Source of the DNA: a virus
Length of the DNA: 64,000 bases
Reading direction: 5' to 3' (one strand)
Virus record (IMG/VR): IMGVR_UViG_3300030497_000001
Shown: in pieces, positions 1 to 64,000 of the stretch
Position numbering within the stretch: position 1 is the first letter of the stretch
Layout: each line of letters starts with the position of its first letter
Position numbers and translations under genes: made by a program
Notes under the pieces: model-generated
The model's input: only the letters and a program-made list of their open reading frames with translations
What the model was told of the DNA's origin: nothing
Databases searched by the model: none

Positions 1-9
1 ATCTTAGAT

Positions 10-420
10 ATGGCACAAGATTCAAAGTATCACGCATTCTCTGTAAGCCGTCATACATATCACGTTTACGACTATGTATTCAATAACTATCATGGTCAAG
101 ATAAAGAGCTTATGTTGTGGGTTGCGATGCTCCATGATACAGGTAAGCATTTCTGTAAGAACTTTAAGAATCGTAAAGGTGAGCCATCTAGATATGCAAA
201 CTTCATTGGTCATGAACATGTCTCTGCTCAACTAGCAGTGCATGTCCTTAAACGACTAGGATTTAATACCGCATTTATACATCAAGCAACAACTCTGATT
301 CAGTTTCATATGTACTTACTTGATGAAAGAGCTAATCGTGACAAGCTTATGAAACAAGTAGGAAAAGATATGTTTGACAAACTAGAGTTACTGCGTGAAG
401 CAGATACTCTAGCACACTAA
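10..420 (+). CDS. HD-domain metal-dependent phosphohydrolase (possibly 5'-truncated by the window edge)
   Basis: HD-superfamily motifs in order: SRHTYH, LHDTGK, GHEH, FHM, EAD. The layout resembles the HD domain of CCA-adding enzymes. The frame stays open back to nt 1, so the true start may lie upstream. Confidence 0.7.
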   Translation: MAQDSKYHAFSVSRHTYHVYDYVFNNYHGQDKELMLWVAMLHDTGKHFCKNFKNRKGEPSRYANFIGHEHVSAQLAVHVLKRLGFNTAFIHQATTLIQFHMYLLDERANRDKLMKQVGKDMFDKLELLREADTLAH

Positions 421-432
421 GGAGGAATTGGA

Positions 433-726
433 ATGATTGAAACATTTAAAAAGTGGTTTGGTAAAAAGGAAGAAGAGAAAATTGAAGAGGTTAAGCCGAC
501 CTTTGACTACATAGTTATCTTTGCAATGAAAGACGGTAGTTATGTAGAGGGTCTTGCAGTTAATTGGGAGAATGCAGATGAAGCATCTGATAGAATTATC
601 ACCCTGCTTGAACAGCGTGAATGGTTTGGTACTGAATCTCCAACTGGTGAAGAGTTAATCCTTAGGTCAAGCAATATTGATAGAGCCACTGTAAAACCAG
701 AACCATTCAGAGAACATCAAAACTAA
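433..726 (+). CDS. hypothetical protein with N-terminal FKKWFGKKEEE motif
   Basis: ORF with an AGGAGG RBS 7 nt upstream of the ATG. No recognisable domain. Confidence 0.7.
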   Translation: MIETFKKWFGKKEEEKIEEVKPTFDYIVIFAMKDGSYVEGLAVNWENADEASDRIITLLEQREWFGTESPTGEELILRSSNIDRATVKPEPFREHQN

Positions 727-762
727 TACCATACTAAACTATATGATAAAGGGGAATGTAAT

Positions 763-1368
763 ATGACAAACAATACAAATAACGAGACTAAAAACCAAGA
801 GACAAAGGCATCAACATCTACGATTAAACGTGATTTCATCTTGAATGAAAATGTTACTGAATCCTCTGTTAAAGATATCGTCACTGGTATTCTAGCAGTT
901 AATCGCCACGATGATAAGAAACAGAAAGAAGACCCTAGCTATGTGCGTGAGCCAATCCATTTAACTGTTAGCTCATATGGTGGAAGTGCATATGACGGAT
1001 TTGGATTAACAGCAGTGATTGACTCATCTGAAACACCAGTTTACACATACTGCTACAGCAAAGCAATGAGTGCAGGATTAGTAATCTTTTCAGCAGGTCA
1101 CAAACGCTTTGCTCACCCAATGGCACGATTCATGTACCATGAGGTTGCAACAGGTCTTCATGGAAAACTAACTCAATTAAAAGATGATTTAGTTGAGATT
1201 CAAAATCTTCAAGATACATATGATGGGTACTTGCTATCTGTGTCCAATCTTCCAAAACATATCATGGATGAGAAAAACAAATATCATTCTGATTGGTACT
1301 TCTCTGGAACAGATGCATTCAACTATGGATTAGTGGATGAACTAATCACAACAAAACGAAATAAATAA
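763..1368 (+). CDS. ClpP-family (S14) serine protease, copy 1
   Basis: ClpP core motifs are present: Ser in KAMSAG, His in RFMYHEV, Asp in HSDWYFSG..YGLVDE. The N-terminus is N/T/K-rich. RBS AAAGGGG. Confidence 0.8.
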   Translation: MTNNTNNETKNQETKASTSTIKRDFILNENVTESSVKDIVTGILAVNRHDDKKQKEDPSYVREPIHLTVSSYGGSAYDGFGLTAVIDSSETPVYTYCYSKAMSAGLVIFSAGHKRFAHPMARFMYHEVATGLHGKLTQLKDDLVEIQNLQDTYDGYLLSVSNLPKHIMDEKNKYHSDWYFSGTDAFNYGLVDELITTKRNK

Positions 1369-1386
1369 TAAAGGGGTAATTGAATT

Positions 1387-2694
1387 TTGGATATCAATAA
1401 AATCTATGGTGTATTTTCACAGCTACAAGAAACGTCTGCAAAGACAGGTAAGGAAGCTATCTTAAAACGACATAAGGGTGATGAGGATATTCTCAAAGCC
1501 CTAAACTTCCTTCTTAATTCATTCATCACAACAGGTATCTCAACTAAGAAGATGAGTAAAGAAATTGTGTTGAAAGGCGATGCGAACTATCAACCAATCC
1601 AAGACTTTAACCACTTACTTACATATGTAGAAGAAAACAATAGTGGTCGTGATTTTACTATACATATGATTCAAGAGTTTGCTAATAAGCATGAAGAACA
1701 TATTGCAGAGTTTATCAAGAAGTTTGTAACAAAGGATTTAAAACTTGGAATCTCTGAAAAGACTGTAAATAAGATTTACGGCAAAGGTACGATTCCTGCA
1801 TTCGCTGTAATGTTAGCAGAATCATTTGCTAAGAAAGAAGCGAAAGTAACAGGTAAATTCTTTATCACTCTTAAACTGGATGGAAACCGATGTGTTGCGA
1901 TTCGTGAAGGCAATACAATTAAATTCTTCACACGTCAAGGGCAACCAATCTTTGACATGGTTGATTTAGAAGCACAGTTTATGAATCTACCAGAAGGATA
2001 TGTATATGATGGAGAGCTTTTACTTATCAATACAGAGAACTTACCATCTGATAAGCTATTCAGAGCTACACAAAAGGTTGTGCGTAAAGATGGTGAAAAG
2101 AAAGATTTAGAGTTTCATATCTTTGATATGTTACCAGTAGCAGAGTTTTACGATGGAAAATCTAAACTTACATATGAGAAGCGTAGAAATCAATTGGGCG
2201 TGCTAGAACAACATGTAGCAGGTCAAGCTAATATCCATATTCTACCAGTATTGTATGAAGGAACAAATAAAGAAATGATTGCACACTTCATGAAGTGGGT
2301 AGAAGAGAACGGTCATGAAGGATTAATGGTCAACACTGCTGATGGTTTATATCTCAACAAACGTACTGACGGTCTATTAAAAGTCAAGAAATTTAAGACA
2401 GCAGACCTTCTATGTATGAGTGTAGAGAAATCTATTGACGGTCAATTTGAAGGATTGCTAGGTCGTATTAATGTTGAGTATAAAGGTAATTTAGTAGGTT
2501 GTGGTAGTGGATTTACAATTGATGAACGTCAAAAATTCATCAACAATCCAGATGAGATTGTAGGAAAAATCATCGAAGTACAATTCTTCGAAGAATCAAC
2601 AGATGAGAAAACTGGTCAACTGTCACTTCGTTTCCCTGTATTCAAAGGTATTCGACATGATAAAGGCATTGAAGACATTAACTATGGAGAGTGA
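1387..2694 (+). CDS. ATP-dependent DNA ligase
   Basis: Adenylation motif I KLDGNR, EGLMV motif, LLKVKKF motif V, and a C-terminal OB-like GCGSGFT..ER segment. TTG start 9 nt after AAAGGGG. Confidence 0.85.
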   Translation: MDINKIYGVFSQLQETSAKTGKEAILKRHKGDEDILKALNFLLNSFITTGISTKKMSKEIVLKGDANYQPIQDFNHLLTYVEENNSGRDFTIHMIQEFANKHEEHIAEFIKKFVTKDLKLGISEKTVNKIYGKGTIPAFAVMLAESFAKKEAKVTGKFFITLKLDGNRCVAIREGNTIKFFTRQGQPIFDMVDLEAQFMNLPEGYVYDGELLLINTENLPSDKLFRATQKVVRKDGEKKDLEFHIFDMLPVAEFYDGKSKLTYEKRRNQLGVLEQHVAGQANIHILPVLYEGTNKEMIAHFMKWVEENGHEGLMVNTADGLYLNKRTDGLLKVKKFKTADLLCMSVEKSIDGQFEGLLGRINVEYKGNLVGCGSGFTIDERQKFINNPDEIVGKIIEVQFFEESTDEKTGQLSLRFPVFKGIRHDKGIEDINYGE

Positions 2695-2698
2695 TAGT

Positions 2699-2956
2699 AT
2701 GAAGTTAGTATATCGTATTGAAGGTATGTATGATAGATTAGGTAATGAGATTAGAAATGAAAGACGACAAGCACGTAGATATTTCATTGAATCAATGCTG
2801 ATTGGTAGCACTGCAAAATTAGTGAATGTAGAAGATGCACTAATGGTTGTCGAAACATCCACTATAGAGGATGTTTTCATTCATAGAAATGTAGTTAAAT
2901 TAGTTACAAAGAATACTGAATATCTATTAGTACCATCTATTGAGGTTGTGGAATAA
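2699..2956 (+). CDS. hypothetical protein
   Basis: Internal ATG of track ORF 2603-2956, preceded by a GGAGAG RBS. The upstream part of the ORF overlaps the ligase 3' end. Confidence 0.6.
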   Translation: MKLVYRIEGMYDRLGNEIRNERRQARRYFIESMLIGSTAKLVNVEDALMVVETSTIEDVFIHRNVVKLVTKNTEYLLVPSIEVVE

Positions 2957-3249
2957 TGAACTTCTTCAAACGACTATTTGGTAAAAAGGAAAAAGTCGAT
3001 GGAGATTTAGAAATGGTGCGTTATGCTATTAAGCATAACGTTGCCATTATCGTTGGCAGTCAGATACCTTATAACAAGATGAGAGGTATTGACCAAAGGA
3101 TTACAGTTTTGCGTATCAACCAGAACTTTACATTTGAAGTTAAAGGGTCTACAGTTGAGAAAGCTGTACTGCATGATACAGTTAGTGATGAATCTAGAGA
3201 ATGGATTATCAATAACACTCAAATTGAGATTGTAGAAATGGAGAAATAA
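2956..3249 (+). CDS. hypothetical protein with N-terminal FFKRLFGKKEK motif
   Basis: TAATG stop/start overlap with the previous gene. Shares an identical 15-nt stretch (TTTGGTAAAAAGGAA) with the 433-726 gene. Confidence 0.65.
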   Translation: MNFFKRLFGKKEKVDGDLEMVRYAIKHNVAIIVGSQIPYNKMRGIDQRITVLRINQNFTFEVKGSTVEKAVLHDTVSDESREWIINNTQIEIVEMEK

Positions 3250-3250
3250 T

Positions 3251-3664
3251 ATGAGAGAAAGTATTTTAGTTTTATATTCTGTGAATGACCTTGCAAGCTT
3301 CACTGCAAAAGAAAAGATGATTAACGCATTGAAAACAACTATCTTAGAAAAAGGAACGAGTTTGAAATATGAAAAGCAGACACGCAATATTCATGAGTTT
3401 GCATTTGAAAATTGGGATAGAATTGTGATTATGCCAGTGGGAACACCAATACATGGTATGCGTATGACACATTTATTCCTTTCAGAAGAGGTATTTGAAT
3501 TAGGTAATATCGACAGATATATTGAAGATTGGTGTCTGCCAAATATTGTAACTAGTGATATGTATGGTGGAAGCAATCCGAGTGATAGAACTTATGTGTT
3601 TGGTTTGAAAGATGGAGAATTAAATGTAGATTTTTATCAAAAAGATGTTGACGAAAGCAAATAA
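3251..3664 (+). CDS. hypothetical protein
   Basis: ORF with a GGAGAA RBS. No recognisable domain. Confidence 0.65.
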   Translation: MRESILVLYSVNDLASFTAKEKMINALKTTILEKGTSLKYEKQTRNIHEFAFENWDRIVIMPVGTPIHGMRMTHLFLSEEVFELGNIDRYIEDWCLPNIVTSDMYGGSNPSDRTYVFGLKDGELNVDFYQKDVDESK

Positions 3665-3676
3665 TAATTATATAAT
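3648..3676 (+). promoter_or_regulatory. sigma-A-type promoter (TTGACG-N17-TATAAT)
   Basis: -35 TTGACG at 3648-3653, 17-nt spacer AAAGCAAATAATAATTA, -10 TATAAT at 3671-3676. Lies just upstream of the Prs-like gene. Confidence 0.6.
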
Positions 3677-3705
3677 AAAGACATCAAATGAAAGGGAGAG
3701 ATAAT

Positions 3706-4584
3706 ATGATTAAAGTAAATGATAAGTTAGTAGAGTTTGAAACATTCCCCAATGGTGAAGCGTTGTTGGTGAAAGAGAGTTTACAAGGTAGTTTAAAAGA
3801 CGGAAGAGATAATGTTGTGCACTTCAAGTATGAAAATGATGCAGACTTAATCAAACTTATGTTTGTTAAGCAACATATCGACAGTCTTACAGGAATGTTT
3901 GATATGAAGATTGCCTTATACATATACTACATGCCTTATAGCAGAATGGATAGAAGCGAAAACTTATCTCCATTCACATTGAAACATGTTGCAAAACTTA
4001 TCAATGACTTAAAATTTAATCAAGTGTTTGTCATTGAACCTCACTCTGATGTTACTCCTGCTGTGCTAGATAGAGCAGAATCAGTATTTGTCAACTTTGA
4101 CTTAATCGAAAAGGTTAAAGAGGAAGTTGGGTTTGATGAGAACGAAGATTACATAATGTTTCCAGATGCAGGAGCATCCAAGCGTTATAGCAAGATGAAA
4201 GCTAAGAACGTTGCAATTGGTCACAAAGAACGAGATTTTGAAACTGGTAAAATCATAGGTTTCAATCTCATCTTGAATAACGGTCTGGCAACAGGAAATA
4301 AAGTTATCATCGTAGATGATATGACATCTTATGGTGGCACATTCGTACATAGTGCAAAAGCTCTTGCTGAAAAAGGGTTTGATGAGATTTACTTACTAGT
4401 TGCTCATGCAGAGAACAGCGTATTACATGGTAATCCAAAAACAGGAATCAACCTGTTTGACCATATCGACAAACTATTCACTACAGACAGTATTTTAACA
4501 GAGCACAACAATTGGGAGTTTAAGAAATTTGAACCACAATTGAAAATCTATAGTTTGGAGGATTATGTGAATGGGAAACTATGA
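3706..4584 (+). CDS. ribose-phosphate pyrophosphokinase family protein (Prs-like; candidate ADP-ribose diphosphokinase Adps of NARP1)
   Basis: PRPP-binding loop VIIVDDMTSYGGTF and overall Prs-like length. ATG at 3706 is preferred over 3688 because the GGGAGAG RBS sits 5 nt upstream. Confidence 0.8.
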   Translation: MIKVNDKLVEFETFPNGEALLVKESLQGSLKDGRDNVVHFKYENDADLIKLMFVKQHIDSLTGMFDMKIALYIYYMPYSRMDRSENLSPFTLKHVAKLINDLKFNQVFVIEPHSDVTPAVLDRAESVFVNFDLIEKVKEEVGFDENEDYIMFPDAGASKRYSKMKAKNVAIGHKERDFETGKIIGFNLILNNGLATGNKVIIVDDMTSYGGTFVHSAKALAEKGFDEIYLLVAHAENSVLHGNPKTGINLFDHIDKLFTTDSILTEHNNWEFKKFEPQLKIYSLEDYVNGKL

Positions 4585-4804
4585 AATCGGTGAGAAAGTA
4601 CGAATAGTCAGAGAGGTTTATGGTCATGGGTTTGAAATTGGCGAAACAGTAATTATCAAATCAATAGAGATAGAACCTTTCGATGGCAGTCTAAGCATCT
4701 TAGCCGTTACAGAAACAGATGATATCGGTTGGTGTTTAGGAGAAGAAGAGATTGAAAAAATAAATGATAGTTGGATTTTAGACCCATTAAAGGAGGAAGA
4801 ATAA
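4571..4804 (+). CDS. small SH3/KOW-like paralog A
   Basis: Motif G-E-x-V-x-I-V..GH-x-F-x-IGE-x-V-x-I ... D-x-W-x-L..EEI-x-x-I is shared with the next two ORFs. GGAGGA RBS. Confidence 0.7.
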   Translation: MGNYEIGEKVRIVREVYGHGFEIGETVIIKSIEIEPFDGSLSILAVTETDDIGWCLGEEEIEKINDSWILDPLKEEE

Positions 4805-4805
4805 T

Positions 4806-5003
4806 ATGTGGGAAGTTGGAGAAGTTGTGGAGATTATTGACGACTTAAATGGTCACATGTTTTATATTGGTCAACGTGTAAGAATTAGAGCGTTACATGA
4901 AAATGGTGACGTTGCTTCGGCAGAAAGCCTTGACGATAGTGAAGATTATTGGTTTCTCAACCAAGATGACATTAAGAAAATAGAAGAACAGGAGGAAGAA
5001 TAG
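4806..5003 (+). CDS. small SH3/KOW-like paralog B
   Basis: Same motif as paralog A. The junction AGGAGGAAGAATAATATG is nearly identical to the next junction. Confidence 0.7.
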   Translation: MWEVGEVVEIIDDLNGHMFYIGQRVRIRALHENGDVASAESLDDSEDYWFLNQDDIKKIEEQEEE

Positions 5004-5004
5004 T

Positions 5005-5187
5005 ATGAGATTCAAAGAGGGAGATATTGTGAAGGTAGTTGCGAATACTACTGCACACGAATTTAGAATTGGAGAACATGTGCGTATCACAGTTACAGAT
5101 GAGGATTTGGGAGAGTACACAGCAGAACACCTTGACGGAAGCGATTTCTGGTATCTTGACGAAGAAGAAGTAGAATCTATTAACTAA
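5005..5187 (+). CDS. small SH3/KOW-like paralog C
   Basis: Same motif as paralogs A and B. Junction AGGAGGAAGAATAGTATG. Confidence 0.7.
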   Translation: MRFKEGDIVKVVANTTAHEFRIGEHVRITVTDEDLGEYTAEHLDGSDFWYLDEEEVESIN

Positions 5188-5210
5188 TATAAAACTAGGA
5201 GAGTGTTATT

Positions 5211-6947
5211 ATGGTAAAAACAAAATTTATTAAACCTGCATCTTTATTATGTGATTTCTACAAAGTGAGTCATAGAGTACAGTATCCTTTTGCAACGGAA
5301 TTTATTTACAGTACGTTTACCCCACGCTCTAACAAGTATTTCAAAATTGCAGACAAGGTTGTAATGTTTGGATTGCAAGCATTCATTAAGAAATACTTGA
5401 TTGAATACTTTAATACATATTTCTTCCAACGTAGAAAAGAAGATGTTATTGCAGAGTATGAGCGTTATATCCGATTCACTTTAGGTGATGAGAATCCAGA
5501 CTCTAGTCATATTAAAGAGTTATGGGAACTTGGATATTTACCAGTTGAGATTAAAGCGTTAAAAGAGGGAACTTTAGCACCAATCAAAACTCCAATGTTA
5601 ACGGTAGTAAATACAGATAAGAAATTTTTCTGGGTTACTAACTACTTAGAAACTATCATTTCAAATGAGATTTGGTTACCGATGACATCTGCAACAATTG
5701 CTTATCAGTATCGTAAAGTTTTAGATGAGTATGCATTAAAAACTACTGGTAGCACTGACGGTGTAATCTTCCAAGGTCATGATTTCTCAATGCGTGGAAT
5801 GGCTTCATTAGAATCTGCAATGGCTAGTGGTGCAGGTCACTTACTATCATTCGTAGGAACTGATACAATTCCTGCAATCATGTATCATGAAGAGTTTTAC
5901 AATGCAGATATCGAAAAAGAATTAGTTGGAACATCTATTCCTGCTACAGAGCATTCAGTAATGTGTGCTAATGCAGATGAGACTTTAGATGAGACAGAGA
6001 CATTCAGACGATTCATGACAGAGGTCTACCCAACTGGTATCTTCTCAATCGTATCTGATACATATGACTTCTGGGATAACGTAGGTCGAGTGCTTCCTGC
6101 ACTTAAAGATACTATCATGAGTCGTGATGGTAAAGTTGTTATCCGACCAGATAGTGGCGACCCTGTAGATATCTTATGTGGCACGCACTTCGAAGACTTA
6201 ACTAATCAGAGATGGTGTGAAACATTAGAAGATGCGAAAGATTTATTCTATGATATGATGATGGAAGACCTTAGAGAAAGAACACCTCATGGAGAGTATG
6301 GAGAGTCAGAAATCTATGGTGCATTCAAATATGAAGATAAATATTATGAGATGGAGATTGACGTTGAATATAATCGCTATGACAAACAGTATTACTTCAT
6401 TGAAGAACATAAATTAAGTAGATTTGAAGAGTTTGAGCCAAGCCTTCAAGACTTAGGTCTAGTAGAAGTGCTTTGGAATATCTTTGGTGGAACTGTCACA
6501 GAACAAGGATATAAATTATTAGACCCTCATATCGGTGCAATCTATGGCGACAGCATCACAGTTGAGCGTGCAACAACGATTGTTAAACGATTAGCAGAGA
6601 AAGGATTCGCATCTACTAACGTAGTATTTGGCATTGGTAGCTTCACTTACCAATATAATACACGTGATACATTTGGATTTGCGATGAAGGCTACTTGGGC
6701 ACAGATTGATGGTGTCGAGAAGCAAATCTTCAAAGACCCAAAAACAGATAGCGGTCTAAAGAAATCACAAAAAGGACGTGTAGTTGTAATTGATTCCCCA
6801 GAAGGAATTACATACAAAGACGGTCTATATAAAAAGGATGCAGATGCATTGGATTACATCGACTTACTACAACCAGTATTCCGTAATGGACAGTTGTTAG
6901 TTGACCAATCGTTATCTGAAATTCGTGAGCGTTTACAAAATCAGTAA
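5211..6947 (+). CDS. nicotinamide phosphoribosyltransferase family protein (NadV/NAMPT-like; candidate Namat of NARP1)
   Basis: N-terminal LLCDFYKVSH, central GHDFSMRG and C-terminal GDSIT/GIGS-type segments are typical of NAMPT. At 578 aa it is longer than I recall typical NAMPTs being (not checked); the excess appears to be an acidic/aromatic segment around residues 330-420. Confidence 0.8.
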   Translation: MVKTKFIKPASLLCDFYKVSHRVQYPFATEFIYSTFTPRSNKYFKIADKVVMFGLQAFIKKYLIEYFNTYFFQRRKEDVIAEYERYIRFTLGDENPDSSHIKELWELGYLPVEIKALKEGTLAPIKTPMLTVVNTDKKFFWVTNYLETIISNEIWLPMTSATIAYQYRKVLDEYALKTTGSTDGVIFQGHDFSMRGMASLESAMASGAGHLLSFVGTDTIPAIMYHEEFYNADIEKELVGTSIPATEHSVMCANADETLDETETFRRFMTEVYPTGIFSIVSDTYDFWDNVGRVLPALKDTIMSRDGKVVIRPDSGDPVDILCGTHFEDLTNQRWCETLEDAKDLFYDMMMEDLRERTPHGEYGESEIYGAFKYEDKYYEMEIDVEYNRYDKQYYFIEEHKLSRFEEFEPSLQDLGLVEVLWNIFGGTVTEQGYKLLDPHIGAIYGDSITVERATTIVKRLAEKGFASTNVVFGIGSFTYQYNTRDTFGFAMKATWAQIDGVEKQIFKDPKTDSGLKKSQKGRVVVIDSPEGITYKDGLYKKDADALDYIDLLQPVFRNGQLLVDQSLSEIRERLQNQ

Positions 6948-6954
6948 ACAATAG

Positions 6955-6985
6955 AGGGTAGTCGAAAGACTGCCCTTAAATTTTA
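6955..6985 (+). terminator. rho-independent terminator (GAAA tetraloop)
   Basis: AGGGTAGTC-GAAA-GACTGCCCT followed by a T-rich tail. One G-U pair forms only in the + strand RNA. Confidence 0.7.
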
Positions 6986-7008
6986 TCTAAAAATATTTCA
7001 AAAAACTA

Positions 7009-7037
7009 TTTACAAAAACCAAAGATAATGGTATATT
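7009..7037 (+). promoter_or_regulatory. sigma-A-type promoter (TTTACA-N17-TATATT, extended TG)
   Basis: -35 at 7009-7014, spacer AAAACCAAAGATAATGG, -10 at 7032-7037. An A-tract-rich upstream region is present. Confidence 0.6.
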
Positions 7038-7056
7038 ATTATCAGAGGTGATAAAC

Positions 7057-7251
7057 ATGACAAGAGAGGAAAGAGAAGCAAAGCGTAATAGAAGAATTGA
7101 GCTTTCCTTCAAAACAATCATCTTTAGTCTATGTGTGTTATTGGCATATATGATAGGATATACAAATGGTCAAAGTGATACATACGATAAGATTAACGAT
7201 GAGATTAAAGCCCCACAACTATATGAGAAAGGGATGAAGATGTATGGATAA
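7057..7251 (+). CDS. small single-pass membrane protein
   Basis: ATG 6 nt after the GAGGTG RBS. Basic N-terminus followed by the hydrophobic stretch IIFSLCVLLAYMIGY. Confidence 0.6.
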   Translation: MTREEREAKRNRRIELSFKTIIFSLCVLLAYMIGYTNGQSDTYDKINDEIKAPQLYEKGMKMYG

Positions 7252-7429
7252 GATTGTTGATATTAAAGTGGTTGAAAATGAATATGAATCAAGATTTCAA
7301 ATGGAGACTTTAAAAGTAGTGCAAGCAATGCAGGAAAAAGGATTCAAGGTGGAAATAAAATATTCAACTACTCATGTAGGGACTTTTAACTCTATGAGAC
7401 ATTCTGCAATGATTATCGGAAAAGTTTAA
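7244..7429 (+). CDS. hypothetical protein
   Basis: ORF overlapping the previous gene by 8 nt. No recognisable domain. Confidence 0.5.
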   Translation: MDKIVDIKVVENEYESRFQMETLKVVQAMQEKGFKVEIKYSTTHVGTFNSMRHSAMIIGKV

Positions 7430-7436
7430 AAAATGT

Positions 7437-7465
7437 TTGACAAGCATAAAAGATAATGATATAAT
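7437..7465 (+). promoter_or_regulatory. consensus sigma-A promoter (TTGACA-N17-TATAAT, extended TG)
   Basis: -35 TTGACA at 7437-7442, spacer AGCATAAAAGATAATGA, -10 TATAAT at 7460-7465. Confidence 0.75.
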
Positions 7466-7497
7466 ACTAGTATACCAAACAAAAGGAGAATGATATT

Positions 7498-7941
7498 ATG
7501 ATTAAAATTATTAAAGCAGACTTAGTAAAGGCAATGAAAGAGAAAGATGAGTTTAAGAAATCTGTATTGCGTATGTTGTTAGCTAAGTTAGAGCAGGAAA
7601 AAGTTAAATTAAAATTAGGAACTGTAGAAGATTTAACAGAAGCACAAGTAGTTGAAACTGTTGTGAAAGCAGGCAAGGAGTTAGATAAAGAGATTGAAGA
7701 GTATCAAAAAGTTGGTCGTGAAGTAGATAAGCAGTTAAACGAAAAAGAAATTTTAACAGCTTACTTGCCAAAGCAATTAACAGAAGCAGAAATTCAAGAC
7801 GAAGTAAATCATGCTTTAGAATTAGTAGAACGTGGTGAATTAACTGATGTAAACAAGGCAAAAGGCTATTTATCTCAAAAATTAAAAGGTAAAGCCGATA
7901 TTAAGGTAGTTATGCAGATTTTAGCAAAAAGCCAAAAATAA
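7498..7941 (+). CDS. GatB/YqeY-domain protein
   Basis: Close collinear resemblance to bacterial YqeY: DLVKAMKEKD..KSVLRMLLA...YLPKQLTEAE...KGKAD. 147 aa, AAGGAG RBS. Confidence 0.75.
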   Translation: MIKIIKADLVKAMKEKDEFKKSVLRMLLAKLEQEKVKLKLGTVEDLTEAQVVETVVKAGKELDKEIEEYQKVGREVDKQLNEKEILTAYLPKQLTEAEIQDEVNHALELVERGELTDVNKAKGYLSQKLKGKADIKVVMQILAKSQK

Positions 7942-7945
7942 AATC

Positions 7946-7967
7946 CTCTCTATAGAGAGCATTTTTA
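7946..7967 (+). terminator. weak rho-independent terminator
   Basis: CTCTC-TATA-GAGAG followed by CATTTTT. The stem is only 5 bp. Confidence 0.45.
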
Positions 7968-8016
7968 ACACCTAAAATTCTTAATAAAATGGAGATTTTA
8001 TCAAAGGAGTGACGTT

Positions 8017-8232
8017 ATGAGTTATAGTAAATTAAAGAATGAGATTGAAATGCTAGAGTTAAAGCATAAGCATGATATGCAATTGCTTAAAATGCAACAT
8101 GAACAGGACTTAAAAGAACTAAAAAGCAAATGCACTCATACATATGATGATGGAACATCTGCAAAAACTTGGCAAGGTGTACAGTGGGATTATTATTACA
8201 ATTGTGCAATCTGCAATAAAACAATAAGTTAA
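8017..8232 (+). CDS. hypothetical protein (coiled-coil N-terminus, C-terminal CxxC)
   Basis: ORF with an AAGGAG RBS. Cysteines at ..KCTH.. and ..NCAICN... Confidence 0.6.
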   Translation: MSYSKLKNEIEMLELKHKHDMQLLKMQHEQDLKELKSKCTHTYDDGTSAKTWQGVQWDYYYNCAICNKTIS

Positions 8233-8246
8233 AGGGGCGAACGCAA

Positions 8247-8672
8247 ATGAAAAAACGTTTATCAGTATTGCTTACTATGATGATGGCTTTTGGTATGGTT
8301 GGTTGTGGAGGTGTGCAACCAACTGATGATGCAGATACTTCTATTCAACAACAAGAAGAAGAGGATGAAGAGGATTGTGATGCAGAGGACTTCCGAAACA
8401 AAGAAGAAGATTGTGGATTCAAAAAGAAAAAGAAACCTACTACTGCTACTACAGATACAAATATTACTGATTCAAATGGAGTGATATCTTCTGCTCCAAA
8501 AACAAACCAACCGACACCAAAGACAGATTCAAAGAAAGTCAATACTAGTAAACCTAGCACTAGCAAACCGTCTACTAGTAAACCATCAACATCTTCAACA
8601 CCTAAAGTAAACATTAGCAAACCATCAACAAGCGTGTCTAGACCGTCTTCACCACCTGCACGCACAAAATAG
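8247..8672 (+). CDS. lipoprotein with acidic and Ser/Thr/Pro/Lys-rich low-complexity regions
   Basis: Signal peptide MKKRLSVLLTMMMAFGMVG-C with a lipobox-like MVGC. Followed by an E/D-rich tract and (STSKP)n repeats. Confidence 0.75.
   Translation: MKKRLSVLLTMMMAFGMVGCGGVQPTDDADTSIQQQEEEDEEDCDAEDFRNKEEDCGFKKKKKPTTATTDTNITDSNGVISSAPKTNQPTPKTDSKKVNTSKPSTSKPSTSKPSTSSTPKVNISKPSTSVSRPSSPPARTK
8544..8588 (+). repeat. 3 tandem 15-bp repeats encoding (T-S-K-P-S)3
   Basis: ACTAGTAAACCTAGC / ACTAGCAAACCGTCT / ACTAGTAAACCATCA, with a degenerate further copy near 8614-8634. Confidence 0.8.
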
Positions 8673-8683
8673 GAGGAAAATAT

Positions 8684-9187
8684 ATGAACACAAAATGCCA
8701 AGTTGTACTATGGGGAGAAACAATTAGTGAGCACGATTCATATGTGGAAGCTGTGCTTGAAGCAGAAAAATGGCACAGAGAAACTGGATGCCCATACAAA
8801 GTGAGAGGGAATAACGAAATGACATTAAAATATAAACACATCGCTATTGATTGGGATGGCACTATCGTAGAAGATGGAGCGTACCCAGAAGCAGGAGAAT
8901 TTAAACCACATGTAGTAGAAGTGCTTAAACGAATCTGGGATGAATGTGGTGAGATTGTGATTTGGACTTGCCGTAACGGTGATGAGCAGATTGCAACAAT
9001 TGAAAAGAAACTTGCTTCGGTAGGAATCTATGAATATAAGATTAATCAACCATTTGACCACTTTACAAATATCTATGGTGGCGATAATGCAAGAAAAATC
9101 TTTGCAGACGTATATATTGATGACAGAGCAATCGGTGCGGTAATTGATTGGTATGAAATCGAAAAACAACTATTTGGGGAAATTTAA
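8684..9187 (+). CDS. HAD-superfamily phosphatase (capless, DxDGT type) with ~45-aa N-terminal extension
   Basis: Motif I IDWDGT, motif II IVIWTCR, motif IV VYIDDRA. GGAGG RBS. Confidence 0.7.
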   Translation: MNTKCQVVLWGETISEHDSYVEAVLEAEKWHRETGCPYKVRGNNEMTLKYKHIAIDWDGTIVEDGAYPEAGEFKPHVVEVLKRIWDECGEIVIWTCRNGDEQIATIEKKLASVGIYEYKINQPFDHFTNIYGGDNARKIFADVYIDDRAIGAVIDWYEIEKQLFGEI

Positions 9188-9201
9188 CAGGAGGAATTAG
9201 T

Positions 9202-9681
9202 ATGGAGGAAAAAGTATTAGGAGCATATGCAGATGGGAGTGAGATTAGATACATTGCAAAATGTTTTGAAATTACAGAAGAAGAAGTTTTAGAAGTCTTA
9301 CATAACTTTAGAGATAAGAGCAGATTCAAACGGTCTTTCACAGATGATTTTAAGAAACTAGTTGCAGAGCGAGATTTGAAGTTTTCTAGACGACAGATTG
9401 CTGTAGAGCTAGGAATCAATGTTGCAACAGTTAAGAAATCGTGTGAGCAGTTTGGGAACGCATTGAAAGACAAAGCAATCAGTGACAATATGTATTCACT
9501 TGTTAAAGGAGTGGGCAATTTAGATGTCTGCCCAACATGTGATAGTCATAAAGTAAATGCAATTGAATCTATCACAGATAATATTAACACCAAAGGAATC
9601 TACTGCATGAGCTGTGGAGATGAGCATTTTACAATGAACGACCTTGTTTACAAAGTGAATTTCGAATACTTAGAAGAATAG
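9202..9681 (+). CDS. putative DNA-binding regulator (two HTH-like segments + C-terminal zinc ribbon)
   Basis: HTH-like segments IRYIAKCFEITEEEVLEVL and RRQIAVELGINVATVKK. Zinc ribbon CPTCDSH...CMSCGDEH. Confidence 0.55.
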   Translation: MEEKVLGAYADGSEIRYIAKCFEITEEEVLEVLHNFRDKSRFKRSFTDDFKKLVAERDLKFSRRQIAVELGINVATVKKSCEQFGNALKDKAISDNMYSLVKGVGNLDVCPTCDSHKVNAIESITDNINTKGIYCMSCGDEHFTMNDLVYKVNFEYLEE

Positions 9682-9693
9682 GAGAGTATAAAC

Positions 9694-10068
9694 ATGAACT
9701 TAATGAGTATTATTCCGAATCTAAAAATCCGTAAGGTGAAAGAAACGCCAAAGAAGAAGGTTGAAAAGAAGCAGAGCAAACAGTTGAGCTTTAACTTTGA
9801 ACAAGAACCTCATGAGAAGGTAATGGAAAATCTTACAGAGCGACAAAAGATGGTGTATCAATATTTAAAATCAACTTATGTTGATGGGGCGACTGCAAAA
9901 GAATTATCTGTAGCATTATTCAAAGAAGGATTAACTCCTTCACCAGAGCGTAATAGTACGCATCCACGATTAAATGAATTAGTAGACTTAGGTCTTGTTA
10001 AAGTAATTGGCAAAAAAGACTGTCAATTTACAGGACGAAAAGTTACTATTTACAAAAGCAAATTATAA
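9694..10068 (+). CDS. winged-helix (MarR-like) DNA-binding protein
   Basis: LTERQKMVYQYLK..GATAKELS...HPRLNELVDLGLVKVIG...GRKVTIY is a typical wHTH layout. Confidence 0.55.
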   Translation: MNLMSIIPNLKIRKVKETPKKKVEKKQSKQLSFNFEQEPHEKVMENLTERQKMVYQYLKSTYVDGATAKELSVALFKEGLTPSPERNSTHPRLNELVDLGLVKVIGKKDCQFTGRKVTIYKSKL

Positions 10069-10077
10069 TGATATAAT
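10049..10077 (+). promoter_or_regulatory. sigma-A-type promoter (TTTACA-N17-TATAAT, extended TG) inside the 3' end of the preceding CDS
   Basis: -35 at 10049-10054, spacer AAAGCAAATTATAATGA, -10 at 10072-10077. Confidence 0.6.
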
Positions 10078-10096
10078 AAAGGGGGAGCAATACATA

Positions 10097-10930
10097 ATGA
10101 CGAAAGCTGATTTAATTTACAAAGACAATCTTCGAGAGATACTTATCAATGGTAGTTGGGATGAGAACCCAAGACCTAAGTATGAAGATGGGACACCTGC
10201 TCATTCAAAATTCATTACACAAGTGTTTGAGAAGTATGACCTATCAAAAGGAGAATTGCCAATCACAACTCTAAGACCAATATACATCAAGAAAGCAATT
10301 GATGAGATTTGTTGGATTTATCAAGACCAGACAAGTGACTTGGCAGTCTTAGAAGAAAAGTATGGTATCTACTGGTGGAGAGATTGGGGGTTAGAAGATG
10401 GCACAATCGGTCAACGATATGGAGCTACAGTAAAGAAATACGATTTACTAAACAACTTCTTGGAAGGGATTAGAAAAGACCCATTCGGAAGACGACACAT
10501 TCTTAGCTTGTGGCAAGTATTAGATTTCCAATCAACAGAAGGACTTCTACCTTGTGCATTTCAAATCATCGGAAGTTGCAGAAAGATAGAAGATGACATG
10601 TACTTTGACTTAACTCTAGTACAACGTAGCAGTGATTATGCTGTTGCAGGTCATATCAATATGATTCAATATGTTGCATTGCAAATGATGATTGCTCATC
10701 ACTTAGGAATGAAGGTTGGTACTTTTGCTAGATTTACACAAAATCTACATATCTATGACCGTCATCTTGACCAAGCATATGAGATGTTAAAGCGTGAACC
10801 TGCTAAAGAGCAACCGCAATTAGTATTAAATGCAGAAGGTAAATCATTCTATGAAATTACTTCTGACGATTTTGAATTAGTAAATTACAATCCAGTCAAA
10901 CCACAATTAAAGTTTGACTTAGGAATCTAG
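10097..10930 (+). CDS. thyA: thymidylate synthase (ThyA type)
   Basis: GRRHILSLWQ, LPCAFQ (catalytic Cys) and QRSSDYAVAGHINMIQY, collinear with B. subtilis ThyA. ATG at 10097 follows a GGGGGAG RBS. Confidence 0.9.
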   Translation: MTKADLIYKDNLREILINGSWDENPRPKYEDGTPAHSKFITQVFEKYDLSKGELPITTLRPIYIKKAIDEICWIYQDQTSDLAVLEEKYGIYWWRDWGLEDGTIGQRYGATVKKYDLLNNFLEGIRKDPFGRRHILSLWQVLDFQSTEGLLPCAFQIIGSCRKIEDDMYFDLTLVQRSSDYAVAGHINMIQYVALQMMIAHHLGMKVGTFARFTQNLHIYDRHLDQAYEMLKREPAKEQPQLVLNAEGKSFYEITSDDFELVNYNPVKPQLKFDLGI

Positions 10931-10941
10931 GAGGAAGAAAG

Positions 10942-11178
10942 ATGAAAGTAGTAGTAACAGAATTAGTAAGTGATGATTTTGAATATGAGATGCTAGAGAT
11001 TGTCATTGACGATACAACTAAATTTAAAGTTGATTGTGCAACAGATTCTATGGAAGACAATTTCTTATCTCGAAACTTTTCAGACTGCTATGACATTCCT
11101 GCTTTACTAGAGAAAGCATGGTTAGCAGGTAAGAATGGCGAAGACTTTAAACTACATTATGTAAAAGGAGACAATTAA
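10942..11178 (+). CDS. hypothetical acidic protein
   Basis: ORF with an AGGAGG RBS. Confidence 0.6.
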   Translation: MKVVVTELVSDDFEYEMLEIVIDDTTKFKVDCATDSMEDNFLSRNFSDCYDIPALLEKAWLAGKNGEDFKLHYVKGDN

Positions 11179-11182
11179 TAAT

Positions 11183-11749
11183 ATGGGTATTACATTAATC
11201 GCATGTACAGAAATCAATGGTGGAATTGGAGATAACGAGAATAATTTGTTATTCGACCTTCCACGTGACAGAAAACACTTTATGTCAGCAACTAGCGGAA
11301 AGGTAGTAGTGATGGGTAGAAAGACTTGGGATTCATTACCAGATGACAAACGTCCTCTACCTAAACGAAAGAATTACGTGTTAACACGTGATTTAGATTG
11401 GTCGGCAAAGGGAGCTAAAACGGTACACTCTGTACGAGAGGTTTTAGAATTAGCAAAAACACGTGATGTATTTATCATCGGTGGTGGAGAGATTTATGAA
11501 CAATTTATGCCACATGCAGACCGATTGATTATGACTCATGTACATACTGTGCATTTTGATGCACGTGTATTCTTCCCAGAAATTGATGTGCGACAATGGC
11601 ATCTAGTCCATGCACAGAAAAATGAAGAAGATGAGAAACATCCACATGAGTTTACATTTGCTACGTACACAAGACGTACAGATGATAAGCCAGAGCTTGG
11701 AAAAATGATTGAAGTAGAAATGGTAAAAGAAAACCAAGAAAACAACTAA
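11183..11749 (+). CDS. dfrA: dihydrofolate reductase with C-terminal extension
   Basis: IGDNENNLLFDLPRDRKHF, VVMGRKTWDSLP, NYVLTR and FIIGGGEIY motifs. Confidence 0.85.
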   Translation: MGITLIACTEINGGIGDNENNLLFDLPRDRKHFMSATSGKVVVMGRKTWDSLPDDKRPLPKRKNYVLTRDLDWSAKGAKTVHSVREVLELAKTRDVFIIGGGEIYEQFMPHADRLIMTHVHTVHFDARVFFPEIDVRQWHLVHAQKNEEDEKHPHEFTFATYTRRTDDKPELGKMIEVEMVKENQENN

Positions 11750-11761
11750 GGAGTGTTGTGC

Positions 11762-12439
11762 ATGTACGGAATGCAAGAACCAAGTCGAAAAATTTTAATC
11801 TCTAGAGGGATTGATGAAGCATTAGCAGAAAGCGTTATCGCACAGATTGTTGAGATTAACGACCTTGATGCACAAAGAGCAGAAGCTTTAAAAGAGTACC
11901 GACCAGAACCAATTGAGATTTTCATTAACTCTGGTGGAGGAAGTGTTACCGATGGTTTTGCAATCATCGGTGCAATGGAGATGTCTGATACTCCAATCAT
12001 TACATATGCATTAGGATTAGTAGCATCTATGGCTCTAGCAATCTTTGTTGCAGGAGATGTACGAATTGCTCACCGTTATGCACGATTAATGTATCACTCA
12101 ATCTCTTACGGAATGTTAGGTCACATCACAGAGCACGAACAACAAATGAAAGAATGTGACCTGCTTCAACGTCAATACAACAGCTTAATGTATGACCGTA
12201 CTAAACTTACGAAAGAGAAATTAGATAGCATTCGTGCTATGAAACATGATTACTACTTCGGTGCAAGAGAAGCTGTGAAGCTTGGTGTTGCTCATGACTA
12301 CATGAAAAAACCAGAACAGCTTGAAGTAATGTTGCAAGAAGAAGCAGAGGTGCAAGAAGCTATGAAAGTAATTGAAGAAAGAGTAGCTAGTGCAGAGCAA
12401 AAGATTACACCAGATTCAATTATCAATAAAAAAGCATAA
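11762..12439 (+). CDS. ClpP-family (S14) serine protease, copy 2, with acidic C-terminal extension
   Basis: Ser in LVASMA, His in RLMYHSI, Asp in KHDYYFGAREAVKLGVA. ATG at 11762 lies 8 nt after AAGGAG; the GTG at 11753 is too close to the RBS. Confidence 0.8.
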   Translation: MYGMQEPSRKILISRGIDEALAESVIAQIVEINDLDAQRAEALKEYRPEPIEIFINSGGGSVTDGFAIIGAMEMSDTPIITYALGLVASMALAIFVAGDVRIAHRYARLMYHSISYGMLGHITEHEQQMKECDLLQRQYNSLMYDRTKLTKEKLDSIRAMKHDYYFGAREAVKLGVAHDYMKKPEQLEVMLQEEAEVQEAMKVIEERVASAEQKITPDSIINKKA

Positions 12440-12464
12440 GTGGTAGATTTTCTACCACTTTTCT
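12440..12464 (+). terminator. rho-independent terminator
   Basis: GTGGTAGA-TTT-TCTACCAC followed by TTTTCTCTTT. Confidence 0.75.
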
Positions 12465-12465
12465 C

Positions 12466-12494
12466 TTTACAAAAACAAAAGATAATGATAAGAT
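12466..12494 (+). promoter_or_regulatory. sigma-A-type promoter (TTTACA-N17-TAAGAT, extended TG)
   Basis: -35 at 12466-12471, spacer AAAACAAAAGATAATGA, -10 at 12489-12494. Confidence 0.55.
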
Positions 12495-12518
12495 ATTAAA
12501 CATAAGGAGGGGAGAACG

Positions 12519-12749
12519 GTGTCAAGTTTTAACATGTGGAAACACACGATACAAGTAACAGACCCAACAAAAACAGGACTAGTTAAGAAAGTACAGAACA
12601 AAGAAGCTTGCGGTTGGGAATGTGTAAAGCCGTTACATACAGTACAGATTAAAGATGGATATATGGGTGGAAGAAATAAAGACCATCCTTGCTACTTTAG
12701 TCGAACAGAATTTGCAGTAGTTATGAAAAAGATTGGGAGAGTGGTTTAA
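12519..12749 (+). CDS. hypothetical protein
   Basis: GTG start after a GGAGGGGAG RBS. Confidence 0.55.
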   Translation: MSSFNMWKHTIQVTDPTKTGLVKKVQNKEACGWECVKPLHTVQIKDGYMGGRNKDHPCYFSRTEFAVVMKKIGRVV

Positions 12750-13327
12750 TGTTAGTAACATACACAGGAAAGATTTTCGATTATAAAAATATTAAAAAGG
12801 ATGATATCTGCATTGACGATGTGATTCATAGTATCTCGAACCTCAATAGATTTGTAGGACATTCTTCACGACCATATAGTGTGGGAGAACATACTTTATG
12901 GTGTGCACTAATGGCTCACAAATTAGGATATACAACACGTCAAATCCTTTTAACACTGATTCATGATTTTGAGGAAGCCTATACTGGTGATTGCCCAACA
13001 CCTCTGAAAGAACTGCTACCAGAATTTAAAGAGATTGCCAAGAAAGTTGAACATGCAATCTATGAACATCTTGAAATTGAACCTCCAACAGAGGAAGAAC
13101 ATGCGTTAGTGAAACGTGTTGATGTAACTATGCTTGTAGTTGAAATGAGAGATTTAACACTTCATGACTTTGAAGAGTTTATTGATGAGCATACATATGA
13201 AGATATTATCTTTGACCCAGAGTTTGATTTAAAGAAAGTAACACCTAATGTCAAACCTACTTTAAATATGATGTTTAATATTATGATTGACAAATACAGA
13301 GAGGAACTTGCCAATGAAGAAGTTTAA
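12749..13327 (+). CDS. HD-domain phosphohydrolase (YfbR-like 5'-deoxynucleotidase candidate)
   Basis: RF.GH..RPYSVGEHT ... LIHDFEEAYTGDCPTP ... D motifs. TAATG overlap with the previous gene. Confidence 0.7.
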   Translation: MLVTYTGKIFDYKNIKKDDICIDDVIHSISNLNRFVGHSSRPYSVGEHTLWCALMAHKLGYTTRQILLTLIHDFEEAYTGDCPTPLKELLPEFKEIAKKVEHAIYEHLEIEPPTEEEHALVKRVDVTMLVVEMRDLTLHDFEEFIDEHTYEDIIFDPEFDLKKVTPNVKPTLNMMFNIMIDKYREELANEEV

Positions 13328-13610
13328 TTTCTATGCAGGTTTGAAGCAGGAGCATTATCATCTAGAAGCTTTAACAGATGTAATGCTTCCATCTTTATTT
13401 GATGCGTTTGAGTTTGCTAGAGACTATGCAACATGCAGATACTATCAAAATCCAGAACGTGATATCTTAGAAATCATGGAGAAGGAGGATGTCAAAGAGG
13501 ATAAAGCTCATATGATATTCTTGAAAGAAATGTACGATTCCATTATCTTCCACTTTGAAGAAGTGGTTGAGATTAATGGGGAAATAATTGAAGTGATTGA
13601 ATATCGCTAG
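13314..13610 (+). CDS. hypothetical protein
   Basis: ATG at 13314 after GAGGAA, overlapping the HD gene by 14 nt. The 13287 start in the track lacks an RBS. Confidence 0.55.
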   Translation: MKKFNFYAGLKQEHYHLEALTDVMLPSLFDAFEFARDYATCRYYQNPERDILEIMEKEDVKEDKAHMIFLKEMYDSIIFHFEEVVEINGEIIEVIEYR

Positions 13611-13619
13611 GAGGAACTT

Positions 13620-14240
13620 ATGAGAAAGAAAGAACTGATACTTGGGACAATGAGTGCATCCAAGTCTGCACAATTAATGATGCAGGCTTTTAACTTAGAA
13701 CGACAAGGGAAGAAAGTCTTAGTATTCAAACCAGAAACAGACACAAGAGATGGAGCTTTTGTTGCATCTAGAGCCATGCAAGAAAAACGTCCTGCAATCG
13801 TAATCAAGAAGTCAGATATTGACAAAATGAAACGATTGATTAAGATTGAGAAACCAGATGTTATCATGTTAGATGAATTACAATTCTTTACAGTTGAACA
13901 GATTGATGAATTATCATTTATATCTACACTGGAAATAGTTGACATTTACGCATATGGTTTACTAATCTCATATACTGGTAAAATGTTTGAACCAACTAAG
14001 CGTGCAATCGAATGTGGATTCCGTATTTCGCCAATCACAATGCAATGTGATAGATGCACAAATGATGCAACGAATCACTTATTGTATATGGAAGGCGTTC
14101 TGCAAATTGATGGTGATGGTATTACTGTTGAGGACTTTGAGAAGAAAGAACAGGAATATCTGTCAGTCTGCTACTCATGCTATCATGATGCAGTTGAAGT
14201 ACATCTTCTTGAAACAGAAGAAAACAAAAGTAAAAAATAA
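13620..14240 (+). CDS. tdk: thymidine kinase
   Basis: P-loop-like GTMSASKS, VIMLDELQFF (DExQFF), and a C-terminal Cys cluster CDRC...CYSC. Confidence 0.8.
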   Translation: MRKKELILGTMSASKSAQLMMQAFNLERQGKKVLVFKPETDTRDGAFVASRAMQEKRPAIVIKKSDIDKMKRLIKIEKPDVIMLDELQFFTVEQIDELSFISTLEIVDIYAYGLLISYTGKMFEPTKRAIECGFRISPITMQCDRCTNDATNHLLYMEGVLQIDGDGITVEDFEKKEQEYLSVCYSCYHDAVEVHLLETEENKSKK

Positions 14241-14251
14241 TCATATAATTG

Positions 14252-14280
14252 TTGACTAACAACTACGAACCTGCTATAAT
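14252..14280 (+). promoter_or_regulatory. sigma-A-type promoter (TTGACT-N17-TATAAT)
   Basis: -35 at 14252-14257, -10 at 14275-14280. The -10 lies inside the 5' arm/loop of the hairpin at 14268-14296. Confidence 0.55.
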
Positions 14281-14304
14281 AGATACATAGCAGGTTATTT
14301 TAAT
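14268..14304 (+). terminator. rho-independent terminator overlapping the promoter
   Basis: AACCTGCTAT (14268-14277) / ATAGCAGGTT (14287-14296): perfect 10-bp stem, 9-nt loop, then ATTTTAAT. Confidence 0.6.
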
Positions 14305-14322
14305 ATAATAGGAGGGGTTTAG

Positions 14323-14820
14323 ATGAGCTACAATGTTGGGGATATTGTTAAAAAGGTAAATTCTTATGGGATGGAATATCATATTGTCATTGATTTAGAG
14401 AGAGTTGATAAGACATACTTTTACGAAATCATGCAAATGTATCCAGTCGCAACTACATCCAGAAGACAGTTTATGGAGCAAAGTGAACTAGCTATGGTTG
14501 CAGAGGTTGGCGATATCAACTACTCAACTATCATTGGAATCATTGAGGACAAGCGGAAGGATAGAGGGATGGATGAAAGGGCTGATTATTGGGATTACAT
14601 CGAAGTCACAAAGTCTCTTGAAAAGTACAGAAAGTATGATGTACAGCCAGAACTTAATCTGCCAGTAAAGGATGATATCATTCAATATCATAAGCTTGAA
14701 GACAAGGATAAGTGCTTAGATGCACTGAATGACCTTGACACATTACATAAGATGTTTGGCGATGAAGCATATCTGCAACTCAAAGAAGTTGTGATTAAAA
14801 GATTGAAAGAATTAAAATAG
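14323..14820 (+). CDS. hypothetical protein
   Basis: ORF with an AGGAGGGG RBS, immediately upstream of the polymerase gene. Confidence 0.65.
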   Translation: MSYNVGDIVKKVNSYGMEYHIVIDLERVDKTYFYEIMQMYPVATTSRRQFMEQSELAMVAEVGDINYSTIIGIIEDKRKDRGMDERADYWDYIEVTKSLEKYRKYDVQPELNLPVKDDIIQYHKLEDKDKCLDALNDLDTLHKMFGDEAYLQLKEVVIKRLKELK

Positions 14821-14833
14821 GAGTGTTGCATTA

Positions 14834-17800
14834 ATGGAAAACTACGTAGTATATCATCTACACAGTCATATTAGTAATTTAACAGCAGGACAAGGTGCTG
14901 ACAGCGTAACAAAATATGAAGCATATATTAAGAGAGCGAAAGAATTAGGAATGAACGCTATGGCTTTCTCTGAACATGGCAGTGTCATGAACTGGATTAA
15001 GAAGAAGCAGTTGATGGAGAAAAGCGATGGCGATTTACAAGGAATGAAATACATACATGCAAACGAGGTATACTTAACTCGAAAGATTGAACAGGAAATG
15101 GTTGAGGATAAGGAAACAGGATTGTTAATCCCATCTGGAAAACTCAATCTTGAACGTGACAACTATCACTACATGTTGCTTGCAAAGAACTTTGATGGTG
15201 TCCAAGAATTGAATCAATTAACATCTGATTCATTCAGTAAAGAAGATGGGCATTTCTACTACAACCCACGTATCACATTTGATGAGTTAAAGAATACCTC
15301 TGACAATATCTTAATGACATCTGCATGTCTTGCATCTCCATTATGGAAGATGTATAAGAAGTCACAGAATGAATTTGGTCAAACAATCAATCAAGAGCTT
15401 AAAGTTGAACTTGAAGAGATGTTGCACTGGATGGGTCAAAATAGACATCGTATGTTTTTAGAAATCCAATACCATTCTCATCCAGAGCAAGTTGAGTTTA
15501 ACCGTATGTTACTGCAACTGTCGAAAGACTTAAAAATCCCATTAATAGCAGGTACGGATACTCACTCTCTTGACCAAGAACATGCAGAGCTTCGTAAAAT
15601 CTTCTTAGATTCTAAGGATGCAAGTTATGGTAACGAAGACGACTTTGACTTGACATTCAAAGATTATGCAGGTGTTGTTGAGATGTTTGAACAACAAGGA
15701 GCACTTCCACGTAATGTGTACCTTGAAGCAATACATAATACAAATGTCATGGCAGATATGGTTGAGGAATTTACGTTAGACAAAACTCCAAAATATCCAA
15801 AGATGTATGACAATCCAATTGAGGTATTCCAGAAACAAATCAATGAAGGTGTAGTGAAGCGTGGAATCAATAAATTCCCTGCTGAAAAGAAAAAAGAATA
15901 CTTTGCACGCATTAAAGAAGAGTTTGATACATATGTTAAATTAGATGCGGTTGATTATATGCTATTGCAGAAGAACATCATTGATTGGTGTCATAAGAAT
16001 GACATATATCAAGGATATGGTCGTGGGTCTGTAAACGGTAGTTTAATAGCATATATTCTAGGGATTACAGAAATGGACTCTATAAAGCATAATCTGAACT
16101 TCTTCCGATTCTTAAATCCAGACCGCATCTCTTTACCAGATATTGACATTGACTTTCCGCCATCACGAAGACAAGAAGTAATTGACTACGTGGCAAGTTT
16201 GGAAGGCGTAGACTTTGCAGAGATTATCACTTTCAATACGAAAGCATTGAAGGGGTCAATTCGTATCGTTGGTAAAGGATTGGGAATGCCTTTAGATGTC
16301 GTAGATACTATAGCCAAAGCTGTAGAAGAATTTGAGAATAAGCAAAGAATAGATGAGAAATGGAAGAAGATGTATCCAGAACTGTTTAAGTATGTTGATT
16401 TGATGTGCGGTGTAATCGAATCAATGGGCAGTCATCCCTCTGGATATGTTGTGTCACCAATTGACCTGTCAACTAATGTTTCAACAGTGTATACGAAAGA
16501 AAGTAAATATCGTGTAACTGCTGTAAACATGAAAGAGCTTGACGGTGAAAACTATGTAAAACTTGATATCCTTGGTTTGGCGAACATTGAGCTTATCAAT
16601 GACACATGCAAATTAGCAGGCATTGAGCGTTTAACGCCAGACAACATTGATATCAAAGATATGGATGTGTGGAAATCTCTTCGTGAATCAACTCTTGGTG
16701 TCTTCCAGTTTGAATCCGATTCTGCTTATGCATATCTTAAACAGCTATTCAGCGATGAGACTCTTGACTACATCAAGACCAACATTGGTGACGTTGACTA
16801 CATCGACCTACTATCAATGGCAAATGGAGCAATCCGACCATCTGGTAACTCATATCGTTATGAACTAGCACAAGGTATAGCCAAGGATAATGGTCACCCT
16901 GCTTTGAATGAAGCACTTAAACCAACATTAGGCTACCTTATCTTCCAAGAGCAAATCATGAAATTCTTAACAGACTTCTGTGACCATACAGGTGCAGAAT
17001 CCGATACAGTAAGACGTGGACTTGCGAAGAAGGAAGGTACAGAGCAATACTTGCCTAAAATCCATGACGGTTTCATTTCTTATATGGGTGAAAAATATGG
17101 TGAATCAGCAGAGCATTCAGAAGAGATTCTGCAATCATTCCTGCAAGTAATCAATGATGCATCTCGTTACGGTTTCTCTACGAATCACTCACAACCATAT
17201 TCTTACATTGGCTATATTGGAGCTTATCTAAGATATCATTATCCATTAGAGTTTATGACGACAATCTTAAACATCCAAGATGATGACAAAGATAAAACGA
17301 CAAAGATTGTCAACTACGCTAAGAAGAAGGATATCGAAATAAAGTCAATTGAGTTTGGTAAGTCAAGAGCTTCTTACACGTTGAATCGTGAAGAACAAAA
17401 CGTCTACAAAGGCATTGCTTCAATCAAATTCCTTAACCGTAAAGTTGCTGATGAGCTGTATGAATTGGCACATGCCAAGGATTATGACCGTAATGATTGG
17501 GTGGGATTGTTAGTCGATATCTTTAAGACATCTGCCGACACTCGACAAATGGAGATTCTAATCCGATTAGACTTCTTCAAAGAGTTTGGAGACAAAGAGG
17601 TACTGCTTGAAATTTATCTTGCTATGGCAGATAAAAAGAAAGCCAATACTGAATTATATCCAGAGTTTGCAGATAAAGAGATTGTCGAAACAAAAGTCAA
17701 TAAGAAAACTGGTGAGACAACGTATAAGCCTAAGACAATCAAACGTCCTCTTAAATTCACAAATGATTTAAAAGAGAACACACAGCTTATACGTCTGGAA

Positions 17801-18208
17801 AACCTTCGTGCCTACGAGAAAGCTGTACGTGAGAACCCACCTGCTAAGATTGAACTTTACGAACAGATTGCATTTGAGAAAGACAATTTAGGTTATGCAG
17901 TTTCCACATGGCATAATGTAAATGGTGCGTTTGCTTTAGTCATTGACATCAACAAGAAGTACACACCTAAAGTGACACTTTATCAAATCAAGACAGGTAA
18001 AGAGATAGTAGTTAAAGTATCTAAGAAGAAATTCTTCTCTGAATACGATGACTTGCTGTATGTGGGAGATATCATCAAGGTGGTAGAGACAGAAGAGAAA
18101 AACGGATGGAGAAATGTGGACGGTAAATGGGTCGAAGACACATCTAAGCAGGAGCTATGGCTAGAACTAGCAGAGCTAATCCGTAAGAGCAATAAACGTA
18201 GTGCATAA
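14834..18208 (+). CDS. dnaE: DNA polymerase III alpha subunit (DnaE-type, PHP domain)
   Basis: PHP motifs HLHSH and SEHG. Polymerase core GRGSVNGSLIAYILGIT, PDIDIDF, KLDILGL. 1124 aa. Confidence 0.9.
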   Translation: MENYVVYHLHSHISNLTAGQGADSVTKYEAYIKRAKELGMNAMAFSEHGSVMNWIKKKQLMEKSDGDLQGMKYIHANEVYLTRKIEQEMVEDKETGLLIPSGKLNLERDNYHYMLLAKNFDGVQELNQLTSDSFSKEDGHFYYNPRITFDELKNTSDNILMTSACLASPLWKMYKKSQNEFGQTINQELKVELEEMLHWMGQNRHRMFLEIQYHSHPEQVEFNRMLLQLSKDLKIPLIAGTDTHSLDQEHAELRKIFLDSKDASYGNEDDFDLTFKDYAGVVEMFEQQGALPRNVYLEAIHNTNVMADMVEEFTLDKTPKYPKMYDNPIEVFQKQINEGVVKRGINKFPAEKKKEYFARIKEEFDTYVKLDAVDYMLLQKNIIDWCHKNDIYQGYGRGSVNGSLIAYILGITEMDSIKHNLNFFRFLNPDRISLPDIDIDFPPSRRQEVIDYVASLEGVDFAEIITFNTKALKGSIRIVGKGLGMPLDVVDTIAKAVEEFENKQRIDEKWKKMYPELFKYVDLMCGVIESMGSHPSGYVVSPIDLSTNVSTVYTKESKYRVTAVNMKELDGENYVKLDILGLANIELINDTCKLAGIERLTPDNIDIKDMDVWKSLRESTLGVFQFESDSAYAYLKQLFSDETLDYIKTNIGDVDYIDLLSMANGAIRPSGNSYRYELAQGIAKDNGHPALNEALKPTLGYLIFQEQIMKFLTDFCDHTGAESDTVRRGLAKKEGTEQYLPKIHDGFISYMGEKYGESAEHSEEILQSFLQVINDASRYGFSTNHSQPYSYIGYIGAYLRYHYPLEFMTTILNIQDDDKDKTTKIVNYAKKKDIEIKSIEFGKSRASYTLNREEQNVYKGIASIKFLNRKVADELYELAHAKDYDRNDWVGLLVDIFKTSADTRQMEILIRLDFFKEFGDKEVLLEIYLAMADKKKANTELYPEFADKEIVETKVNKKTGETTYKPKTIKRPLKFTNDLKENTQLIRLENLRAYEKAVRENPPAKIELYEQIAFEKDNLGYAVSTWHNVNGAFALVIDINKKYTPKVTLYQIKTGKEIVVKVSKKKFFSEYDDLLYVGDIIKVVETEEKNGWRNVDGKWVEDTSKQELWLELAELIRKSNKRSA

Positions 18209-18209
18209 T

Positions 18210-18238
18210 TTGACAGAAGCAACAAGTTATAGTATAAT
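18210..18238 (+). promoter_or_regulatory. consensus sigma-A promoter (TTGACA-N17-TATAAT)
   Basis: -35 at 18210-18215, -10 at 18233-18238. Starts 2 nt after the dnaE stop. Confidence 0.6.
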
Positions 18239-18242
18239 GAGG

Positions 18243-18271
18243 ATAGGCAGTCGAAAGACTGTCTATTTTTG
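18243..18271 (+). terminator. GAAA-tetraloop hairpin + T-run (terminator and/or 5' leader stem-loop)
   Basis: ATAGGCAGTC-GAAA-GACTGTCTAT followed by TTTTT. Shares the 13-nt core AGTCGAAAGACTG with the hairpin at 6955. Confidence 0.65.
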
Positions 18272-18297
18272 TATAGGGATTAAAGGAGATGGCTACA

Positions 18298-18453
18298 ATG
18301 ACACGATATACGTTTGAACAAAAGGAAAGTATAGGCAAATGCCCTTGCTGTGAAACTAATGTATTTGATAACCAATTATATGTAGAAGAAGATGGGAATG
18401 TTTACCATTTGTCCTGCTACAATGATAAGAAAAAAGAAGCAGGGGAGTCTTAA
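18298..18453 (+). CDS. 51-aa zinc-ribbon-like protein (absent from the ORF track)
   Basis: Own translation: MTRYTFEQKESIGKCPCCETNVFDNQLYVEEDGNVYHLSCYNDKKKEAGES. AAGGAG lies 9 nt upstream of the ATG at 18298. CxCC...HxxC ligands. Confidence 0.55.
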   Translation: MTRYTFEQKESIGKCPCCETNVFDNQLYVEEDGNVYHLSCYNDKKKEAGES

Positions 18454-18469
18454 AAAAAGACTTCCTTTT
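18443..18469 (+). terminator. rho-independent terminator
   Basis: GGGAGTCTT-AAAAA-AAGACTTCC (9 bp, one G-U) followed by TTTT. Overlaps the stop codon of the small ORF. Confidence 0.65.
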
Positions 18470-18473
18470 GCTA

Positions 18474-18502
18474 TTTACAAGAGTAAAAAATAATGATATA
18501 AT
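18474..18502 (+). promoter_or_regulatory. sigma-A-type promoter (TTTACA-N17-TATAAT, extended TG)
   Basis: -35 at 18474-18479, spacer AGAGTAAAAAATAATGA, -10 at 18497-18502. Confidence 0.65.
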
Positions 18503-18529
18503 GAAAACAAGTTAAAGGAATGAAAGATT

Positions 18530-19108
18530 TTGAGTAACAAGAAATACCTATGGGGCTTAGACATTAGCCTTCGTAATACAGGATTAGCGATTTATGATTT
18601 AGAAGAAGAGAAGTTTGTGCATGTGGATAGCTTCTTAACAGAGAAGATTTATGCAACAAAGCAATATAAGGGCTACAACCTACACGCATTGAAGCTTAAA
18701 AAGATTACTGAATGGATTAAAGAGATGTATCTTAAATATCCACCAGAGATTGTAGCAATGGAACAAATCATTAGTAAGAAGAAAAAGACTGCAAGTGGAT
18801 TCGCATTTGCACAGCACAATGATATCATTGCACTTTCTAAGGTGCATGGAGTAATTCAATGTATGTTATGGAAAATTCCACAGGAGATTTATTCTCCAAC
18901 AGAAATCAAGAAATATGTTGTCAAAGGTAACGCAACAAAAGACTTAGTACAAGATGTCTTGAAATTGCGATTCCCATACATAAAGTTCTTAGATGATGAC
19001 CAATCAGATGCAGTTGCAGTAGCGGTCACTTATCTAGTTAAGAATGGTCTTCTTGAATGGAAGAAGCCATTGATTAAAGATGTGATGAAAAATAAGAGGG
19101 GAGAATGA
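18530..19108 (+). CDS. ruvC: RuvC-like Holliday junction resolvase
   Basis: N-terminal LWGLDISLRNTGLAIYD (catalytic Asp), central VAMEQ, C-terminal DQSDAVAVAV. TTG start. Confidence 0.75.
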   Translation: MSNKKYLWGLDISLRNTGLAIYDLEEEKFVHVDSFLTEKIYATKQYKGYNLHALKLKKITEWIKEMYLKYPPEIVAMEQIISKKKKTASGFAFAQHNDIIALSKVHGVIQCMLWKIPQEIYSPTEIKKYVVKGNATKDLVQDVLKLRFPYIKFLDDDQSDAVAVAVTYLVKNGLLEWKKPLIKDVMKNKRGE

Positions 19109-19111
19109 TGA

Positions 19112-19681
19112 ATGGGATTTTGGGATAAGTTAAAAGACTTAGTGTTGGAGAAAGAGCCAGAGGTGGAAGAGGATTTAGTTGAAGAGGTCTATGAGAAGAC
19201 TGTGTTTGAAAACAGTAGCTTTGTAAACCTTAAAAAGAAACCAGAGCCAGAACCATTTAACTATCCAGAAAAGGTTGCAGTGCAAATAAATGGGTCTTAT
19301 GAGTTTAGGTTTGAAGAGAATCAATTTGTTGAAAGATATAGGGCACATGGAATAGAGATGGATTTGTTTGACATATTCATCATATTCCATGCAAGTATCA
19401 ACTGCACAGTAGATGAGTTTAATATCACTATACCTGCTCACTACAAAATACATGTTGCAAGTGGAACGTCAGAAGAACAAGCATACATAAAACTTGCTAA
19501 AAAAACAGAAGAAGAAGAGAGGGAGTTTATAATGGACGAATTAAAACCGAGAGTTATTAATGACATTAAAGAAAAGATTTCCGAAGAACGATATAAACAA
19601 ATCAAGAAGCAAGTGGAAGAAAAAGGCAAAATCCGATTCGATGTCGTGATGGAAATCGAAAAAGATAAATTGACAAAATAA
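19112..19681 (+). CDS. hypothetical protein (paralog of the next gene; N-terminal GFWDKLKDL motif)
   Basis: ORF with a GAGGGGAG RBS. The C-terminal region aligns with the 19705-20139 product. Confidence 0.65.
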   Translation: MGFWDKLKDLVLEKEPEVEEDLVEEVYEKTVFENSSFVNLKKKPEPEPFNYPEKVAVQINGSYEFRFEENQFVERYRAHGIEMDLFDIFIIFHASINCTVDEFNITIPAHYKIHVASGTSEEQAYIKLAKKTEEEEREFIMDELKPRVINDIKEKISEERYKQIKKQVEEKGKIRFDVVMEIEKDKLTK

Positions 19682-19704
19682 AACATATAAAGGGGAGAAC
19701 GTAA

Positions 19705-20139
19705 ATGATAAATTTTTTCAAAAAGCTATTTACAAATCATGAAGAGAAAACTATTGATGTTAGTATTGTAGGCGATTATTGGTATAGGTTGGATAAAAAC
19801 TTTAGTATGAGTGCAAAAGATTATTCAGTTGTTGCACTGATTGATATCACTGTAGAATGCGAAATTAGAGGTATTCAATTTTTTGATGAATTTATTGCTA
19901 CGGCAGACATTGTAGAAGGTCATGATAGAAAAGATGCATATGAGAATTTTGTGAAAATGCCAGAAGAAAAAAGGAGAAAAGCTATGTTGAGATATTTAAA
20001 GGAAAGAGTCATTAGAAGAATAGAAAATAGATTCGAAGACATTAGTAATGAAGATATTGATAAAGCTTTAAAGGATATGGGCAAGTCTCCACTTAATTTC
20101 ACTATGAAAATCGAAGAGTCCAAAATAGCCAAAAAATAA
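19705..20139 (+). CDS. hypothetical protein (N-terminal NFFKKLF motif)
   Basis: ORF with an AAGGGGAG RBS. Paralogous to the 19112-19681 product. Confidence 0.65.
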   Translation: MINFFKKLFTNHEEKTIDVSIVGDYWYRLDKNFSMSAKDYSVVALIDITVECEIRGIQFFDEFIATADIVEGHDRKDAYENFVKMPEEKRRKAMLRYLKERVIRRIENRFEDISNEDIDKALKDMGKSPLNFTMKIEESKIAKK

Positions 20140-20165
20140 ATCCCCTCTATTGAGGGGATTTTTGA
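20139..20165. terminator. bidirectional rho-independent terminator at the convergence point
   Basis: AATCCCCTC-TATT-GAGGGGATT: perfect 9-bp stem flanked by an A-run upstream and a T-run downstream. Confidence 0.8.
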
Positions 20166-20194
20166 TATGTGTTTTGCTTGATAAAACTGCTCTT

Positions 20195-20722
20195 TTATAC
20201 AGACTTATATTGGTAATAACCTTTTGTTCTCGCACGCTCTACTTGACCAGTAGATTTCATAATGCGTGGTAATAAATTATTTTGGAAGTTCTTTTGACCA
20301 ATCTTGCCATTGAACTTTTTATTTACTTTCTTATATAACTCTTGCAGATGCATTGGAGTCTTTTCAGTTCTTAAAACAGAAATGATTGTGCTTGCAACTA
20401 AATCTCTATCTAATGTATCTCTGTTACGTAATCCACTGATTGGATACTTAGCTTTAAGCTGTACTGACTTCTCTTCTTTTACTACTGGTTTTGGTTCAAC
20501 TGCTTCAATGATTTTTTCTGCTTCAACTGTTGCAGAGATTTCGTTTGCACGAAGAGCTACATATTCACTTAATGTAATTTCAGTGATTCCACGATTTTCA
20601 AGTGCCACTAACTCATCTGCACAATCTTTAAGACCTTTGTGCAAATCTGCAAGTCTAGCTTGCTCTTTTTCTATCTCTTGCATCTTTGTGTTAATATACA
20701 ATTTCTCTTGATTAATATTCAT
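20195..20722 (-). CDS. coiled-coil + C-terminal winged-helix DNA-binding protein (Rok/HARE-HTH-like architecture)
   Basis: N-terminal heptad-rich segment, charged linker, then a C-terminal ..ISVLRTEKTPMHLQELYKKV......NFQNNLLPRIMKS..VERA.TKGYYQYK wHTH-like module. AAGGAGAG RBS. Confidence 0.5.
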   Translation of the reverse strand: MNINQEKLYINTKMQEIEKEQARLADLHKGLKDCADELVALENRGITEITLSEYVALRANEISATVEAEKIIEAVEPKPVVKEEKSVQLKAKYPISGLRNRDTLDRDLVASTIISVLRTEKTPMHLQELYKKVNKKFNGKIGQKNFQNNLLPRIMKSTGQVERARTKGYYQYKSV

Positions 20723-20763
20723 TTATTAATCTCTCCTTCGTGTTCAAATGTCTTACAGTTTTG

Positions 20764-20793
20764 ATTGTATTATATGATATTGATACTTGTCAA
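20764..20793 (-). promoter_or_regulatory. sigma-A-type promoter (TTGACA-N18-TACAAT) for the 20195-20722 gene
   Basis: Minus-strand TTGACA at 20793-20788 and TACAAT at 20769-20764. Confidence 0.5.
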
Positions 20794-20803
20794 CAATTAT
20801 TAT

Positions 20804-21763
20804 TTACTTTGTACTCCATGTTCCATCTGTACCTTGACCATAGATAGTGACACGATTTAAACCTTCTATTGAAAGTTCTGAATAATCAATCTCTGCTACG
20901 ATATCTGTATTGGCACTCTTCGCACCACCAGAATCCGCTAGGAATCCAGTTTGATAATCAGAGCCACCAACCATCACCTTATACGCTTGAACATCTTTAT
21001 CGAACTTAAAAGTAATATATGTTTTGTCCTGCCCAGATATTCTACTTATTTTTGATTTTGTTGCTGATACTACAGATGCGATAGGAGCAGAGCTTCCCAT
21101 ACCAATATCTAATCCATTGTTATAGTTTTGCAGAACCTCTGCATCTGTCAAGGCTTTAGTATATCCTCTTACAGCATATATGCTACCTTTAAAGAATGTA
21201 TTCTTTGCATTATAATAATTACATCCTATATAGAGATTATAATTTGTTCTAGTAAATGGAAGTGTAGTTCTAACATCTGTTGCAACTAATTGACCATTCA
21301 CATACATCTTCTTTGTTGTTGATGTAAATGTAAATACAATATGAAGGATGTTTGTGCCTAATGTCATCTCTGGACTATTTAGTGTTGCACCTCCACCACG
21401 TTCATAATACATACCTACACTTTCTCTACCTGCTTGAAACGCACCAGTAGTAGACATAGTTACACGTTCTGTCGTTCCATACCACTTTGTAATATGTGTG
21501 AACTGATTTGCATCTCCTGCAACCCTTTGGACTATACAGTCAATTGTAAACTCACTGTTTTGACTAGCCAAGGTAAATCCTGTTATATCAACTGTACTAT
21601 TTGTTCCATTGAATGTAGGAACACCATTAGTGAAAGTGATGTTATTCATCGTTCCTATTGGCACACCAGATGGTGATGATGGTGAAATGTTCTCCCATCC
21701 AAGTGCAGAACACTTGCTTTGATAATGCCAGTAATGGGTTAATTTGTCTGTAACTATTGCCAT
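20804..21763 (-). CDS. LamG/concanavalin-A-like lectin domain protein with C-terminal Ig-like module
   Basis: Laminin_G_3-like pattern: F.G..S.V.I......FTI...V......W.......G......NG.LV...........LYIG......FFKG.I...R.Y..ALTD.EVLQNY. The C-terminus ends ..GTDGTWSTK. Confidence 0.65.
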   Translation of the reverse strand: MAIVTDKLTHYWHYQSKCSALGWENISPSSPSGVPIGTMNNITFTNGVPTFNGTNSTVDITGFTLASQNSEFTIDCIVQRVAGDANQFTHITKWYGTTERVTMSTTGAFQAGRESVGMYYERGGGATLNSPEMTLGTNILHIVFTFTSTTKKMYVNGQLVATDVRTTLPFTRTNYNLYIGCNYYNAKNTFFKGSIYAVRGYTKALTDAEVLQNYNNGLDIGMGSSAPIASVVSATKSKISRISGQDKTYITFKFDKDVQAYKVMVGGSDYQTGFLADSGGAKSANTDIVAEIDYSELSIEGLNRVTIYGQGTDGTWSTK

Positions 21764-21775
21764 ATGTAAAACCCC

Positions 21776-22060
21776 TTAAATAAACTTAGTCATGAATGAA
21801 CCTCTACGAAGTGATGGTGTTCCATCAATTTCTCCATACCATTCATAGTAAAGTTTCTGCTCTTTTGGTTGTGTAGTATAATCATAAAAGTATTCCCCAA
21901 TAGTTTTTTTATTCACAGAAGTTAGCACTTCCGTTTTCAGCACTCTATACTTTTGGTCATAAATAACTACCTTAATTAATTGTGGGTCTACTTTTTCACC
22001 TTCAAAATTATAGAACACACATTCGAATCTGATTGTATCGCCATATTGGTATATATTCAT
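21776..22060 (-). CDS. hypothetical beta-rich protein
   Basis: ATG at 22060 lies 8 nt after AAGGAG. The GTG at 22069 overlaps the RBS. Confidence 0.55.
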   Translation of the reverse strand: MNIYQYGDTIRFECVFYNFEGEKVDPQLIKVVIYDQKYRVLKTEVLTSVNKKTIGEYFYDYTTQPKEQKLYYEWYGEIDGTPSLRRGSFMTKFI

Positions 22061-22065
22061 TTCAT

Positions 22066-22524
22066 TCACTCCTTAGTTCGACTCTTACCACTAGTAATAG
22101 TAAGAGGTCTATTCTTTTCAATTATTTCTGCTTTCCGTTCAATATCGTTATTCTGTATATTTGACTTTTTGGAATCAGATATATCTAGTTTCAATATAGT
22201 TAACGAATCTCTAATTGTGATAACCTTCTCATATAGTTCAGAAACGTTATCAACTTCATCTCTAACACGAACAAATAGTCTTGCTAGTCCTAAAGGGAAA
22301 CCATTAAAATCTATAACTCCTACCATCTGATTACCATAGATGTCAAAAGTATAGTCGTGCCTAGCTCCACTTTCATCAATTATATAAATTTCATTATTTG
22401 ACCTTCCTAGTGTTTCATTTGCATTGACCGTAATCTCAACACTTGCTTCTCTTGTTGTATATGCAGGTGCATAGATTTCAATAGTCGGTGCTGTTGTATC
22501 TAATTCTACAATGATGCAATCCAT
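22066..22524 (-). CDS. Ig-like domain protein (DTTAP...RDEVDNVS module)
   Basis: The LDTTAPTIEI...VRVRDEVDNVS domain is shared with the next gene. Confidence 0.55.
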   Translation of the reverse strand: MDCIIVELDTTAPTIEIYAPAYTTREASVEITVNANETLGRSNNEIYIIDESGARHDYTFDIYGNQMVGVIDFNGFPLGLARLFVRVRDEVDNVSELYEKVITIRDSLTILKLDISDSKKSNIQNNDIERKAEIIEKNRPLTITSGKSRTKE

Positions 22525-22574
22525 TTTAATCCCCCTTTAATCTAAAAAGAGAGGTTGCTTCTGCAACCCCTAAA

Positions 22575-23249
22575 TTATACAGACCATGTTCCTGCTTGGT
22601 TTTTAATGAACACTTTGATAATCTTGCTACCATCACCACTAGATGCTAATTCTAAGTCTTGACCAGAAATAGTAACTGTGATTGGATTTGTGTAAGCCCC
22701 TGCATTTCCTGCAACGTTTTGACTTCCATTTGCAGTAGTGATAGTTACGCCAGAACTTTCAACTGCTCCTGTTGAAGTAACAACTTTAACTTTGTATTCC
22801 TCAAACTGTGCAGGAGATGAGAATGTGAATGAAAAGATGTTTTTACCGTCTTTCTTAGACACTTTGAATACATCTGGTGCTCCAACATTTACAGTAGGAA
22901 TTGCAGTATTTAAACTGATGTTATCCGTTGCAATGCTAGATTCATTGTATACTTCATCTCGAATCTTCACCGAAATCTGTTTATTTCCGTCACCACTAGC
23001 AAGCTTAATCTGTTTGGAATCAGTGAATGAAATCCATTGTGATGTAGCTTCTGTAGTCTGGATGTTAGTGTCATATGCCACATCTACATTTCCCCAAATC
23101 TTCATTTGGTATCCTGTAGTGTCGATGTCTGTTGTTCCTAAACTAACACTAACTAATTGGCTATTAGAATATGTAGCACCTCCATTTATATTTACATATG
23201 GATTGCTTGGTGCAGTCGTATCTAATATTATATTAATATAGTTTGCCAT
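22575..23249 (-). CDS. Ig-like domain protein (DTTAP...RDEVYNES module + C-terminal GTWS module)
   Basis: LDTTAPSNP...VKIRDEVYNES. The C-terminal ~95 aa aligns with the C-terminus of the LamG protein (..EYKVKV...AGTWSV). Confidence 0.55.
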   Translation of the reverse strand: MANYINIILDTTAPSNPYVNINGGATYSNSQLVSVSLGTTDIDTTGYQMKIWGNVDVAYDTNIQTTEATSQWISFTDSKQIKLASGDGNKQISVKIRDEVYNESSIATDNISLNTAIPTVNVGAPDVFKVSKKDGKNIFSFTFSSPAQFEEYKVKVVTSTGAVESSGVTITTANGSQNVAGNAGAYTNPITVTISGQDLELASSGDGSKIIKVFIKNQAGTWSV

Positions 23250-23262
23250 TAAGATTCACCTC

Positions 23263-23451
23263 TTAATCTCTTTCTGGAATATAATTTCTGATAGGAGTGC
23301 AATATTTCATGTCCATTACGATTTGTCCATTGTCATTTAAAAGTAACAATAGTTTATTTGCTTCTGTATAGATTTTTAAAACTCTTCCCATGAATGTAAT
23401 ACCGCCTTGATTTACATTGACGTATTGGTTAACTGTGAACATAAAATTCAC
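23263..23451 (-). CDS. hypothetical small protein
   Basis: ORF with an AAGGGTG RBS. Confidence 0.5.
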   Translation of the reverse strand: MNFMFTVNQYVNVNQGGITFMGRVLKIYTEANKLLLLLNDNGQIVMDMKYCTPIRNYIPERD

Positions 23452-23461
23452 CCTTTTCTGA

Positions 23462-23800
23462 TTATTTATTTTGTAGCTCTGATTTAGCCGTATCGTTCAT
23501 TTCTTTAACGATTGCTTCAATCATTAAATCAAGCTCTTTTTCAGACATCTTGATTTTCTTTTGTTGCATAAGTTTCATAACTTCTACTTTTGCAAGATTT
23601 AGTTTCTCATCGCCTTTAAGCTCTTTGTACATCTGCTCAACTGCATGGACAACAATTTTAACTAGCTCTTTGTTGTTTTCAATCTGTGCAATTAATCCTT
23701 TTTTCTTTAAGAAACTAACTAGATATTTAGTAGCCACCCCTGCAAATGCAGTTAAAATCGCAACAACTAAATTTACTAATTCAACTTGGATTTGTTCCAT
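23462..23800 (-). CDS. holin (LL-H-like, single N-terminal TM)
   Basis: TM segment LVNLVVAILTAFAGVATKYLV, then a charged helical tail with ..VVHAVEQ...G.EKL..AK. Lies in the lysis cassette. Confidence 0.65.
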   Translation of the reverse strand: MEQIQVELVNLVVAILTAFAGVATKYLVSFLKKKGLIAQIENNKELVKIVVHAVEQMYKELKGDEKLNLAKVEVMKLMQQKKIKMSEKELDLMIEAIVKEMNDTAKSELQNK

Positions 23801-23814
23801 TTGTCATTCTCCTT

Positions 23815-23851
23815 ATTTAAAAATATCCATGCCCACATTTAGTAGGCATGG
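23815..23851 (-). terminator. hairpin + T-run on the minus strand between the two lysis-cassette membrane genes
   Basis: Minus-strand CCATGCC-N11-GGCATGG followed by ATATTTTTA. Confidence 0.45.
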
Positions 23852-23859
23852 TGTGATTA

Positions 23860-24186
23860 TTACTTATCGAATCTGCTATCTAGCTTATCATTCAATTCAG
23901 TAATTCTCGCTTGAAGTTGTTTGTTCTCAACTGTCAAGTTAACGTTTACAGCTTGTAACTGTCTCATTTCTTCACGCAAATTCTCAATCTCTTCTCTTTG
24001 CTCCTGTAACATTTGTCGTAGCTCTGCGATTAGTTGATATTGGTCTTTAGAGAGTTGCTGTCTGTCGTTAATTTCAATTTCTTTTTTGTTTGTATTCTTT
24101 GTTAAGAAATATGTAACGACAGAGCCTAGAAGGGTTGAGACAGCAGTCAGTAATCCTGCATCTGTGAATAATTTTAAGAAATCCAT
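23860..24186 (-). CDS. membrane-anchored coiled-coil protein (lysis cassette accessory)
   Basis: N-terminal TM LLTAVSTLLGSVVTYFL followed by a long heptad-repeat region. GGGGAGG RBS. Confidence 0.55.
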   Translation of the reverse strand: MDFLKLFTDAGLLTAVSTLLGSVVTYFLTKNTNKKEIEINDRQQLSKDQYQLIAELRQMLQEQREEIENLREEMRQLQAVNVNLTVENKQLQARITELNDKLDSRFDK

Positions 24187-24256
24187 TGCGATTTCCTCCC
24201 CTACTTTCTTTTTGGCAACCCCTTTCCAATCAAGCCCTTTTACCCTTTAGAGATTA

Positions 24257-25192
24257 TTAGTCTCTTACGAATCGTAAGAATGAAGAGTCATTCTTAACCC
24301 ATTGGTCGCCACCAAGGTTTAACCATCCGTCTTTTTCAGCCCATACTTTGTATGATTCTGGTGCGTTTAATTGGCGAATAACTCTGTATCCTGTACCTGC
24401 CCCAGAACGCATGTTAACGTTATATCCTGTAATATACGCAATGCCTGTTACTGGTTTTGGTGCTACTGGTGGTGCTACAGTTCCTCCACTGATAACTTGT
24501 AAGTAATTACCATTATCGCCATAAGCCCATTGGTCGCCACCTAAGTTGTACCATCCGTTAGAGATAGCCCAGAACTCGTATGTTTCGCCATAACCTAATT
24601 GACGGATAATTGGAGCACTTGCACTTGGTTGTGTACGTAGATTCAAACCTGTTGTAACTACTTTTACAACGCCTGTTGTGCTAGTTGGTGGTGTTGTAGT
24701 ACCTCCACCGTTTAGTTCTGCTTGAATAGCATTAAGAACTGATTGCCAACGTCCTTCGTCTAGGATACGGTGTGGGCAGTATTTACCGCTCCAATCTTGG
24801 TGCTTCTTAACTCTGCTAATGCCCCATCCACGTTCTCTTAATAGTTGAGCAACGAATTTGATTGCAAGAGCTTCTGCTTTGCGATATCTGTCTCCACCGT
24901 TTAGTGAGTAACAGATTTCAACACCGATTGATTTACGGTTACCGTCACCATTACCATCTCCACAATGCCAAGCATTACGGTTTGTTGGAATACCTTGAAC
25001 GACTTCAAAATCATCAACTGCGAAGTGGAATGAAGTAGCGTTACCGTTTGTAATCATGTATTGCACCTCATTGTTTGCACTTGCATCATTGTAAGTGTTG
25101 TGAATTGTAATGTACTCTGCTGTCATTGCATTAGGGCATTTCAAGCCGTACTTACTAGAATCCACCAATTTTTGTCTTACTGTAATAGCCAT
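24257..25192 (-). CDS. endolysin: N-acetylmuramoyl-L-alanine amidase (Amidase_2/PGRP) + two SH3b-like repeats
   Basis: YITIHNT..., AWHCGDG, HQDWSGKYCPH. C-terminal duplicates GWYNLGGDQWAYGDNG and GWLNLGGDQWVKND. Confidence 0.9.
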   Translation of the reverse strand: MAITVRQKLVDSSKYGLKCPNAMTAEYITIHNTYNDASANNEVQYMITNGNATSFHFAVDDFEVVQGIPTNRNAWHCGDGNGDGNRKSIGVEICYSLNGGDRYRKAEALAIKFVAQLLRERGWGISRVKKHQDWSGKYCPHRILDEGRWQSVLNAIQAELNGGGTTTPPTSTTGVVKVVTTGLNLRTQPSASAPIIRQLGYGETYEFWAISNGWYNLGGDQWAYGDNGNYLQVISGGTVAPPVAPKPVTGIAYITGYNVNMRSGAGTGYRVIRQLNAPESYKVWAEKDGWLNLGGDQWVKNDSSFLRFVRD

Positions 25193-25213
25193 TTAAATTC
25201 CTCCTATATTTTG

Positions 25214-25248
25214 ATACCTGCTAGGTTAGACTCTCGCCTAGCAGGTAT
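25214..25248 (-). promoter_or_regulatory. 12-bp perfect hairpin immediately upstream of the endolysin RBS
   Basis: ATACCTGCTAGG-N11-CCTAGCAGGTAT. On the minus-strand RNA it is followed by CAAAATATAGGAGG, with no T-run. Confidence 0.5.
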
Positions 25249-25269
25249 TTATACCATTATCTTTTGCTT

Positions 25270-25434
25270 TTATTTTTCTTGTTTATCAGCGTTAGCTTTC
25301 GCTTCTGCTTCATCTAAAATCTGCTTTTCTAGTTGCTTGATGTAAGCAGATTTCATAATTAACTCATTCGTTAATTCCGACACCTTTTCTTGGTATTCTT
25401 TGATTACGATATTAATATCTAATTGTCCTTGCAT
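25270..25434 (-). CDS. 54-aa coiled-coil protein (absent from the ORF track)
   Basis: Own translation: MQGQLDINIVIKEYQEKVSELTNELIMKSAYIKQLEKQILDEAEAKANADKQEK. GGAGG lies 8 nt upstream of the ATG. Confidence 0.55.
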   Translation of the reverse strand: MQGQLDINIVIKEYQEKVSELTNELIMKSAYIKQLEKQILDEAEAKANADKQEK

Positions 25435-25461
25435 TTCCTTGTCCTCCAATGTATAATTAAA

Positions 25462-25959
25462 TTACTGCCACTTAACAGCAACGATTGTTGCATGGTCTGT
25501 AGCATTTTTTACAATCTTAGTTTTCTCGTTGTACATCATAAGTTGTGTGAACTTATGGTCAAACGCTTCATCGTACAGCTTAAACCATTCTGCTCTTGGC
25601 ATTTCAGAGTAATCATCTAAATCCTCTGCTCTCCACGCAACTGTTGCCGTATCTAAGTTCCTCTGCAATCTGTCTGCCATACCTAAGAAGTTGATTTGGT
25701 CTGCATCATTCAAGCGGTAGCGATGACCGTTTGAAGATACGAAGCCGTTTTTAATACCTAAGTCACAAGCTTCATCTAGTATTCTAAATTTAATATCTTT
25801 GTGATATTTAAGAATTTGAGCAGGTGACACTTGCCACACCGCACAATTCAATTTAGATGCTATTGCATTAACTAATGCGTTCTGATTTGTTAGCGTCATA
25901 TTCTCTAACCCAACCAGAATCAATTCCTTCTCATAAACTGCTAAATTATCAAATACCAT
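25462..25959 (-). CDS. putative tail fibre assembly/chaperone protein (DUF4376-like)
   Basis: Position directly after the fibre gene, plus the F.SS.GH.Y....DQ.N pattern. Confidence 0.45.
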   Translation of the reverse strand: MVFDNLAVYEKELILVGLENMTLTNQNALVNAIASKLNCAVWQVSPAQILKYHKDIKFRILDEACDLGIKNGFVSSNGHRYRLNDADQINFLGMADRLQRNLDTATVAWRAEDLDDYSEMPRAEWFKLYDEAFDHKFTQLMMYNEKTKIVKNATDHATIVAVKWQ

Positions 25960-25961
25960 AA

Positions 25962-28715
25962 TTACATTTCTCCTTTATTTAATTTCAAAATTTGTATTTC
26001 TTTTTTTAGTTCTGCGATTTCTTGACGGAAATATTTAATGTCTACATCATGTTCTTGTAGTCCTAGCCATGCCAGAGTAGACATACCATATGAGTCAACT
26101 GTGTCTCCACCTGCACCAACAATAATCTTAGGGGCATCCTCTGCGATAAGACCAATCTTCGTTGTTTGACTTAAATCATCTTTATATGTATAAGTGTTAC
26201 CAACTGCTGAATTGATAATTTCCATTGCATTACCTTCGAACACTTGGATATTCTCCTTATATTCTCTTGACGATGCGTTGTTTAAATTACCTGCAAGTTC
26301 ACACCAGTTTGTATTATTTGAGTTTCTTGCTTCCAGTCTACCTTGATAATTGTTATAATTAGTGTACCATTTAAGGATACCACCATCATTACCAAACTGG
26401 ATACATCTTCCACTGTAGCTCTCATGCGTAAAGAATGAAAGGAACTTATTACCATCATGATAAAAATCATGACCATTAGTATAAGAACGATATTCATTCG
26501 GCTGTGTTGAACCACTTCCAACACCAACAATCAACCTAACTTTATCACCTGCATCTTTTACTGACCAAGTGCTAATATTACTTGTGCCAGACTGTCCTTT
26601 TACGTTACCATATACATCCAAGTAAATTCCACCGCCACTTGAAGCATATAACTCTCCACCCAATCTTAAATCTGACGTTCCTATAAATTGGTAGAAAATA
26701 GCTTTGTCATTCATCTTCATTGAATAATCTAAGATACCAAAGGTACTATAGTCAGCAGGGTTTGTAGAATTTGCAGTTCTGTTTGGTCTTATGAAGTTTA
26801 GACCTTGACCTGTGGAGTTGACTGGACTGCTAAAGTACATAGAGTTGACAGACATAATATCTGACCCACCTGCGTGCATTCCCCATTTTCCTTGTGCTAT
26901 CCATTGACTTCCTTTAAGTTTAACAACACCATCAACATCTAAATCCCCTGCAATCTCTAATGCATTGTTTGCCGATGTTGGGAACTTGTTGATACCAAGT
27001 GTTTTCTTCTCCCAATCTATGAAGAAGATTGGAGAACCTGCTGTAACTGTTCTAGTAATCGTTGTTGTTGCTAGTTTGTCAGTTACCTTAATTTCTATAG
27101 TCCAAGCTTTAGTGTTGTCTAAGTTTTCTGTTACTGTGGTTGCACTATATGTAGGAGCTGTACTTGCAAATACAAAGTTCTTCCATGCTGTAAATGTTCC
27201 ACCAATTGTCTCCTTGTATCTGTATTGGACTGATGACACAACATTCTTTTTAGTTCCTGCTACGTTTAAATCTGACATTGTACCGCTACAAGGAATTGTA
27301 GTAGGAGTTTCGAAGTTGTTCCTACGTGCAACGTCCGATGTAACTGTTGGATTCTGATATGGAATAATGGTCACAGTTTTTGTTGTAGCTGTCATATTAC
27401 CACGACTATCAACTGCTTTTACAGTTAAAGTAGAGTTTGCACCTGCACTAACTGCTCCAAAGTTAAATGTCATTGTTGCTGTGTCTGAATGTGGGACTCT
27501 TACTTCCACACCGTTTAATGTTGCGATGTATTCTTTCATTGTTGCATAATCTAGTGCTGTAGCTCTATTAGCTATTAGCAATTCTACTGAAACAGTAGAT
27601 TTATTCTGAATCACATACTGGTTATTTCCTGTGATTGCTGTTGTCGTTGCATTTGTGTCCTTATATGTAAAGCCACCACCAAAAGATGGTGGACGTGCCT
27701 TAGAGCCTGCGTAAGCCGTATATCCAGAAGCAATAGTGTCCCATACTTGGATTCTATTACTACCACTCACCCAATAAGATGTAACAACTGCTTCACCATA
27801 TCCATATGTTGTAGTCGGAATTTTTGCAAGCATAGCATTGACTTCTGCTGTAGTCCATGTTACAGTTGAACCGCCAGTCGGTGTATTATCAACTGATTTA
27901 ATCAACGTTCCACCAAAGTAGAAATCTACTTTATGCTTCATTGAATTATGACCAGAAACATTGATTGGTAAATTGTCACCAAAGGTGAAACTATTAAAGG
28001 TGACGACACCACCGCCCCAATTGTAACATGTCCCATTGAAATTCTTTTCTCCAATATATTGACCATATTTAAACGTCTGCAAATTAATCCTACATGGTTT
28101 TGATGCTGTTTTATTTAATTGCTGATACATAGTGTAGACATCTGCATCGCTAAATTCAAATGTTCCACCAGTTGTTTGACCGTTCAATTCTTTAATCAGA
28201 ACTTCATTTACATAAAGTCTAACTTTATGGTCGAACTCTGACGATGCTCTTGAAATTGAAAATGAATGATTTCGTCCTGCTGTAATATCTGGTGCAGTTG
28301 TCAATGATGATGCACGTGGAATCGTATCTAAATAGATTGTTCCACCTGTATTACAACTGTTATAGTAAGTTCCATTCAATGTTACTTGGATATCAAATAC
28401 ACCAAGCACGTCAGTAGACATTGTTCCATCGCTATTATGATAAACATCTACCTCATGCCAGAATACGAATTTCTTTTCGTTACCGCTTAATCCTGCTAAA
28501 CCGCCTTGTGCACTATAGGATTTATTCCCATTAATTGTAAGTGAAATACCTTTTGTCGCACTAGAGTTAATAGTGTAAGATGAACCTAGACTGACTAGGT
28601 ATAGGTTACATCTCACTCTACTTTTATTGTTGGCGATATCTTGTGTAGCATACCACTCTAGTTGAAGTCTGTAACCTCTACTAAAGTCGTTATAAAAAGT
28701 ACCGCTTAACGCCAT
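25962..28715 (-). CDS. tail fibre protein with C-terminal intramolecular chaperone (Peptidase_S74) domain
   Basis: C-terminus SSREYKENI...IGLIAEDAP...YGMSTLAWLGLQE...EIAELKKEIQILK matches the S-x-R-x-K autocleavage/chaperone module. The N-terminal region contains internal duplications. Confidence 0.75.
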   Translation of the reverse strand: MALSGTFYNDFSRGYRLQLEWYATQDIANNKSRVRCNLYLVSLGSSYTINSSATKGISLTINGNKSYSAQGGLAGLSGNEKKFVFWHEVDVYHNSDGTMSTDVLGVFDIQVTLNGTYYNSCNTGGTIYLDTIPRASSLTTAPDITAGRNHSFSISRASSEFDHKVRLYVNEVLIKELNGQTTGGTFEFSDADVYTMYQQLNKTASKPCRINLQTFKYGQYIGEKNFNGTCYNWGGGVVTFNSFTFGDNLPINVSGHNSMKHKVDFYFGGTLIKSVDNTPTGGSTVTWTTAEVNAMLAKIPTTTYGYGEAVVTSYWVSGSNRIQVWDTIASGYTAYAGSKARPPSFGGGFTYKDTNATTTAITGNNQYVIQNKSTVSVELLIANRATALDYATMKEYIATLNGVEVRVPHSDTATMTFNFGAVSAGANSTLTVKAVDSRGNMTATTKTVTIIPYQNPTVTSDVARRNNFETPTTIPCSGTMSDLNVAGTKKNVVSSVQYRYKETIGGTFTAWKNFVFASTAPTYSATTVTENLDNTKAWTIEIKVTDKLATTTITRTVTAGSPIFFIDWEKKTLGINKFPTSANNALEIAGDLDVDGVVKLKGSQWIAQGKWGMHAGGSDIMSVNSMYFSSPVNSTGQGLNFIRPNRTANSTNPADYSTFGILDYSMKMNDKAIFYQFIGTSDLRLGGELYASSGGGIYLDVYGNVKGQSGTSNISTWSVKDAGDKVRLIVGVGSGSTQPNEYRSYTNGHDFYHDGNKFLSFFTHESYSGRCIQFGNDGGILKWYTNYNNYQGRLEARNSNNTNWCELAGNLNNASSREYKENIQVFEGNAMEIINSAVGNTYTYKDDLSQTTKIGLIAEDAPKIIVGAGGDTVDSYGMSTLAWLGLQEHDVDIKYFRQEIAELKKEIQILKLNKGEM

Positions 28716-28738
28716 ATTTATCTTCTCCTTTTTCTCTA

Positions 28739-31700
28739 TTAGTCAAGGCTTTGAACAAACGCCCAACCCTTGCTTGATGTAGATTCAATCTTAATAATCT
28801 TGATTCCACCCATTGTAAATTCATCTTTCGCTCTGAATTTCTTAGATACTGTTTCGTCTTCTTTTAGATAGAATACTTTTTCATAAACACCATTTCCGCT
28901 AGTATCATAATACCCTGCAAACTCATCTGGTGTAATTTGAGTGTAACCCCTATCTTTTCCATCTACAATCTGTGAAACTCTGATACCGTTCATATCCATA
29001 CGAATATTAGTATTATAGATTTCACCAGTAGCCATAGACCATTGAAGAGGAACGTCACCGATATTCATCATGATTCCAGAGATAGTAAAGTCTGCCAATT
29101 TGTTAACGGAAATTCTAACAGTGATAATATTTGATTTAGGAATCCATGTTCTAGAATTTTTCTCAAATCCTTTTGTTGTAAATTCACTCTTATACTTCTC
29201 ACTCATCACAGTAGTTACGCCTTCTATGAACTCTACCCATACTGCACCATCATCGTTAGTCGATGGAGATGCATTTGTCTTATTTGCATACCATGATAAT
29301 GTGTATGGCTGTCCTGCTGTTACATAAACATCCTGTGTGATTCTAGCGTTACTTCCAGAAGCATTTGATGGGAAGTAGAATCCTTTACCGAATCCTAAGG
29401 CATCTAACGCATTATTTGAAACCGTTGACATCTGTGTTGGAGCTGTCTGTGTCCAGAAGCTAAAGTCTGCATATCCAACAGAGTTGCGAAGTAAGTTAAC
29501 TCCACCTCCTGCTTGGAATTTAGCAGTGATATCAGTTACAGTCTGATTTAATTCAGACTTGATTACATATGGTGTAAAGTCAATGCCCTTAATTTTATCA
29601 TCTGCATATTTGTTCGCATCTTTTTTAGCTTGGTCTAACTCGCCAGTTGTTGCATATCCTTTTAAGTCATCTGCATTTGCTTTTGTTCCTAAATCGTTCT
29701 TGTAAGAAGTAGACTGTGTTACTGTATTGATGATTGCACTATCTGTAATCTTTTCTTCTGCTGATGAAACTCTATCTGCTAGATTATACATGAATGAATC
29801 TGTATCTTCTGGTGCAGGAGTCCAATCAGTATAACGTGTACCTTCTTCAATCTGGATGTTACGAACCCACATTGAACCTTCTACTGTGCTGAAATATCCG
29901 TAAACATACAATGCTAAAGCCTTTGTCAAATCCCATTTGTTATTAATTGTGAATGTCTTGTATTTTCTTTCCCAGACATTTGCAATCTTACAATCATCCA
30001 AGTTCCATTGGAAACCAAAGAATCCTTGTGTCGCATTTCCAGTTTCATAGTGATGGAATCCTACGTTGACTCTCATACCAACTGTATCAGACATTACATC
30101 CATACTAATTGTATAAGTCTTCCCAACAGCTAAACTCTGACAGAATGGGTCTGTTGTTAAAATGCTATTAGACATCCCTAACCATCTATGTAATCCTGTC
30201 GTTGGAGGTGTAGTTGAGTTGTCAACTAAATTACTGTTTTTATCAATAAGCTCTAATACAGGATATCCAAATTTATCAACGTTTAAGTGAGCGTGATAAC
30301 CCTGTGTTGGGAATGGTTTAACCCCTGCGTTATAACCATTACTCCACCAACCATCGGCAACGATGTTTCCATTTAGATTCTTATCCCATGCCATACTATC
30401 ATTTACTTTGTTTTTAGCAAAGTTTGAGTTTCTTAGTAGATTTCTTCCACCGAATTGAACTGCATTTAAGATTGCTCTCTCTAGAATTGCTTTTTTATCA
30501 TTATAGTCTTTAAAGAGTGTTCTGATTGCAGTGCCATTCACACCTGTTGCAGTCGTATTTAAGTTTGATAGATGAGGACTTAATGCACTGTAAAGGTCAT
30601 TGTAAGCCTTCACATAATCGTCTTTTTCAGTCGTTACCGCATATTGATTAGCCTTCGCTTCAAATGTAGGTTTCTCTGCAACAATCATATCTAATTCATT
30701 TTTCAATGTATGCTTTTCAAGAGGTGTAATCTTGTCATCTGCCATCATATCTGCAACTGAAATATTTGCTTCATAAGCTTTAATTTCTTCTGATGATGCA
30801 GGTCTTGAAATTACAGAATCAATATAGATTGTCTTTGCAGGTTTAGTTGAATCAAACCCACCGTAACTACCCATAGCATAAAGTCTGTATCCACCAAAGT
30901 CTGTTGGCATAGGGACTTTAAACACTGTAGAAACCGTATACCATTTATTTAATGTTGGGCTTGGTGTTACATCCGAGAATTTAAATCTACCTTCAAATGC
31001 ACTAGTACTACCATCTGCTCTTAAATATCTGAATAGAATACCTGCACCATTGATAGAACCACTTTCCAATTTAAATGTTGACTCAACATATACATATTGA
31101 TAATATGGTTTATTTGGATATACAACGCCACTCAAATAACTTTCTACTCCAAGTGCATTCGTATACTTAGCTGATTTACCATTGCCGTTTTCTGATGCTA
31201 CTTTTGTAACTGCTGTACCAACGTTACCTTCGAAACCGACTGGATATGTTCCTGTCCAATCAGCAAAGTTATAGTTCTTATTGATATAAGAAGATTCACT
31301 AGAAGTAGCTTTATCAATACTTTCTCCTACCTTAGAAACAAACGTTTGATGGCTTACTACTGTAGATGTGATATTGTCTGGTTGTACTGCAAATTCAGTT
31401 TTATAGATACGTTGTTCTAAGTCGAATGGTGATTGCGACCAGTCAGTTGCCTTATTGCCAAGTTCTATTTTTAAACCTGTTGTCCAAAACTCACCTGTAG
31501 AACCTTCTATACCATGCTTAAAAGATACTCTTGTAAGCTTGACAGCATTTGTAGGAAGTGTTAATTTAATAGTAGCAGTATACTTCTTCCAAGTCATATT
31601 CGTCCCAACGATATATGCACTCTCTGTAGGACTACTATCAGAATGGATTCTTACATATCTGTTAAACTTAGCACCACTAGCATTTTCGCCTTCGATGATT

Positions 31701-33028
31701 AACTCACCGAATCGACCTGCTTGCCATGAGTTTGCACCAAGAACAATGTTCTGATACTTCATCCAATATTGAATAGTAACATCTCTATTTACCAATCCTT
31801 CCGAAGCCTTTCCGCTCCATAAAGTAGGGCTAAAAATACCACCGTTCGCTCCTACTGGTGTATTGTTTTTTACGTGATAAGCAAATTTAAATGGAGGGTC
31901 TTCTGTTGATATATCAACAATCTCCCTAACACTTCCTGCACTAGTATTAGAAGTATAAGAATCTTTCCATAAACCTTCTGTTAATGGAATCTCAAAACTA
32001 CCATTACTAGCATAGTTAGTTCCACCCACATCAACGTTGTCAACGTTCTCTTTTGCTACTTGAATTGTGTATGTTGCAAGGTCATCTACTGCTAGATAGA
32101 ACTGCAACCATTTATCTCTAAACGTGTTCTTAACTACAGAGATAACTTTCTTTTGGTTTGCAGTTGAAACATCCCAAGGCTTAACTGGTGTCATCGCATC
32201 AAGATAGTCTTTTAAATATGTATAATTAGTTTCAACAGCTTTGTATTTTGCATGTTGAGTTGAAATACCAATTTGTTGAGCTTGTTTACGAACCGTATAG
32301 AACGTACCCTTACCTCCACTATCCAATGAACCGAAAGCAGGTAAAAGTGCTTGTGCATCTGGAATGATAAAACCAGTAATATCAGTTAATTTATCTTTGA
32401 TTACCTGTCGTTCGTTGTAATCTAAAACACCATCATTAGCCATATTTCCTAGAGTTTCAGTAATGTCAACGATAACCTCATCTGTTTCCTCTGGGGCTTT
32501 TGACCAATCCATAGGCAGATTACCTCTATATAATGCAACCCAATCAACTGTAGCCAATGTTGTATTGCTAGGGTAGTTATATAAACTTAATTTTTTTTCA
32601 TTCCCTGCTGTTGTAGCAATGGCTTTAAATGTAACGTAATAAACTCCATCATAAAATTTTGTTCTCACTTCGCCAACTTTATCAGCCGAACCATTCATCC
32701 AAAGTGCAAACACTTGTGGGTCTGGAACTGTACCTTTAATTACAAATGTATATTCTTGACCTGTTACAAAGTTCTCTGTTAATTCATATTGATTAATAAG
32801 ATAATTTGTAGTATTATAATCCGTATGAGATAATCTAAGTAAATTTTTACCACCTACGATAATATTACTAGATTTTCTCCAATCGCCATTTTGGTATACA
32901 TAAAGCTGTGACTCTGTTGTATTCCACCACATCGCACCCTCTATTGGATTGGATGGTTTAGTTGGTGATACAATCACATCATTTAAATCTGTCAAAGTTA
33001 ATTGACCTGTACCGATTAATTTTGCCAC
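28739..33028 (-). CDS. large tail fibre / receptor-binding protein with four CBM-like beta-sandwich modules
   Basis: N-terminal GQLTLTDLND anchor motif. GG.NLL.NS.F module starts recur at about aa 58, 335, 870 and 1215. GTG start after AGGAG. Confidence 0.65.
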   Translation of the reverse strand: MAKLIGTGQLTLTDLNDVIVSPTKPSNPIEGAMWWNTTESQLYVYQNGDWRKSSNIIVGGKNLLRLSHTDYNTTNYLINQYELTENFVTGQEYTFVIKGTVPDPQVFALWMNGSADKVGEVRTKFYDGVYYVTFKAIATTAGNEKKLSLYNYPSNTTLATVDWVALYRGNLPMDWSKAPEETDEVIVDITETLGNMANDGVLDYNERQVIKDKLTDITGFIIPDAQALLPAFGSLDSGGKGTFYTVRKQAQQIGISTQHAKYKAVETNYTYLKDYLDAMTPVKPWDVSTANQKKVISVVKNTFRDKWLQFYLAVDDLATYTIQVAKENVDNVDVGGTNYASNGSFEIPLTEGLWKDSYTSNTSAGSVREIVDISTEDPPFKFAYHVKNNTPVGANGGIFSPTLWSGKASEGLVNRDVTIQYWMKYQNIVLGANSWQAGRFGELIIEGENASGAKFNRYVRIHSDSSPTESAYIVGTNMTWKKYTATIKLTLPTNAVKLTRVSFKHGIEGSTGEFWTTGLKIELGNKATDWSQSPFDLEQRIYKTEFAVQPDNITSTVVSHQTFVSKVGESIDKATSSESSYINKNYNFADWTGTYPVGFEGNVGTAVTKVASENGNGKSAKYTNALGVESYLSGVVYPNKPYYQYVYVESTFKLESGSINGAGILFRYLRADGSTSAFEGRFKFSDVTPSPTLNKWYTVSTVFKVPMPTDFGGYRLYAMGSYGGFDSTKPAKTIYIDSVISRPASSEEIKAYEANISVADMMADDKITPLEKHTLKNELDMIVAEKPTFEAKANQYAVTTEKDDYVKAYNDLYSALSPHLSNLNTTATGVNGTAIRTLFKDYNDKKAILERAILNAVQFGGRNLLRNSNFAKNKVNDSMAWDKNLNGNIVADGWWSNGYNAGVKPFPTQGYHAHLNVDKFGYPVLELIDKNSNLVDNSTTPPTTGLHRWLGMSNSILTTDPFCQSLAVGKTYTISMDVMSDTVGMRVNVGFHHYETGNATQGFFGFQWNLDDCKIANVWERKYKTFTINNKWDLTKALALYVYGYFSTVEGSMWVRNIQIEEGTRYTDWTPAPEDTDSFMYNLADRVSSAEEKITDSAIINTVTQSTSYKNDLGTKANADDLKGYATTGELDQAKKDANKYADDKIKGIDFTPYVIKSELNQTVTDITAKFQAGGGVNLLRNSVGYADFSFWTQTAPTQMSTVSNNALDALGFGKGFYFPSNASGSNARITQDVYVTAGQPYTLSWYANKTNASPSTNDDGAVWVEFIEGVTTVMSEKYKSEFTTKGFEKNSRTWIPKSNIITVRISVNKLADFTISGIMMNIGDVPLQWSMATGEIYNTNIRMDMNGIRVSQIVDGKDRGYTQITPDEFAGYYDTSGNGVYEKVFYLKEDETVSKKFRAKDEFTMGGIKIIKIESTSSKGWAFVQSLD

Positions 33029-33069
33029 TTTCTTTCACTCCTATTTTCCTTTTATCCAATCATAAGAAA

Positions 33070-33093
33070 GAGCCTTATTAACAAATAAGACTC
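33070..33093 (-). terminator. leader hairpin + U-rich tail downstream of the internal promoter
   Basis: Minus-strand GAGTCTTATT-TGTT-AATAAGGCTC (one G-U) followed by TTTCTTATGATT. Confidence 0.5.
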
Positions 33094-33110
33094 TCTTTTC
33101 TCACAATTTA

Positions 33111-33139
33111 ATTATATCATTACTATTGACTTTTGTCAA
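33111..33139 (-). promoter_or_regulatory. consensus sigma-A promoter (TTGACA-N17-TATAAT, extended TG) inside the tail fibre cluster
   Basis: Minus-strand TTGACA at 33139-33134, spacer AAAGTCAATAGTAATGA, TATAAT at 33116-33111. Confidence 0.65.
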
Positions 33140-33162
33140 AAAATGCGTTATGATAATACTAA

Positions 33163-34902
33163 TTATTTAGATACTTCACAAATAACATTACCACGAACGT
33201 TCACATCATCGCCACTGACAGTGATTGTTTTCCCTGTCTTGCTACCAGTAGTATTCCAGTTTGTGATTTTGTTATTGTTATTGTCATATAAGTACCAAGT
33301 ATATGTATAGCCTTGATTTCCTGCTGAATCAATTTCTGCTCCTGCTTGATAAATCTTCGCTGTTAAAGTTGTCGTTCCTGTACCATTCTTGAATGTGTTG
33401 ATACCAACGATTGTTACCATGAATGGGTCTGATACGTCAATTACTGTACATACATCTGAATACTTAACAGATAAGTATGTCGCCACACATTTGAATGACT
33501 CAACGTTTACAATCGCTGATGCAGGGATTGTAATTGTATCAGTTGTGTAACCTGTTACACCATTAGCTGATGCAGTGTCTTTCATTAATCTCCAACCGTT
33601 TCCTCCATCTGCATCTCCACCAGAAGCAGTAGTAGCAGTAGGGTCTTGGTAGTACCATTTATATGTAACGCCAGACGTTTGTACTGTAGAACCTTTATAT
33701 AAGTCACAATGAGCAGTTAGCGTACCGTTGGCATTCTTGATTGTATTCCCATCTGGTGTCCAAACTGTTGCACGAAGAGCATCTTGACCGTTAGTACCAT
33801 TTGTACCATCTGCAACAACAGGCACGATTTGTTCATCTAGCAATACTGTAACTCCACCTGCTTGATACAATCTTACTCTTACAGCTTTGATTCCTGCTGT
33901 TGGTGTATGAGTTTTAGATGCTTCGTTTGCAGAAGATGTATATTTGTCTGTATAAGCTGTTCCATCTGTTGTTTCTGCAATGACAAATCTTCCTGCATAA
34001 TCCGCTACTGCACTAGTTCCAGTTTGAGACTTAGCAGTAAACGTTACTGTAGCAGGAGTATATGCACCACTAGAGTTTTTAGAAATTGCTACGTTTGAAG
34101 ACATTAGCCAGTATGCTGTTGCACTTGCACCAGATTTATTCTTAGTTAATGTAAATCTTTTTACTATATTTGCATATCCAGATTTAGATGCAGTAAATTC
34201 TACATAACCTGTATCAGCAGACATTGCAGTAACAGTTGCAACAGCACTTGATGTAGCTTCTGTTACAGTTACATTGCTTCTTGTTTGTACGATAGTCCAA
34301 CCTGTAGCAACACTAGCTCCTTCATAGATTGTTAGAGTAGATGATGCACCTGTAAAGTTACCATTAGCACCTGCACTATCAGTTGGCACGCTATGAGAAT
34401 CATTACTTAAAACACCCATGATAGCGTTCGTACCGTTAGCACCATTCGTACCGTTAGTTACTTTTACAATCTCGTATTCTGCTTTAGCTGTTACTGTAAA
34501 GTTAGTATCAGTATCTAAGTATTGCATCTCACAGATATACGTCATAGAGTTATTGGAAGCCAATACGTTATTCTTAATTGTAAGAGTAACAGGCTTTCCC
34601 GTCCCTAAAGTATAGTTCGTATCACTTGCTGTAATCTCTGTTAATGCACCAGTTGAATTTGTTTGCACATACCATTTAGTAGATGTTGCTTGACCTGCCA
34701 CATCTGTTGGCGTACCTGCTACGAATAACTGTGGTGTTAACACGTTATTTGCAGTTGAATAGTTTGGGACGTATGCACTCGCCCCACTTCCATTTGGATT
34801 ATAAATTACTTGTCTTTGTTGCGTAGACCCAATAAACATGATTAGCTGTTTACTATCATTTAAGTCCACAAGAGTTAATTGACCCTGTGCTACAATTGCC
34901 AT
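33163..34902 (-). CDS. tail fibre / minor structural protein (Ig-like repeats)
   Basis: N-terminal GQLTLVDLND anchor motif shared with the 1429-aa protein. Thr/Ser/Ala-rich beta-repeat composition. Confidence 0.6.
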   Translation of the reverse strand: MAIVAQGQLTLVDLNDSKQLIMFIGSTQQRQVIYNPNGSGASAYVPNYSTANNVLTPQLFVAGTPTDVAGQATSTKWYVQTNSTGALTEITASDTNYTLGTGKPVTLTIKNNVLASNNSMTYICEMQYLDTDTNFTVTAKAEYEIVKVTNGTNGANGTNAIMGVLSNDSHSVPTDSAGANGNFTGASSTLTIYEGASVATGWTIVQTRSNVTVTEATSSAVATVTAMSADTGYVEFTASKSGYANIVKRFTLTKNKSGASATAYWLMSSNVAISKNSSGAYTPATVTFTAKSQTGTSAVADYAGRFVIAETTDGTAYTDKYTSSANEASKTHTPTAGIKAVRVRLYQAGGVTVLLDEQIVPVVADGTNGTNGQDALRATVWTPDGNTIKNANGTLTAHCDLYKGSTVQTSGVTYKWYYQDPTATTASGGDADGGNGWRLMKDTASANGVTGYTTDTITIPASAIVNVESFKCVATYLSVKYSDVCTVIDVSDPFMVTIVGINTFKNGTGTTTLTAKIYQAGAEIDSAGNQGYTYTWYLYDNNNNKITNWNTTGSKTGKTITVSGDDVNVRGNVICEVSK

Positions 34903-34934
34903 TTCTTACCATTCCTTTTCCTCATAAATGTTTA

Positions 34935-37595
34935 TTACATGTCGATATCGCATGTGAAAATTGCTCTCTGGTATACTTCCAGATTTGTTACATGGATTTT
35001 ATTTCCAACACCAACATTAGCATTTGTCCATGCAGTATCAAGCACTCCATCCTTATTATACTTCTTCCAAATAAAACCTGCTTTTGGAACTGTGTCAGTG
35101 ATTTCTTTTTGTCCACGCCATACTCTAGCTGTGATATCTGTATCAATGTCACCGTTTCTAAAAGTGAAACCTTTTGTCGAATGGAACTCAATCTTATACA
35201 CAACATCGTTCTTAACTTCATTAATCTCATCTTGAACGCTTTCTGCTGTATCCTTGGCATCTTGTGCAATTTGTTTAGCTCTTAATGATAATTGTTTCTC
35301 AACTTCTGTTTCAGCATTATCATAGTTTTTCCATCTAGCATCAAAGATATTTCTGTCGATTCTTGTTGTATACGCCATATTGTTAGGGTCTAACAAAGGT
35401 TTATCTCCATGCAACTGTACGAATAAATAATCATATAGTTCTGCATATCTTGTATGATATTCTGTTACGAAAGCCAAATCGCTTCCATTATTCTCATAAT
35501 AGTTATTTATTTTAAATGTATTAGCATTGTACGAGTTAAGAATCTTATCCCATTCAAGCTTCAACATCTTCTTCTCATAAGCTGTAATCATATTATCAGC
35601 TTTGAAATCATCTACGAAGTTAGATGAATCTGTAAATCTGTCAATTAAGTTTCCACCACTGCTTGACTCTAAAATAAATGCACTAGCATCAATTCTTACA
35701 CCGTTCTTATCAAACGTGAATGAGCCAGAACTATTTGTTAGAATCAAGTTTTCACCTGCGATGATTTGACCGATTAGACGTTCTGCAACGATACCATCTG
35801 GTTTGATTGCAGTCTTCCATGTTTCTCCTTTATCTTGCGATAAAGCAATTACCCCAGATTGGATAATAACTACTTCATTTGGATTGTCTGGGCTTGTAAC
35901 AATCATTCCACGATTACCGATTTCAATAGAGTTGTTAACCCCTGCGATAATCTTGTTCTTTGTTGCATCCCATTCACTCGTTACGATATTGCTTACAGTG
36001 TCTTCAATTTTATTTACTTTATCCCACTTGTACTTATTGGCTTCTACTAGAGATGAAGCACTAGAGTTACTGTATAGTAATTGAACTAGCTTCTCTGTAT
36101 CACTTAGCAAGTCCTTTGTGTTTGCAACTGTAATACTAGCTTCGTTATTTTCTAAATCGTATTTAATCTCAATAATCTTAGCTGTATACTCAATATTCAT
36201 TTGAGGATATTTAACCTTGATTAAATCTCCCAGAACGAGTTTATCCCAATAATATTGTTCTTCAATAATGTTTAATAGATTATCAATCGTTACATCTAGC
36301 ACGACTTTTGGTTGTCGAATTTCTTCAAACTTCTTCAAACCATCTTGATATAACTCTTTTGCATCTATGTATTTATCATCTGCCCACTTACTCTCAATAA
36401 TGAATAGATTTAACTCATCTAATAGTTGAGGTGTAAATCCGCTACCAGTAGCAATTTCATCTTGCAATTTATCAATTTGTGTGTCATAATTTTTAATAGC
36501 ATTAGTGATGATATCATTCTTCTGTCTCTGTGCAGTGATTTGAGCAGTTTTGTTAGTTAACTCTTGTTGACGTTGAGCAATTAACGTTTGATTCTCTGTA
36601 GCCTTTGCAGTATCTAGCAGACCCTCAATCGTCTTTAACTCTCCTTCTAATTGAGTTAACTTAACTTCTTCTGTTAATAATTCATTTTCTTTAGCTGTCT
36701 TATCATCCATGTAACTCTTGATAATAGGTGCTTTTGCCTTGATTAGCTCTTGCTGATTCAAGATTGCATGACATAATTCGTCAGACATAAAGAATGAACT
36801 CTTGATAGTGTTTTTGTTTATATCACGTTCAAACGGATACATAAAGAATGAGAAGTCTTCGATATATGCTTGACCTGTTGGGTTTACCGCATGAATCCCT
36901 AGACCTTCATTACCAGAAATATACAATCTAGTAACCATCTCATCTGTTGTTCTCGTTTTCTTAATTGAACGTAAGAAGCGACCATAGTTTACAGTCATAC
37001 CTCTAAATTGACCATTCTTAGACATATCCTTGAATGATACTTTTCTGTTTTCTGTATCCCAAACAATCAGAGCACCATAAGTCTCTCCTGCTTGTGTAAT
37101 ACAATCTAGAACGTTTGAATCTGTCCCAGAATCGAATGAGCGAAACATCGCATCAAACATTGGGTCAACCGTCCCTATTTTCCAAATAGTGGAACTTAAA
37201 AGATTCTTCAATAAATCAGTAGCGTTAATAGAATCTTCTGTGTATTCACTTACCCTTTTCCCTTTTAACTCATAACCTAAAGAAAAAGCAGTAACGTTGA
37301 AGATATCGGAATCATCACCGTCTTCTTCAATTCCGTCAACTACATACCATTCCTTGTATGCTCCCATTGTAACTCTGATTAACATTTTCTCTTTAATCAA
37401 TTCTACGTGAGGATTGCTTTCTTCGTCTTCAATGAAATGAGGAATAGAGAAGCTTAGTTCGTTGATGTTGCCTAACTTAATAGACATCTCTCCACGCATC
37501 TTTTCATGAATGTGAGAGATAATCGTCTTGTTAGGTTTAGCTAAATGAAATTTAGCTTCTTGCAACCGTTTATTATAATCAATATCAATAAACAA
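34935..37595 (-). CDS. tail-associated lysin-like / baseplate hub protein (Tal)
   Basis: The N-terminal region resembles the phage minor structural / prophage-tail endopeptidase family. Long central coiled coil. Positioned after Dit. TTG start after GGGG. Confidence 0.65.
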   Translation of the reverse strand: MFIDIDYNKRLQEAKFHLAKPNKTIISHIHEKMRGEMSIKLGNINELSFSIPHFIEDEESNPHVELIKEKMLIRVTMGAYKEWYVVDGIEEDGDDSDIFNVTAFSLGYELKGKRVSEYTEDSINATDLLKNLLSSTIWKIGTVDPMFDAMFRSFDSGTDSNVLDCITQAGETYGALIVWDTENRKVSFKDMSKNGQFRGMTVNYGRFLRSIKKTRTTDEMVTRLYISGNEGLGIHAVNPTGQAYIEDFSFFMYPFERDINKNTIKSSFFMSDELCHAILNQQELIKAKAPIIKSYMDDKTAKENELLTEEVKLTQLEGELKTIEGLLDTAKATENQTLIAQRQQELTNKTAQITAQRQKNDIITNAIKNYDTQIDKLQDEIATGSGFTPQLLDELNLFIIESKWADDKYIDAKELYQDGLKKFEEIRQPKVVLDVTIDNLLNIIEEQYYWDKLVLGDLIKVKYPQMNIEYTAKIIEIKYDLENNEASITVANTKDLLSDTEKLVQLLYSNSSASSLVEANKYKWDKVNKIEDTVSNIVTSEWDATKNKIIAGVNNSIEIGNRGMIVTSPDNPNEVVIIQSGVIALSQDKGETWKTAIKPDGIVAERLIGQIIAGENLILTNSSGSFTFDKNGVRIDASAFILESSSGGNLIDRFTDSSNFVDDFKADNMITAYEKKMLKLEWDKILNSYNANTFKINNYYENNGSDLAFVTEYHTRYAELYDYLFVQLHGDKPLLDPNNMAYTTRIDRNIFDARWKNYDNAETEVEKQLSLRAKQIAQDAKDTAESVQDEINEVKNDVVYKIEFHSTKGFTFRNGDIDTDITARVWRGQKEITDTVPKAGFIWKKYNKDGVLDTAWTNANVGVGNKIHVTNLEVYQRAIFTCDIDM

Positions 37596-37611
37596 GCTCT
37601 ATACCCCTTTC

Positions 37612-38097
37612 CTACACTTGATGTAAATCGTACACTTCAAATAACTCTTGCGGTGTAACGTCACCTATGTTTTCATAATTGTTTCTTTTTATTCCTGCTT
37701 TATAATAAGCTAAGTCGATTAATTCAGAACAAATCATCTTATTAGCACTATTAAAATAAGCATCTCTTTTTCTCTTAAATACCAAAGATAAGAATATGCC
37801 AATCAGTTGCAGATAATCATATCCCATACCTAACTGTTGATGAGCGTACCTTACAATCTTATCTGTAACTTCTTTCGGCTGATAGCCTGTAGTATAAACA
37901 ACGTGTTCATCACTTAGTTGTATCCTTGCAAGCTTAGTTTTACTGAATCTATCCGACTCAATAATAGTTGCAACTCCTGTCATCTTGTCATATCCAACGA
38001 TAATGGCAACATGTGTAAACTCGCTTTTTGTAACTTTGGCAATCATCTTAGATATTAAAGAATTGGTTTTCTTGAAAAATACTAAATTTCCAATCAT
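37612..38097 (-). CDS. permuted papain-like (NlpC/P60-related, YiiX/C92-like) cysteine peptidase
   Basis: His in EFTHVAIIVG precedes Cys in KMICSELIDLAY, i.e. a permuted order. 161 aa. Confidence 0.55.
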   Translation of the reverse strand: MIGNLVFFKKTNSLISKMIAKVTKSEFTHVAIIVGYDKMTGVATIIESDRFSKTKLARIQLSDEHVVYTTGYQPKEVTDKIVRYAHQQLGMGYDYLQLIGIFLSLVFKRKRDAYFNSANKMICSELIDLAYYKAGIKRNNYENIGDVTPQELFEVYDLHQV

Positions 38098-38119
38098 AAT
38101 ACCACACCTTAATAATGTA

Positions 38120-38148
38120 ATTATACCATAAACTTTTGCTTTTGTCTA
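38120..38148 (-). promoter_or_regulatory. sigma-A-type promoter (TAGACA-N17-TATAAT, extended TG)
   Basis: Minus-strand TAGACA at 38148-38143, spacer AAAGCAAAAGTTTATGG, TATAAT at 38125-38120. Confidence 0.55.
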
Positions 38149-38159
38149 TTTATGTGTTG

Positions 38160-38930
38160 TTAAAATCTGTATTTATTTTTAAATCTAAATTGGATTTCAC
38201 AAGCACCTGTGACTTTAAAGCGATTCTGACCATATACTAATCTTGGGAAATTGCCCACGATTTTGTCATATCTGTACACACCAATTATATCAGTTTCGAT
38301 AATCTCTTTTTCACAGTTGATATAAATATCTTCTGCATTTGTCAAATCTCTAACTTCAAATATATTACCTTTATCATCTAGACTTTCGATGGTTACTGTA
38401 CCTGCACCAGACTTCTTAATAGAAATCTCTGGGTACACATCAAAATGACTGTCGCTTGGTACTGTGATAGTTACAGGCGTTGTTGATACAGTTTGCTTTG
38501 TTGTAATAACATCTGGTGAATAAACTCTAGAAGAATCACATCTCATTTTGATTTTAAAATAGCCTTCGCTAAATCCTGTATGTACGATACTAGAATCATC
38601 AATTGGCATACAATAGAATACTCTATTTTCTTTACCTCTAAAGTATAAAGGCTTATAGTAATCTACCCATAACCATCTAATGATAGAATCAATTTTCGCA
38701 TCATCGAATTTACCTTCAAATGCGATTGTCATCTCAAATTCCAGAGGTGAGTTTTCGATACCATGTAGCATCGGTTTATCATTACCTCTGACTTTTGTCT
38801 CATTAATTTCTCTTGTGGCAACGAATGTTTCTTCAAACATTCCGCTATCTGTAACAACATTTACTAATTGAAATGTATCAGACCAGACACCATTGAAATT
38901 AAAATACAATTTATCCTTAATTGTTGGCAT
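38160..38930 (-). CDS. distal tail protein (Dit)
   Basis: Siphovirus tail-component-like N-terminus (F.FNG..S..F.L.......P......E..V.G.D). Positioned directly after the tape measure gene. Confidence 0.7.
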   Translation of the reverse strand: MPTIKDKLYFNFNGVWSDTFQLVNVVTDSGMFEETFVATREINETKVRGNDKPMLHGIENSPLEFEMTIAFEGKFDDAKIDSIIRWLWVDYYKPLYFRGKENRVFYCMPIDDSSIVHTGFSEGYFKIKMRCDSSRVYSPDVITTKQTVSTTPVTITVPSDSHFDVYPEISIKKSGAGTVTIESLDDKGNIFEVRDLTNAEDIYINCEKEIIETDIIGVYRYDKIVGNFPRLVYGQNRFKVTGACEIQFRFKNKYRF

Positions 38931-38974
38931 CCCTTTTCCTCCTTTAAATTAAAAAGAAAGGTGAAGGGAAGAGC

Positions 38975-41900
38975 CTAACGACCCTTCTTCTTCATACCTT
39001 TCATGATTTCGCCTGCGATAGCATCCGCTTTCTTCTTATCTCCACCTTCAACTGTTACATTGATGTCTCCATAAGATACGTTCACAATACTACCTGCTGT
39101 TGCAAGTTTACTGCTGATAGAGTTTCCGCTTAATGCAGGGATAACGTCTTTAACTTTTTCCATAATTTTAACTGCATCTAAAATATCTGATGTTTGGTTT
39201 TTGTTTAAGACAAGTTCTTTCTTATGTAGTAAAGCTAGTGCTCCTTCATTTGGCACATTATCACCAGTGTAACCACCAGTATCAAATGCCTTAATGTATT
39301 TCTTGTTTGCGTAACCTGTAGTTGTTCCTCTGTTATTAGAGAACTTAACTTTCCACCAATCTCCATCTTCACCTAAGATTTGTACGTTTGCACCATTTAA
39401 GATACGTCTTACTACTCCACCCTGTAAGTTTGGAGCGTTACGGATGTTTAAGTAGCTATCTGCTGTTACACCAGTTACGTTACCCTTAGTAGGCATTTGT
39501 GGTTGTGGTGTAGGTGGTTGTGGTTTTGTTGGTGGTGGTGGCTCTGGTGCAGGCTTCATTGGTCTTGCAGGGTCATCTGGGCGAAGAACCTCATTCTCAA
39601 ATGTTTGATAGCCTTTTGCTTTAAGAAGCTCATCCACGTTGTTCATTGGCTCTTTAGAGTTAAAGTCCATGTTGTCAACAACTAAGCCATTTGCTTCCGC
39701 AACTTGTTTCTTAGTTTCGTCAGAGAATCCACCGAATCCAGATGATAAACCATCAAAGATTCCTTTATTCATGTTGTCGATGTTTTGCTTCATTTTCGCT
39801 AACTCATCGGCAAGCTTTTTAAAGCTACCTTCGATAAATTGATTACGCATGTCTGCCCAATATTTATCGTTGTTTAATAAGTCATCGTATTGTTTAGTTA
39901 CGTCTTCTTTTTGTTTGTCAAGGTCACCGATTTTACCATCTAGTTCTTCTTGCTCTGTTTTCTTTTTGTTTTCGATTTCGTCTAGCTGTGCTTGTTTTTG
40001 GTCTTCAAGAGCTTGCTTCATTAATTCACGTTGACGTTCTTTTTGATATTCCGCTAGTTCTTTATCGACATCTGCTAGTTCCTTTTTAAGTTCCGCAAGT
40101 TTTTTCTTACCTTCAAGTGAATTATCTCTTGATAAAATGCTGATTTTATTTTGTAGTTCTGAACGTTTTGCATTCTTTTCGTCTAATCCTTTTTGGTAAT
40201 CTTCGTTTTCCTTCTCTTTGTCCATTTCTTTAAACTTAGCATCGTACACCTTGTTAATCTTGTCGATTTCCTTGTCGTACAGCTTCATCTTTTCGTCATG
40301 AGCTTTTTGAAGGTTGTTTTGTTCTTTTTCGATTGCATCTAATGCCATGTCCTTCATCTTACCGTAGTAATCTTTCAATTGACCAATACCATCATCTGCC
40401 ACGCTTGCACGTGTATCTTTAATCTCTTTTTCAGCTTGCAGAACTGCTAGAGTTGAATCCTCCCAAGCTTCTTTAACCTTGTCTACTTCCGCTCTGATAT
40501 CTTTGGCAACTTGGCTATCCTTACCGAATCTATCTTCTGCTTCATATAGTTTCAACATTAAATCTCTTTGTTGGTTCTCTAACTTAGCTCTTTCTTGTTT
40601 TAATTGATTTGCTTTATCAATATAAAGGTTCATCATTTTTGTCATGTTATCTGGGTCTACTAATTTAGCAACCTCAATCGCAAAGTCGATGTCATCTACT
40701 TTAGCTTTAATCTCTTCTAATCCTTTAGTATACTGTTCAACAATAGCTTCTACGTGAGCTTTTAAGATTTCCGCATAACGGTTTTCCCAATTGTCTAAGA
40801 AGTCTTGCCATTCAGCTCTCATACTTTGGATTGAGCTTAGATTGCTTTCGTATTCTTGCATTAACTTATTGTATTGGTCACGTTGCTCTTTTGTATGAGC
40901 GTTGATGTTTTTCAGACCTTCTAGTTCACGTTTGATTTGTTCGTTTCTACGTTCTTTATCCCATAGGTCGTGATTTAATAGTTCCCAACGTTTAATTTCA
41001 ACTTGGTATACATCGTTCATCATCTTGCGATATTCTGCTGTATACTTGTTCATGTTTTTCATTTTTGTTTCCATCCACTTGATTGTTACATCAAGCTCAC
41101 TCATGCTACGTTGCCATGAGTTCCAAGGCATTGCATCCGCTAACTTATCGCTATCATCTGCACTAGATTTGACTTTAGTATCTGAATAGAATGATTCTTT
41201 TACCCAACTTCCATCTTCTGTTTGGACGTATCCTTTTTTTCTTCTGTTAGGGTCAGTTCTATCATTTTCTGCAAAACTATCATCATAGCTACCTAAAGCA
41301 GTGAATACTCCCATTCTACCGTAAGAATCTAATCCACTGTAGATTGAAGGGATAAGTCTACCAGACGTACCGCTACCTCCACCTGCTGTTCCAGAATCAC
41401 CAGAACTTGCACTGAAAGCACCTGCCGCACTTGCTACTGCACTTGCTACCTCTCCACCTTGTAGTCCTGTAATGTTATTGATTGTAGACATATTCCAAGA
41501 TGCACCTGTTGGTAATGCAGGTAATGTTGGAGCTTTAACTTGAACGCTAGAAGCCTGTTGTGCTTTTGCGATATAGTTGTTTAGACTTGACATCGCACCT
41601 GCGATTGTGCTATTTAAACCTTGTACAGCAGATTTAGCTTGGTTAGCTGAATCCTTAACTTTGTTTAAAGCACTAGCTTGCGAATTGTGAGCACTGTTCA
41701 TAGCACCTGTAGAACTTGCAACTGCTCCTGCCATAGCACTGAATGCACCTCTAACAACATTCGCAATTGCCATTGTTCCTGTACCAAGAGATAATACTGC
41801 TTGTAAGTAAGTTTGGATTGCTTGAATGATTGATGAGATTGAGCTAATTGCAGATTGTGCCATTGAGCCATAAGCTTGTGACATTTGTTGCGTTGCATTG

Positions 41901-44900
41901 ATAGCTTGCATAATTGCATTAGCTTCTGCTTGTTTAGCGTTCGCATTAGCACTACTTGCTTGTGCCGAAGTGTTAGAAGCGTTAGCTTCATTTGATTTAG
42001 CATTAGCATTAGCACTTGATGCATCTGCTGATGCTCTAGAAGCATCTGATGCTTGGTTCATACCGACAGCAGATAAACTTGCTGAATTACCAAGTTGTTG
42101 CATCGCTTGACTAGCTGTTCCAGAAGCATTAGATATAGTGAATAATGCAACGCCAAATGACTCTGCTCCACTTACACCGCTTCCGAAGTTGTTGCTTAAT
42201 GTTGAAATAGCATTACCTACTTCTCCTGCTTTGCCAACTGTGTTACCCATAGCGTTTTGCAGTTCGCCTTGTTTAGCAATAAATGAATCAAATCCACTTA
42301 CTGTGTTTGCAATAGCTGTACCTGCATTTTGCATCGCTGTAGCTGTTTCTTGTGCTTTACCACCCATGCTACCCATTGACTGTACAACAGCATCCTGTGC
42401 TAGTTTGTATTGGTCTAATGCGTTTTTAGCGTTACCGATTGATGTAACATCTTGACCAATCTTTTGAGCACTTTGACCAGATTGAGTAGCCATACCTGCT
42501 ACTTGCTCTTGGAATAATTGTGCCTGTGTTTTAAATGGACTCATGAAGCCAGTCTGCATACCTTGACCTAATTGACCAAATGCAGTATTGATTCCACCAA
42601 CCTGTGTTTCAACTTGCGTTTTAGTTTCACCCATTGTAGTACCAACTTGGTTAAGGTTCTCTTTTAATGGTGCTAGGTTGTTTCCTGCGTTACCGATTGT
42701 AGATGTTGCTTGGCTGATTCCACCTGCTGATTCATTTGCCTTGCCTTTAGCTTCGTCAAATTTTTGTCCAACTTGGTCAGCTTGGTCTTTTACAGGACTC
42801 ATGTTTCCACCTGCGTTACCGATTCTGCCTGCACTCTGTTCAATGCTACCTGCTGATTCGCCTACTTTTTGAGCTGTTTCACCTGTCTTCTGACTAACTT
42901 CTCCAATCTTCAATCCGAATGGGTCGGCTAACGAACCTGCTAAACCGATTCTCATACCGCCTTGTTCGTATTGACCTGCCGTTAACGACATGTTATCTCC
43001 ACTTAGTTTTGCACTTTGTTGAAGTTGATTGAATGTTGTCATCAATGGATTCATGTATGTTCCAGAGTTACCAATTCTCATACCGTTAGTTTCGATACCT
43101 TGTGCACCCTTGATAGACTCTTCGGTAGTTTTTGCAAAGCCTTCTTTAATCTTGTTTAAGTTTTCGATTGTTGGAGACATGTTTATTTCTTTACCTAAAG
43201 AATTTTGAACTTTGTCAATAAATGTTTTAGCTTTGTTTCCTGTGTCATCTAACTTGTTACCAAATTCATCAAACTTGAATTTATTAGAATCAACTTTACC
43301 ACTGAAAATATCAGTAGCTTCTCCACTCTCACGCATCTTACCTACCCATGCTTCGAATGTTGCGATTTGGTCTTTCGTCATGCTACCGTAGTCCACAACT
43401 ACTTTACCGTTTTCGTCAATTTTTGTTTTTACTTGACCCATTGTGTCAGCTAGTTTATAATACTTATCAATGTTTTGTTCGATTTCGCCACGTGATACAC
43501 CGAATCTATTAGATAATTCTGTAACAGATTTACCCCATTGTTCTGTCTTTGTAGCGTTTTCACCGTACATCAATTGAGACATTTTCAAGCTTTCAAGATG
43601 ACCCTTGATTGCTGAAACTTCTTCGTTCTTATATCCATATAATGTTTTCTGTAAGTCGATAGCTTCAACCATTTTTTGGTTAGCTTTACCCTGTGCATCT
43701 GCCTGTTTGTTGATAGCATCCGCACTCTTACCTGTAGCATCTGCTCCTTCACCTACAGCATCCGCATAACCTGCGTTAGCTTCTTCACCTGCACGTGCTT
43801 TTAGAGCTTGGTTTTCACTAGCCATAGCTAATTGTTGAACGAAGTCTTTAGCTTCATTTGCAGACATACCTAGCTTTTCAGCGTAAGCAACATATCCATC
43901 CCAACCTTGACTACCGTTTTGTTGAATTTCCATTCCTAGTGCCAATAACTCTTTTAACTTGCTTTGCATCTTATCAATGCTACCGCCAAAGTTTTCAATG
44001 TTCATGAATCTTTCTGGGACTGTGCTACCAATTTTACCAATAGCTTGTTTAAGTTCTTCTACTTTTTGTTTACCTTTGTTTGTGCTAGTGTCGATTCCTG
44101 CTGTCATTCTGTCGAACTCTTTAGCGAATAGCTCACCAACACCTGCTCCACCCTTTACGATGTTATCCATAGCTTTCTTAATGTTGTCTGCACCCTTGAT
44201 TGCACCAGATGCGATTTTCTCATTTAAAGAGTTTGTATTAACTTTCATGAAGTTATCCACTGCTTTTTGAGCACCGTCACCTAGTTTAGCCATAGCACCG
44301 CTTGCTTCTAAAGTTGCTCTAGCTTGCTCTGTTAATGTATGGTTAATCTTCTGGAATGCTTCTTGTCGTTTTGATGCGTTTTGAAGTTCTTTAACATCTA
44401 AGTCTAGAATCTTCTTCTTATAAGCTTCTTCACGTTCTTCTCTTGATTGAGATGCAGTAGGTCTATTACGGAACTCTTCTGCTTCTTTTCGTTTTTGAAG
44501 TAGTTTTTCTTCTGCTTCAATTAGTTTACCGATGTCTTCTGTTGCTTTGTCTAAGTTTTGGTCTTTCATTGCAACTTGCTCTCTAGCTTTAGCTTCTGAA
44601 AGTTCTTTAGACATTTGTAGAGCTTTCTTAACTTCGTCTGTGTTCTTCAACCATGCTTGACCGTTAGCATCAATGAATTTTACAGAAGTTGGTAAGATTT
44701 CAGCTAGTTTAGATTGTACGATTAAGAATTGGTCATATTCCTGCGTTCCCTTTTGGATTGCTCCACTTGCAAAGGCTTTACTCATTGCATCGTATTTCTC
44801 AACTAGACCTCCAACTGTATCCATGTTTTTACGGTATCCGTCTACCATTTTTTGCGTAGCTCTATCTACCGCTTCTTGTTCTGCTTTTAACTTAGAGAAA

Positions 44901-47900
44901 TGACCGATTACAGCTTCAATAGCCCAACCGATTGCACCGATAGCAAGACCGAATGCACCCATTGATAATACAGCTTTACCAAAGCTTAAACCGAATGATA
45001 GAACTGATTTACCTGCATTCATGAATGCTCCACCAACAGTTGTTGTTGCAGTACCAGTATTCTGCATACCGCTACGCATTCTATCCATTACTGTGATAGT
45101 AGCATTACCATCTCTTTGTACGCTTGTGAAACCTTCTTTAAACTTGCTAAAGAACCCACCGACAGCAGTTTGAATACCACCGAATTTACCCATTTGGGTC
45201 ATGATTGCACCGATAGCAACACCAACTAGAGCTAGACCTCCACCTGCATTAGCAATCTGTGTGATAACGTTTAATACCGCACCTAAACCTTGTGCTACAG
45301 CAATGATACCGTCAGACACGAATGCCTTACCGAATGCTACAGACATAGTTGTGAATGAGTTTTTCGTTTGATTGATTTTAGCTTCCATAGACTGCATATA
45401 CTTCTCGTTCTCACGCATTGCACTACCTTGTGAGTTATATGCTGTTACAGTTGCTTTAATCGCTGTTGGGTAGTTATTCATTAGGGCTAAGAAACGTGTT
45501 AAGTGGTTTCGTCCTGCTAATGTAACTGCTGTGTTCTGTCTTTGTTGAGCTGTTAAGCCACCCCAATTTGCACCTAAGTCATTTAGGATATCGCCAACAG
45601 GTCTTAGCTCTTTACCATTTTCACCCATGTCATACATTGCAACACCAACACTTTTCAGTGTTCCTTCCGATGCTTGTAAACCTGTGATACGTGAGTAAAT
45701 AGCCTTTAATGAGTTACCGATAATGTTACCAGATTCCATTGTTACCGCACCGATTGCAGTTGTATGTCCAATAGTTTCTTCCAAGCTAACTCCATATGTT
45801 TTTGCAGTAGATGCAGATTTTTGTAAACTTGTTGCTAACTGTTGCGTACTGATAGCGTAATCATTATCTACTTGGTTTAATTTATCTACGATACCGATAG
45901 AATCTTCTGCTTCAATATTGAATGCGTTCATTGTACCTACTAGAGATGCTTGTGCATCTTGTACTTTTAGGTCTGATACGTTTGACATTACTGTAGCTGT
46001 CTTAGTGATAGCTGTTAACTGTCTTTCATTGAAGTCACCGAATGTACGTGAGAACTCTTCCATACCGTTTAGGATATCATGAATATTGTTACCTAATTCT
46101 TTTGACAATCCTACTGCGTTTCCAAACATGATATCTGTGTTAAGACTTGCATCTGCAACTCTTCGAATGTTTGTCATAGCTTTGTCTACTTCTAGAATCT
46201 CTCTAGTCATAGCTTGTAAGCCTTGAATTGGAGCAGTCATCATAGCTTGACTTAGCATCCACATTGGAGCTGATGACATCATGCTACGTAGTTTTTCCCA
46301 TGCACCTAAGTTACGGTTAACGTTACGAACCATTTCGTCAGAAGCCTGTCTAACAACGTTAGTTCCTTGTGTAAATGATAGATTCATACGTCTTACGTGT
46401 TCACCTGTACCTGCAAATGTAACTTGAACGTTTTTCATTCTGTTACCCATTGCATCTACGCCATCTCTAGCGAATGATACAGAAGCTACTTTAGCACCTT
46501 CTACAGCACTAACATAACTTTTAATACTTGCAATCGTATTTGCATCTGGTGCTCCACCGCTAAATAACTTTTGGTTCATTTGTTTAATCTTGTCTGCACC
46601 ACCGTATTTGTCAGAAATATCTTCACCTAAACGAAGGTTTCTTTCTGCATTACGGATTTGTTGTTTCTTGTCTGTTAGCATTCTTTGGTATTGAGCTAAC
46701 GCACGTTCTACCTCTACAGCACTAGTATTTACATTTTTAGCGTAATTCTTTAGTGATGCATCAATGCCAGTAACATCCATTCCTCTGTCTTTCATTTGAC
46801 GTTGAACGGCTTTTAAACTCTCAATTAATCTTTGAGACTTAGCTTGCTCTGCATCCATCCAAGCATTAGTTTTCGCTTCACCAATTCTATTTCTAACAAT
46901 AGCTAATTGAGAATAAGCTTTATTCATATCATTGATTGTTGCAATGTTACGAACCATTGCCATTGTCTCATCAACGAATGCCTTTTTCGCTTGACCGTTT
47001 GGATTATTTGCAGGAGTTTGTTGTTGAAGTTTTCTTAACTCACGCTCTAATTGTAAACGTTGTTTAGTAACTTCTTGCGATGCTTTCATATCAGCATTGC
47101 CTTTTCTAACGTTTTCATTATATACTTGAACTTCTCTAGCAAGTTGTCTATAATGATTTGCCAAATCTGCAACAGCCTTACCATCTCTATCTGTGCCGTT
47201 TTTCGCCATAGATTCAAGACCTTTAAGTTGAGCATTGTTAACATCTTTAGCTCTAGCTTTACCGATGTCATTTAACAACTTAGCTTGTTGAGCTGTTAAC
47301 TTGTTTGTTTGAGAGATTTGTTGTTGTAATTGTTGTTCTGCTCTTACAGCTTCTTGAAGACCTTTAACCATGTCTCTAGTTAAGCTATCTCCTTTGCCTT
47401 TTAACGCATCGAATTGAGAAAGCAGTCCAATCTTGCCATCTGTGTTTTTAAGTTGGTTAATAGAGCCTTTAAGCTTGTTTAAAGAAGCTTCTGCTTGTGC
47501 CAGACTCTTTTGAGTGTCTGTAATAGTTTGTCTATCAATGATTTGAAACTTCTTGCTACCTGCATTCCAGTCATATCTAAGTTTCTCAACAACACCATTT
47601 GCACGTTGTAGTTCTGCAACGAAACCTTTTAGATTTCCTTGTGCATCTTTAAATTGAGTTGTTTTAAAGATACCGCCACCATCGTTAAATTTAGAACGAA
47701 GGACTCTCTCTGCATCTTCCATTTGCTTCAAATATTGTTTGATATTATTGAAGTTGCCTACAGGTGCAGAAGTAGGAACGCTCTGCTTCTGTGCAGAAGA
47801 TGCAATCTTACTTGCTTGTTGCTGTGCTTGCTTAGTTTGTTGCACATATTTTTTATTCATATCGTTGAAAGCTTTATACATATCCTGTATTTGCTTTGTA

Positions 47901-48148
47901 GTGCCTTTTGTATCAAGCTCTACTTTCAACTTCATTGGTTTGTTTTTTACTAAATTATTGATACTAGTAATCTGCTTGTTGATATCTTTTGTATCTAGTT
48001 TAACTTTAAGTTTTACTGGATTACCTGCTAACATCTTGCTAATAGCATTTACCTGTGAAGGCAACTTACTACCTTTTGCATCAAGCTCTACCTTTAACTT
48101 CACCACTTGGGCTTTCAGTATCATATTTAAATCGTTACTACCTGCCAA
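38975..48148 (-). CDS. tail tape measure protein (3057 aa) with C-terminal Pro-rich linker + SH3b-like domain
   Basis: TP901-type TMP core (..MTNIRRVADAS.., hydrophobic Gly/Ala-rich TM-like segments), long coiled coils and repeat arrays. TTG start 7 nt after GGGGTGA. Confidence 0.9.
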   Translation of the reverse strand: MAGSNDLNMILKAQVVKLKVELDAKGSKLPSQVNAISKMLAGNPVKLKVKLDTKDINKQITSINNLVKNKPMKLKVELDTKGTTKQIQDMYKAFNDMNKKYVQQTKQAQQQASKIASSAQKQSVPTSAPVGNFNNIKQYLKQMEDAERVLRSKFNDGGGIFKTTQFKDAQGNLKGFVAELQRANGVVEKLRYDWNAGSKKFQIIDRQTITDTQKSLAQAEASLNKLKGSINQLKNTDGKIGLLSQFDALKGKGDSLTRDMVKGLQEAVRAEQQLQQQISQTNKLTAQQAKLLNDIGKARAKDVNNAQLKGLESMAKNGTDRDGKAVADLANHYRQLAREVQVYNENVRKGNADMKASQEVTKQRLQLERELRKLQQQTPANNPNGQAKKAFVDETMAMVRNIATINDMNKAYSQLAIVRNRIGEAKTNAWMDAEQAKSQRLIESLKAVQRQMKDRGMDVTGIDASLKNYAKNVNTSAVEVERALAQYQRMLTDKKQQIRNAERNLRLGEDISDKYGGADKIKQMNQKLFSGGAPDANTIASIKSYVSAVEGAKVASVSFARDGVDAMGNRMKNVQVTFAGTGEHVRRMNLSFTQGTNVVRQASDEMVRNVNRNLGAWEKLRSMMSSAPMWMLSQAMMTAPIQGLQAMTREILEVDKAMTNIRRVADASLNTDIMFGNAVGLSKELGNNIHDILNGMEEFSRTFGDFNERQLTAITKTATVMSNVSDLKVQDAQASLVGTMNAFNIEAEDSIGIVDKLNQVDNDYAISTQQLATSLQKSASTAKTYGVSLEETIGHTTAIGAVTMESGNIIGNSLKAIYSRITGLQASEGTLKSVGVAMYDMGENGKELRPVGDILNDLGANWGGLTAQQRQNTAVTLAGRNHLTRFLALMNNYPTAIKATVTAYNSQGSAMRENEKYMQSMEAKINQTKNSFTTMSVAFGKAFVSDGIIAVAQGLGAVLNVITQIANAGGGLALVGVAIGAIMTQMGKFGGIQTAVGGFFSKFKEGFTSVQRDGNATITVMDRMRSGMQNTGTATTTVGGAFMNAGKSVLSFGLSFGKAVLSMGAFGLAIGAIGWAIEAVIGHFSKLKAEQEAVDRATQKMVDGYRKNMDTVGGLVEKYDAMSKAFASGAIQKGTQEYDQFLIVQSKLAEILPTSVKFIDANGQAWLKNTDEVKKALQMSKELSEAKAREQVAMKDQNLDKATEDIGKLIEAEEKLLQKRKEAEEFRNRPTASQSREEREEAYKKKILDLDVKELQNASKRQEAFQKINHTLTEQARATLEASGAMAKLGDGAQKAVDNFMKVNTNSLNEKIASGAIKGADNIKKAMDNIVKGGAGVGELFAKEFDRMTAGIDTSTNKGKQKVEELKQAIGKIGSTVPERFMNIENFGGSIDKMQSKLKELLALGMEIQQNGSQGWDGYVAYAEKLGMSANEAKDFVQQLAMASENQALKARAGEEANAGYADAVGEGADATGKSADAINKQADAQGKANQKMVEAIDLQKTLYGYKNEEVSAIKGHLESLKMSQLMYGENATKTEQWGKSVTELSNRFGVSRGEIEQNIDKYYKLADTMGQVKTKIDENGKVVVDYGSMTKDQIATFEAWVGKMRESGEATDIFSGKVDSNKFKFDEFGNKLDDTGNKAKTFIDKVQNSLGKEINMSPTIENLNKIKEGFAKTTEESIKGAQGIETNGMRIGNSGTYMNPLMTTFNQLQQSAKLSGDNMSLTAGQYEQGGMRIGLAGSLADPFGLKIGEVSQKTGETAQKVGESAGSIEQSAGRIGNAGGNMSPVKDQADQVGQKFDEAKGKANESAGGISQATSTIGNAGNNLAPLKENLNQVGTTMGETKTQVETQVGGINTAFGQLGQGMQTGFMSPFKTQAQLFQEQVAGMATQSGQSAQKIGQDVTSIGNAKNALDQYKLAQDAVVQSMGSMGGKAQETATAMQNAGTAIANTVSGFDSFIAKQGELQNAMGNTVGKAGEVGNAISTLSNNFGSGVSGAESFGVALFTISNASGTASQAMQQLGNSASLSAVGMNQASDASRASADASSANANAKSNEANASNTSAQASSANANAKQAEANAIMQAINATQQMSQAYGSMAQSAISSISSIIQAIQTYLQAVLSLGTGTMAIANVVRGAFSAMAGAVASSTGAMNSAHNSQASALNKVKDSANQAKSAVQGLNSTIAGAMSSLNNYIAKAQQASSVQVKAPTLPALPTGASWNMSTINNITGLQGGEVASAVASAAGAFSASSGDSGTAGGGSGTSGRLIPSIYSGLDSYGRMGVFTALGSYDDSFAENDRTDPNRRKKGYVQTEDGSWVKESFYSDTKVKSSADDSDKLADAMPWNSWQRSMSELDVTIKWMETKMKNMNKYTAEYRKMMNDVYQVEIKRWELLNHDLWDKERRNEQIKRELEGLKNINAHTKEQRDQYNKLMQEYESNLSSIQSMRAEWQDFLDNWENRYAEILKAHVEAIVEQYTKGLEEIKAKVDDIDFAIEVAKLVDPDNMTKMMNLYIDKANQLKQERAKLENQQRDLMLKLYEAEDRFGKDSQVAKDIRAEVDKVKEAWEDSTLAVLQAEKEIKDTRASVADDGIGQLKDYYGKMKDMALDAIEKEQNNLQKAHDEKMKLYDKEIDKINKVYDAKFKEMDKEKENEDYQKGLDEKNAKRSELQNKISILSRDNSLEGKKKLAELKKELADVDKELAEYQKERQRELMKQALEDQKQAQLDEIENKKKTEQEELDGKIGDLDKQKEDVTKQYDDLLNNDKYWADMRNQFIEGSFKKLADELAKMKQNIDNMNKGIFDGLSSGFGGFSDETKKQVAEANGLVVDNMDFNSKEPMNNVDELLKAKGYQTFENEVLRPDDPARPMKPAPEPPPPTKPQPPTPQPQMPTKGNVTGVTADSYLNIRNAPNLQGGVVRRILNGANVQILGEDGDWWKVKFSNNRGTTTGYANKKYIKAFDTGGYTGDNVPNEGALALLHKKELVLNKNQTSDILDAVKIMEKVKDVIPALSGNSISSKLATAGSIVNVSYGDINVTVEGGDKKKADAIAGEIMKGMKKKGR
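42400..43100 (-). repeat. array of about 5 degenerate ~40-aa repeats inside the TMP (x-IGNAG-x-N-x-x-P-x-K...Q-x-G)
   Basis: RIGNSGTYMNPL, RIGLAGSLADPF, RIGNAGGNMSPVK, TIGNAGNNLAPLK, SIGNAKNALDQYK. Boundaries are approximate. Confidence 0.6.
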
Positions 48149-48171
48149 ATTGTTTCACCCCTTGTTATTCT

Positions 48172-48224
48172 AGAGGATGCTGTAACATCCTAATCAGAAG
48201 ATTAAGATGTTACTCTTAATCTTC
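48172..48224. repeat. cluster of three overlapping inverted repeats including a 28-bp 11-6-11 palindrome
   Basis: IR1: GAAGATTAAGA-TGTTAC-TCTTAATCTTC (48197-48224). IR2: GTAACATCCTAATC / GATTAAGATGTTAC (48182-48195 / 48200-48213). IR3: AGGATG / CATCCT (48174-48179 / 48186-48191). Confidence 0.9.
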
Positions 48225-49202
48225 CTAATATAAATCGTCATCATCGTCATCGTCATCACGAACGACATATATCTCTGTTGTTGAAACATCGTTGTGTCCC
48301 AACATTTCTTGTACCTTTTTGATATCTATACCTTCCTCAACAACTGCTATAGTTGCTCTACTTGAACGTAATAAGTGAGGATGGATTTTCTTGCCGATGA
48401 TTTCACCGAACTCTTCACACCATAGATTGAAAGCGTTTCCGCTAATCTGTCTATATCCATCTTTTGTTTTACTAACAAATAGATATGGACAATCATCTTC
48501 GCCACGTACTTCTATCCACTTTCTAAGTGCATCCATTACTTCTTGACTAAATTTGAATTTACGAACTTTTCCTTCTATGCCTTTACCTTTTGCTCTAATA
48601 GCATGAGTTTGGTAATATTCTTTCTGGATGCCTTTCTTATTAACAAATTTATCGTAAGTTACAACTTCTTTTAATAATTGTCTTGACTCTTCCCTACGAC
48701 ATCCTGTACCATATGTATATAAGAGATAAGCTAGTTTCTGCCATTCCTCTTTTTTCTTCAAAGTCTTGATGAGCTTTTCAAGCTCAATCTTCGTAATTGG
48801 ATTCTTCTCTTTTTTCTTCACATTTGCCACGTTAGGAACTGCCTTATTGAAAATGTTTTTTAATTTTGGATATTCTTCACCATAATATAATTCTATGAAA
48901 TTGTATAAAGAACTAACAGATGAACGCTTGAATTTAATAGCAGAACTACTCAACCCTAATTTTATTAGGTCGTTCTGATAATCTAATCCATCACGTATCT
49001 TTAAATCTGTGATTCTCTTTCTACCTCTATATTTATCATGTGCCCATTTGCAAAAGATACGTAGAGATGATTTGTATTGTTTTAGAGTTGCAGGACTTAG
49101 ATGACCCTGTTTAAGAAAGCTTTCAACTATCTCTCTATCATCTATGTCAAATTCATTATCCCAAAACTCATCTGTAACTTCTTGTATTTTTTTGTATGCC
49201 AT
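48225..49202 (-). CDS. tyrosine recombinase (XerC/D / phage integrase family) with poly-Asp C-terminal tail
   Basis: Catalytic pattern: R in GTGCRREE, K in IRAKGKG, HPHLLRSSRAT (H-x-x-R), LGHNDVSTTEIY (H/W...Y). N-terminal SAM-like core-binding domain. Ends RDDDDDDDDLY. ATG at 49202 is preferred over the GTG at 49211. Confidence 0.85.
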   Translation of the reverse strand: MAYKKIQEVTDEFWDNEFDIDDREIVESFLKQGHLSPATLKQYKSSLRIFCKWAHDKYRGRKRITDLKIRDGLDYQNDLIKLGLSSSAIKFKRSSVSSLYNFIELYYGEEYPKLKNIFNKAVPNVANVKKKEKNPITKIELEKLIKTLKKKEEWQKLAYLLYTYGTGCRREESRQLLKEVVTYDKFVNKKGIQKEYYQTHAIRAKGKGIEGKVRKFKFSQEVMDALRKWIEVRGEDDCPYLFVSKTKDGYRQISGNAFNLWCEEFGEIIGKKIHPHLLRSSRATIAVVEEGIDIKKVQEMLGHNDVSTTEIYVVRDDDDDDDDLY

Positions 49203-49217
49203 ATATTTCACCTACTT

Positions 49218-49700
49218 CTATTTATAAGCTTGACCGCTCCATTGGATATCTAAGAATACTTTTTTATTTCTAACGTTGTTGTACTCTGATTGAACTTGAC
49301 CTAGATAGTCGAATCCACCTTTGTATGTAAAATTTGGAACTACTCCAATTCTGTTTTCCAATTTCTTAGAGTGCCAACCGCTACTAATAAGCATGATTGA
49401 GTGACCTTTTGGCTGTCCTTTGCCAAATACTGAATCATGATACATTAGACCGTTTTCGAATGTAAGTTCGATTGTATAAGTATTCACACCAACTTTTCTT
49501 ACTGGTTTAAGCTTTATACCCTTTTCTGAACGTCCAGTACGAACGTACATTTGAGGTTGATAGCTACCCAAGTATCTTCTCCATACTTTGAGTGCTATCG
49601 CTTTTAATTTTTTTCCCTCTGCATTTAAGACTCTAATAGCTTCCGCTTCTGTCTCAAAGTAAAAACCATTACTCTTGCTCTGTGATTGCTTCTTCGCCAT
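49218..49700 (-). CDS. basic protein of unknown function (possible chaperone T-like extension or independent tail protein)
   Basis: ORF overlaps the 3' end of the chaperone gene by 32 nt, in the +1 frame. Its ATG is immediately preceded in frame by TAG. Confidence 0.55.
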   Translation of the reverse strand: MAKKQSQSKSNGFYFETEAEAIRVLNAEGKKLKAIALKVWRRYLGSYQPQMYVRTGRSEKGIKLKPVRKVGVNTYTIELTFENGLMYHDSVFGKGQPKGHSIMLISSGWHSKKLENRIGVVPNFTYKGGFDYLGQVQSEYNNVRNKKVFLDIQWSGQAYK

Positions 49701-50190
49701 CTATAAACATCTTCTTAACTACTTCGTTCTCTAGCTGTTCTGCAACTAGGTCTGCTTCGGCTTGTGCGATTTCCATCTTTTCAGTCATTTCGTTAAGCAC
49801 ATTTCTCAATTTGTCATATGTCTGAATAACTTCTTTTTCTGGAAGTTCATTTAAGACCGCTTCGAAAATTCCAAGGTCGATTAAAGAATGTAGATGTGCG
49901 ATAGCATCATCGAAATCATCTGGAATCTCTAAGTCTGTGAAATGCTTGATTAATAGTAAAGACGTATAAGGCGTAGCAAGTTCTAGTAATTCAATACGTT
50001 TACCGCCCTCTTGGAAGAATGCAATCATATCATCTAAAACTTTACCTTGTTTAGAAGTACGGAACACCTCATCAATTTTCACTTCGTAGACATCATCACC
50101 AATTGAAACATATGCTTCGAATTGCTTATTTAATTTTTCATCCTGTTTTTTCAACTCATCAAGAGTTAATTTTTTAATATCCTTAGTCAC
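49669..50190 (-). CDS. tail assembly chaperone (gpG-like)
   Basis: Acidic 173-aa protein encoded between the major tail gene and the TMP. GTG start 8 nt after AAGGAG. Confidence 0.55.
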   Translation of the reverse strand: MTKDIKKLTLDELKKQDEKLNKQFEAYVSIGDDVYEVKIDEVFRTSKQGKVLDDMIAFFQEGGKRIELLELATPYTSLLLIKHFTDLEIPDDFDDAIAHLHSLIDLGIFEAVLNELPEKEVIQTYDKLRNVLNEMTEKMEIAQAEADLVAEQLENEVVKKMFIDGEEAITEQE

Positions 50191-50260
50191 TATAAAAACT
50201 CCTTTTATACCATTATTTTTAGCACTTGTCGTAAAAATACCAGACTTGTGCTACATTATC

Positions 50261-50289
50261 ATTATAACATATACTTGATAAAACTTCAA
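50261..50289 (-). promoter_or_regulatory. sigma-A-type promoter (TTGAAG-N17-TATAAT, extended TG)
   Basis: Minus-strand TTGAAG at 50289-50284 and TATAAT at 50266-50261, preceded by TGT. Confidence 0.5.
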
Positions 50290-50308
50290 TTTTATACATT
50301 ACGATTAT

Positions 50309-50346
50309 CCAAAAAAAATAGGGCAGAGAATCATGTTCTCTACCCT
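50309..50346 (-). terminator. strong rho-independent terminator after the major tail gene
   Basis: Minus-strand AGGGTAGAGAA-CATGA-TTCTCTGCCCT (11 bp, one G-U) followed by ATTTTTTTT. Confidence 0.8.
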
Positions 50347-50365
50347 TAATTTTTTATTGTTTAAA

Positions 50366-51130
50366 TTATAGACGAATGATGTCGTATAATTTGTTTGTTC
50401 CTGCTTCTACTAGGATATCTAGAGTGAAGTCGAACGTAGATACGTTTTCAGCATCCATTGTTAGTGAGAAGTTAGATTGTAATTTCGCTTTTGGAATTAC
50501 GAATTGCATCTTACGGTCAACACCGTCTTCTCCACGAACGATTGTATCTCCAACTACTTTGTATGTAGCAGGGAATGCAGAACCGTTGAAAGTTACTTGT
50601 GTAGCATCTTGTGCTGTAACTGTGTACTCATAGAATACCATGATTTGTTCGTTTTCTGCTACATCTCCACCAGTTGCGATTTTTAAAGTTTTCTTGTCAG
50701 TGCCATCTTGTGTAACACCTGTTACTTCTTGACCCATAACACCTTTGTCTACTTTGTAAACTGCTACAGTGTTCATAGCTAATGGTTCTTCTTTAAGAGT
50801 AACTTTAACTCCTGCTGTTGCATCTTTAACTGCTGTTAATACTTCACGTCCTACTGCTTTGATACCTGTAGTTTTTACTGTAGTACCTGCTAGTAAGCTT
50901 AAAGAAATATCAGATAGTAAAGCATCTTGCATTGTTAATGTAGCTTTACGTCCGAAGTCCCAAGATAATAGACGACCATTACCTTGTCCACCTGTTGCTT
51001 CTGCACTGTCACTTTCGTTCTCAATTGTTGATACTTTTAATGTATCAAAGAATAATACTGGTTTGTTAGTTGCAACATCGAAAAAGATAACGTTTGCAAC
51101 CTCTTTCATACCATAACGCTTGTTTGCCAT
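50366..51130 (-). CDS. major tail (tube) protein
   Basis: 254-aa beta-rich protein with an AGGAGG RBS. Positioned before the chaperone gene and followed by a strong terminator. Confidence 0.65.
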   Translation of the reverse strand: MANKRYGMKEVANVIFFDVATNKPVLFFDTLKVSTIENESDSAEATGGQGNGRLLSWDFGRKATLTMQDALLSDISLSLLAGTTVKTTGIKAVGREVLTAVKDATAGVKVTLKEEPLAMNTVAVYKVDKGVMGQEVTGVTQDGTDKKTLKIATGGDVAENEQIMVFYEYTVTAQDATQVTFNGSAFPATYKVVGDTIVRGEDGVDRKMQFVIPKAKLQSNFSLTMDAENVSTFDFTLDILVEAGTNKLYDIIRL

Positions 51131-51176
51131 TATAATTTCCTCCTAATAATTTAAAAAAGTTTATGTATCAAGCAGT

Positions 51177-52028
51177 TTATAACCTGCTAGACCAATGCTT
51201 TAAATCTACTTTTTCTGCACCTGCCATCATAGCTTTAATGCTGAAATCATAGTTATCTATTAATTCTAGTCGTGCATACTCATCGTATACTTGATATAGA
51301 GTGAAATCCCATACATTTATTTTATTGATAGAATTACTCTTAGAGCACACTGCACTAATGATGTCAGATATATCAATATCCACATCTTCATTTTGCAGTT
51401 TCTTTTTTGCTTTTACTCTCTCTCGGTTTTTCTTGATTTGTTCTGCTAGTAGTCTTGTTTCTTCATTGGCAGGATTATCAAACTCATCATCTGTTCTGTC
51501 ATCCATTTTCATTAAATAGTTCTGCATCTTAATAACTTCAACGATTTTGTCAAAATTATCTCTATGTATGAGCTTAATATTATCTTCCGATATACTTTCA
51601 AGCTTCTCGCCATTGACTTGAATCATTCCAAATTCGTCTTCATATAAGACTCCCATTTTCATAAAGTCAATAGCTAAAACGTTCTCATCTAAAAAACGGA
51701 TATCATCCGTTCTTAACAAGACTGATAACGCTACCAAGAGAATATTTTGAAAATCTTCTCCACCAAGTTTGACGTAAAAGTCAAATGCTTTTAGATTCTT
51801 TTTTTCAACCTCTAGTATCATTCTTTTCTCTAAATCTTTGACTGAATCCATAAAGTCTTCAACTGTTAATGAAAGCAGTTGTAAACTTCGCATATAATTT
51901 GAGTACCCATAATTTTTGATTTCTTCCATCGTATATGGGATAATCTCAATATTGTCAACTGTAATACTACTACCACTTAGTAGAATTAGTTTAACGTCAA
52001 CATCTTTTAACCCCTTGTAATCTCTCAT
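51177..52028 (-). CDS. hypothetical structural-module protein
   Basis: ORF in the head-tail joining region. No recognisable domain. Confidence 0.5.
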   Translation of the reverse strand: MRDYKGLKDVDVKLILLSGSSITVDNIEIIPYTMEEIKNYGYSNYMRSLQLLSLTVEDFMDSVKDLEKRMILEVEKKNLKAFDFYVKLGGEDFQNILLVALSVLLRTDDIRFLDENVLAIDFMKMGVLYEDEFGMIQVNGEKLESISEDNIKLIHRDNFDKIVEVIKMQNYLMKMDDRTDDEFDNPANEETRLLAEQIKKNRERVKAKKKLQNEDVDIDISDIISAVCSKSNSINKINVWDFTLYQVYDEYARLELIDNYDFSIKAMMAGAEKVDLKHWSSRL

Positions 52029-52034
52029 GATGCA

Positions 52035-52532
52035 TCACGTTTCTACAGTGAAATAATCACTATATAGTCTGATAGCATCAAATTTTTCATTGACTGCAAG
52101 ATGTTGGAAACCATTAAATTTAAGTTTGATGCCATTTCCAACAGCTCTTTGACCAACCATGTTTGTTACTCTTGCTAGAATTTCATAAGGACGAATCATC
52201 GAACCCTCAATCAACCATAGGCTTTTCGCACAGATAATATCAATGTGAAGTCTTGTTTCTGCAATAACTTCATTCTCATTGAACTCTGCATCGTTGTAAT
52301 AAACACGAATGTAAGAACCGTCTTGTGTGGTTGCATCAACCTCAAATGGGAATGGTTTAATTTTGCAATTTACGCTCTTAGGATTAACTAAGTCGTAAGG
52401 ATTTTTGATTACTGGTATACTAGTATCAAATGGGTCATACTGATTATTAATTAATAGTTTTACTAACCCTTCATTGTTACATAAAGTCTTCATAACTTTT
52501 ACTACATTTTTAGATAGCGAATCTAATCTCAT
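52035..52532 (-). CDS. putative tail terminator / tail completion protein
   Basis: Call is by position only. ATG at 52532 forms a TAATG overlap with the upstream stop. Confidence 0.4.
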   Translation of the reverse strand: MRLDSLSKNVVKVMKTLCNNEGLVKLLINNQYDPFDTSIPVIKNPYDLVNPKSVNCKIKPFPFEVDATTQDGSYIRVYYNDAEFNENEVIAETRLHIDIICAKSLWLIEGSMIRPYEILARVTNMVGQRAVGNGIKLKFNGFQHLAVNEKFDAIRLYSDYFTVET

Positions 52533-53290
52533 TACCAAATATCCCCCTCACCGTTGTCTACTGGTGGCTCTGTGCTAGGTTGCTCTTTGTAATTGTTGTA
52601 AGCAATTCCATTCACAAAGTCATCTTCGTCACGCTTAGTTGCTAATTTAATCGTAAATTGCATTAGTCCGAATCCGTTTCTAGATACGCCTGTTGTGTCA
52701 TCCACACCAGATACTTCATAAACGTTGCTACCAAATATAAATCTCTGATTCAATCTGATATGTTTAGTAGTATCATTCAGCTCAACGAAAACAAACAATT
52801 GACCGATTGGCAAACGTACATCGTACTTATTCCAATAGATATCATTCTTACTTTGTTTTGCCTTTGACCCTAAATCTGTTGCCCCTGCAACACATTCAAA
52901 CTCATGGATGTTACCGCTTTCATCTTTCCACTTCAAACTACGATTACATTTTTGTGCTAACATCTTAATACTAGTAGAACCTGTTCCACCGTACTTATCG
53001 AATAATAGCCATGTATCGCCATCGAACTTTACATATGTGCCTATTCCCAAACTCTCGTTTGGTTTGAATATCACTTCTCGTAGAGAACCCATTCTCTCTA
53101 CCTCTACAACCCTAGAATCCATATTCTTGATATCTGGAAATTCTGTACTAACAACTTCCAATACCCTAAATGTAGGAGACTTGTGGAATGTAGCTTCTAT
53201 AAAAGCAATGGTGTTATTCTTGTAGACTTCGCCTACATCTTTACCGCTACGATTTAAACGTCTTCTGTATTTTCCAATGTGGTCACTCAT
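52532..53290 (-). CDS. putative head-tail joining / neck protein
   Basis: Call is by position only. GAGGGTG RBS. Confidence 0.4.
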   Translation of the reverse strand: MSDHIGKYRRRLNRSGKDVGEVYKNNTIAFIEATFHKSPTFRVLEVVSTEFPDIKNMDSRVVEVERMGSLREVIFKPNESLGIGTYVKFDGDTWLLFDKYGGTGSTSIKMLAQKCNRSLKWKDESGNIHEFECVAGATDLGSKAKQSKNDIYWNKYDVRLPIGQLFVFVELNDTTKHIRLNQRFIFGSNVYEVSGVDDTTGVSRNGFGLMQFTIKLATKRDEDDFVNGIAYNNYKEQPSTEPPVDNGEGDIW

Positions 53291-53292
53291 GG

Positions 53293-53610
53293 TTATTCAC
53301 CCTCTTCAAGCTTACCAATCATATTCTTAATGATATTGATACACTTGAATACTTCTCTCTTTACAGTAGCTTTTTTACTCTGCTCTCTACCCATCTCTTT
53401 CTTCACAGATTCAAGAGTTGATAGCAGTGAAATATATTCATAGCTATGCTGAATTTCTACAGCTTCTTGCAAGCCGTATAGTTCAAATAGTAAAGATTCA
53501 ACATAAGTTGTTACGCCCACATTTTGTTCCTCATACAATGGTAAAACTTTAAATACACTGTTTACTATAGAATTTAAATAGATTACTAGCTTTTCATTGT
53601 CTTGTATCAT
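53293..53610 (-). CDS. putative head-tail adaptor (small helical protein)
   Basis: Call is by position. ATGA overlap with the upstream gene. Confidence 0.4.
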   Translation of the reverse strand: MIQDNEKLVIYLNSIVNSVFKVLPLYEEQNVGVTTYVESLLFELYGLQEAVEIQHSYEYISLLSTLESVKKEMGREQSKKATVKREVFKCINIIKNMIGKLEEGE

Positions 53611-54068
53611 TTAAAATTCTCCTTATCTAAGTTGAAGTACGTGTATTCTGTAATCATTTTAGTTGCTTCTGTTCTAAACATTCTGTATAATAGATTTAAT
53701 TCTCGTAATTGATTTGCCTGTGAATAGATTCTGAAATCTTTATCACTTAATGATTGCTTGATTACTTCACTTGATAGAACCTGTGGTTTCATGTATTCTA
53801 CAATCATAAGGACTGTTAGAACCTCTATTTCAAAAGGCGTTAACTCTGAAACGAACATATATTCTTCTTCATCATTCATTACTATTTTTAAATTATTGTT
53901 ACACTTATAGAATCTTACAGTTGCAGACTTTAGATACCCCATTAACTCTTCATTAATTTCATCATCTGTGATATTTACAGATAGGAAACTATAATCCGAA
54001 ATTTTGGATAGAAAGTTGTCGAATACTTCTGATACACTTGTTGGATTTACTGGTACTAATTCTGACAT
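53607..54068 (-). CDS. putative head-tail connector protein
   Basis: Position downstream of the capsid gene. AAGGGTG RBS. Confidence 0.4.
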   Translation of the reverse strand: MSELVPVNPTSVSEVFDNFLSKISDYSFLSVNITDDEINEELMGYLKSATVRFYKCNNNLKIVMNDEEEYMFVSELTPFEIEVLTVLMIVEYMKPQVLSSEVIKQSLSDKDFRIYSQANQLRELNLLYRMFRTEATKMITEYTYFNLDKENFK

Positions 54069-54080
54069 TGTAAATCACCC

Positions 54081-54785
54081 TTAATTATGGTCTACATAGA
54101 TAATATTTTGTACGCCTGTGTCTGTTTCCAGTGCGATGTCGCTAATTGGTGCATTATCATCTAATGAGAACTTAAATTTTTCTTCAATCAAGTTTTTAAC
54201 ATGCAGACTGTCTAAACGTCTTGCACTATATAATTGTTGTGCTCTATTGACAAATGTATTAATCATTCCGTCTGGTAGACTGTTAATAATCGCTTCTAGT
54301 TTATCTACTGGATAGCTAAATACTTCATCAAATGTTTCTGGTGAAACAATCTTTTCAATATTTTTGTATAATTCAGCTAATCTAAATTCTTCAACCACTG
54401 CTCTATCACGAATGATAATCCAACCTTCTAAGAAGTAACGTGGATATTTATTCATCATTGCTACTAATTCGCCATATGGGATTTTATCCTTTTGACCAAA
54501 TTGAGTAAACTTCCAGAACTTATTGCTAGTTTCAGAACGATAGATAATTGTACCTGTTGAACCACTCATCACAGGAATCTTGTCAGAATCCGCATGACTT
54601 GCTTCTTCTTCTAATAAGTCTTCATCTTCTAATCTTTCTGCATCTTTTTCTTCTGCCTTGATTAACAGTTTAAGTTTTGCATTTGTATATGGATTACCGT
54701 TAGCATCGAATTTTAAATCTTCTTTTTCGTAACCGTATTCTTCCACCAAAATGTTAATTAAATCTTGTTTCTTTAATTGTGCCAT
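54081..54785 (-). CDS. hypothetical head-module protein (SAP/Rho-N-like N-terminus)
   Basis: N-terminal LKKQDLINILVEEYG helix-extended-helix-like segment followed by an acidic linker. Confidence 0.45.
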   Translation of the reverse strand: MAQLKKQDLINILVEEYGYEKEDLKFDANGNPYTNAKLKLLIKAEEKDAERLEDEDLLEEEASHADSDKIPVMSGSTGTIIYRSETSNKFWKFTQFGQKDKIPYGELVAMMNKYPRYFLEGWIIIRDRAVVEEFRLAELYKNIEKIVSPETFDEVFSYPVDKLEAIINSLPDGMINTFVNRAQQLYSARRLDSLHVKNLIEEKFKFSLDDNAPISDIALETDTGVQNIIYVDHN

Positions 54786-54842
54786 ATTTATTTATCTCCT
54801 TTTATCCCCTTGTTTTTTGTCCGAAAACATCATATAATATAG

Positions 54843-54859
54843 GAGAGGGAAACCCTCTC
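54843..54859 (-). terminator. GC-rich hairpin after the capsid gene (terminator or mRNA stabiliser)
   Basis: GAGAGGG-TTT-CCCTCTC on the minus strand. The downstream tail is only moderately U-rich. Confidence 0.45.
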
Positions 54860-54884
54860 ACTATATCAATTTAGAAACCTACTC

Positions 54885-55955
54885 TTAGTAAACTTCATAA
54901 CCTTGTGCTACTGGTGGTGCAGGTTGCATAGAACTTGTAACACCGCTATCAGCAAGTTTGATGAAGCCGAATACTTTTGTAGTGATGATTGCTACACCGA
55001 AACGGTTTGCAATGAAGTATTCTTGCATCATGTCGCTAGATACGCCTGCTTGTTGGTCTTGGATGATTGAGTCACCTTCGTTTACAATCTTAACCATTTT
55101 ATCAGCAGATTGAGGTAATACTAGTAACATGTTGTTGTCGATTACGAATGAATCAGTATCGTAGTCGTGAGATTGTTCGATTTCACGTAAGTCAATACCT
55201 GCGATTGTTCCGTAGTAACCTACTTTGTTACGAGCATCGTTCATAGCTTCTGTGATTGTACCCTGTGCAGGAGCTAATCTACGTAGAGCTAATTTAGTTC
55301 CGTATACTGCAACTTTCTCACCTGTACGAGCTTCAATGTGCATTGCTAACTCAATTAGGTCTTGCTCTGTTAAGTTACCGCTCATGTGGTATGTACCGTT
55401 GTAACGTCCGTAAGAAGCTAAGATAGCTCTGTAGATACGTTTAGTTAACTCACGTTGGAATGATTCAGCGATTAAGCCCATTAATTCAGCCCATTGTACA
55501 CGACCTGCTAAGAAGCGGTGGAAGTCTTCACCGATTTTGATTGCGTAAGTGTCTAAGCTCACTGCGAACTCTTGACCATCACGTAATCTTTGACGTCTGA
55601 TATTACCGTTACCATCAGATACTAATGATACTCGGAAGATATTCTTCACTGGTACTTTGAATAAGTTTTCGTCACCCCATGCTAGGTTACGATATTCTGC
55701 GAAACCATCAAATTGAGATTTTAAACCTTCTTGTAAAGTTTCATTTACGATTTCTTCTAAAATCTCGAAGATTTCTACTTTATGCTTACGCATAGTTTTA
55801 CGTGGGATTTCCACACGACCTTTTGCATCTTCTACAGAGAACTCCATTAAGTCTGCGAAAGCTTTACGTAATGTATCGTTTGCTTCGTTTGCAGAGAAAT
55901 TTTGTACTCTACCTTTTGCTAGGTCTACTCCTAATTTAACAATAGTTTTACTCAT
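54885..55955 (-). CDS. major capsid protein
   Basis: 356-aa protein with a strong AGGAGG RBS. Positioned after the protease/scaffold gene and followed by a hairpin. Confidence 0.65.
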   Translation of the reverse strand: MSKTIVKLGVDLAKGRVQNFSANEANDTLRKAFADLMEFSVEDAKGRVEIPRKTMRKHKVEIFEILEEIVNETLQEGLKSQFDGFAEYRNLAWGDENLFKVPVKNIFRVSLVSDGNGNIRRQRLRDGQEFAVSLDTYAIKIGEDFHRFLAGRVQWAELMGLIAESFQRELTKRIYRAILASYGRYNGTYHMSGNLTEQDLIELAMHIEARTGEKVAVYGTKLALRRLAPAQGTITEAMNDARNKVGYYGTIAGIDLREIEQSHDYDTDSFVIDNNMLLVLPQSADKMVKIVNEGDSIIQDQQAGVSSDMMQEYFIANRFGVAIITTKVFGFIKLADSGVTSSMQPAPPVAQGYEVY

Positions 55956-55985
55956 TTTTGTTTTCCTCCTTATAATTTGCTAGAA

Positions 55986-56492
55986 TTAGTTGCGTGCAAC
56001 TTGTACAGCAAATGCTCCCATAGTTACGTCTAATTCAAAACCTGCATCTTCAATTACTGTGAAAGTAACTTTTGCATCTACAGCTTTGTTTGTTGTGTCT
56101 TCTTTGATTAATTTACCGTCTTTACCTGCGATTAAAACATCTCCAACTTTTACAGTACCGTTGAATAGGTCAGTAGTTAATGTGATGATATCTCCATCGT
56201 ATAAACGGTAAGCACGTGCTACTTTACCTGCACGAATACGGAAGTCTGCTAGTTTGTATTTTCTTTCGTCATACATAACCTCTGAATTGTGAATTAAGTA
56301 TACTTCCTTGATGTGGTCGCCTGCCTTAGTTAAGTTAGCTTTTTTAGTCTCACGACCAACTAGTAAACCACCGATTGTAACGAATACACCGTTTGTAATT
56401 TCTAAAGTCTTGTCTGCTGAATCATGAACGATTACAGATTCTAAGTTACCGTTGTAACCTGCTAATAGTTTATCTTTTCTTACGATAGCCAT
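55986..56492 (-). CDS. putative head decoration / capsid accessory protein
   Basis: 168-aa beta-rich protein encoded between the scaffold and capsid genes. AGGAGG RBS. Confidence 0.4.
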   Translation of the reverse strand: MAIVRKDKLLAGYNGNLESVIVHDSADKTLEITNGVFVTIGGLLVGRETKKANLTKAGDHIKEVYLIHNSEVMYDERKYKLADFRIRAGKVARAYRLYDGDIITLTTDLFNGTVKVGDVLIAGKDGKLIKEDTTNKAVDAKVTFTVIEDAGFELDVTMGAFAVQVARN

Positions 56493-56517
56493 TATTTTTT
56501 CCTCCTAATAATTTCAA

Positions 56518-57912
56518 TTATTTATTAAATTTTTCGAATAAGTCACCATATGGATTATATGATTTGTTATCCTTTTGGTCTTTTTCGTTTCCTAATTGGA
56601 TACGAACAGTTTCCTTTTCTTTCTCTTTAGAGAATTGTTTTTTGCTTGCGAAAGCTTTGCGACCTAATAGGCTGTAGCATTTTTCCTCAACTTGTTCTAA
56701 AGTGATTTCCATTGCTTGTGCTTTAAGTTCTGCAACTCCTTCATCCTCATCTGTTAAACCTAGTTCTGCGATAGCTTCAAATACTTTTTCTTCATGCTGT
56801 GCATCTTCTACTGCTTTCTTGAAAGCTAATAGTTTAGCATTATCTGCTTTAAGTGACTTGATTTCATCTAAAAGAGCATCGTAATCTTCTTGTGAGAATT
56901 TACCTTTTTTCTTCTTCTTATCTTCGTCATCTTCTTCTTCATCTTTTTTATCAGATGGAGCTTCGTCTTTTTTATCAGCAGGCTTTTCTTCTTTCTTGTC
57001 AGATGGTTTTTCCTCATCTTTCTTGTCAGAAGGCTTTTCCTCCTTGTCATCTTTAGACTTAGCTTTGTCTTCTGGCTTTTCCTCTTTAGGAGCATCCTCT
57101 TTTTTATCTTCTGGTTTTTCTTCTTTGTCATCTTTTTTCTTCTTAGCGAAGTCAGAGATAACAGTTTCTAAAGCATCACCTTCGATACCTTCAATAACAA
57201 CTCCTGCTGATTGTAGCTCATCAACTGTAATAGAATATTTTTCTAGTAATTCTTGTAAAGTCAAATTAATAACCTCCTTCTCTTCTTTTAAAGAAACTTT
57301 TAGTTCATTCAACATTTGAGAGAACTCTTCTTTGAATGAATCTCTATTTAATGAATAACCTACAATGTTTGCATCTTCAAAGGCAGGTTCAACATCGTCA
57401 CCTAGTATGCATAAAGCAGAGAAAACGAAGTCATCAATTCTGTATGCTTCTTCTTCTTCTACCCATTCACCACTAGTTACTTCAATTTCCATTGATTGAC
57501 CTTTGCCTTTATCTACAACACTGAAAGTCTCTTCATATCTACCTGTCCATAAATAACAGCCGTTGATAACTAGATACTCACGTACCGTACCATCCGCACT
57601 CTTAACAGTTTCCCATTCATATGTAGCTGATTCTGGAACAACACCATAAGGCTTTGTAGTATGCATAAATTTGTATGAATCTAAATCTAATCTACCGCCA
57701 TGACCTTTGTAGTCTTGATTCTCTACTAAAAACTCACCTACGATTGGGATGTTGTAAATAGTTGGCATCGCCTTATCTACCGCTTCTCTTGGAATGATAG
57801 ACATGTTACGATTCTTCCCTGTGTACAACACTCTTACTTTACAGGTGGAGAAAAGTGGGTTTACTTGTTTGACTTCACTAATACTAGATTGGAAGTCTAG
57901 TCTCTTTCCCAT
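56518..57912 (-). CDS. putative prohead protease-scaffold fusion with K/E/D/P-rich repeat linker
   Basis: Globular N-terminal ~190 aa, an (EEKPxDKK)n low-complexity region (about nt 56905-57130), and a C-terminal coiled coil. Positioned after the portal gene. Confidence 0.5.
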   Translation of the reverse strand: MGKRLDFQSSISEVKQVNPLFSTCKVRVLYTGKNRNMSIIPREAVDKAMPTIYNIPIVGEFLVENQDYKGHGGRLDLDSYKFMHTTKPYGVVPESATYEWETVKSADGTVREYLVINGCYLWTGRYEETFSVVDKGKGQSMEIEVTSGEWVEEEEAYRIDDFVFSALCILGDDVEPAFEDANIVGYSLNRDSFKEEFSQMLNELKVSLKEEKEVINLTLQELLEKYSITVDELQSAGVVIEGIEGDALETVISDFAKKKKDDKEEKPEDKKEDAPKEEKPEDKAKSKDDKEEKPSDKKDEEKPSDKKEEKPADKKDEAPSDKKDEEEDDEDKKKKKGKFSQEDYDALLDEIKSLKADNAKLLAFKKAVEDAQHEEKVFEAIAELGLTDEDEGVAELKAQAMEITLEQVEEKCYSLLGRKAFASKKQFSKEKEKETVRIQLGNEKDQKDNKSYNPYGDLFEKFNK

Positions 57913-57930
57913 TTTTTCTTTTCACCTCCT

Positions 57931-59451
57931 TTAAGCATTAGCGTTAGGCTTATCCTGCCCTCTCGCTGTCTCATCTGAAACCTTTTTAGGGTCTTTCTTA
58001 GGTCTACCATCTTCTGCATTCTGAACGCCTGCTACGCCCTCTGCACCCATTGTGTGAGATGACATTAGAGGAATAAATTCTTCATGCATTTCTAGTAAAT
58101 CATTTTCCAAGTAAGCCATGTTCATAGTTTCGATTGGGTCTAAACCAACCACTGCACTAACATGATTCTTTACTGGAATACCATATTGAGCGGATGTTAG
58201 ATACATCTGGAACATCTCATCTCTATTAAAATGAGTTACGTGTAAGATTTGTGCATTGAACATCAAATCTGAAAACTCAAATTTTAAATATCTATTAACC
58301 CATCTCTGGATTTGTGTAAGCACTCCAAACACGATTTCTTCATCTGTCTTGATAGACATCATTAAACCCTGTGAAGTTGACTTATCTGCATTGAATAATA
58401 ATTGAGAAACCCCAAGACCGCTCCATAAGTCACGTTCTGCTTTCGCAACACCGTCACTATCAGCTCTGTCTCTGTCGAATTTAACTGGTTCAATTTTCAT
58501 TGGAGATGTAATTACTCCTACGTTTTCTGGCACTGTATCAGAAGCCATATCGTGGAAGAATCTCATCATCTTTTCGTCAATCATAAAGTCATTGTTATTA
58601 TCACTGTCTTTACGCATTGGCAATTCTTGTGTAAGAATCATATAGTTTCCTAATTCTTCTTTATCTTTACGAAGTTGTTTAAATCCTTCGATATCAAAAA
58701 TCGCATCGAATGAACCTGCAAATGGTGGGAATGACTCTAGCATATCCTCATTAATTTTGATACAAATTGTATTTTCTGGGCTAAGTTCTACGAATGATTC
58801 AAGCTGTGAATTGTTGCCCCTCATTCCTTTAGTTCTCTTCCATTGTCTGTATTTGACTTGGATTTCCTTGCCATACATTTGTAATCTAGTTTCATCTTTT
58901 TCAAAATATCTCATGTCAATACTGTAGTTAAATACGCCATCTTCAATAGACGTGATTTGACAAATATTAGCATCAATATGTTGAATGTAGAATGATTTCT
59001 TATCTCTGTGAATATATCCAAAGAAAGTATCTTCACGAAATGCGATTTTTAAAACCTTTGTCATTTCATGTCGAAGATTCATAAGCTTTAACAGTTCACC
59101 AATTTGAGTATACTGTTTAATAACTTTAGCTTTATTAGCTTTCTTGATATCCTTAATAGGAGCGATAATGTGTGCAAATAACGCCATTCCAGAAAGATAG
59201 AATAACAATCTCTGGTATTGTGGACTCTTCGCAAACAAGATATTTGAAATCTCTCTCAACTTCTCTTGGTTCTTAGGCATCTTGTAGTTTTCTACAATTT
59301 CTCGTACTTCACTCTGCTTATATTTCTTTAGCATTCTGCGACCTTCTCTAGATTTAGATAAGTCATTAACCATAAGTTTTGCGAACGCCATACTGTCAAA
59401 TGTCATTGCTATCGGTCTTTCGACCTTTTCATTACTGTTTTGTTCTGTCAT
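57931..59451 (-). CDS. portal protein
   Basis: ~506 aa, directly downstream of TerL. ATG at 59451 lies 5 nt after AGGAGGTG. Confidence 0.7.
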   Translation of the reverse strand: MTEQNSNEKVERPIAMTFDSMAFAKLMVNDLSKSREGRRMLKKYKQSEVREIVENYKMPKNQEKLREISNILFAKSPQYQRLLFYLSGMALFAHIIAPIKDIKKANKAKVIKQYTQIGELLKLMNLRHEMTKVLKIAFREDTFFGYIHRDKKSFYIQHIDANICQITSIEDGVFNYSIDMRYFEKDETRLQMYGKEIQVKYRQWKRTKGMRGNNSQLESFVELSPENTICIKINEDMLESFPPFAGSFDAIFDIEGFKQLRKDKEELGNYMILTQELPMRKDSDNNNDFMIDEKMMRFFHDMASDTVPENVGVITSPMKIEPVKFDRDRADSDGVAKAERDLWSGLGVSQLLFNADKSTSQGLMMSIKTDEEIVFGVLTQIQRWVNRYLKFEFSDLMFNAQILHVTHFNRDEMFQMYLTSAQYGIPVKNHVSAVVGLDPIETMNMAYLENDLLEMHEEFIPLMSSHTMGAEGVAGVQNAEDGRPKKDPKKVSDETARGQDKPNANA

Positions 59452-59462
59452 ATTTGCACCTC

Positions 59463-61151
59463 CTATCCCCAACTCTTAACACGATAGTTTGCTTTCTTCA
59501 CAGCGAAGAAGCCTGTCGCATCGTAAGTTTCTCTTTGTCTTTCTTTATTTTTCTTTTCTAGTAAGTACAGATAGAATAAGCCATAAGCAAAGGCAGAATA
59601 TCTATCTTTCTCTACGCTTCTAGAAATTTGTTTAACGCTTGTTTTATTACCACTTTGTACATATTCAAGGTTCATGATTTCGTCTACCATTCTATCTATT
59701 TGGATAAATGGAATTAGTTGTTCACCTAAAAGCGTTGGGTCTTGCTCTTTAATAATCCCACGCATATTGCTTTCTGATTTAAGCATGAATACATCTTTGT
59801 TGGCAATTGTTGCCATAAATACGTTTACAATATCACTGTTATTAGTATCTCTTGATTGTGCTGAAATTAAGTACAACATTGGAATACTGTTAGGACGTTT
59901 GTATTTATCGTATCTATCATCATTAATTACAGAGTATGGAGGGTTTCCATCAATCTCTGTTACCAGAATATCCGTTACCGCTCTACCGATACCGTTGTGG
60001 TCGAGAACTAGTACGCTTGCATTATACTCTACTACTTTTTGTTTCAAGAATAATGCCTGCTCATGGAAGTGAGTACCTTCCATTACGAACATATTAACTA
60101 AGAACTTCTGATAAGTTCCGTCACCTCTTGGTAAGCATTTAAATACCGCTAGAGATGAGTTAGCCGTTTGTTTACCTTCTGCACGTGCAATATCGTAAGA
60201 TAATACGTACATAGCATCCTTGGCTTTCTTATCGGCTCTAAATTCTGCTTTCTTCTCTGTTCTACATCTATTAATATCTTCAACTGTTACAAGAGATTTT
60301 TCACTTGAACCAGTAAAGATACTACGATACTCTCTATCAAATGATAGTGGAGAATATGTAGCAGAGTTAATTTTTTCCGTTACGTCATCTAAATCTAATG
60401 TACCGAATCTTGCACCCATTTCATAAGAACTACCTAATACGATTGTTGGTTTACCATCAACCATTTCATTAAATAATTCCATGTACTTCTCGTAACAATA
60501 TGATTGTTTGTGAGAAGCAGTTGTAATGTAAGCTTGTGTCTTAGAATACTCATTTGGGTCTGCACCATGTCTTGTCATACGTGGTTGTGCTAGAATTGGA
60601 AGGATAACGTTGTTTATCGTATCTCTATCCATTTTCTCATCGACAATCTCTTCTAACGCAATACTGTTAGCACGTAGACCACGTGATGATTCTCCAACTG
60701 TTAATGTATCTAATGAAGAACCATTGCGAAATACTAATCTCACATAGTCCTTCTGGAACTTACATTTCTCAAAGATTACCTCATTCTTTAATAGAGGATA
60801 ATCTGTCCAAAGCTCTTCAACTTTTTCCTCAACTACTTTCGCACTTTGAGTTTTAGTTGGCATCGCTAAACAGATGCTAGAGTTTGGATACATAATGCAC
60901 TTTAAGTAATGTGCCATTACGTCTATGTATGTCTTTGAAATACCACGACTTGCAACAATTCCTACTTTCTTTTTTCTAAAGAAAGCTCTTAGGAATACTC
61001 TTTGGAAAGGGGTTAATCTAAATCGTGTATTTTCAGTTCTAATAAAATCAATAAAATAATCTGGATATTCCCTAAAGAATGAAAGAGCTTTTTTAAACTC
61101 TTCTTTCACTTGGTCATATGAGCTAATGCCTTTATTCGTCTGATTCGTCAC
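59463..61151 (-). CDS. terL: terminase large subunit
   Basis: Walker-A-like VASRGISKT, Walker-B-like acidic segment, C-terminal nuclease-like region. GTG start after GAGG. Confidence 0.8.
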   Translation of the reverse strand: MTNQTNKGISSYDQVKEEFKKALSFFREYPDYFIDFIRTENTRFRLTPFQRVFLRAFFRKKKVGIVASRGISKTYIDVMAHYLKCIMYPNSSICLAMPTKTQSAKVVEEKVEELWTDYPLLKNEVIFEKCKFQKDYVRLVFRNGSSLDTLTVGESSRGLRANSIALEEIVDEKMDRDTINNVILPILAQPRMTRHGADPNEYSKTQAYITTASHKQSYCYEKYMELFNEMVDGKPTIVLGSSYEMGARFGTLDLDDVTEKINSATYSPLSFDREYRSIFTGSSEKSLVTVEDINRCRTEKKAEFRADKKAKDAMYVLSYDIARAEGKQTANSSLAVFKCLPRGDGTYQKFLVNMFVMEGTHFHEQALFLKQKVVEYNASVLVLDHNGIGRAVTDILVTEIDGNPPYSVINDDRYDKYKRPNSIPMLYLISAQSRDTNNSDIVNVFMATIANKDVFMLKSESNMRGIIKEQDPTLLGEQLIPFIQIDRMVDEIMNLEYVQSGNKTSVKQISRSVEKDRYSAFAYGLFYLYLLEKKNKERQRETYDATGFFAVKKANYRVKSWG

Positions 61152-62031
61152 TTGGCATTACCTCTTCTCTCCATCCAACAGGAGGTTCGGTACTAGCAGG
61201 TTTACCAACTAGTCTCTGTGCGAATTGCATATACCACATTAACATGTAGTCAATGTCATCTTTTGGTGTATCAATCATTTGTGGAGGAACGAATCCCTCT
61301 CTTTCGATTTCTGCCCAAACTTGTGCGAATGAGAAAAGACCAGTTGCTTCCGAACCAGACTTTTTATCTACAGGTCGCATACCTGCTGATTTAAGAATGA
61401 TATCGTACTCTTTGTTAATCTTTGAATAAAGAGTAAAGTCTTTAATCGCTAAAGCGTTATCTGCTTCTACAGATAGTTTCGCTAATTGCTTTAACATATG
61501 TTTGTGGTTAGTAGTTTTAACCTCATATGTCATCATCATATCTTGATAGAATTTCTCTAATCGAAGATACTCATGCTTTTTGTATCCTACACCCCATCTT
61601 GAAATTAGGGAGTCGGAATACCTAATAATTTCTCCGTCCTCTGTTTCTATTTCATCGGAAATTTGTGAAGCTTGAAAATCAATTGTTGTGCCTGCACCGA
61701 CAATATCACTATTGTCAAATGTTTTGTTTTTAACTTGATTTAAAGAATTGATTTTTCTAATATATTCTCCTAATGGATGATTCTTAGATTGAAGTGCTTC
61801 GTTCCAATAATCTTGAATGAACGGCTTGTCTATTTGTCGTAAGAAGCTAATTACTTGCTCCATATCATTTACATCTACTTGCTTACGTACACAGTCACGA
61901 CAAGTGTTAATCATTCCATCTGGGAATAAAGGACTGTCTACTTTGAAGAAAAATGTTGTAGCTTTTTCTTTGCCACATGACGAACATTTCTTCTTGGGAG
62001 TAGATTCTGTTTTTCTTTTTCTAGTGCTCAC
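61132..62031 (-). CDS. putative terminase small subunit / DNA-binding protein with N-terminal zinc ribbon
   Basis: CSSCGKEK...CRDC. Positioned upstream of terL and overlapping it. GTG at 62031 lies 10 nt after AAAGGAG. Confidence 0.4.
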   Translation of the reverse strand: MSTRKRKTESTPKKKCSSCGKEKATTFFFKVDSPLFPDGMINTCRDCVRKQVDVNDMEQVISFLRQIDKPFIQDYWNEALQSKNHPLGEYIRKINSLNQVKNKTFDNSDIVGAGTTIDFQASQISDEIETEDGEIIRYSDSLISRWGVGYKKHEYLRLEKFYQDMMMTYEVKTTNHKHMLKQLAKLSVEADNALAIKDFTLYSKINKEYDIILKSAGMRPVDKKSGSEATGLFSFAQVWAEIEREGFVPPQMIDTPKDDIDYMLMWYMQFAQRLVGKPASTEPPVGWREEVMPSDESDE

Positions 62032-62192
62032 TAATGTTACACTCCTTTTTCTCTGAAATATAAAAAGAGTATTTTCATATCGTCTTAACTGCAAAGGGAG
62101 AGTATGCAATTAAGGCGATATAAAATACCCCTCACTAATAATGCCTTCAACTAAGGTGTTTTGTTAACCTTTTGATAAAATTCAGTTTTTAT

Positions 62193-63434
62193 CTAGAAGA
62201 ATGTTACCCATCTTACTTCGATTTCTCCATCTTCTCTAATGATGTGATAGCTCTGTGATGGCGATGAAACTTTGCGTAATTTATTCAATACGAAATCATC
62301 TGCACCCTTCAAGCTTCCACTTACTGAAATGAATTTATTATCATGTACTTCTTTTAAGAATCGTGTATGAGTGTGACCCATTAATACTAAGTCATAATCA
62401 ATACCGTCATTCTTAGAATGGTTTGCTAATAGATTAGGATTGTTCTGGTTGTCTAAATCACCATGTAATGCTAAAATATTCTTACCACCTACTACAAACG
62501 AATGTTTGTAATCTTCTGCTTGTTCATATGTGATTCTTTCGATTCTAGCATTTTCGATAAATTGCTTGATTGTATAATTGATAGCTTTAACCGCATGGTC
62601 ACCATCAATACCTTTATTCTTATCTCCATCTACTCTATCGTGATTTCCTGCTATGCCTGCGTATTTTACTTCTGCATATTCCGCAAGACCGATTAAGAAT
62701 TTTTGAATTAAATCAGATGCTCTTACAATCTGTTCTGAATATGAAAACTCTACTTTATAACCTTGTGCAAATCTCATAGAAGAATGTTCTACTGTATCTC
62801 CAAGATTCATAACATATACTTCTGAAATGTTGTTAGCTTTTATCTCTGCTACAATCTTGTTTAAATATTTCTGCATTCTTTTAATCGCAATATCATAATC
62901 ATATGTATTTACTTTATTATCAACAACTGCACCGATATGTAAATCAGATAAACTAACTACCATCTTAGACTTGCCAATAATATTGATAGGTTGTGCTTCA
63001 AATTTTAATGCAGTGAAATCATGTTCTTTTAATGCATTGCCAATTTGTTCTGCTGTGATAGCGAAATCAATCACATCTCGTTTAACTTTATTAAGCTCTC
63101 GTAGTACATGTTGATTCTCACGCTTCTCATACGCCACTTCTCCAACCAGTTCCTTGATTGATTCAAGCTTTGAGTCGGCTACCATGTTAGCATATTTAGG
63201 AGCTTCTGGAAGCTCTCCTACGCTCTTCTGGAAGGCTTTAATCATGCATCTATATGATTCATTGTTATCTGCATCAAAGTAGCCCTCACGCTCCATCATC
63301 TTAACTAGAAGTGACCATGAGCACTTTCTTGATGGTGATGCGTTCTGTAGTTCTTTCTTAATTCTAACAGCAGTATTTAAATGCTCTTCACTTACCTTGA
63401 TAAGTTCACCGCTCTTGTTAGTATATGACCTCAT
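62193..63434 (-). CDS. calcineurin-like metallophosphoesterase (Mre11/SbcD-like) with ~150-aa helical N-terminal domain
   Basis: LSDLHIG, NLGDTVEH, GIAGNHD, LALHGD, LMGHTH motifs in canonical order. ATG at 63434 is preferred over the GTG at 63443. Confidence 0.75.
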   Translation of the reverse strand: MRSYTNKSGELIKVSEEHLNTAVRIKKELQNASPSRKCSWSLLVKMMEREGYFDADNNESYRCMIKAFQKSVGELPEAPKYANMVADSKLESIKELVGEVAYEKRENQHVLRELNKVKRDVIDFAITAEQIGNALKEHDFTALKFEAQPINIIGKSKMVVSLSDLHIGAVVDNKVNTYDYDIAIKRMQKYLNKIVAEIKANNISEVYVMNLGDTVEHSSMRFAQGYKVEFSYSEQIVRASDLIQKFLIGLAEYAEVKYAGIAGNHDRVDGDKNKGIDGDHAVKAINYTIKQFIENARIERITYEQAEDYKHSFVVGGKNILALHGDLDNQNNPNLLANHSKNDGIDYDLVLMGHTHTRFLKEVHDNKFISVSGSLKGADDFVLNKLRKVSSPSQSYHIIREDGEIEVRWVTFF

Positions 63435-63451
63435 TGTAATCACCCTTACTC

Positions 63452-63652
63452 TTAGTCTTCTAATTCTGGTGCTTCATCGCCTGTAATTTCATTTTCTTCT
63501 TTAATAGAGAATGTAATTGTTTTTCCTTCAAATTCTTTTAAGATATCAAAGAAAGGGATTGTTAACACTTCTTCTTTTTTAACTTCGTAAATTACACCTT
63601 CTGCTAGGCTTAGTTCACCTTTTACTTGAAATGAATTTGTTCTTTTTGCCAT
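63452..63652 (-). CDS. hypothetical small protein
   Basis: Internal ATG (MAKRTNSF...) lies 10 nt after AAAGGAG. The longer track ORF has no RBS. Confidence 0.5.
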   Translation of the reverse strand: MAKRTNSFQVKGELSLAEGVIYEVKKEEVLTIPFFDILKEFEGKTITFSIKEENEITGDEAPELED

Positions 63653-63776
63653 TCTTAAAAACTCCTTTTTATTGTTTATAACACTAGAATAAGCCAAGAG
63701 CGTATGCCCTTGACCTTTTCTATTTCTCTTCCCGACCACTTGCTTACGCAAGAATTATTCTATTATGAGGAACAGC

Positions 63777-64000
63777 TTACGCTGTTACCTCTTTGTATCT
63801 ATCAGACTCAATTACATCTAACATCAACTCATATGCAGTCTTGCCATTCGCATCTAACAATTGCTTGAAGATGGATGGTGACAATCCAGATACTAATTGC
63901 ACTCCTTGCTCATTCATAGTAAACTGTGTGTTACTCACGAATGCGTTCACATTCCAGAATACTAAGTTTGGCAATTCGTAACCTTTAGCTTCGAATTTCT
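63777..64000 (-). CDS. C-terminal fragment of a larger protein (5' end beyond the window)
   Basis: The frame is open to nt 64000 (..KFEAKGYELPNLVFWNVNA..). The VFWN motif is reminiscent of DUF2828/vWA-like proteins, which is a weak assignment. Confidence 0.5.
   Translation of the reverse strand, partial: KFEAKGYELPNLVFWNVNAFVSNTQFTMNEQGVQLVSGLSPSIFKQLLDANGKTAYELMLDVIESDRYKEVTA

Follow-up and report, generated by a model that had tools for sequence, protein, structure and literature searches.

NARP1 is a published counter-defence pathway for NAD+ reconstitution, in which a Prs-like ADP-ribose pyrophosphate synthetase (Adps) acts together with a NAMPT-like nicotinamide ADP-ribose transferase (Namat). 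The Adps of the SPbetaL1 system (WIT26982.1 Adps, WIT26983.1 Namat; PDB 9W5W, 9W5X) converts ADPR and ATP to ADPR-PP; with ribose-5-phosphate, no product is formed according to the figure legend, whereas the running text names PRPP (10.1101/2024.02.11.579819). SPbetaL1 Namat keeps the activity from PRPP to NMN in vitro, and FADO becomes sensitive to DSR2 when adps is deleted. For the ICP1 Adps, the ADPR and ATP contacts as well as the catalytic lysine were defined (PMC13586617). Namat proteins carry the signature GS-X-phi-X-phi-X-phi-TRD with an aromatic X at positions 3 and 7 (PMC12774641), and an Arg, Lys or Tyr at the third position of the clamp loop supplies the adenine-stacking residue. 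In 97% of the Adps clade, a Namat gene is located in the immediate vicinity.

Extended operons contain an additional gene in or beside adps-namat, namely the Macro-domain ADPR-1''-phosphate phosphatase Adpp in NARP1-AP of Vibrio phage Gary and the RyR-domain cADPR glycosidase RyDEP of mycobacteriophage DyoEdafos. NARP2 (KVP40 NadV + NatV) starts from PRPP and pairs NadV with Nmnat, not with Adps. NARP3 (PnuC + NadR; Bas30_86/87), which is reported mainly from Enterobacteriaceae phages, has the purpose of NAD+ restoration in common with NARP1, but uses other enzymes and imported nicotinamide riboside as substrate (PMC13464706).

The window analyzed here is a stretch of 64,000 nucleotides from the virus record IMGVR_UViG_3300030497_000001. 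Judging by homology, its unit at 3648-6985 is very probably a NARP1 operon for NAD+ reconstitution, carried by a Bacillus cereus-group siphovirus of the Tsamsa/Kirov type.

Organization of the adps-namat unit

By ORF calls and motif scans, adps and namat were located within one putative promoter-to-terminator unit on the + strand (3648-6985). It consists of five tightly packed genes, each with an RBS, which are bounded by one promoter-like and one terminator-like site:

3648..3676, + strand: sigma-70-type promoter-like site 5' of adps, TTGACG-17-TATAAT, 11/12 positions matching
3706..4584, + strand: adps, putative ADP-ribose pyrophosphate synthetase (Prs-like), 292 aa, from homology and conserved residues
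4571..4804, + strand: YorP-like gene 1, 77 aa, SH3-like; phrog_10201 1.6e-11, HMM 65 bits, GGAGGA RBS
4806..5003, + strand: YorP-like gene 2, 65 aa, SH3/Tudor-like; phrog_10201 1.5e-17
5005..5187, + strand: YorP-like gene 3, 60 aa; phrog_10201 8.9e-16, HMM 91 bits
5211..6947, + strand: namat, putative nicotinamide ADP-ribose transferase (NAMPT-like), long form, 578 aa, from homology and model
6186..6440, + strand: 85-aa insert, Namat residues 326-410, extra relative to SPbetaL1 Namat (491 aa)
6636..6668, + strand: Namat selectivity-clamp helix motif GSFTYQYNTRD, residues 476-486, identical to SPbetaL1
6954..6985, + strand: intrinsic-terminator-like hairpin (6954-6977; 10-bp stem, 5 GC pairs) with T-run

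The promoter-like site ranks second-best within 3-8 kb, and the terminator-like hairpin begins 7 nt 3' of the namat stop codon. Across the region, promoter-like sites are not enriched (22 observed vs 20.6 expected from shuffled sequence); since the consensus scan is no richer than the shuffles, the promoter- and terminator-like sites are regarded as only plausible. The sequence-only reading had placed a Prs-like and a NAMPT-like gene in one promoter-to-terminator unit, and the ORFs are as it described them, with the sites themselves plausible. The five genes are predicted to be co-transcribed. For adps, the ATG at 3706 is the likely start due to the AAAGGGAGAG RBS just 5' of it and to homologues starting with MIK; the ATG upstream of it, at 3688, is an improbable alternative.

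Both enzymes are encoded in the SPbetaL1 locus as well, with gene order and strand conserved. There, the adps stop codon overlaps the namat start, whereas three small genes intervene in the window and namat lies 626 bp downstream of adps. As adps and namat are adjacent in most NARP1 loci, this separation is a point against the NARP1 assignment. The three intervening genes were absent from the sequence-only reading.

The nearest relative is Kirov (NC_071041, gp214-gp217), with 89% nucleotide identity over the locus and 97% and 85% identity for Namat and Adps, respectively. It shares the long-form Namat, the flanking genes and the presence of YorP-like genes between the enzymes. Kirov differs by having two instead of three YorP-like genes, the third window paralogue being without Kirov orthologue, and by an extra 79-aa gene just 5' of adps.

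The two enzymes

Adps matches phrog_619 (5e-77) and is, besides the similarity to Kirov, 58-60% identical to the FADO, 56% to the SPbetaL1, 30% to the Bas63 and 29% to the ICP1 protein. Among cellular Prs proteins, the best PDB entry reaches E = 2e-13 and the B. subtilis Prs 7e-7. The protein scores under every NCBIfam Prs cut-off (TIGR01251, 93 bits vs a 113-bit cut-off) and far below every Prs equivalog. Pairwise identities and profile scores place it nearer to the validated Adps proteins than to cellular Prs and assign it to the Adps clade.

In the alignment, K174 corresponds to the catalytic beta-hairpin lysine (K162 in SPbetaL1, K185 in ICP1), and F14, R80, H113, D154, D204, D205 and F213 correspond to ICP1 F18, R87, H121, D161, D212, D213 and F221. 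The ICP1 contact F92 aligns to a gap in all Bacillus-phage Adps. The loop VIIVDDMTSYGGTF begins at residue 200. The PP-loop donor site (ICP1 C215-S220) reads TSYGGT in the window and CDGAAS in ICP1. This departure (C215/D216 to T/S) from the enzyme with known structure counts against the NARP1 assignment. The validated SPbetaL1 enzyme is likewise substituted; its SSFGGT resembles the window loop, which suggests that the Bacillus-phage group has its own version of the PP-loop. The conserved residues point to Adps activity of the window protein.

Namat comprises the domains PF04095 and PF18127, matches phrog_448 (2e-204) and is 65% identical to SPbetaL1 Namat (PDB 9W5W/9W5X) over 483 aligned residues (E = 3e-205). 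Its AlphaFold2 model (pLDDT 91.7) gave Foldseek target-normalised TM values of 0.97 for 9W5X, 0.94 for H. ducreyi NadV (HdNadV, PDB 9KE8) and 0.90 for human NAMPT, the predicted structure being nearest to SPbetaL1 Namat. Core residues D15, Y17, F192, R195, D218, H248, R312, D314, G446, D447, G476, S477 and R485 are conserved (SPbetaL1 D13, Y15, F189, R192, D215, H245, R306, D308, G360, D361, G390, S391 and R399). The NAD+ contacts are kept except for 2 of 20, R40 to K42 and A362 to S448, the latter a backbone contact. Together with the catalytic lysine of Adps, the nicotinamide, ribose and phosphate contacts are identical to those of the SPbetaL1 system.

The clamp loop TPRSNK42-Y43 is, by sequence, the Lys-then-next-residue variant as in Bas63, so that Lys42-Tyr43 stands where SPbetaL1 has Arg40. 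The clamp helix fits the published Namat signature, and its motif is absent in the controls H. ducreyi NadV (GAQTYQRNTRD) and Xanthomonas-type Nampt (7YQO/8IGZ; GGALLQKVDRD). HdNadV has the Nampt fold and the catalytic core in common with the window protein (44% identity), but bona fide NadV is without the aromatic adenine-binding clamp residues F478/Y482. These features argue for Namat activity of the window protein.

Taken by cut-offs, clamp motif and TM value (0.97), both proteins side with Adps and Namat and not with Prs and NadV. The NARP1 reading proposed earlier is borne out in so far as both are close homologues of the characterised enzymes with the diagnostic residues. What was established here for the operon is its gene content and order, the homology of its products, their conserved catalytic and specificity residues, and the fold predicted for them. 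The composition does not match NARP2 (Nampt + Nmnat), given the presence of Adps, the Adps-associated orthologues and the lack of PF01467 or Nudix in the scanned ORFs; the PnuC and NadR pair of NARP3 was not found in the window ORFs scanned either.

Both enzyme activities and the anti-defence phenotype are predicted by analogy to the characterised homologues. A host defence with NADase activity (Thoeris, DSR1/2, SIR2-HerA, SEFIR and similar) would cleave NAD+ to ADP-ribose and nicotinamide, and Adps would move the beta-gamma pyrophosphate of ATP to the distal ribose of ADP-ribose. Namat would then swap the pyrophosphate of the resulting ADPR-PP for nicotinamide and yield NAD+ directly, without an NMN intermediate or NMNAT.

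The core finding is correct but already known, as it adds one more Bacillus phage to a published pathway whose closest orthologues are already catalogued: those of Kirov, Tsamsa, Izhevsk and PBC2 are tabulated as Adps and 'Adps-associated' Namat, with Kirov in Tables S1 and S2 (Osterman et al. 2024). Beyond known NARP1, the extras are the three small genes between the enzymes and the 85-residue insert in Namat. Both are lineage-specific additions.

YorP-like genes and the Namat insert

The YorP-like genes each have their own RBS, and the first one overlaps the 3' end of adps, stop codon included, by 14 nt. Its L004 orthologue is 96% identical, and the gene 2 orthologues in Kirov, PBC2 and Thrax3 are 68-69% identical. 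For gene 3, no close orthologue was found in the related loci examined (best 33-44% identity in Kirov, L004, PBC2 and Thrax3), and its identity to the other two paralogues is just 29-35%. The family alignment shows a conserved pattern G-x11-H-x-F-x2-G...W in an SH3-like barrel of about 60 aa. Gene 2 was modelled as a five-strand barrel (AlphaFold2 pLDDT 87), and Foldseek with this model returned generic SH3/Tudor folds only (E >= 0.03) without specific functional match. No Pfam or NCBIfam model matches the three proteins.

Unlike NARP1-AP and RyDEP, the extra genes encode 60-77-aa SH3-like proteins without Macro or RyR domain. Macro (PF01661, PF14519, PF20016) and RyR (PF02026) domains were not found in the three intervening and two upstream genes, which have no Pfam match at E <= 0.01. 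The two small genes directly downstream of namat have none at E <= 0.001, and the third matches YqeY alone. An extended operon of the NARP1-AP or RyDEP type was rejected, as neither domain occurs within two genes of the window NARP1.

The YorP-like genes are probably unrelated moron-like filler, inserted by chance in one lineage and then diversified. Their presence among close relatives is patchy: adps and namat of Tsamsa, Izhevsk and Skywalker have no copy between them, those of Kirov and L004 two, and those of the window, PBC2 and Thrax3 three. Other family members occur in unrelated surroundings, beside RecT, ERF, integrase or portal genes, and no functional annotation of the family was found anywhere. 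The divergence of paralogues that are old yet intact, with own RBS and tight spacing, speaks against chance insertion. So does the recurrence of YorP-like genes at divergent NARP1 loci in two arrangements; in one of these loci, whose enzymes share only 33% identity with those of the window, two copies precede adps.

It is unlikely that the YorP-like proteins are functional NARP1 accessories forming an extended NARP1, although there is the precedent of Adpp and RyDEP for extra genes inserted in such operons. As accessories, they might bind or sequester an ADPR-derived immune signal, supply Adps with a non-canonical product of NAD+ breakdown, or block a host NADase. YorP-like genes are confined to the NARP1 operon both in the window and in Kirov, for which 159 kb of the genome were covered, and PBC2 and Thrax3 share the arrangement with three copies. 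The family has invariant His17, Phe19 and Gly22 and a nearly invariant Trp49, a pattern suggestive of a ligand site. Four of nine informative 50%-identity representatives lie within or abut NARP1 loci vs about 4% expected (binomial P = 4e-4), but this is not an independent count, because NARP1-embedded copies served to build the profile and the sampled loci may share ancestry. Furthermore, one locus (L027) has the dn61-like, YorP-like and YqeY neighbours of a NARP1 locus but no NARP1, a situation better explained by inherited synteny than by functional coupling. Among 11 NARP1 loci selected for Namat similarity, 10 have no YorP-like gene, nor do SPbetaL1 and FADO, and the fold is widespread and generic (833 domain matches, often repeats in large proteins).

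The NAMPT-like protein had been described as unusually long, with an acidic/aromatic segment around residues 330-420, and this holds: the insert at 326-410 contains 29% Asp+Glu and 20% Phe/Tyr/Trp, compared to 13% and 12% in the remaining protein. The extra length is a conserved and confidently folded insert in the model, with one predicted helix and a three-stranded sheet (block pLDDT 82-96). It is placed in the loop following the R312/D314 strand; this proximity to the ribose-binding strand, which may affect the choice of substrate, is a further point against the NARP1 reading. Of the 120 best-scoring clusters at 90% identity, 105 contain the insert, as do 45 phage records, which extend to Gram-negative myoviruses with 30-36% identity. 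In PBC2, Thrax3 and P0003, Namat is without it, though the N-terminal halves are 96-97% identical to the window.

That the YorP-like proteins add a third type to the NARP1 accessories Adpp and RyDEP, as binder or sponge of an ADPR signal or as NADase blocker, and that the insert may separately be a lid or regulator tuning ADPR-PP use, is quite doubtful. The near-isogenic natural Namat alleles with (Kirov, window) and without insert (PBC2, Thrax3) offer a ready comparison of its role.

NMNAT genes and NAD+ restoration in the lineage

In 46 other window ORFs scanned, no cytidylyltransferase-like (PF01467), NadR-type kinase or Nudix domain was detected; the scan covered ORFs of up to 600 aa outside the capsid/portal/terminase block (54.9-64 kb), five of the longer ORFs exceeding 800 aa. 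The earlier observation that no NMNAT is visible in 64 kb thus stands for the ORFs scanned, but it is weak as an argument for NARP1, since every sequenced relative and the NARP1 phage ICP1 encode a NadR-type NMNAT. A NadR-type NMNAT/ribosylnicotinamide kinase is present in 16 of 16 distinct Andregratiavirinae-type phages of the collection, always beyond the part of the genome that is homologous to the window. In Kirov, PnuC and NadR are adjacent at 136.9-138.6 kb (PF04973; PF01467 + PF13521), about 58 kb from NARP1; this neighbourhood was checked in Kirov only and is annotated likewise in Thrax1. The validated NARP1 phage ICP1 of Vibrio also carries a NadR homologue (PMC13586617). The proposition that an NMNAT elsewhere in the genome implies classical salvage is therefore invalid, and NMNAT presence or absence cannot discriminate NARP1 from such a pathway.

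A classical NARP2-like salvage, with PRPP from the Prs-like enzyme, NMN from the NAMPT-like enzyme and NAD+ from a phage NadR-type or host NMNAT, would agree with the Pfam, NCBIfam and GenBank names (Prs, nicotinate/nicotinamide phosphoribosyltransferase), with NadR in the relatives and with NMN formation by SPbetaL1 Namat, but is highly improbable given the sub-threshold Prs scores, the 56% identity to an Adps yielding no product from ribose-5-phosphate per figure legend, the F478/Y482 clamp residues, the Adps-associated rather than Nmnat-associated clade of the Kirov and Tsamsa orthologues (Osterman et al. 2024) and the coexistence of NARP1 and NadR in ICP1. Some flux via NMN is conceivable from the PRPP-dependent activity of SPbetaL1 Namat together with NadR in the relatives.

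For the NARP1 operon, public annotation still reads Prs and nicotinate phosphoribosyltransferase, and the clamp motif combined with sub-threshold Prs scores provides a quick re-annotation rule. The YorP-like genes are cheap candidates for a new anti-defence activity. NARP1 and a NadR-type enzyme are combined across the Tsamsa-like subfamily and in ICP1, and no discussion of this co-occurrence was found in the literature cited here. With the NARP3-type NadR of its relatives, the lineage of the window probably has two independent ways of restoring NAD+.

Operon layout and genomic surroundings

[quoted passage not shown] This locus consists of five tightly packed plus-strand genes between a promoter-like site and a terminator-like hairpin. 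Each of the five is preceded by a Gram-positive-type ribosome-binding site, and the intergenic gaps range from -14 to +23 nt.

Features of the NARP1 operon (window positions)
3648-3676, plus strand: strong promoter-like site (11/12 consensus positions)
3706-4584, plus strand: ORF, Prs-like gene (adps)
4571-4804, plus strand: ORF, small gene 1 (YorP-like)
4806-5003, plus strand: ORF, small gene 2 (YorP-like)
5005-5187, plus strand: ORF, small gene 3 (YorP-like)
5211-6947, plus strand: ORF, NAMPT-like gene (namat), 578 aa
6954-6977, plus strand: terminator-like hairpin followed by a T-run (from sequence)

The gene coordinates, the PRPP-loop sequence and the length of the NAMPT-like protein in the sequence-only reading were all correct on re-examination. 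Both enzymes lie in one unit as it had stated, but the three intervening genes had been left unmentioned.

At the start of the window (10-2694 region), a kinase-HD protein is represented by its HD-domain end, with an ATP-dependent DNA ligase at 1387-2694. In Kirov, an RNA ligase, a Pol-beta/RlaP-type nucleotidyltransferase and a subtilase are located just upstream (12718-16798 of L001, a segment of the Kirov genome NC_071041), and together these genes resemble an RNA-repair cluster. The early/metabolic region has two separate genes for ClpP-like proteases (PF00574), at 763-1368 (5e-19) and 11753-12439 (8e-27). A motif resembling those of HAD-type phosphatases, IAIDWDGT, occurs in a 167-aa ORF (8684-9187) without a Pfam match at 1e-3; since NARP1 can be extended by phosphatases, this ORF may be of relevance. 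A dense nucleotide-metabolism/replication block (10007-19108) follows with thymidylate synthase, DHFR, YfbR-like 5'-deoxynucleotidase, thymidine kinase, RuvC and a 1124-aa ORF, named DNA polymerase III alpha from the annotation of the syntenic Kirov gene. Within the structural module, a tyrosine recombinase (48225-49211, minus strand; Phage_integrase and SAM-like domains) directly adjoins the tape-measure gene (38975-48148, 3057 aa), an unusual place for an integrase-type gene.

Assignment of the two enzymes

The NARP1-type module proposed by the sequence-only reading was supported by Adps/Namat homology, the kept catalytic and contact residues, the clamp motif and the fold of the model. The NARP1 reading is well supported by these enzyme comparisons and because the orthologues of Kirov, Tsamsa, Izhevsk and PBC2 are already listed in the tables of Adps and "Adps-associated Namat" (Osterman et al. 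2024).

Judged by its sequence, the Prs-like protein is an Adps. Its phosphoribosyltransferase domains gave only sub-threshold Pfam matches, and it scored under every curated NCBIfam Prs cut-off (e.g., TIGR01251, 93 bits vs. 113). Cellular Prs structures were retrieved with E-values of only 1e-13 to 1e-5. The protein is 56% identical to the Adps of SPbetaL1 and 58% to that of FADO. The SPbetaL1 enzyme pyrophosphorylates ADP-ribose; with ribose-5-phosphate it yields no product according to the figure legend, while the running text says PRPP (10.1101/2024.02.11.579819). In FADO, deletion of adps abolishes the escape from DSR2. The catalytic lysine, whose exchange inactivates the enzyme (K162A in SPbetaL1, K185A in ICP1), corresponds to K174. 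The structurally characterized ICP1 Adps (PMC13586617) holds ADPR and ATP with F18, R87, H121, D161, D212, D213 and F221, all of which are kept when mapped via the numbering of the paper. The PP-loop is the SPbetaL1 version and not that of ICP1.

The NAMPT-like protein is, by sequence and model comparison, a Namat. It matches the crystal structures of SPbetaL1 Namat (9W5W/9W5X) with E = 3e-205 and 65% identity over 483 aligned residues. All NAD+-contact residues of the latter are kept except two, namely R40, replaced by K42 followed by Y43 (a clamp loop of the published Lys type), and the backbone contact A362, replaced by S448. Namat is distinguished from Nampt by the motif GS-X-phi-X-phi-X-phi-TRD, with aromatic residues at X that stack on adenine (PMC12774641). 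The window protein has GSFTYQYNTRD, the same as SPbetaL1, whereas this position reads GAQTYQRNTRD in the bona fide NadV of H. ducreyi and GGALLQKVDRD in the Xanthomonas-type Nampt (7YQO/8IGZ). The AlphaFold2 model (pLDDT 91.7) was superimposed best on Namat (TM 0.97), followed by H. ducreyi NadV (0.94) and human NAMPT (0.90).

The extra length of Namat is due to an 85-residue insert (residues 326-410, window 6186-6440), which takes the place of a loop of about nine residues; the immediately preceding strand carries the ribose-binding R312 and D314. Its composition agrees with the acidic/aromatic segment described earlier. The insert is confidently modeled as one helix and a three-stranded sheet, and from the barrel topology it would face the catalytic side. 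It contains the conserved motifs TPHGEHG, FKYxGKYY, YNRYDKQYYYI and EEFTP. Among the 120 best-scoring protein clusters 105 have the insert, and so do 45 phage records, some of them from myoviruses of Cronobacter, Pectobacterium, Salmonella and Serratia with 30-36% identity. The Namats of PBC2 and Thrax3 (loci L036/L037) and the metagenomic Namat P0003 lack it, and their N-terminal halves are 96-97% identical to that of the window; the C-terminal parts of PBC2 and Thrax3 are 88-89% identical. The difference spans the insert and the helix after it. Such near-identical alleles with and without the insert suggest recombinational swapping inside the gene. In the Namat of Bas63, which is validated in vivo, a different, longer insertion could be read from the sequence at the same site, as in a near-identical fragment from ST11, so that insertions are tolerated at this site. 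An intein or intron origin was rejected, as the insert is in frame, comprises just 85 aa, shows none of the conserved intein terminal residues when its sequence is read, and forms a folded alpha/beta unit kept across distant phages.

NARP1 and NadR in the same genomes

The sequence-only reading had also argued from the absence of a nicotinamide-mononucleotide adenylyltransferase (NMNAT) in 64 kb. When 46 further ORFs of the window, of up to 600 aa and located outside the capsid/portal/terminase block (54.9-64 kb), were concatenated and compared with Pfam, no cytidylyltransferase-like, NadR-kinase or Nudix domain was revealed; "Serglycin" matches were artefacts of the Gly-Ser linkers joining the ORFs. 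The absence thus stands for the scanned ORFs, but not as an argument, since the relatives have a NadR-type NMNAT elsewhere. Of the 166-kb Kirov genome, only about 20-84 kb corresponds to the window. Further along, at 136.9-138.6 kb (NC_071041 136928-138645; L002:36699-38416, a segment of this genome), a NadR-type NMNAT/ribosylnicotinamide kinase (PF01467 and PF13521) adjoins a PnuC transporter. This is the same pair as that recently named NARP3 (PMC13464706), located outside the region matching the window. Kirov gp203 and gp172, annotated as "nucleotidyltransferase", were rejected as NMNAT, being of the Pol-beta/RlaP type.

NadR was found in 16 of 16 distinct Tsamsa-like phages of the collection (75-100% identity), and the NARP1 phage ICP1 has a homologue (39% identity). 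Because NadR occurs in all relatives and in ICP1, an NMNAT gene outside the window is to be expected and does not refute NARP1; the proposal that it would imply classical salvage fails. The sequence signatures (clamp motif, Adps/Namat residues) should replace this criterion. Since SPbetaL1 Namat retains some PRPP-to-NMN activity in vitro, a minor flux via NMN and NadR may exist beside NARP1. NARP1 itself does not rescue phages from the aRES defence. In the literature examined, no discussion of the co-occurrence of NARP1 with NadR/PnuC was found.

[quoted passage not shown] Both are far from NARP1 and are further ADP-ribose-related functions.

YorP-like genes and novelty of the module

All three proteins encoded between the enzyme genes are members of phrog_10201, with 29-35% mutual identity. 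No match was found in Pfam, NCBIfam or PDB sequences, a single-sequence word-index search retrieved two proteins only, and tblastn only close relatives. A profile search revealed 833 relatives, some stand-alone (~60-90 aa) and others repeats within large proteins; the SH3-type matches of the multi-domain relatives were weak and no informative fusion partner was seen. In the alignment His17, Phe19 and Gly22 are invariant and Gly5, Val25 and Trp49 nearly so. The model (pLDDT 87) is a five-stranded SH3/Tudor-like barrel, and its Foldseek matches in PDB and BFVD were limited to generic SH3/Tudor folds and uncharacterised proteins of phages, none of them a specific structural match.

That these proteins are functional NARP1 accessories is rather unlikely. 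Within the window, and within the 159 kb examined of the Kirov genome, every copy is located inside the NARP1 operon, where PBC2 and Thrax3 have three copies each and Kirov and L004 (an IMG/VR contig) two each. NARP1 accessory genes have a precedent in RyDEP and in Adpp, a Macro phosphatase carried by 15% of NARP1 operons. Eleven family representatives were sampled, mostly in rank order from stand-alone matches, and four of the nine with informative context lie in or beside NARP1 loci, but the sampling favours relatives of the query. In one of the four, L017 (Logan SRR33038053 contig), two copies precede adps, and the enzymes share only ~33% identity with those of the window. The very divergent NARP1 of L017 (2565-5465) is followed by an HD_4 protein, and an RNA ligase and a PNK-like kinase/phosphatase precede the YorP-like pair. 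However, 10 of 11 NARP1 loci picked by Namat similarity are without the family, likewise SPbetaL1 and FADO, and locus L027 has the same neighbours (dn61-like gene, YorP-like gene, YqeY) without NARP1. A YqeY/GatB-like gene (7498-7941; PF09424, 1e-23) is located just downstream of NARP1 in the window; as a YqeY homologue lies beside the YorP-like gene in the NARP1-free L027, the syntenic block exists independently of NARP1.

NARP1 is here a known system correctly identified, not a new one. The novelty does not go beyond lineage-specific decoration, in the form of the YorP-like genes and the Namat insert, and the family-wide pairing of NARP1 with a NadR-type enzyme.

Follow-up and report, generated by a model that had tools for sequence, protein, structure and literature searches.

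A palindrome beside the recombinase gene of a Bacillus Tyrovirus is probably part of a conserved two-state mRNA leader of the tape-measure gene

The short spacer between the genes for a tyrosine recombinase and the tape-measure protein (TMP) of a Bacillus siphovirus contains a perfect palindrome. We think it probable that this palindrome is a hairpin, H1, of a conserved late-mRNA leader with two alternative states, one hiding and the other exposing the TMP ribosome-binding site. On our best reading the leader is a translational attenuator-like switch for TMP, possibly flipped by a terminating ribosome, and comparison of related sequences favours an mRNA structure over a double-stranded lox/dif site. 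A 2022 paper had proposed the same palindrome as the putative attP of the Tyrovirus recombinase gp50 (PMC9703825). The first-pass annotation of this DNA had offered two readings, a lox/dif-like core site for the neighbouring recombinase or an attenuator-like RNA switch for TMP with 1:2 / 2:3 / 3:4 pairings. The latter gains support here from covariation in the helices H1 to H3 and from near-isoenergetic states, and it is extended by a fourth helix, found in every variant, in which segment 4 pairs with the TMP Shine-Dalgarno sequence.

The window, by which we mean the whole 64 kb stretch of DNA analysed, comes from a Bacillus "Tyrovirus", a Kirov/Thrax/PBC2-like siphovirus of about 165 kb. The features of the junction are collected in Table 1. 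The recombinase ORF (328 aa) matches the Pfam domain Phage_integrase (1.3e-21) and carries an N-terminal SAM-like domain. The solved structures nearest to it are XerA (4a8e, 2.7e-15, and 5hxy) and XerD (1a0p), and the catalytic-type motifs TGCRRE, HPHLLR, LGH and IY show no variation among 7 recombinase homologues. The homologues of the TMP gene in Kirov, Thrax1/3 and PBC2 carry a tape measure annotation; in the window this cistron is 9.2 kb long. The recombinase-TMP junction is syntenic among all giant siphoviruses examined, and the ORF coordinates agree with the spacer of 76 nt originally described upstream of the TTG-initiated TMP gene.

Table 1. Genes, leader segments and signals at the recombinase-TMP junction of the window
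Feature	Coordinates	Strand	Basis
Xer-like tyrosine recombinase gene (Tyrovirus gp50 homologue)	48225..49211	-	ORF and translation
Recombinase stop codon TAG	48227-48225	-	ORF call
Segment 1 (GAAGAUUAAGA), 5' arm of H1, directly 3' of the stop codon	48214..48224	-	sequence, repeat search
H1 loop GUAACA (the "6-bp spacer" of the first-pass annotation)	48208..48213	-	repeat search, fold
Segment 2 (UCUUAAUCUUC), 3' arm of H1	48197..48207	-	repeat search
Segment 3 (GAUUAGGAUGUUAC), 3' arm of H2	48182..48195	-	repeat search, fold
Segment 4 (GCAUCCUCU), anti-Shine-Dalgarno	48172..48180	-	sequence, fold
TMP Shine-Dalgarno (AAGGGGUGA), 7 nt 5' of the TTG start	48155..48163	-	sequence, fold
TMP start codon TTG	48148-48146	-	ORF
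Tape-measure protein (TMP) gene, 3057 aa, presumed regulated gene	38975..48148	-	ORF

A repeat search recovered the 11-6-11 palindrome (48197-48224) as it had been reported, abutting the recombinase stop codon, with 11-nt arms (48197-48207 / 48214-48224) that are 100% complementary and 6 nt apart. Two other inverted repeats are nested with it. One (48182-48195 / 48200-48213) covers 14 nt and is 93% complementary, in agreement with the 13/14 counted initially; the other, AGGATG/CATCCT (48174-48179 / 48186-48191), is visible in the sequence and overlaps the first of these two, again as described. No other perfect 11-bp inverted repeat whose arms lie 3-8 nt apart occurs in the 64 kb window. After dinucleotide shuffling the mean number of such repeats per window was 0.22, and 11 of 60 shuffles contained one or more; by itself the palindrome does not stand out strongly from chance expectation. 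What does lie beyond chance is its conservation in near relatives together with covariation in more distant ones. In five phages with 85-90% identity in the flanking genes, about 56 nt of the leader are unchanged but for a single loop base. The shuffled expectation is the one point in favour of a chance palindrome with no function, an explanation that is hardly credible against this invariance and against the covariation across 18 variants described below, and that the conservation data refute.

Read as mRNA, the leader would begin at the stop codon of the preceding ORF, as a rule the gp50 recombinase, and end at the TMP start, and would consist of five successive segments, each pairing only with its neighbours. 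The palindrome gives H1 (1:2); in H2 (2:3) the loop and 3' arm of H1 pair with segment 3; H3 is 3:4, and H4 joins segment 4 to the Shine-Dalgarno sequence. Each of the four helices is mutually exclusive with its neighbours, state A being H1+H3 and state B H2+H4. The G of the UAG stop codon is able to contribute an extra G·U pair to H1. In the alternative fold the H1 loop becomes the outer part of the H2 5' arm, with UGUUAC (48182-48187) as its partner, and the 5' part of segment 2 (48200-48207) doubles as another part of that arm. H2 in the window has 14 bp, including one G·U, and a stability of -18.8 kcal/mol (all energies given are nearest-neighbour predictions). Segment 3 is purine-rich and Shine-Dalgarno-like, and H3 takes its 5' arm from the middle of this segment (48185-48191). 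Segment 4 serves either as the 3' arm of H3, with segment 3, or as the 5' arm of H4, with the TMP Shine-Dalgarno sequence; the latter pairing is the one found in the minimum-free-energy fold of the window leader. The heptamer TC[CT]TAAT is repeated in this region because segment 2 must pair with segment 1 and segment 3 alike.

The structure resides in the mRNA-sense strand. The lone mismatch of the 48182-48195 / 48200-48213 repeat is a G·U pair only in minus-strand (mRNA-sense) RNA, as had been pointed out at the outset, and the helix formed by this repeat is present in the sense fold and absent from the antisense fold. Read on the coding strand, helix mismatches are G·U in 46 cells versus A·C in 2; counted by column pairs, 17 contain G·U versus 2 with A·C (binomial p = 7e-4). 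The antisense fold is less stable than the sense fold in 20 of 20 leaders, and scores under covariance model R1 are 54-97 bits for the sense and 23-37 bits for the antisense strand.

All four helices are kept in 18 distinct homologous leaders, and H1, H2 and H3, mutually exclusive as they are, each appear to be maintained by selection. In register-correct tables, H1 is 97% canonical and H2 and H3 are each 95% canonical, levels that 0 of 2000 shuffles reached and for which the use of RNAfold helices for each sequence inflates the apparent support. Both-side changes occur in 7 of 11 column pairs of H1, 9 of 14 of H2 and 6 of 7 of H3, among sequences whose relatedness by phylogeny inflates the apparent support for covariation. 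One change is coordinated across four segments: at k=-3, segment 1 has A>G, segment 2 U>C, segment 3 A>G and segment 4 U>C, with G·U pairs as intermediates in L012, L020, BcoS136 and L032. In relatives, changes in the H1 loop are matched in the 3' part of segment 3 (UACACCC/GGGUGUA, GUAUCACUC/GGGUGAUAU, GCAAUAC/GUAUUGC, GUAGCA/UGUUGC).

Counts made by alignment tools point the same way for H1 to H3, with the reservation that covariance-model alignments are fitted to structures, which inflates the apparent support for covariation. Alignment A5, for state B, is 93% paired, a value equalled by 4 of 500 shuffles. In its H2 core, pairing reaches 97.9% and 3 of 11 pairs have both sides altered, and RNAalifold independently predicts H2. 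In alignment A6, for state A, 6 pairs show both-side changes, and the paired percentage or covariation score was matched by 0 of 500 shuffles. The tool count for H1/H3 (84.6% paired) falls below the register-correct 95-97% because the MAFFT and covariance-model alignments misplace segments 1 and 4 in the FADO group. H4 was seen in 18 of 18 variants, at -5 to -11 kcal/mol. Taken alone it covaries weakly, with both-side changes in no pair by tool counts, and its registers differ between GGGGUG-type and GGAG-type Shine-Dalgarno sequences. H1 is weak in L015/Skywalker (-5.5 kcal/mol) and L046 (-6.9 kcal/mol); Skywalker is an isolated phage, and H1 therefore appears to be dispensable for growth.

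The energies of states A and B are often no more than 1 kcal/mol apart across variants. Values for A/B are -22.3/-24.2 kcal/mol in the window, -20.2/-20.1 in pW2, -24.5/-24.6 in L020, -26.9/-27.1 in FADO and -26.0/-25.4 in L032. The whole-leader minimum-free-energy fold is H2+H4 for most variants, the fold z-score of the window leader is -3.7, and the barrier between the two states is estimated by Findpath at 9-22 kcal/mol. With such similar energies and so high a barrier the leader would therefore act as a kinetic switch setting the frequency of TMP initiation. In the window, the predicted probability that the Shine-Dalgarno sequence is unpaired is 0.33 at equilibrium, 0.08 with nt 1-15 masked and 0.50 with H1 forced. 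With H1 forced, accessibility of the Shine-Dalgarno sequence climbs to 0.4-0.8 in 12 of the 18 variants, and masking the first 12-15 nt causes it to drop or remain low. The Shine-Dalgarno sequence was not freed by forcing H1 in FADO, PK-3, L046, L051 (largely paired) and BcoS136; the first four of these exceptions mean that the logic "state A = on" is not universal.

These properties suggest how the leader might work. In state A, segment 4 would be held on segment 3 as a decoy, leaving the TMP ribosome-binding site open; in state B the site would be paired. H1 is the first helix to be transcribed, and nascent RNA should therefore adopt state A (on). In 16 of 18 variants the H1 stem takes in part or all of the upstream stop codon, and in one more the two are adjacent. 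Segment 1 (nt 3-13 after the first stop nucleotide) presumably matches the stretch covered by a terminating ribosome, as we take it from ribosome footprints. Given that the H1 base contains the stop codon and that segment 1 has about the length of the downstream ribosome footprint, a terminating ribosome would have to melt H1. Segment 2 could then capture segment 3, and segment 4 would be freed onto the Shine-Dalgarno sequence (off). We propose this ribosome-triggered direction, in which upstream translation would turn TMP off, in the knowledge that it is biologically counter-intuitive. What the comparison itself establishes is the set of helices with their conservation, covariation, strand specificity and energetics, and where the stop codon lies; from these we infer the output of the switch (TMP translation), the sign of its effect on TMP and its trigger (a ribosome).

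A more specific version of the mechanism, which we put forward tentatively, is a five-segment strand-displacement relay. Here segment 1 would coincide exactly with what a ribosome standing on the upstream stop codon covers, each termination event would flip the leader from a kinetically trapped "on" state, H1+H3, to a stable "off" state, H2+H4, and the period in which each mRNA permits TMP initiation would be short. If this is true, TMP is initiated on young or poorly translated transcripts, and the leader couples translation of the two genes inversely (negatively), thereby fixing the stoichiometry of the tail proteins. In a bolder variant, the identical sequence would double as a site for gp50 on the DNA.

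The reading of PMC9703825, by which the palindrome is a double-stranded core site (attP, dif- or lox-like, with 11-6-11 geometry) recombined by gp50 for integration, cyclisation or resolution of plasmid-prophage dimers, has several observations on its side and is in our judgement quite unlikely. The perfect 11-6-11 arrangement of the window is also present in Kirov, Thrax1/3 and PBC2, and the neighbouring recombinase resembles the single-recombinase XerA in addition to having conserved catalytic-type motifs. Tyroviruses carry plasmid-maintenance genes, and two FADO-like genomes of 162-166 kb were deposited as Bacillus plasmids. Moreover, a palindromic RNA hairpin is a palindromic DNA site too, which would permit a dual role. 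However, the geometry varies even though the recombinases are at least 57% identical: the H1 loop is 3, 4, 5, 6, 7 or 8 nt long among relatives, one arm bears bulges in pW2, C30-3 and L015, and in Tsamsa the arms contain a mismatch. The differences between arms are of the G·U type on one strand only (46 versus 2), and the supposed spacer covaries with a downstream segment. The lox/dif-like proposal of the first-pass annotation is thus left unsupported. That annotation itself counted loss of the palindrome from related phages that keep the recombinase as evidence against a core site, and such phages exist. The element is absent from the Lactococcus 949-type phages (virulent, recombinase about 60% identical) and from L019 and L033-35, all with recombinases 56-60% identical and intergenic regions of only 17-24 nt. 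The leaders of L021/26 and L029 are unrelated to the element, and the covariance model found no copy of it within ±3 kb in any of these phages or in the 949-type, L019 and L033-35 group.

Allowing up to 3 mismatches, a search for a second copy of the 28-mer, one of the checks suggested originally, was negative in the 64 kb window, which is not enriched in half-sites either. The exact 7-6-7 core, sought as a host attB, has 5 matches among 185,579 species-representative genomes (one per species), all of which resemble AT-rich terminator hairpins and none of which lies in the Bacillus cereus group or another Bacillus genome. An attP at this position would split the tail operon upon integration. 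No prophage split at the site was seen, and the recombinase-TMP junction is intact in both plasmid records, although two PLSDB records are a weak test. In L013 a GIY-YIG homing endonuclease gene is inserted between recombinase and TMP. There the element has remained beside the TMP start, about 950 nt from the recombinase, and the UAA stop codon of the inserted endonuclease sits in the H1 base.

Two other explanations accept an RNA structure and give it a different task. The helices might govern mRNA fate, either because H2 offers an RNase III-type target or because the structure holds up exonucleases, and the recombinase and TMP parts of the transcript would then be separated or differentially stabilised. 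Strand-specific conserved helices immediately 3' of the recombinase stop are what one would expect in that case, H2 is a near-perfect 14-bp duplex, and L029, L063 and L021 have other stable hairpins at the same place, some of them terminator-like. We regard this explanation as unlikely, in that it accounts neither for the retention of three or four mutually exclusive helices, nor for the constant role of the TMP Shine-Dalgarno sequence in the last helix, nor for the position of the stop codon in the H1 base. The 1:2 / 2:3 / 3:4 topology would equally suit a transcription attenuator in the style of the trp leader, with H3 (or H1) as terminator, H2 as antiterminator and H1 as anti-antiterminator, and U-rich stretches do follow H3 in Tsamsa (UUUAGAUUUU) and L051 (UUUUUGGAUUUU). 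This U-richness varies among variants, however, and the window and its close relatives have no U-tract, the sequence being CUAGAAUAAC after H3 and UGAUUAGG after H1. The terminator scan was negative in the spacer and found a classical terminator 3' of the major tail gene (50346-50320). Transcriptional control is in our view very improbable. An intrinsic terminator in the spacer was rejected on the same grounds: the stems are rich in A+U, and in the window neither H1 nor H2 nor H3 is followed by a U-tract. The lack of a U-tract therefore argues for attenuation that is translational, not transcriptional.

The translational leader proposed here invites comparison with several known systems. Single-recombinase Xer/dif systems (archaeal XerA-dif, XerS-difSL and XerH-difH) and Cre/loxP use inverted arms around a spacer. 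The palindrome resembles these sites in its 11-bp inverted arms, 6-bp spacer and position beside a gene resembling XerA/XerD. It differs in that homologous phages preserve neither geometry nor arm symmetry, the searches brought up no partner site, and the element is missing in 949-type phages and tracks the TMP start upon gene insertion. In phage lambda, sib directs RNase III cleavage and decay of int mRNA. It too is a conserved RNA hairpin just 3' of a phage tyrosine-recombinase gene, but in the Tyrovirus leader the network of pairings reaches the Shine-Dalgarno sequence of the next gene, and there is no sign of processing.

A closer parallel is provided by the ermC and ermB leaders of Firmicutes, which form exclusive hairpins and are triggered by a ribosome that stalls on a short leader peptide and occupies segment 1. 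Both they and the phage leader have consecutive exclusive hairpins (1:2 + 3:4 versus 2:3) and lack a terminator; the phage leader would, like them, occlude or expose a downstream Shine-Dalgarno sequence, and a ribosome on segment 1 is the proposed trigger in the phage as well. Unlike erm, the sensing ribosome would here be ending translation of a complete ORF of 328 aa (that of a homing endonuclease in L013), and neither a drug nor a ligand is implied. The phage leader also has an extra relay step, in that segment 4 is an anti-Shine-Dalgarno rather than the Shine-Dalgarno sequence. This reverses the predicted sign: a ribosome occupying segment 1 would switch expression off. It has no sequence homology to erm. 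In trp-type attenuators, where a ribosome stands with respect to a stop codon and segment 1 decides among 1:2, 2:3 and 3:4 pairings. The phage leader shares these alternatives and would share this dependence on ribosome position; it differs in that 3:4 in the window has no U-tract and that the conserved end point is pairing of the Shine-Dalgarno sequence (H4), not termination. As in the long-range coupling of MS2 and Qβ, the structure that controls a downstream ribosome-binding site on a polycistronic phage mRNA would change when the cistron before it is translated. In the classical cases, however, upstream translation opens the downstream site (positive coupling), whereas the phage leader relay, with its odd number of steps, would be expected to close it, or to leave it open once only, on nascent RNA. 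Translational coupling in which ribosomes refold intercistronic RNA is treated in a biophysical model (PMC4538824) and a review (PMC12548453).

If our reading is right, a published "putative attP" of widespread Bacillus anthracis/cereus phages is reassigned to an RNA-level function, and the substrate of a conserved, unexplained tail-module recombinase should therefore be sought elsewhere. The leader would be a compact, well-covarying natural multi-step RNA relay that ends on a Shine-Dalgarno sequence, with the stop codon of an ordinary ORF, and not a leader peptide, as its apparent trigger. Were the ribosome-triggered "off" response to hold as well, it would amount to an unusual negative translational coupling acting on an extremely long, low-copy structural protein.

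Several other candidates at the junction were considered and set aside. The sole promoter match (48256-48227) agrees at 9/12 positions, lies in coding sequence and is not conserved in Tsamsa; the count of promoter-like matches equals that in shuffles. Readthrough, a frameshift fusion or a gene-60-type bypass from recombinase to TMP would meet a second in-frame stop 3 codons on, the TMP frame is closed 6 codons 5' of the TTG, and neither a conserved slippery site nor matching take-off and landing codons are present. A possible leader peptide in segments 3-4 (AUG UUA CAG CAU CCU CUA GAA UAA) is not conserved, FADO reading GUG UAG. A search of Rfam 15 placed the leader in no described family (best match 19.4 bits versus a gathering score of 70, E = 0.95). 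In the more distant L045 and L052, non-homologous leaders occupy the same junction, and there too, in keeping with our reading, an anti-Shine-Dalgarno pairs with the TMP Shine-Dalgarno sequence.

All three inverted repeats that the first-pass annotation had reported between the recombinase and tape-measure protein (TMP) genes are present. Repeat search recovered the first two, and the 11-bp arms of the palindrome are perfect. The window has no other perfect 11-bp inverted repeat whose arms are 3-8 nt apart; shuffling gave a mean of 0.22 such repeats per window, with at least one in 11 of 60 shuffles. By itself the palindrome is thus unremarkable, and the weight of the analysis rests on its relatives.

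Features of the recombinase-TMP region and helices of the leader (segments 1-4 are consecutive leader stretches, minus-strand sense)
Feature	Location	Strand	Evidence or detail
Tyrosine recombinase, 328 aa	48225-49211	-	Pfam Phage_integrase 1.3e-21; N-terminal SAM-like domain
Recombinase stop TAG	48227-48225	-	
TMP gene, 3057 aa, TTG start	38975-48148	-	start 76 nt downstream of recombinase
Perfect 11-6-11 inverted repeat (palindrome)	48197-48224		repeat search
14-nt inverted repeat, 13/14 complementary	48182-48195 / 48200-48213		repeat search
AGGATG/CATCCT inverted repeat	48174-48179 / 48186-48191		read from sequence
H1	segment 1 : segment 2 (palindrome)		canonical 97%; both-side changes in 7/11 column pairs (register-correct counts)
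H2	H1 loop + 5' part of segment 2 : segment 3		canonical 95%; both-side changes in 9/14 column pairs (register-correct counts)
H3	segment 3 : segment 4		canonical 95%; both-side changes in 6/7 column pairs (register-correct counts)
H4	segment 4 : TMP Shine-Dalgarno		
Intrinsic terminator, classical	50320-50346	-	terminator scan; 11-bp stem, 5 G-C pairs, T-run
GIY-YIG homing-endonuclease gene between recombinase and TMP	L013 3999-4946	+	Pfam GIY-YIG 1.4e-09

Identity to the Bacillus phages Kirov, Thrax1, Thrax3 and PBC2 (165-169 kb siphoviruses) is 85-90% in this region, and one IMG/VR contig carries a 100% identical recombinase with the same leader sequence. PMC9703825 had already published the palindrome, in exactly these Bacillus phages, as a putative attP; it reports weaker conservation of the site in phages of B. 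subtilis and B. cohnii, and takes the location of gp50, the Tyrovirus homologue of the recombinase, in the structural module, as in Lactococcus 949-type phages, to speak against a role in lysogeny. The main interpretation of the first-pass annotation, a lox/dif-like core site for the adjacent recombinase, is a repeat of this published and itself untested hypothesis, to which the literature searched held no follow-up. That paper contains no RNA interpretation of the palindrome, nor do those on Kirov and Tsamsa. Both the palindrome and its reading as attP are already published; the reading as an RNA switch seems to be new.

Recombinase homologues, 56-67% identical, lie directly upstream of the TMP gene across a wide range of giant siphoviruses, including Tsamsa, FADO, pW2, BcoS-136 and the virulent Lactococcus 949-type phages. 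In IMG/VR, 292 stretches encode a relative; the loci compared were L005-L010 together with the best 80 of these 292 (L011-L090). The Xer-like enzyme, judged by its residues to be catalytically intact, is conserved immediately upstream of the TMP gene from Bacillus Tyroviruses to the 949-type phages. Its C-terminus (window 48228-48260, minus strand) is an acidic tail closed by an aromatic or hydrophobic residue in all homologues (DDDDDDDDLY, SDIDELYD, DDMDDLYE, DEIDALF), presumably comparable to the protein-interaction tail at the C-terminus of SSB.

Among the five closest phages a stretch of about 56 nt 3' of the recombinase stop varies at a single loop base, against 10-15% divergence in the flanking genes. 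The four helices listed above can also be drawn for each of 18 distinct leaders that have diverged further. H1 is compatible with H3 (state A) and H2 with H4 (state B), and the two states are mutually exclusive. The H1 loop, the "spacer" of the palindrome, varies from 3 to 8 nt (3, 4, 5, 6, 7 or 8) and covaries with the 3' end of segment 3 (GUAACA/UGUUAC, UACACCC/GGGUGUA, GUAUCACUC/GGGUGAUAU, GCAAUAC/GUAUUGC); in C30-3 the pairing GUAGCA/UGUUGC has arisen by two transitions, both yielding G·U pairs. One arm of H1 is bulged in pW2, C30-3 and L015, and Tsamsa has an arm mismatch. At helix position k=-3 all four segments change jointly (A>G, U>C, A>G and U>C in segments 1 to 4), with G·U intermediates in L012, L020, BcoS136 and L032, and at k=+2 L038 is changed in all three partners.

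The observed canonical counts were reached in 0 of 2000 column shuffles. In the state B alignment 93% of cells are paired (97.9% in the H2 core), a level matched by 4 of 500 shuffles, and unguided RNAalifold recovers H2 and part of H4. The state A alignment, still partly misaligned, has six pairs with changes on both sides, and no shuffle of 500 matched its paired percentage or covariation score. Folding favours the sense strand over the antisense in all 20 leaders compared, and R1, a covariance model of the leader, scores 54-97 bits on the sense strand versus 23-37 bits on the antisense. Non-Watson-Crick cells comprise 46 G·U versus 2 A·C, and column pairs with G·U number 17 versus 2 with A·C (p = 7e-4). 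Since a decaying protein-bound DNA palindrome should yield both mismatch types equally, this asymmetry speaks for RNA. These comparisons of sequence point to mRNA structure rather than a double-stranded DNA site of fixed geometry, and selection for a sense-strand RNA structure is, in our judgement, very probable.

That the same sequence also serves as a recombination site for gp50 appears improbable. The variable loop, one-arm bulges and G·U-skewed mismatches do not fit a lox/dif-like core, and the palindrome is not conserved wherever the recombinase is kept. The 949-type phages retain the enzyme at about 60% identity with an unstructured 17-nt spacer, the spacers of L019 and L033-35 are just 21-24 nt, and L021/26 and L029 have hairpins unrelated to the leader element; at all these loci the covariance model found no copy within ±3 kb. 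In phages lacking the palindrome the recombinase substrate must lie elsewhere. Even with up to 3 mismatches allowed, the window has no second copy, and half-sites show no enrichment. The exact 7-6-7 core has five matches in 185,579 species-representative genomes, none in Bacillus, all five being AT-rich hairpins followed by T-runs. L013 provides a natural experiment, in which insertion of an endonuclease gene has left the element beside the TMP start and about 950 nt away from the recombinase. The inserted gene, which also matches Pfam HNH_repeat (PF18780, homing endonuclease associated repeat; 1.6e-18), overlaps the recombinase stop with its start (TGATG) and has its own stop codon in the base of H1. 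The recombinase-TMP junction is also intact in two FADO-like genomes deposited as Bacillus plasmids. These sequence comparisons do remove the comparative support for gp50 acting at the palindrome, without proving that it is unable to do so. Both plasmid records (PLSDB NZ_CP076118.1 and NZ_CP106792.1), from B. amyloliquefaciens and B. subtilis and 162-166 kb long, represent FADO-like Tyrovirus genomes, which would fit either a plasmid-prophage state or phage carried in culture.

Among RNA-level alternatives, a sib-like processing or stability element is possible, but would leave the full helix network unexplained. The lack of a U-tract after any helix in the window, together with an empty terminator scan of the spacer, makes an intrinsic terminator or trp-type attenuator unlikely. 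Rfam had no match to the leader. Fusion of recombinase to TMP by readthrough, frameshift or bypass was rejected from the sequence, as was a leader peptide.

The attenuator-like switch that the first-pass annotation offered as its alternative holds as far as the exclusive, covarying sense-strand helices are concerned; that the leader gates the TMP ribosome-binding site is the reading we lean towards. In state B the anti-Shine-Dalgarno segment 4 (CAUCCUCU) pairs with AAGGGGUG, and in state A it is held by a Shine-Dalgarno-like decoy within segment 3. Summed energies in the window are -22.3 kcal/mol for state A and -24.2 for state B, and in several other variants the states differ by no more than 1 kcal/mol. 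Folding of the whole leader gives H2+H4 as the minimum-free-energy structure (z = -3.7). Estimated refolding barriers are 9-22 kcal/mol (window 16.8/18.3). With near-equal energies and high barriers, the element should act as a kinetic two-state switch. The Shine-Dalgarno is poorly accessible at equilibrium (0.04-0.54), and imposing H1 raises its accessibility to 0.4-0.8 in 12 of the 18 variants.

Of the 18 variants, 16 have the stop codon overlapping the H1 stem and one other has it right next to the stem. Segment 1 spans nt 3-13 after the first stop nucleotide, approximately the stretch that a terminating ribosome occupies in ribosome footprints, and H2 starts just beyond it, at 11-18 nt. 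Nascent RNA would enter state A, H1 and then H3 being the first local hairpins transcribed. A ribosome completing the upstream ORF would melt H1, and the leader would fall into state B, shutting or reducing TMP initiation and so limiting translation of the 9.2-kb, low-copy TMP cistron. We infer both the direction of the switch and its trigger; the terminating ribosome is a tentative candidate for the latter. The Shine-Dalgarno is partly paired in both states in FADO-type, L046 and L051 leaders, and phages with weak H1, such as Skywalker/L015, are viable, suggesting a tuner rather than an absolute gate. Functionally the element would resemble erm-type translational attenuators and ribosome-mediated refolding in polycistronic phage RNAs. 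Unlike these, the sensed ribosome here would be terminating an ordinary ORF, an anti-Shine-Dalgarno step is added to the relay, and the predicted coupling is negative.

Non-homologous leaders occupy the recombinase-TMP junction of some more distant relatives. In L045 (3970-4026, plus strand) and L052 (3970-4009, plus strand) an anti-Shine-Dalgarno pairs with the TMP Shine-Dalgarno, and L029 (3988-4054, plus strand) has a terminator-like hairpin and an alternative 2:3-type pairing, which suggests convergent control of the TMP gene.

Elsewhere in the tail operon, the classical terminator lies directly after the major tail protein gene (50366-51130) and is followed by a promoter-like site (50289-50261) that has an extended -10; together they probably mark a transcriptional step-down before the chaperone-recombinase-TMP block. 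Upstream of the recombinase, ORFs 49669-50190 and 49218-49700 (minus strand) overlap by 32 nt (49669-49700), and the second is in the +1 frame with respect to the first. Neither has a Pfam match; siphoviruses usually encode frameshifted tail-assembly chaperones at this position. In the leader of the gene after the TMP stop (window 38923-39003, minus strand), a weak covariance-model match (20.9 bits, E = 0.1), a pyrimidine stretch (CCCUUCACCUUUCUUUU) pairs with the Shine-Dalgarno (AAAGGAGGAAAAGGG), and Shine-Dalgarno sequestration may be common in this operon.

Follow-up and report, generated by a model that had tools for sequence, protein, structure and literature searches.

Why does a large Bacillus phage keep a complete tyrosine recombinase gene in its tail operon, directly before the tape measure gene, and what would the enzyme do there? 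The window, that is, the whole 64,000-nucleotide stretch of viral DNA analyzed here (IMG/VR record IMGVR_UViG_3300030497_000001), belongs to a Kirov/Thrax1-like Tyrovirus, a large Bacillus phage, and shares 91% DNA identity with Kirov over the 20 kb around the recombinase gene. The recombinase itself is 95% identical to that of Thrax1/Thrax3 and 91% to that of Kirov, and it is the orthologue of Thrax gp50 (Thrax1-5), Tsamsa gp227, Izhevsk ORF208 and Kirov ORF46. A recombinase in the tail operon is no novelty: it has already been described (PMC3903500, PMC7685451, PMC9703825, PMC10454425), and two of these papers remark on its odd location among tail genes. Since the recombinase finding is itself known, the value of the present analysis lies in a sharper version of a question already posed. 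The gene and its predicted catalytic residues are located as follows.

48225..49202, minus strand: tyrosine recombinase gene, 325 aa, from the list of open reading frames and its translation (Pfam PF00589 and PF02899)
48267..48698, minus strand: span of the catalytic residues, from the translation and alignments
48696-48698, minus strand: R169 (R169/R170 lie within TGCRRE)
48567-48569, minus strand: K212, the catalytic Lys
48375-48377 and 48366-48368, minus strand: H276 and R279 (H276-x-x-R279, in HPHLLR)
48294-48296, minus strand: H303, a catalytic residue
48267-48269, minus strand: Y312, the nucleophile

The open reading frame can be read from a GTG (48225..49211, minus strand) or from the ATG that gives 48225..49202; the ATG at 49202 is the genuine start, since it is preceded at a distance of 5 nt by an AGGTGA Shine-Dalgarno sequence and every homologue begins with MA(Y)KKI. 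The product matches the Pfam family Phage_integrase (PF00589; E 1.3e-21, 77.5 bits against a cut-off of 27.1), a SAM-like core-binding domain (PF02899; E 6.5e-07) and a PHROG integrase family (6.7e-44). Pfam detected no arm-binding domain at the N-terminus, and the AlphaFold2 model consists of two domains. R169, K212, H276, R279, H303 and Y312 show no variation in alignments A2 and A4; in alignment A1 the only departure is R279, which is Lys in the SPbeta/Staphylococcus clade, and the catalytic residues are unchanged across 34 homologues. The initial description of a full-length, catalytically complete member of the Xer/integrase family is borne out by the Pfam matches and by the presence of R, K, HxxR, H and Y. 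We therefore read the product as a genuine, simple two-domain Xer/Cre-type tyrosine recombinase, predicted to be catalytically competent.

Closest to it in sequence and fold are XerA, Tn1549 Int, IntI, Cre and XerH. The Xer resolvases (XerC/XerD, XerA, XerS, XerH) provide the best full-length sequence and profile matches and have an identical domain layout, but the scores fall far below the NCBIfam cut-offs (XerA, 3.3e-29, 102 versus 220; XerC, 9.8e-27, 94 versus 335; XerD, 81 versus 330; XerS, 56 versus 267), so an XerC, XerD, XerA or XerS equivalog was rejected. Unlike these resolvases, the window enzyme is phage-borne and single, and neither a partner site of dif type nor a connection to FtsK is known for it. 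Cre of phage P1 is also a simple two-domain enzyme of similar size and matches in fold (Foldseek; TM about 0.52–0.54, E about 1e-8), but has no significant sequence similarity to the window recombinase, whose gene lies in a virion operon. The lambda-type integrases appear from Pfam to have their catalytic domain and chemistry in common with the enzyme, which, in contrast to them, lacks an arm-binding domain, an adjacent excisionase or repressor, and a prophage-end location in integrated relatives. A protelomerase (TelN/TelK/ResT) was rejected in view of the 325-aa length with Xer layout and of the palindrome described below, whose centre, GTAACA, is not self-complementary.

The surroundings of the gene comprise the following elements.

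38975..48148, minus strand: tape measure protein gene, 3057 aa, TTG start, annotated as such in Kirov and Thrax
49218..49700, minus strand: gene of a 160-aa virion structural protein (phrog_7299, 5.7e-55)
49669..50190, minus strand: gene of a 173-aa protein (phrog_7383; counterpart of SPbeta YomO), overlapping the 160-aa gene by 32 nt
50261-50289, minus strand: promoter-like site TTGAAG-17-TG-TATAAT, a consensus match only
50320-50346, minus strand: terminator-like hairpin 3' of the major tail protein gene, a sequence match

The list of open reading frames places the recombinase gene co-directionally with the tail genes and directly before the tape measure gene, as first described, and both intervals originally given are exact: 15 nt separate the upstream stop (49218-49220) from the recombinase start, and 76 nt the recombinase stop (48225-48227) from the tape measure TTG (48148). 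The upstream genes had been called a tail chaperone region; they encode a virion structural protein, named a neck or tail completion protein in published annotations, and an unknown protein whose orthologue in a relative (L113) has a precomputed match to the YomO family, and neither is a demonstrated chaperone. Among the tail-module proteins checked, a solved structure exists only for the SPbeta-group tail tube protein, and none for YomM, YomO, YomN or the 160- and 173-aa proteins of the window. It was also correct that no repressor or excisionase lies near the recombinase, which is flanked by virion protein genes and the tape measure gene, and there is no lysogeny module within the 64-kb window. 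The terminator-like hairpin and the promoter-like site, the latter belonging to a class of hits whose number is not above shuffled expectation, would start a unit comprising the 173-aa, 160-aa, recombinase and tape measure genes. With this site before the three-gene block, and with no terminator between the upstream structural gene and the recombinase, the gene is probably expressed with the virion genes, as had been proposed, and we infer that its expression is late.

The initial annotation had also named a selfish insertion among the possible roles; the gene is no unusual insertion, the arrangement being kept from the Bacillus Tyroviruses to the lactococcal 949-group, SPbeta (yomM) and staphylococcal SPbeta-like phages. 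The order of two small genes, recombinase and tape measure gene recurs in Tyroviruses, BcoS-136, phiL47, SPbeta (with inserted genes) and a staphylococcal SPbeta-like phage. Members of the Tyrovirus gp50 group have the same neighbours, the downstream palindrome and the 76-nt gap, and differ from the window only in the acidic run of the tail. In phiL47, of the 949 group, orf167 follows two small genes and precedes the tape measure gene, but only 17 nt without a palindrome lie between them, compared with 76 nt and a palindrome in the window. SPbeta YomM (32–33% identity), in which Lys replaces the HxxR arginine, has the same order with three genes inserted before the tape measure gene. Altogether, 315 relatives were found in IMG/VR, together with 1199 protein clusters at E<=1e-10. 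Between the window and phiL47, identity amounts to 59% for the recombinase, whereas the major tail protein reaches 47% and the other module proteins 28–37%. The recombinase still matches SPbeta and Staphylococcus at about E 1e-45, while the tail tube protein gives hardly any signal there. By these comparisons no protein of the tail module is conserved better than the recombinase, a core gene, presumably inherited vertically, in a wide range of large (about 80–170 kb) Firmicutes siphoviruses that share a lineage. It is also present in phages isolated and used as lytic agents (949 group, Planchet, Lenus).

Authors of lytic relatives such as Planchet have read the gene as a remnant (PMC11210271), and one prophage copy (L093) is indeed truncated to 219 aa. 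A selfish insertion or decaying ex-temperate remnant with no present function is nevertheless very improbable, given that position and orientation are kept across genera, that 34 homologues show no change at any catalytic residue and that no protein of the module is more conserved. Among the Clostridia relatives, the recombinase gene lies between a repair exonuclease gene and the terminase and portal genes, and neither there nor in the Enterococcus and Lactobacillus relatives does it adjoin the tape measure gene, which suggests an association with late genes rather than with the tail.

The protein ends in an acidic segment.

48228..48266, minus strand: 13-residue acidic tail VVRDDDDDDDDLY, a family-wide motif with pLDDT below 50 in the AlphaFold2 model

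Translation confirms that the protein ends in RDDDDDDDDLY, with the eight Asp codons (GAT GAC GAT GAC GAT GAT GAC GAT) at 48234-48257, and among the window's open reading frames of at least 50 aa the recombinase is the only case of an Asp run of at least six. The octa-aspartate is not, however, a special invention, because an acidic 13-residue tail ending in L-F/Y is common to the family. Among the 120 closest clusters, a 13-residue tail follows the catalytic Tyr in 98 and an L-F or L-Y end is found in 119; most tails have 5–8 acidic residues, and D8 occurs in only 2 clusters. The D8 of the window lineage corresponds to D4-E-D3 in Kirov and KSSDIDELYD in Tsamsa, and phiL47 orf167 and YomM likewise carry an acidic tail, closed by a hydrophobic residue plus Phe. 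We thus regard the D8 run, judged from these alignments, as a lineage-specific homopolymeric, extreme variant of the conserved acidic tail. The AlphaFold2 model leaves the tail disordered, without confident placement on the protein's own DNA-binding surface, and docking onto that surface is therefore unsupported. A regulatory or DNA-mimic role is possible. In Cre, lambda Int and XerD, the C-terminal segment binds a neighbouring protomer or is auto-inhibitory; by analogy, the acidic tail probably regulates how the recombinase complex assembles or how active it is.

The recombinase could also be a virion-associated or assembly-linked protein: synthesised late, it would be packaged, or attached by its acidic tail to the phage tail or the tape measure complex, and would enter the next cell with the DNA to act there at once; alternatively, it would moonlight in tail assembly. 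Consistent with this, the Bacilli clade always has the gene in the tail block beside the tape measure gene, the protein is conserved above structural proteins, and the acidic tail with its terminal aromatic residue is conserved as well; the poxvirus type IB topoisomerase, a late product that is packaged, offers a precedent by analogy only. Tape measure adjacency is missing, however, in the Clostridia, Enterococcus and Lactobacillus relatives, and the strict retention of the catalytic residues speaks for an enzymatic function and against a structural one. The phiL47, 949-group survey, Kirov, Izhevsk and Planchet papers contain no proteomic support and no usable functional data on the homologues, and a literature search found no mention of yomM together with B. 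subtilis. We consider association with the virion quite unlikely.

Directly downstream of the gene lies a conspicuous inverted repeat.

48197..48224, minus strand: perfect 11-6-11 palindrome GAAGATTAAGA-GTAACA-TCTTAATCTTC, starting directly after the recombinase stop (helix P1)

It is unique in the window, against a chance expectation of 0, and no second copy occurs there with up to 3 mismatches. A palindrome beside a recombinase gene is also the look of Cre/loxP. The Tyrovirus paper published the element as a 'putative attP' and suggested an integrase (PMC9703825); integration there would come between the recombinase and tape measure genes. The perfection of the palindrome, its place beside the gene and its dif-like 11-6-11 geometry (PMC9703825) favour this suggestion, as do the induction of Tsamsa, called temperate, from B. 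anthracis samples (PMC3903500) and the presence of a Tyrovirus-like element in a B. velezensis chromosome. In the B. velezensis record CP061938.1 (4.14 Mb), however, the recombinase is joined to the tape measure gene and the palindrome is intact, and in this and other chromosome-sized contigs, where the junction is likewise intact, about 10 kb of phage structural genes lie on either side of it. In chromosome-sized records of Thermoactinomyces, Lysinibacillus and Terribacillus, the recombinase is deep inside the prophage and still joined to the tape measure gene. Since the two stay joined in chromosome-sized bacterial records, the recombinase is not at the prophage end.

The palindrome itself also argues against an attachment site. 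FADO and PK-3 have 100% identical recombinases but palindrome spacers that differ in length by 1 nt; in two other relatives (L013 and L017), with 96.4% identical enzymes, the difference is 2 nt. The 5' arm is degenerate in a further relative (L015), and the palindrome is confined to the Tyrovirus clade, being absent from the 949-group phages, SPbeta and many other relatives. It should be noted that some recombinases, e.g., Flp, tolerate changed spacer length. An integrase is further contradicted by the lack of an arm-binding domain and of a nearby excisionase, by the location in the virion-gene operon, and by Perkons, which carries an orthologue (ORF195) yet integrates by a serine integrase (PMC13245101). 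The initial annotation had allowed for a displaced integrase should a classical lysogeny module exist elsewhere; two further tyrosine recombinases and ParM/ParG-like genes are reported elsewhere in Tyrovirus genomes (PMC9703825, PMC7685451), a partial counterpart of such a module, but they do not make this recombinase a displaced integrase. An integrase with the palindrome as attP is thus clearly improbable.

FADO-like elements are recorded as plasmids of 162 and 166 kb, and a relative resides on a 210-kb C. botulinum plasmid. Because Tyroviruses are found as roughly 162–166 kb plasmids, a role at the prophage stage is possible, and the enzyme could be a Cre/loxP-like multimer resolvase acting at the downstream palindrome and keeping the roughly 165-kb plasmid prophage monomeric. 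The simple Cre/Xer-type architecture and the site adjoining the gene, as loxP adjoins cre, are consistent with this possibility, and ParM/ParG-like functions are encoded in Tyrovirus-type genomes (PMC7685451, PMC10454425). A palindromic site beside the gene and a plasmid-prophage lifestyle are likenesses to P1 Cre/loxP, whereas loxP has a 13-8-13 layout and the 11-6-11 candidate site has a spacer length that is not fixed. Moreover, a virion-gene operon should be silent in a prophage, the palindrome with its variable spacer is found only in the Tyrovirus clade, and the recombinase is conserved in the lytic 949 group, Planchet and Lenus as well as in SPbeta, which integrates by SprA. A second recombinase, gp19, adjoins the partition genes and is the more natural resolvase (PMC9703825). 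Plasmid resolution is therefore an unlikely function of the enzyme. As for a tyrosine-type DNA invertase switching a tail fibre or host-range segment, the gene does lie in the tail region and weakly matches a tyrosine-type invertase model (34 bits versus a cut-off of 221), but no long inverted repeats surround tail segments in the window, where the pairs found were promoter-like or weak, and the palindrome has no second copy there, so that an invertase is scarcely credible.

The interval before the tape measure gene can form further helices.

48182..48213, minus strand: helix P2, 14 bp, pairing 48200-48213 with 48182-48195
48175..48190, minus strand: hairpin P3, GGATG-TTACAG-CATCC, appearing in the alternative fold
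48156..48161, minus strand: tape measure Shine-Dalgarno sequence GGGGTG, which RNAalifold pairs with leader region 4

P2, which excludes both P1 and P3, is the RNAalifold consensus and is contained in the minimum-free-energy fold of 13 out of 15 sequences. Across the 15 sequences, 94.8% of its cells are paired and 3 pairs are changed on both sides, while departures are mostly G.U, a signal made up of few independent events. The P3 stem GGATG/CATCC becomes GGGTG/CACCC in relatives, and its 3' strand is able to pair with the tape measure Shine-Dalgarno sequence instead; the leader does not mask this sequence above chance, as shuffled upstream sequence masks it about equally. The leader folds more stably on the sense than on the antisense strand in all 15 sequences, but base composition accounts for most of the gap and the z-scores of the two strands are alike (-3.8 and -3.4), so this difference was rejected as proof of an RNA element. 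A search with Rfam families yielded no match at the gathering score in the window or leader, the remaining matches being at chance level. The mutually exclusive helices, together with a spacer length that varies among identical recombinases, favour an RNA leader over attP. We infer that the palindrome functions as RNA, more likely as one arm of alternative mRNA-leader helices between the recombinase and tape measure genes than as an attachment site.

The explanation that we favour, tentatively and at somewhat less than an even chance, is that a catalytically competent gp50-type core recombinase, transcribed with the virion genes, performs a late site-specific reaction on phage DNA and is not a lysogeny integrase. 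The enzyme would be made late with the virion genes and act on replicated phage DNA during the lytic cycle, the candidate reactions being Cre-like monomerisation or cyclisation, or another preparation of DNA for packaging. General junction resolution by the recombinase is unlikely, since the phage encodes its own RuvC-like junction resolvase (18530-19108 of the window), which points to general debranching being independent of the recombinase. The search for a recombination site of the enzyme gave none: the window has no second palindrome copy, and the terminal repeat of Thrax1 (285 bp) contains no lox-like inverted repeat. The acidic L-F/Y tail would be a built-in switch of the recombinase, and in the Tyroviruses the recombinase stop codon may form part of a bistable mRNA leader governing how much tape measure protein is made. 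All parts combined, that is, an essential late lytic-cycle enzyme common to an entire lineage of large Gram-positive siphoviruses, perhaps carried over into the next cell, performing a site-specific DNA step under a switch tail, with the Tyrovirus stop codon in a bistable leader, make a possible but rather doubtful picture.

Phages of Bacillus, Lactococcus, Staphylococcus and Clostridia, some temperate, some plasmid-borne and some lytic, retain a catalytically intact recombinase in the virion operon. Its retention across lifestyles and hosts, together with conservation above that of the tail tube protein, suggests a lytic-cycle use of site-specific recombination. Annotation pipelines label the recombinase 'integrase', and the phages that carry it are flagged as temperate. 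This matters when phages are selected for dairy or therapeutic use, examples being the 949 group, Kirov and Planchet. If the recombinase is indeed not a lysogeny integrase, the temperate calls on its carrier phages would change.

The recombinase gene lies on the minus strand between two small genes and the gene of the 3057-aa tape measure protein. The longer version of its ORF and the neighbouring gene blocks of the window are as follows.

48225..49211, minus strand: recombinase ORF as it appears in the ORF list, in a GTG version
54-63 kb: terminase, with ORFs of portal and capsid size
24-39 kb: tail genes and endolysin
14834-18208, plus strand: gene of an 1124-aa DNA polymerase
18530-19108, plus strand: RuvC-like Holliday junction resolvase, directly 3' of the DNA polymerase gene

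Translation starts at the ATG at 49202, 5 nt after an AGGTGA Shine-Dalgarno sequence, and all homologues begin with MA(Y)KKI, giving a product of 325 aa. Pfam recognizes a SAM-like core-binding domain and the catalytic domain, PF00589, the latter scoring 77.5 bits where the cut-off is 27.1; PHROGs assigns the protein to integrases (6.7e-44). XerA, XerC and XerD resemble it over the full length, but with scores far under the family cut-offs; the nearest folds are XerA, Tn1549 Int, IntI, Cre and XerH. The catalytic set of the recombinase comprises R169 (with R170), K212, H276-x-x-R279, H303 and Y312. The initial annotation had described a full-length Xer/integrase-family gene at 48225-49202 with an intact R...K...HxxR...H/W...Y pattern, 15 nt after the upstream stop and 76 nt before the tape measure start, and all its factual statements on the recombinase are confirmed; its interpretation is partly supported. 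Within the clade of SPbeta YomM (L003, 5956-6957) and its staphylococcal orthologue (L007, 3965-4981), Lys replaces Arg of H-x-x-R, and all other catalytic residues are retained.

This feature of the tail region is already known. Tsamsa was reported in 2014 to encode three unrelated Cre/XerD-type recombinases, including gp227 (PMC3903500), and the Tyrovirus group was named in 2022 after its three recombinases (PMC9703825). The latter study located gp50 next to the tape measure protein, with a 'neck protein' on its other side, proposed the 11-6-11 inverted repeat directly after the gp50 stop as a putative attP, called the location 'especially curious', noted that the gene is placed likewise in Perkons and in lactococcal 949 phages, and left the function open (PMC9703825). 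ORF46 was listed for Kirov in 2023 (PMC10454425). The initial annotation therefore restated a published oddity.

Over the 20 kb around the recombinase gene, DNA identity is 91% with Kirov, a Bacillus phage, and 82% with Thrax1/Thrax3; the recombinase protein is 95% identical to those of Thrax1/Thrax3 and 91% to that of Kirov, and contigs of up to 172 kb are recorded with an identical protein. The remaining gene content fits the Kirov/Thrax phage group, with DNA ligase, NAD salvage genes, thymidylate synthase, DNA polymerase and RuvC-like resolvase on the opposite strand. Ribose-phosphate pyrophosphokinase and nicotinamide phosphoribosyltransferase genes (3688-4584 and 5211-6947, plus strand) flank two small ORFs in tandem (4806-5003 and 5005-5187) whose ends are acidic. 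A ClpP/head-maturation-protease-like gene (11753-12439, plus strand) lies among early-strand nucleotide metabolism genes, far from the head genes. A promoter-like repeat of ~30 nt, TTGACAA..N..TGATATAAT, precedes several genes on both strands (7436-7465, 10049-10080 and 18474-18506, plus; 33107-33140, minus), one copy being in the tail region before the 1429-aa tail protein gene.

Synteny comparison revealed that the order of two small genes, recombinase and tape measure gene is shared across Bacillus (Tsamsa, FADO, BcoS-136), lactococcal (phiL47) and staphylococcal (one SPbeta-like phage) phages. SPbeta has the same order, but three inserted genes part yomM from the tape measure gene yomI. 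Relatives of the recombinase number 315 in IMG/VR, and 1199 protein clusters were found at E<=1e-10 in the protein collection. The Enterococcus phage Planchet and the Lactobacillus phage Lenus carry more distant relatives, ~26% identical, which close the late gene region behind holin and endolysin. Among Clostridia prophages, the gene has tail-fibre-sized genes on one side and the lysin on the other; other Clostridia relatives have a repair exonuclease on one side of it and, on the other, the block phrog_3314, large terminase and portal, of which the phrog_3314 and terminase families are also present in the window. The constant feature is thus placement in the late region, not next to the tape measure gene as such.

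The recombinase is also the most conserved gene of its module. Between the window and phiL47 it shows 59% identity, versus 47% for the major tail protein and 28-37% for other module proteins, and it still matches SPbeta and the staphylococcal phage at ~E 1e-45, where the tail tube protein is undetectable or marginal. This argues against the selfish insertion that the initial annotation had considered, and against a decaying remnant, which we hold to be very improbable. A possible case of decay is a prophage on a Bacillus sp. Bva_UNVM-123 contig (L093, 9986-10645), whose recombinase ORF is cut to 219 aa and is parted from the tape measure gene by several extra genes.

An integrase using the palindrome as attP is quite unlikely. 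Among 16 loci found in bacterial genomes, the gene is still joined to the tape measure gene, directly or via a few small genes, on contigs far exceeding phage size from Thermoactinomyces (349 kb), Lysinibacillus (560 kb), Terribacillus (1.0 Mb) and Halobacillus (264 kb). The 4.14-Mb B. velezensis genome CP061938.1 has a 61% identical orthologue at 0.91-0.94 Mb in the gene order of the window, with an intact palindrome and a 3091-aa tape measure gene 73 nt 3' of the orthologue; hence the stretch after the gene did not serve as attP in this case, nor does the gene mark a prophage end. The recombinase lacks an arm-binding domain by both Pfam and the AlphaFold2 model, and relatives are also present in phages that were isolated, and are used, as lytic agents. 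SPbeta integrates by SprA. Perkons carries the orthologue ORF195, yet integrates by a serine integrase (PMC13245101).

The palindrome itself overlaps two further inverted repeats.

48197-48224, minus strand: palindrome, helix P1, GAAGATTAAGA-GTAACA-TCTTAATCTTC, beginning at the base after the recombinase stop
48200-48213 with 48182-48195, minus strand: helix P2, GTAACATCTTAATC pairing with GATTAGGATGTTAC, overlapping P1
48175-48190, minus strand: helix P3, hairpin GGATG..CATCC, overlapping P2

The palindrome is unique in the window. The stretch that separates the recombinase and tape measure genes, a 76-nt leader (48149-48227, minus strand), thus contains three helices that exclude one another, and they are kept across Tyroviruses with compensatory and G.U changes. 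Comparison of 15-16 distinct Tyrovirus sequences gave an RNAalifold consensus of P2 plus the CATCC region paired with the tape measure Shine-Dalgarno sequence. P2 is in the minimum-free-energy fold of 13 of 15 sequences; in the window, P1 plus P3 lies just 0.5 kcal/mol above it. P2 is paired in 94.8% of cells, three pairs being altered on both sides, and departures in its 11 core pairs comprise 18 G.U cells against 3 others, a signal stemming from few independent events. FADO and PK-3 have 100% identical recombinases but P1 loops of AAATACA and AATACA, respectively, and two relatives with 96.4% identical recombinases, L013 and L017, have CAACACA and CAACA; another relative, L015, has a degenerate P1 5' arm and retains P2. 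A hairpin loop may vary in length, but a crossover region should not do so as long as the enzyme stays the same; we therefore interpret the palindrome as belonging to a structured leader of the mRNA. A covariance model matches the element in the Tyrovirus clade only, always directly after the stop codon, and Rfam gave no match for it. Several other relatives have ordinary terminator hairpins at this position, and in the 949-group phages only 17 nt separate the two genes. In a sub-clade (Nate, Thrax2 and the metagenomic relative L110; the first two being L019 and L107), the third leader repeat GATTAGGAT is tandemly duplicated, lengthening the P2 spacer with the helix unbroken. Fold z-scores are similar on the two strands (-3.8 and -3.4) and predicted Shine-Dalgarno masking is not above shuffled controls, so that, with the few G.U events, a DNA-level role of the palindrome is possible. 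Control of tape measure translation by the leader is offered only as a hypothesis, by which it may be a translational control element and not attP. TTG is the start codon of the tape measure gene (38975-48148, minus strand) in the window and in Kirov, Tsamsa and Nate; FADO, pW2 and others have ATG at this place.

FADO-like elements are recorded as 162- and 166-kb plasmids, which supports the plasmid-prophage idea of the literature and could suit a plasmid multimer resolvase. We regard this role as unlikely, the recombinase beside the partition genes being the more natural resolvase for the plasmid state.

The recombinase ends in VVRDDDDDDDDLY (RDDDDDDDDLY in the initial annotation), with eight Asp codons at 48234-48257; window ORFs of 50 aa or more contain no other Asp run of at least 6. 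In the 120 closest clusters, the segment after the catalytic Tyr (consensus VVRDDSDDLDDLF) has 13 residues in 98, ends in L-F or L-Y in 119, usually contains 5-8 acidic residues and has the D8 form in only 2. An acidic stretch, a hydrophobic residue and then Phe or Tyr also occur in phiL47, SPbeta, the staphylococcal phage and gut-phage relatives. The D8 of the window has Asp in place of the usual Ser and Leu, and its GAT/GAC repeat could have arisen by slippage. The AlphaFold2 model has a mean pLDDT of 82, with residues 312-325 below 50. The C-terminal segments of Cre, lambda Int and XerD are established to touch an adjacent protomer or to be auto-inhibitory, and by analogy the conserved terminal L-F/Y would fit such a role. 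The results speak neither for nor against the DNA-mimicking tail that the initial annotation had considered.

A terminator-like hairpin with a T-run directly after the major tail protein gene (within 50261-50346, minus strand) and a near-consensus promoter-like site with extended -10 downstream of it (TTGAAG-17-TG-TATAAT) suggest a separate transcription unit made up of the genes of the 173-aa protein, the 160-aa protein, the recombinase and the tape measure protein. The first two genes overlap by 32 nt (49669-49700, minus strand), and the same overlapping pair is found ahead of the recombinase gene in Kirov, BcoS-136, SPbeta (where it is yomO with the gene that follows) and the B. velezensis prophage. 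A recombinase target site was not found in the window, nor a lox-like repeat in the Thrax1 terminal repeat. With its own RuvC-like resolvase, the phage possesses an enzyme dedicated to debranching, which makes a general debranching role of the tyrosine recombinase unlikely. We also doubt that the recombinase is a virion-associated enzyme, and consider an invertase scarcely probable.

With somewhat less than even confidence, we propose that the recombinase is an active site-specific enzyme that would be made together with the virion genes and act on phage DNA during the lytic cycle. What the analysis contributes is a case against reading the gene as an integrase and the palindrome as attP, and an overview of this recombinase across its family.
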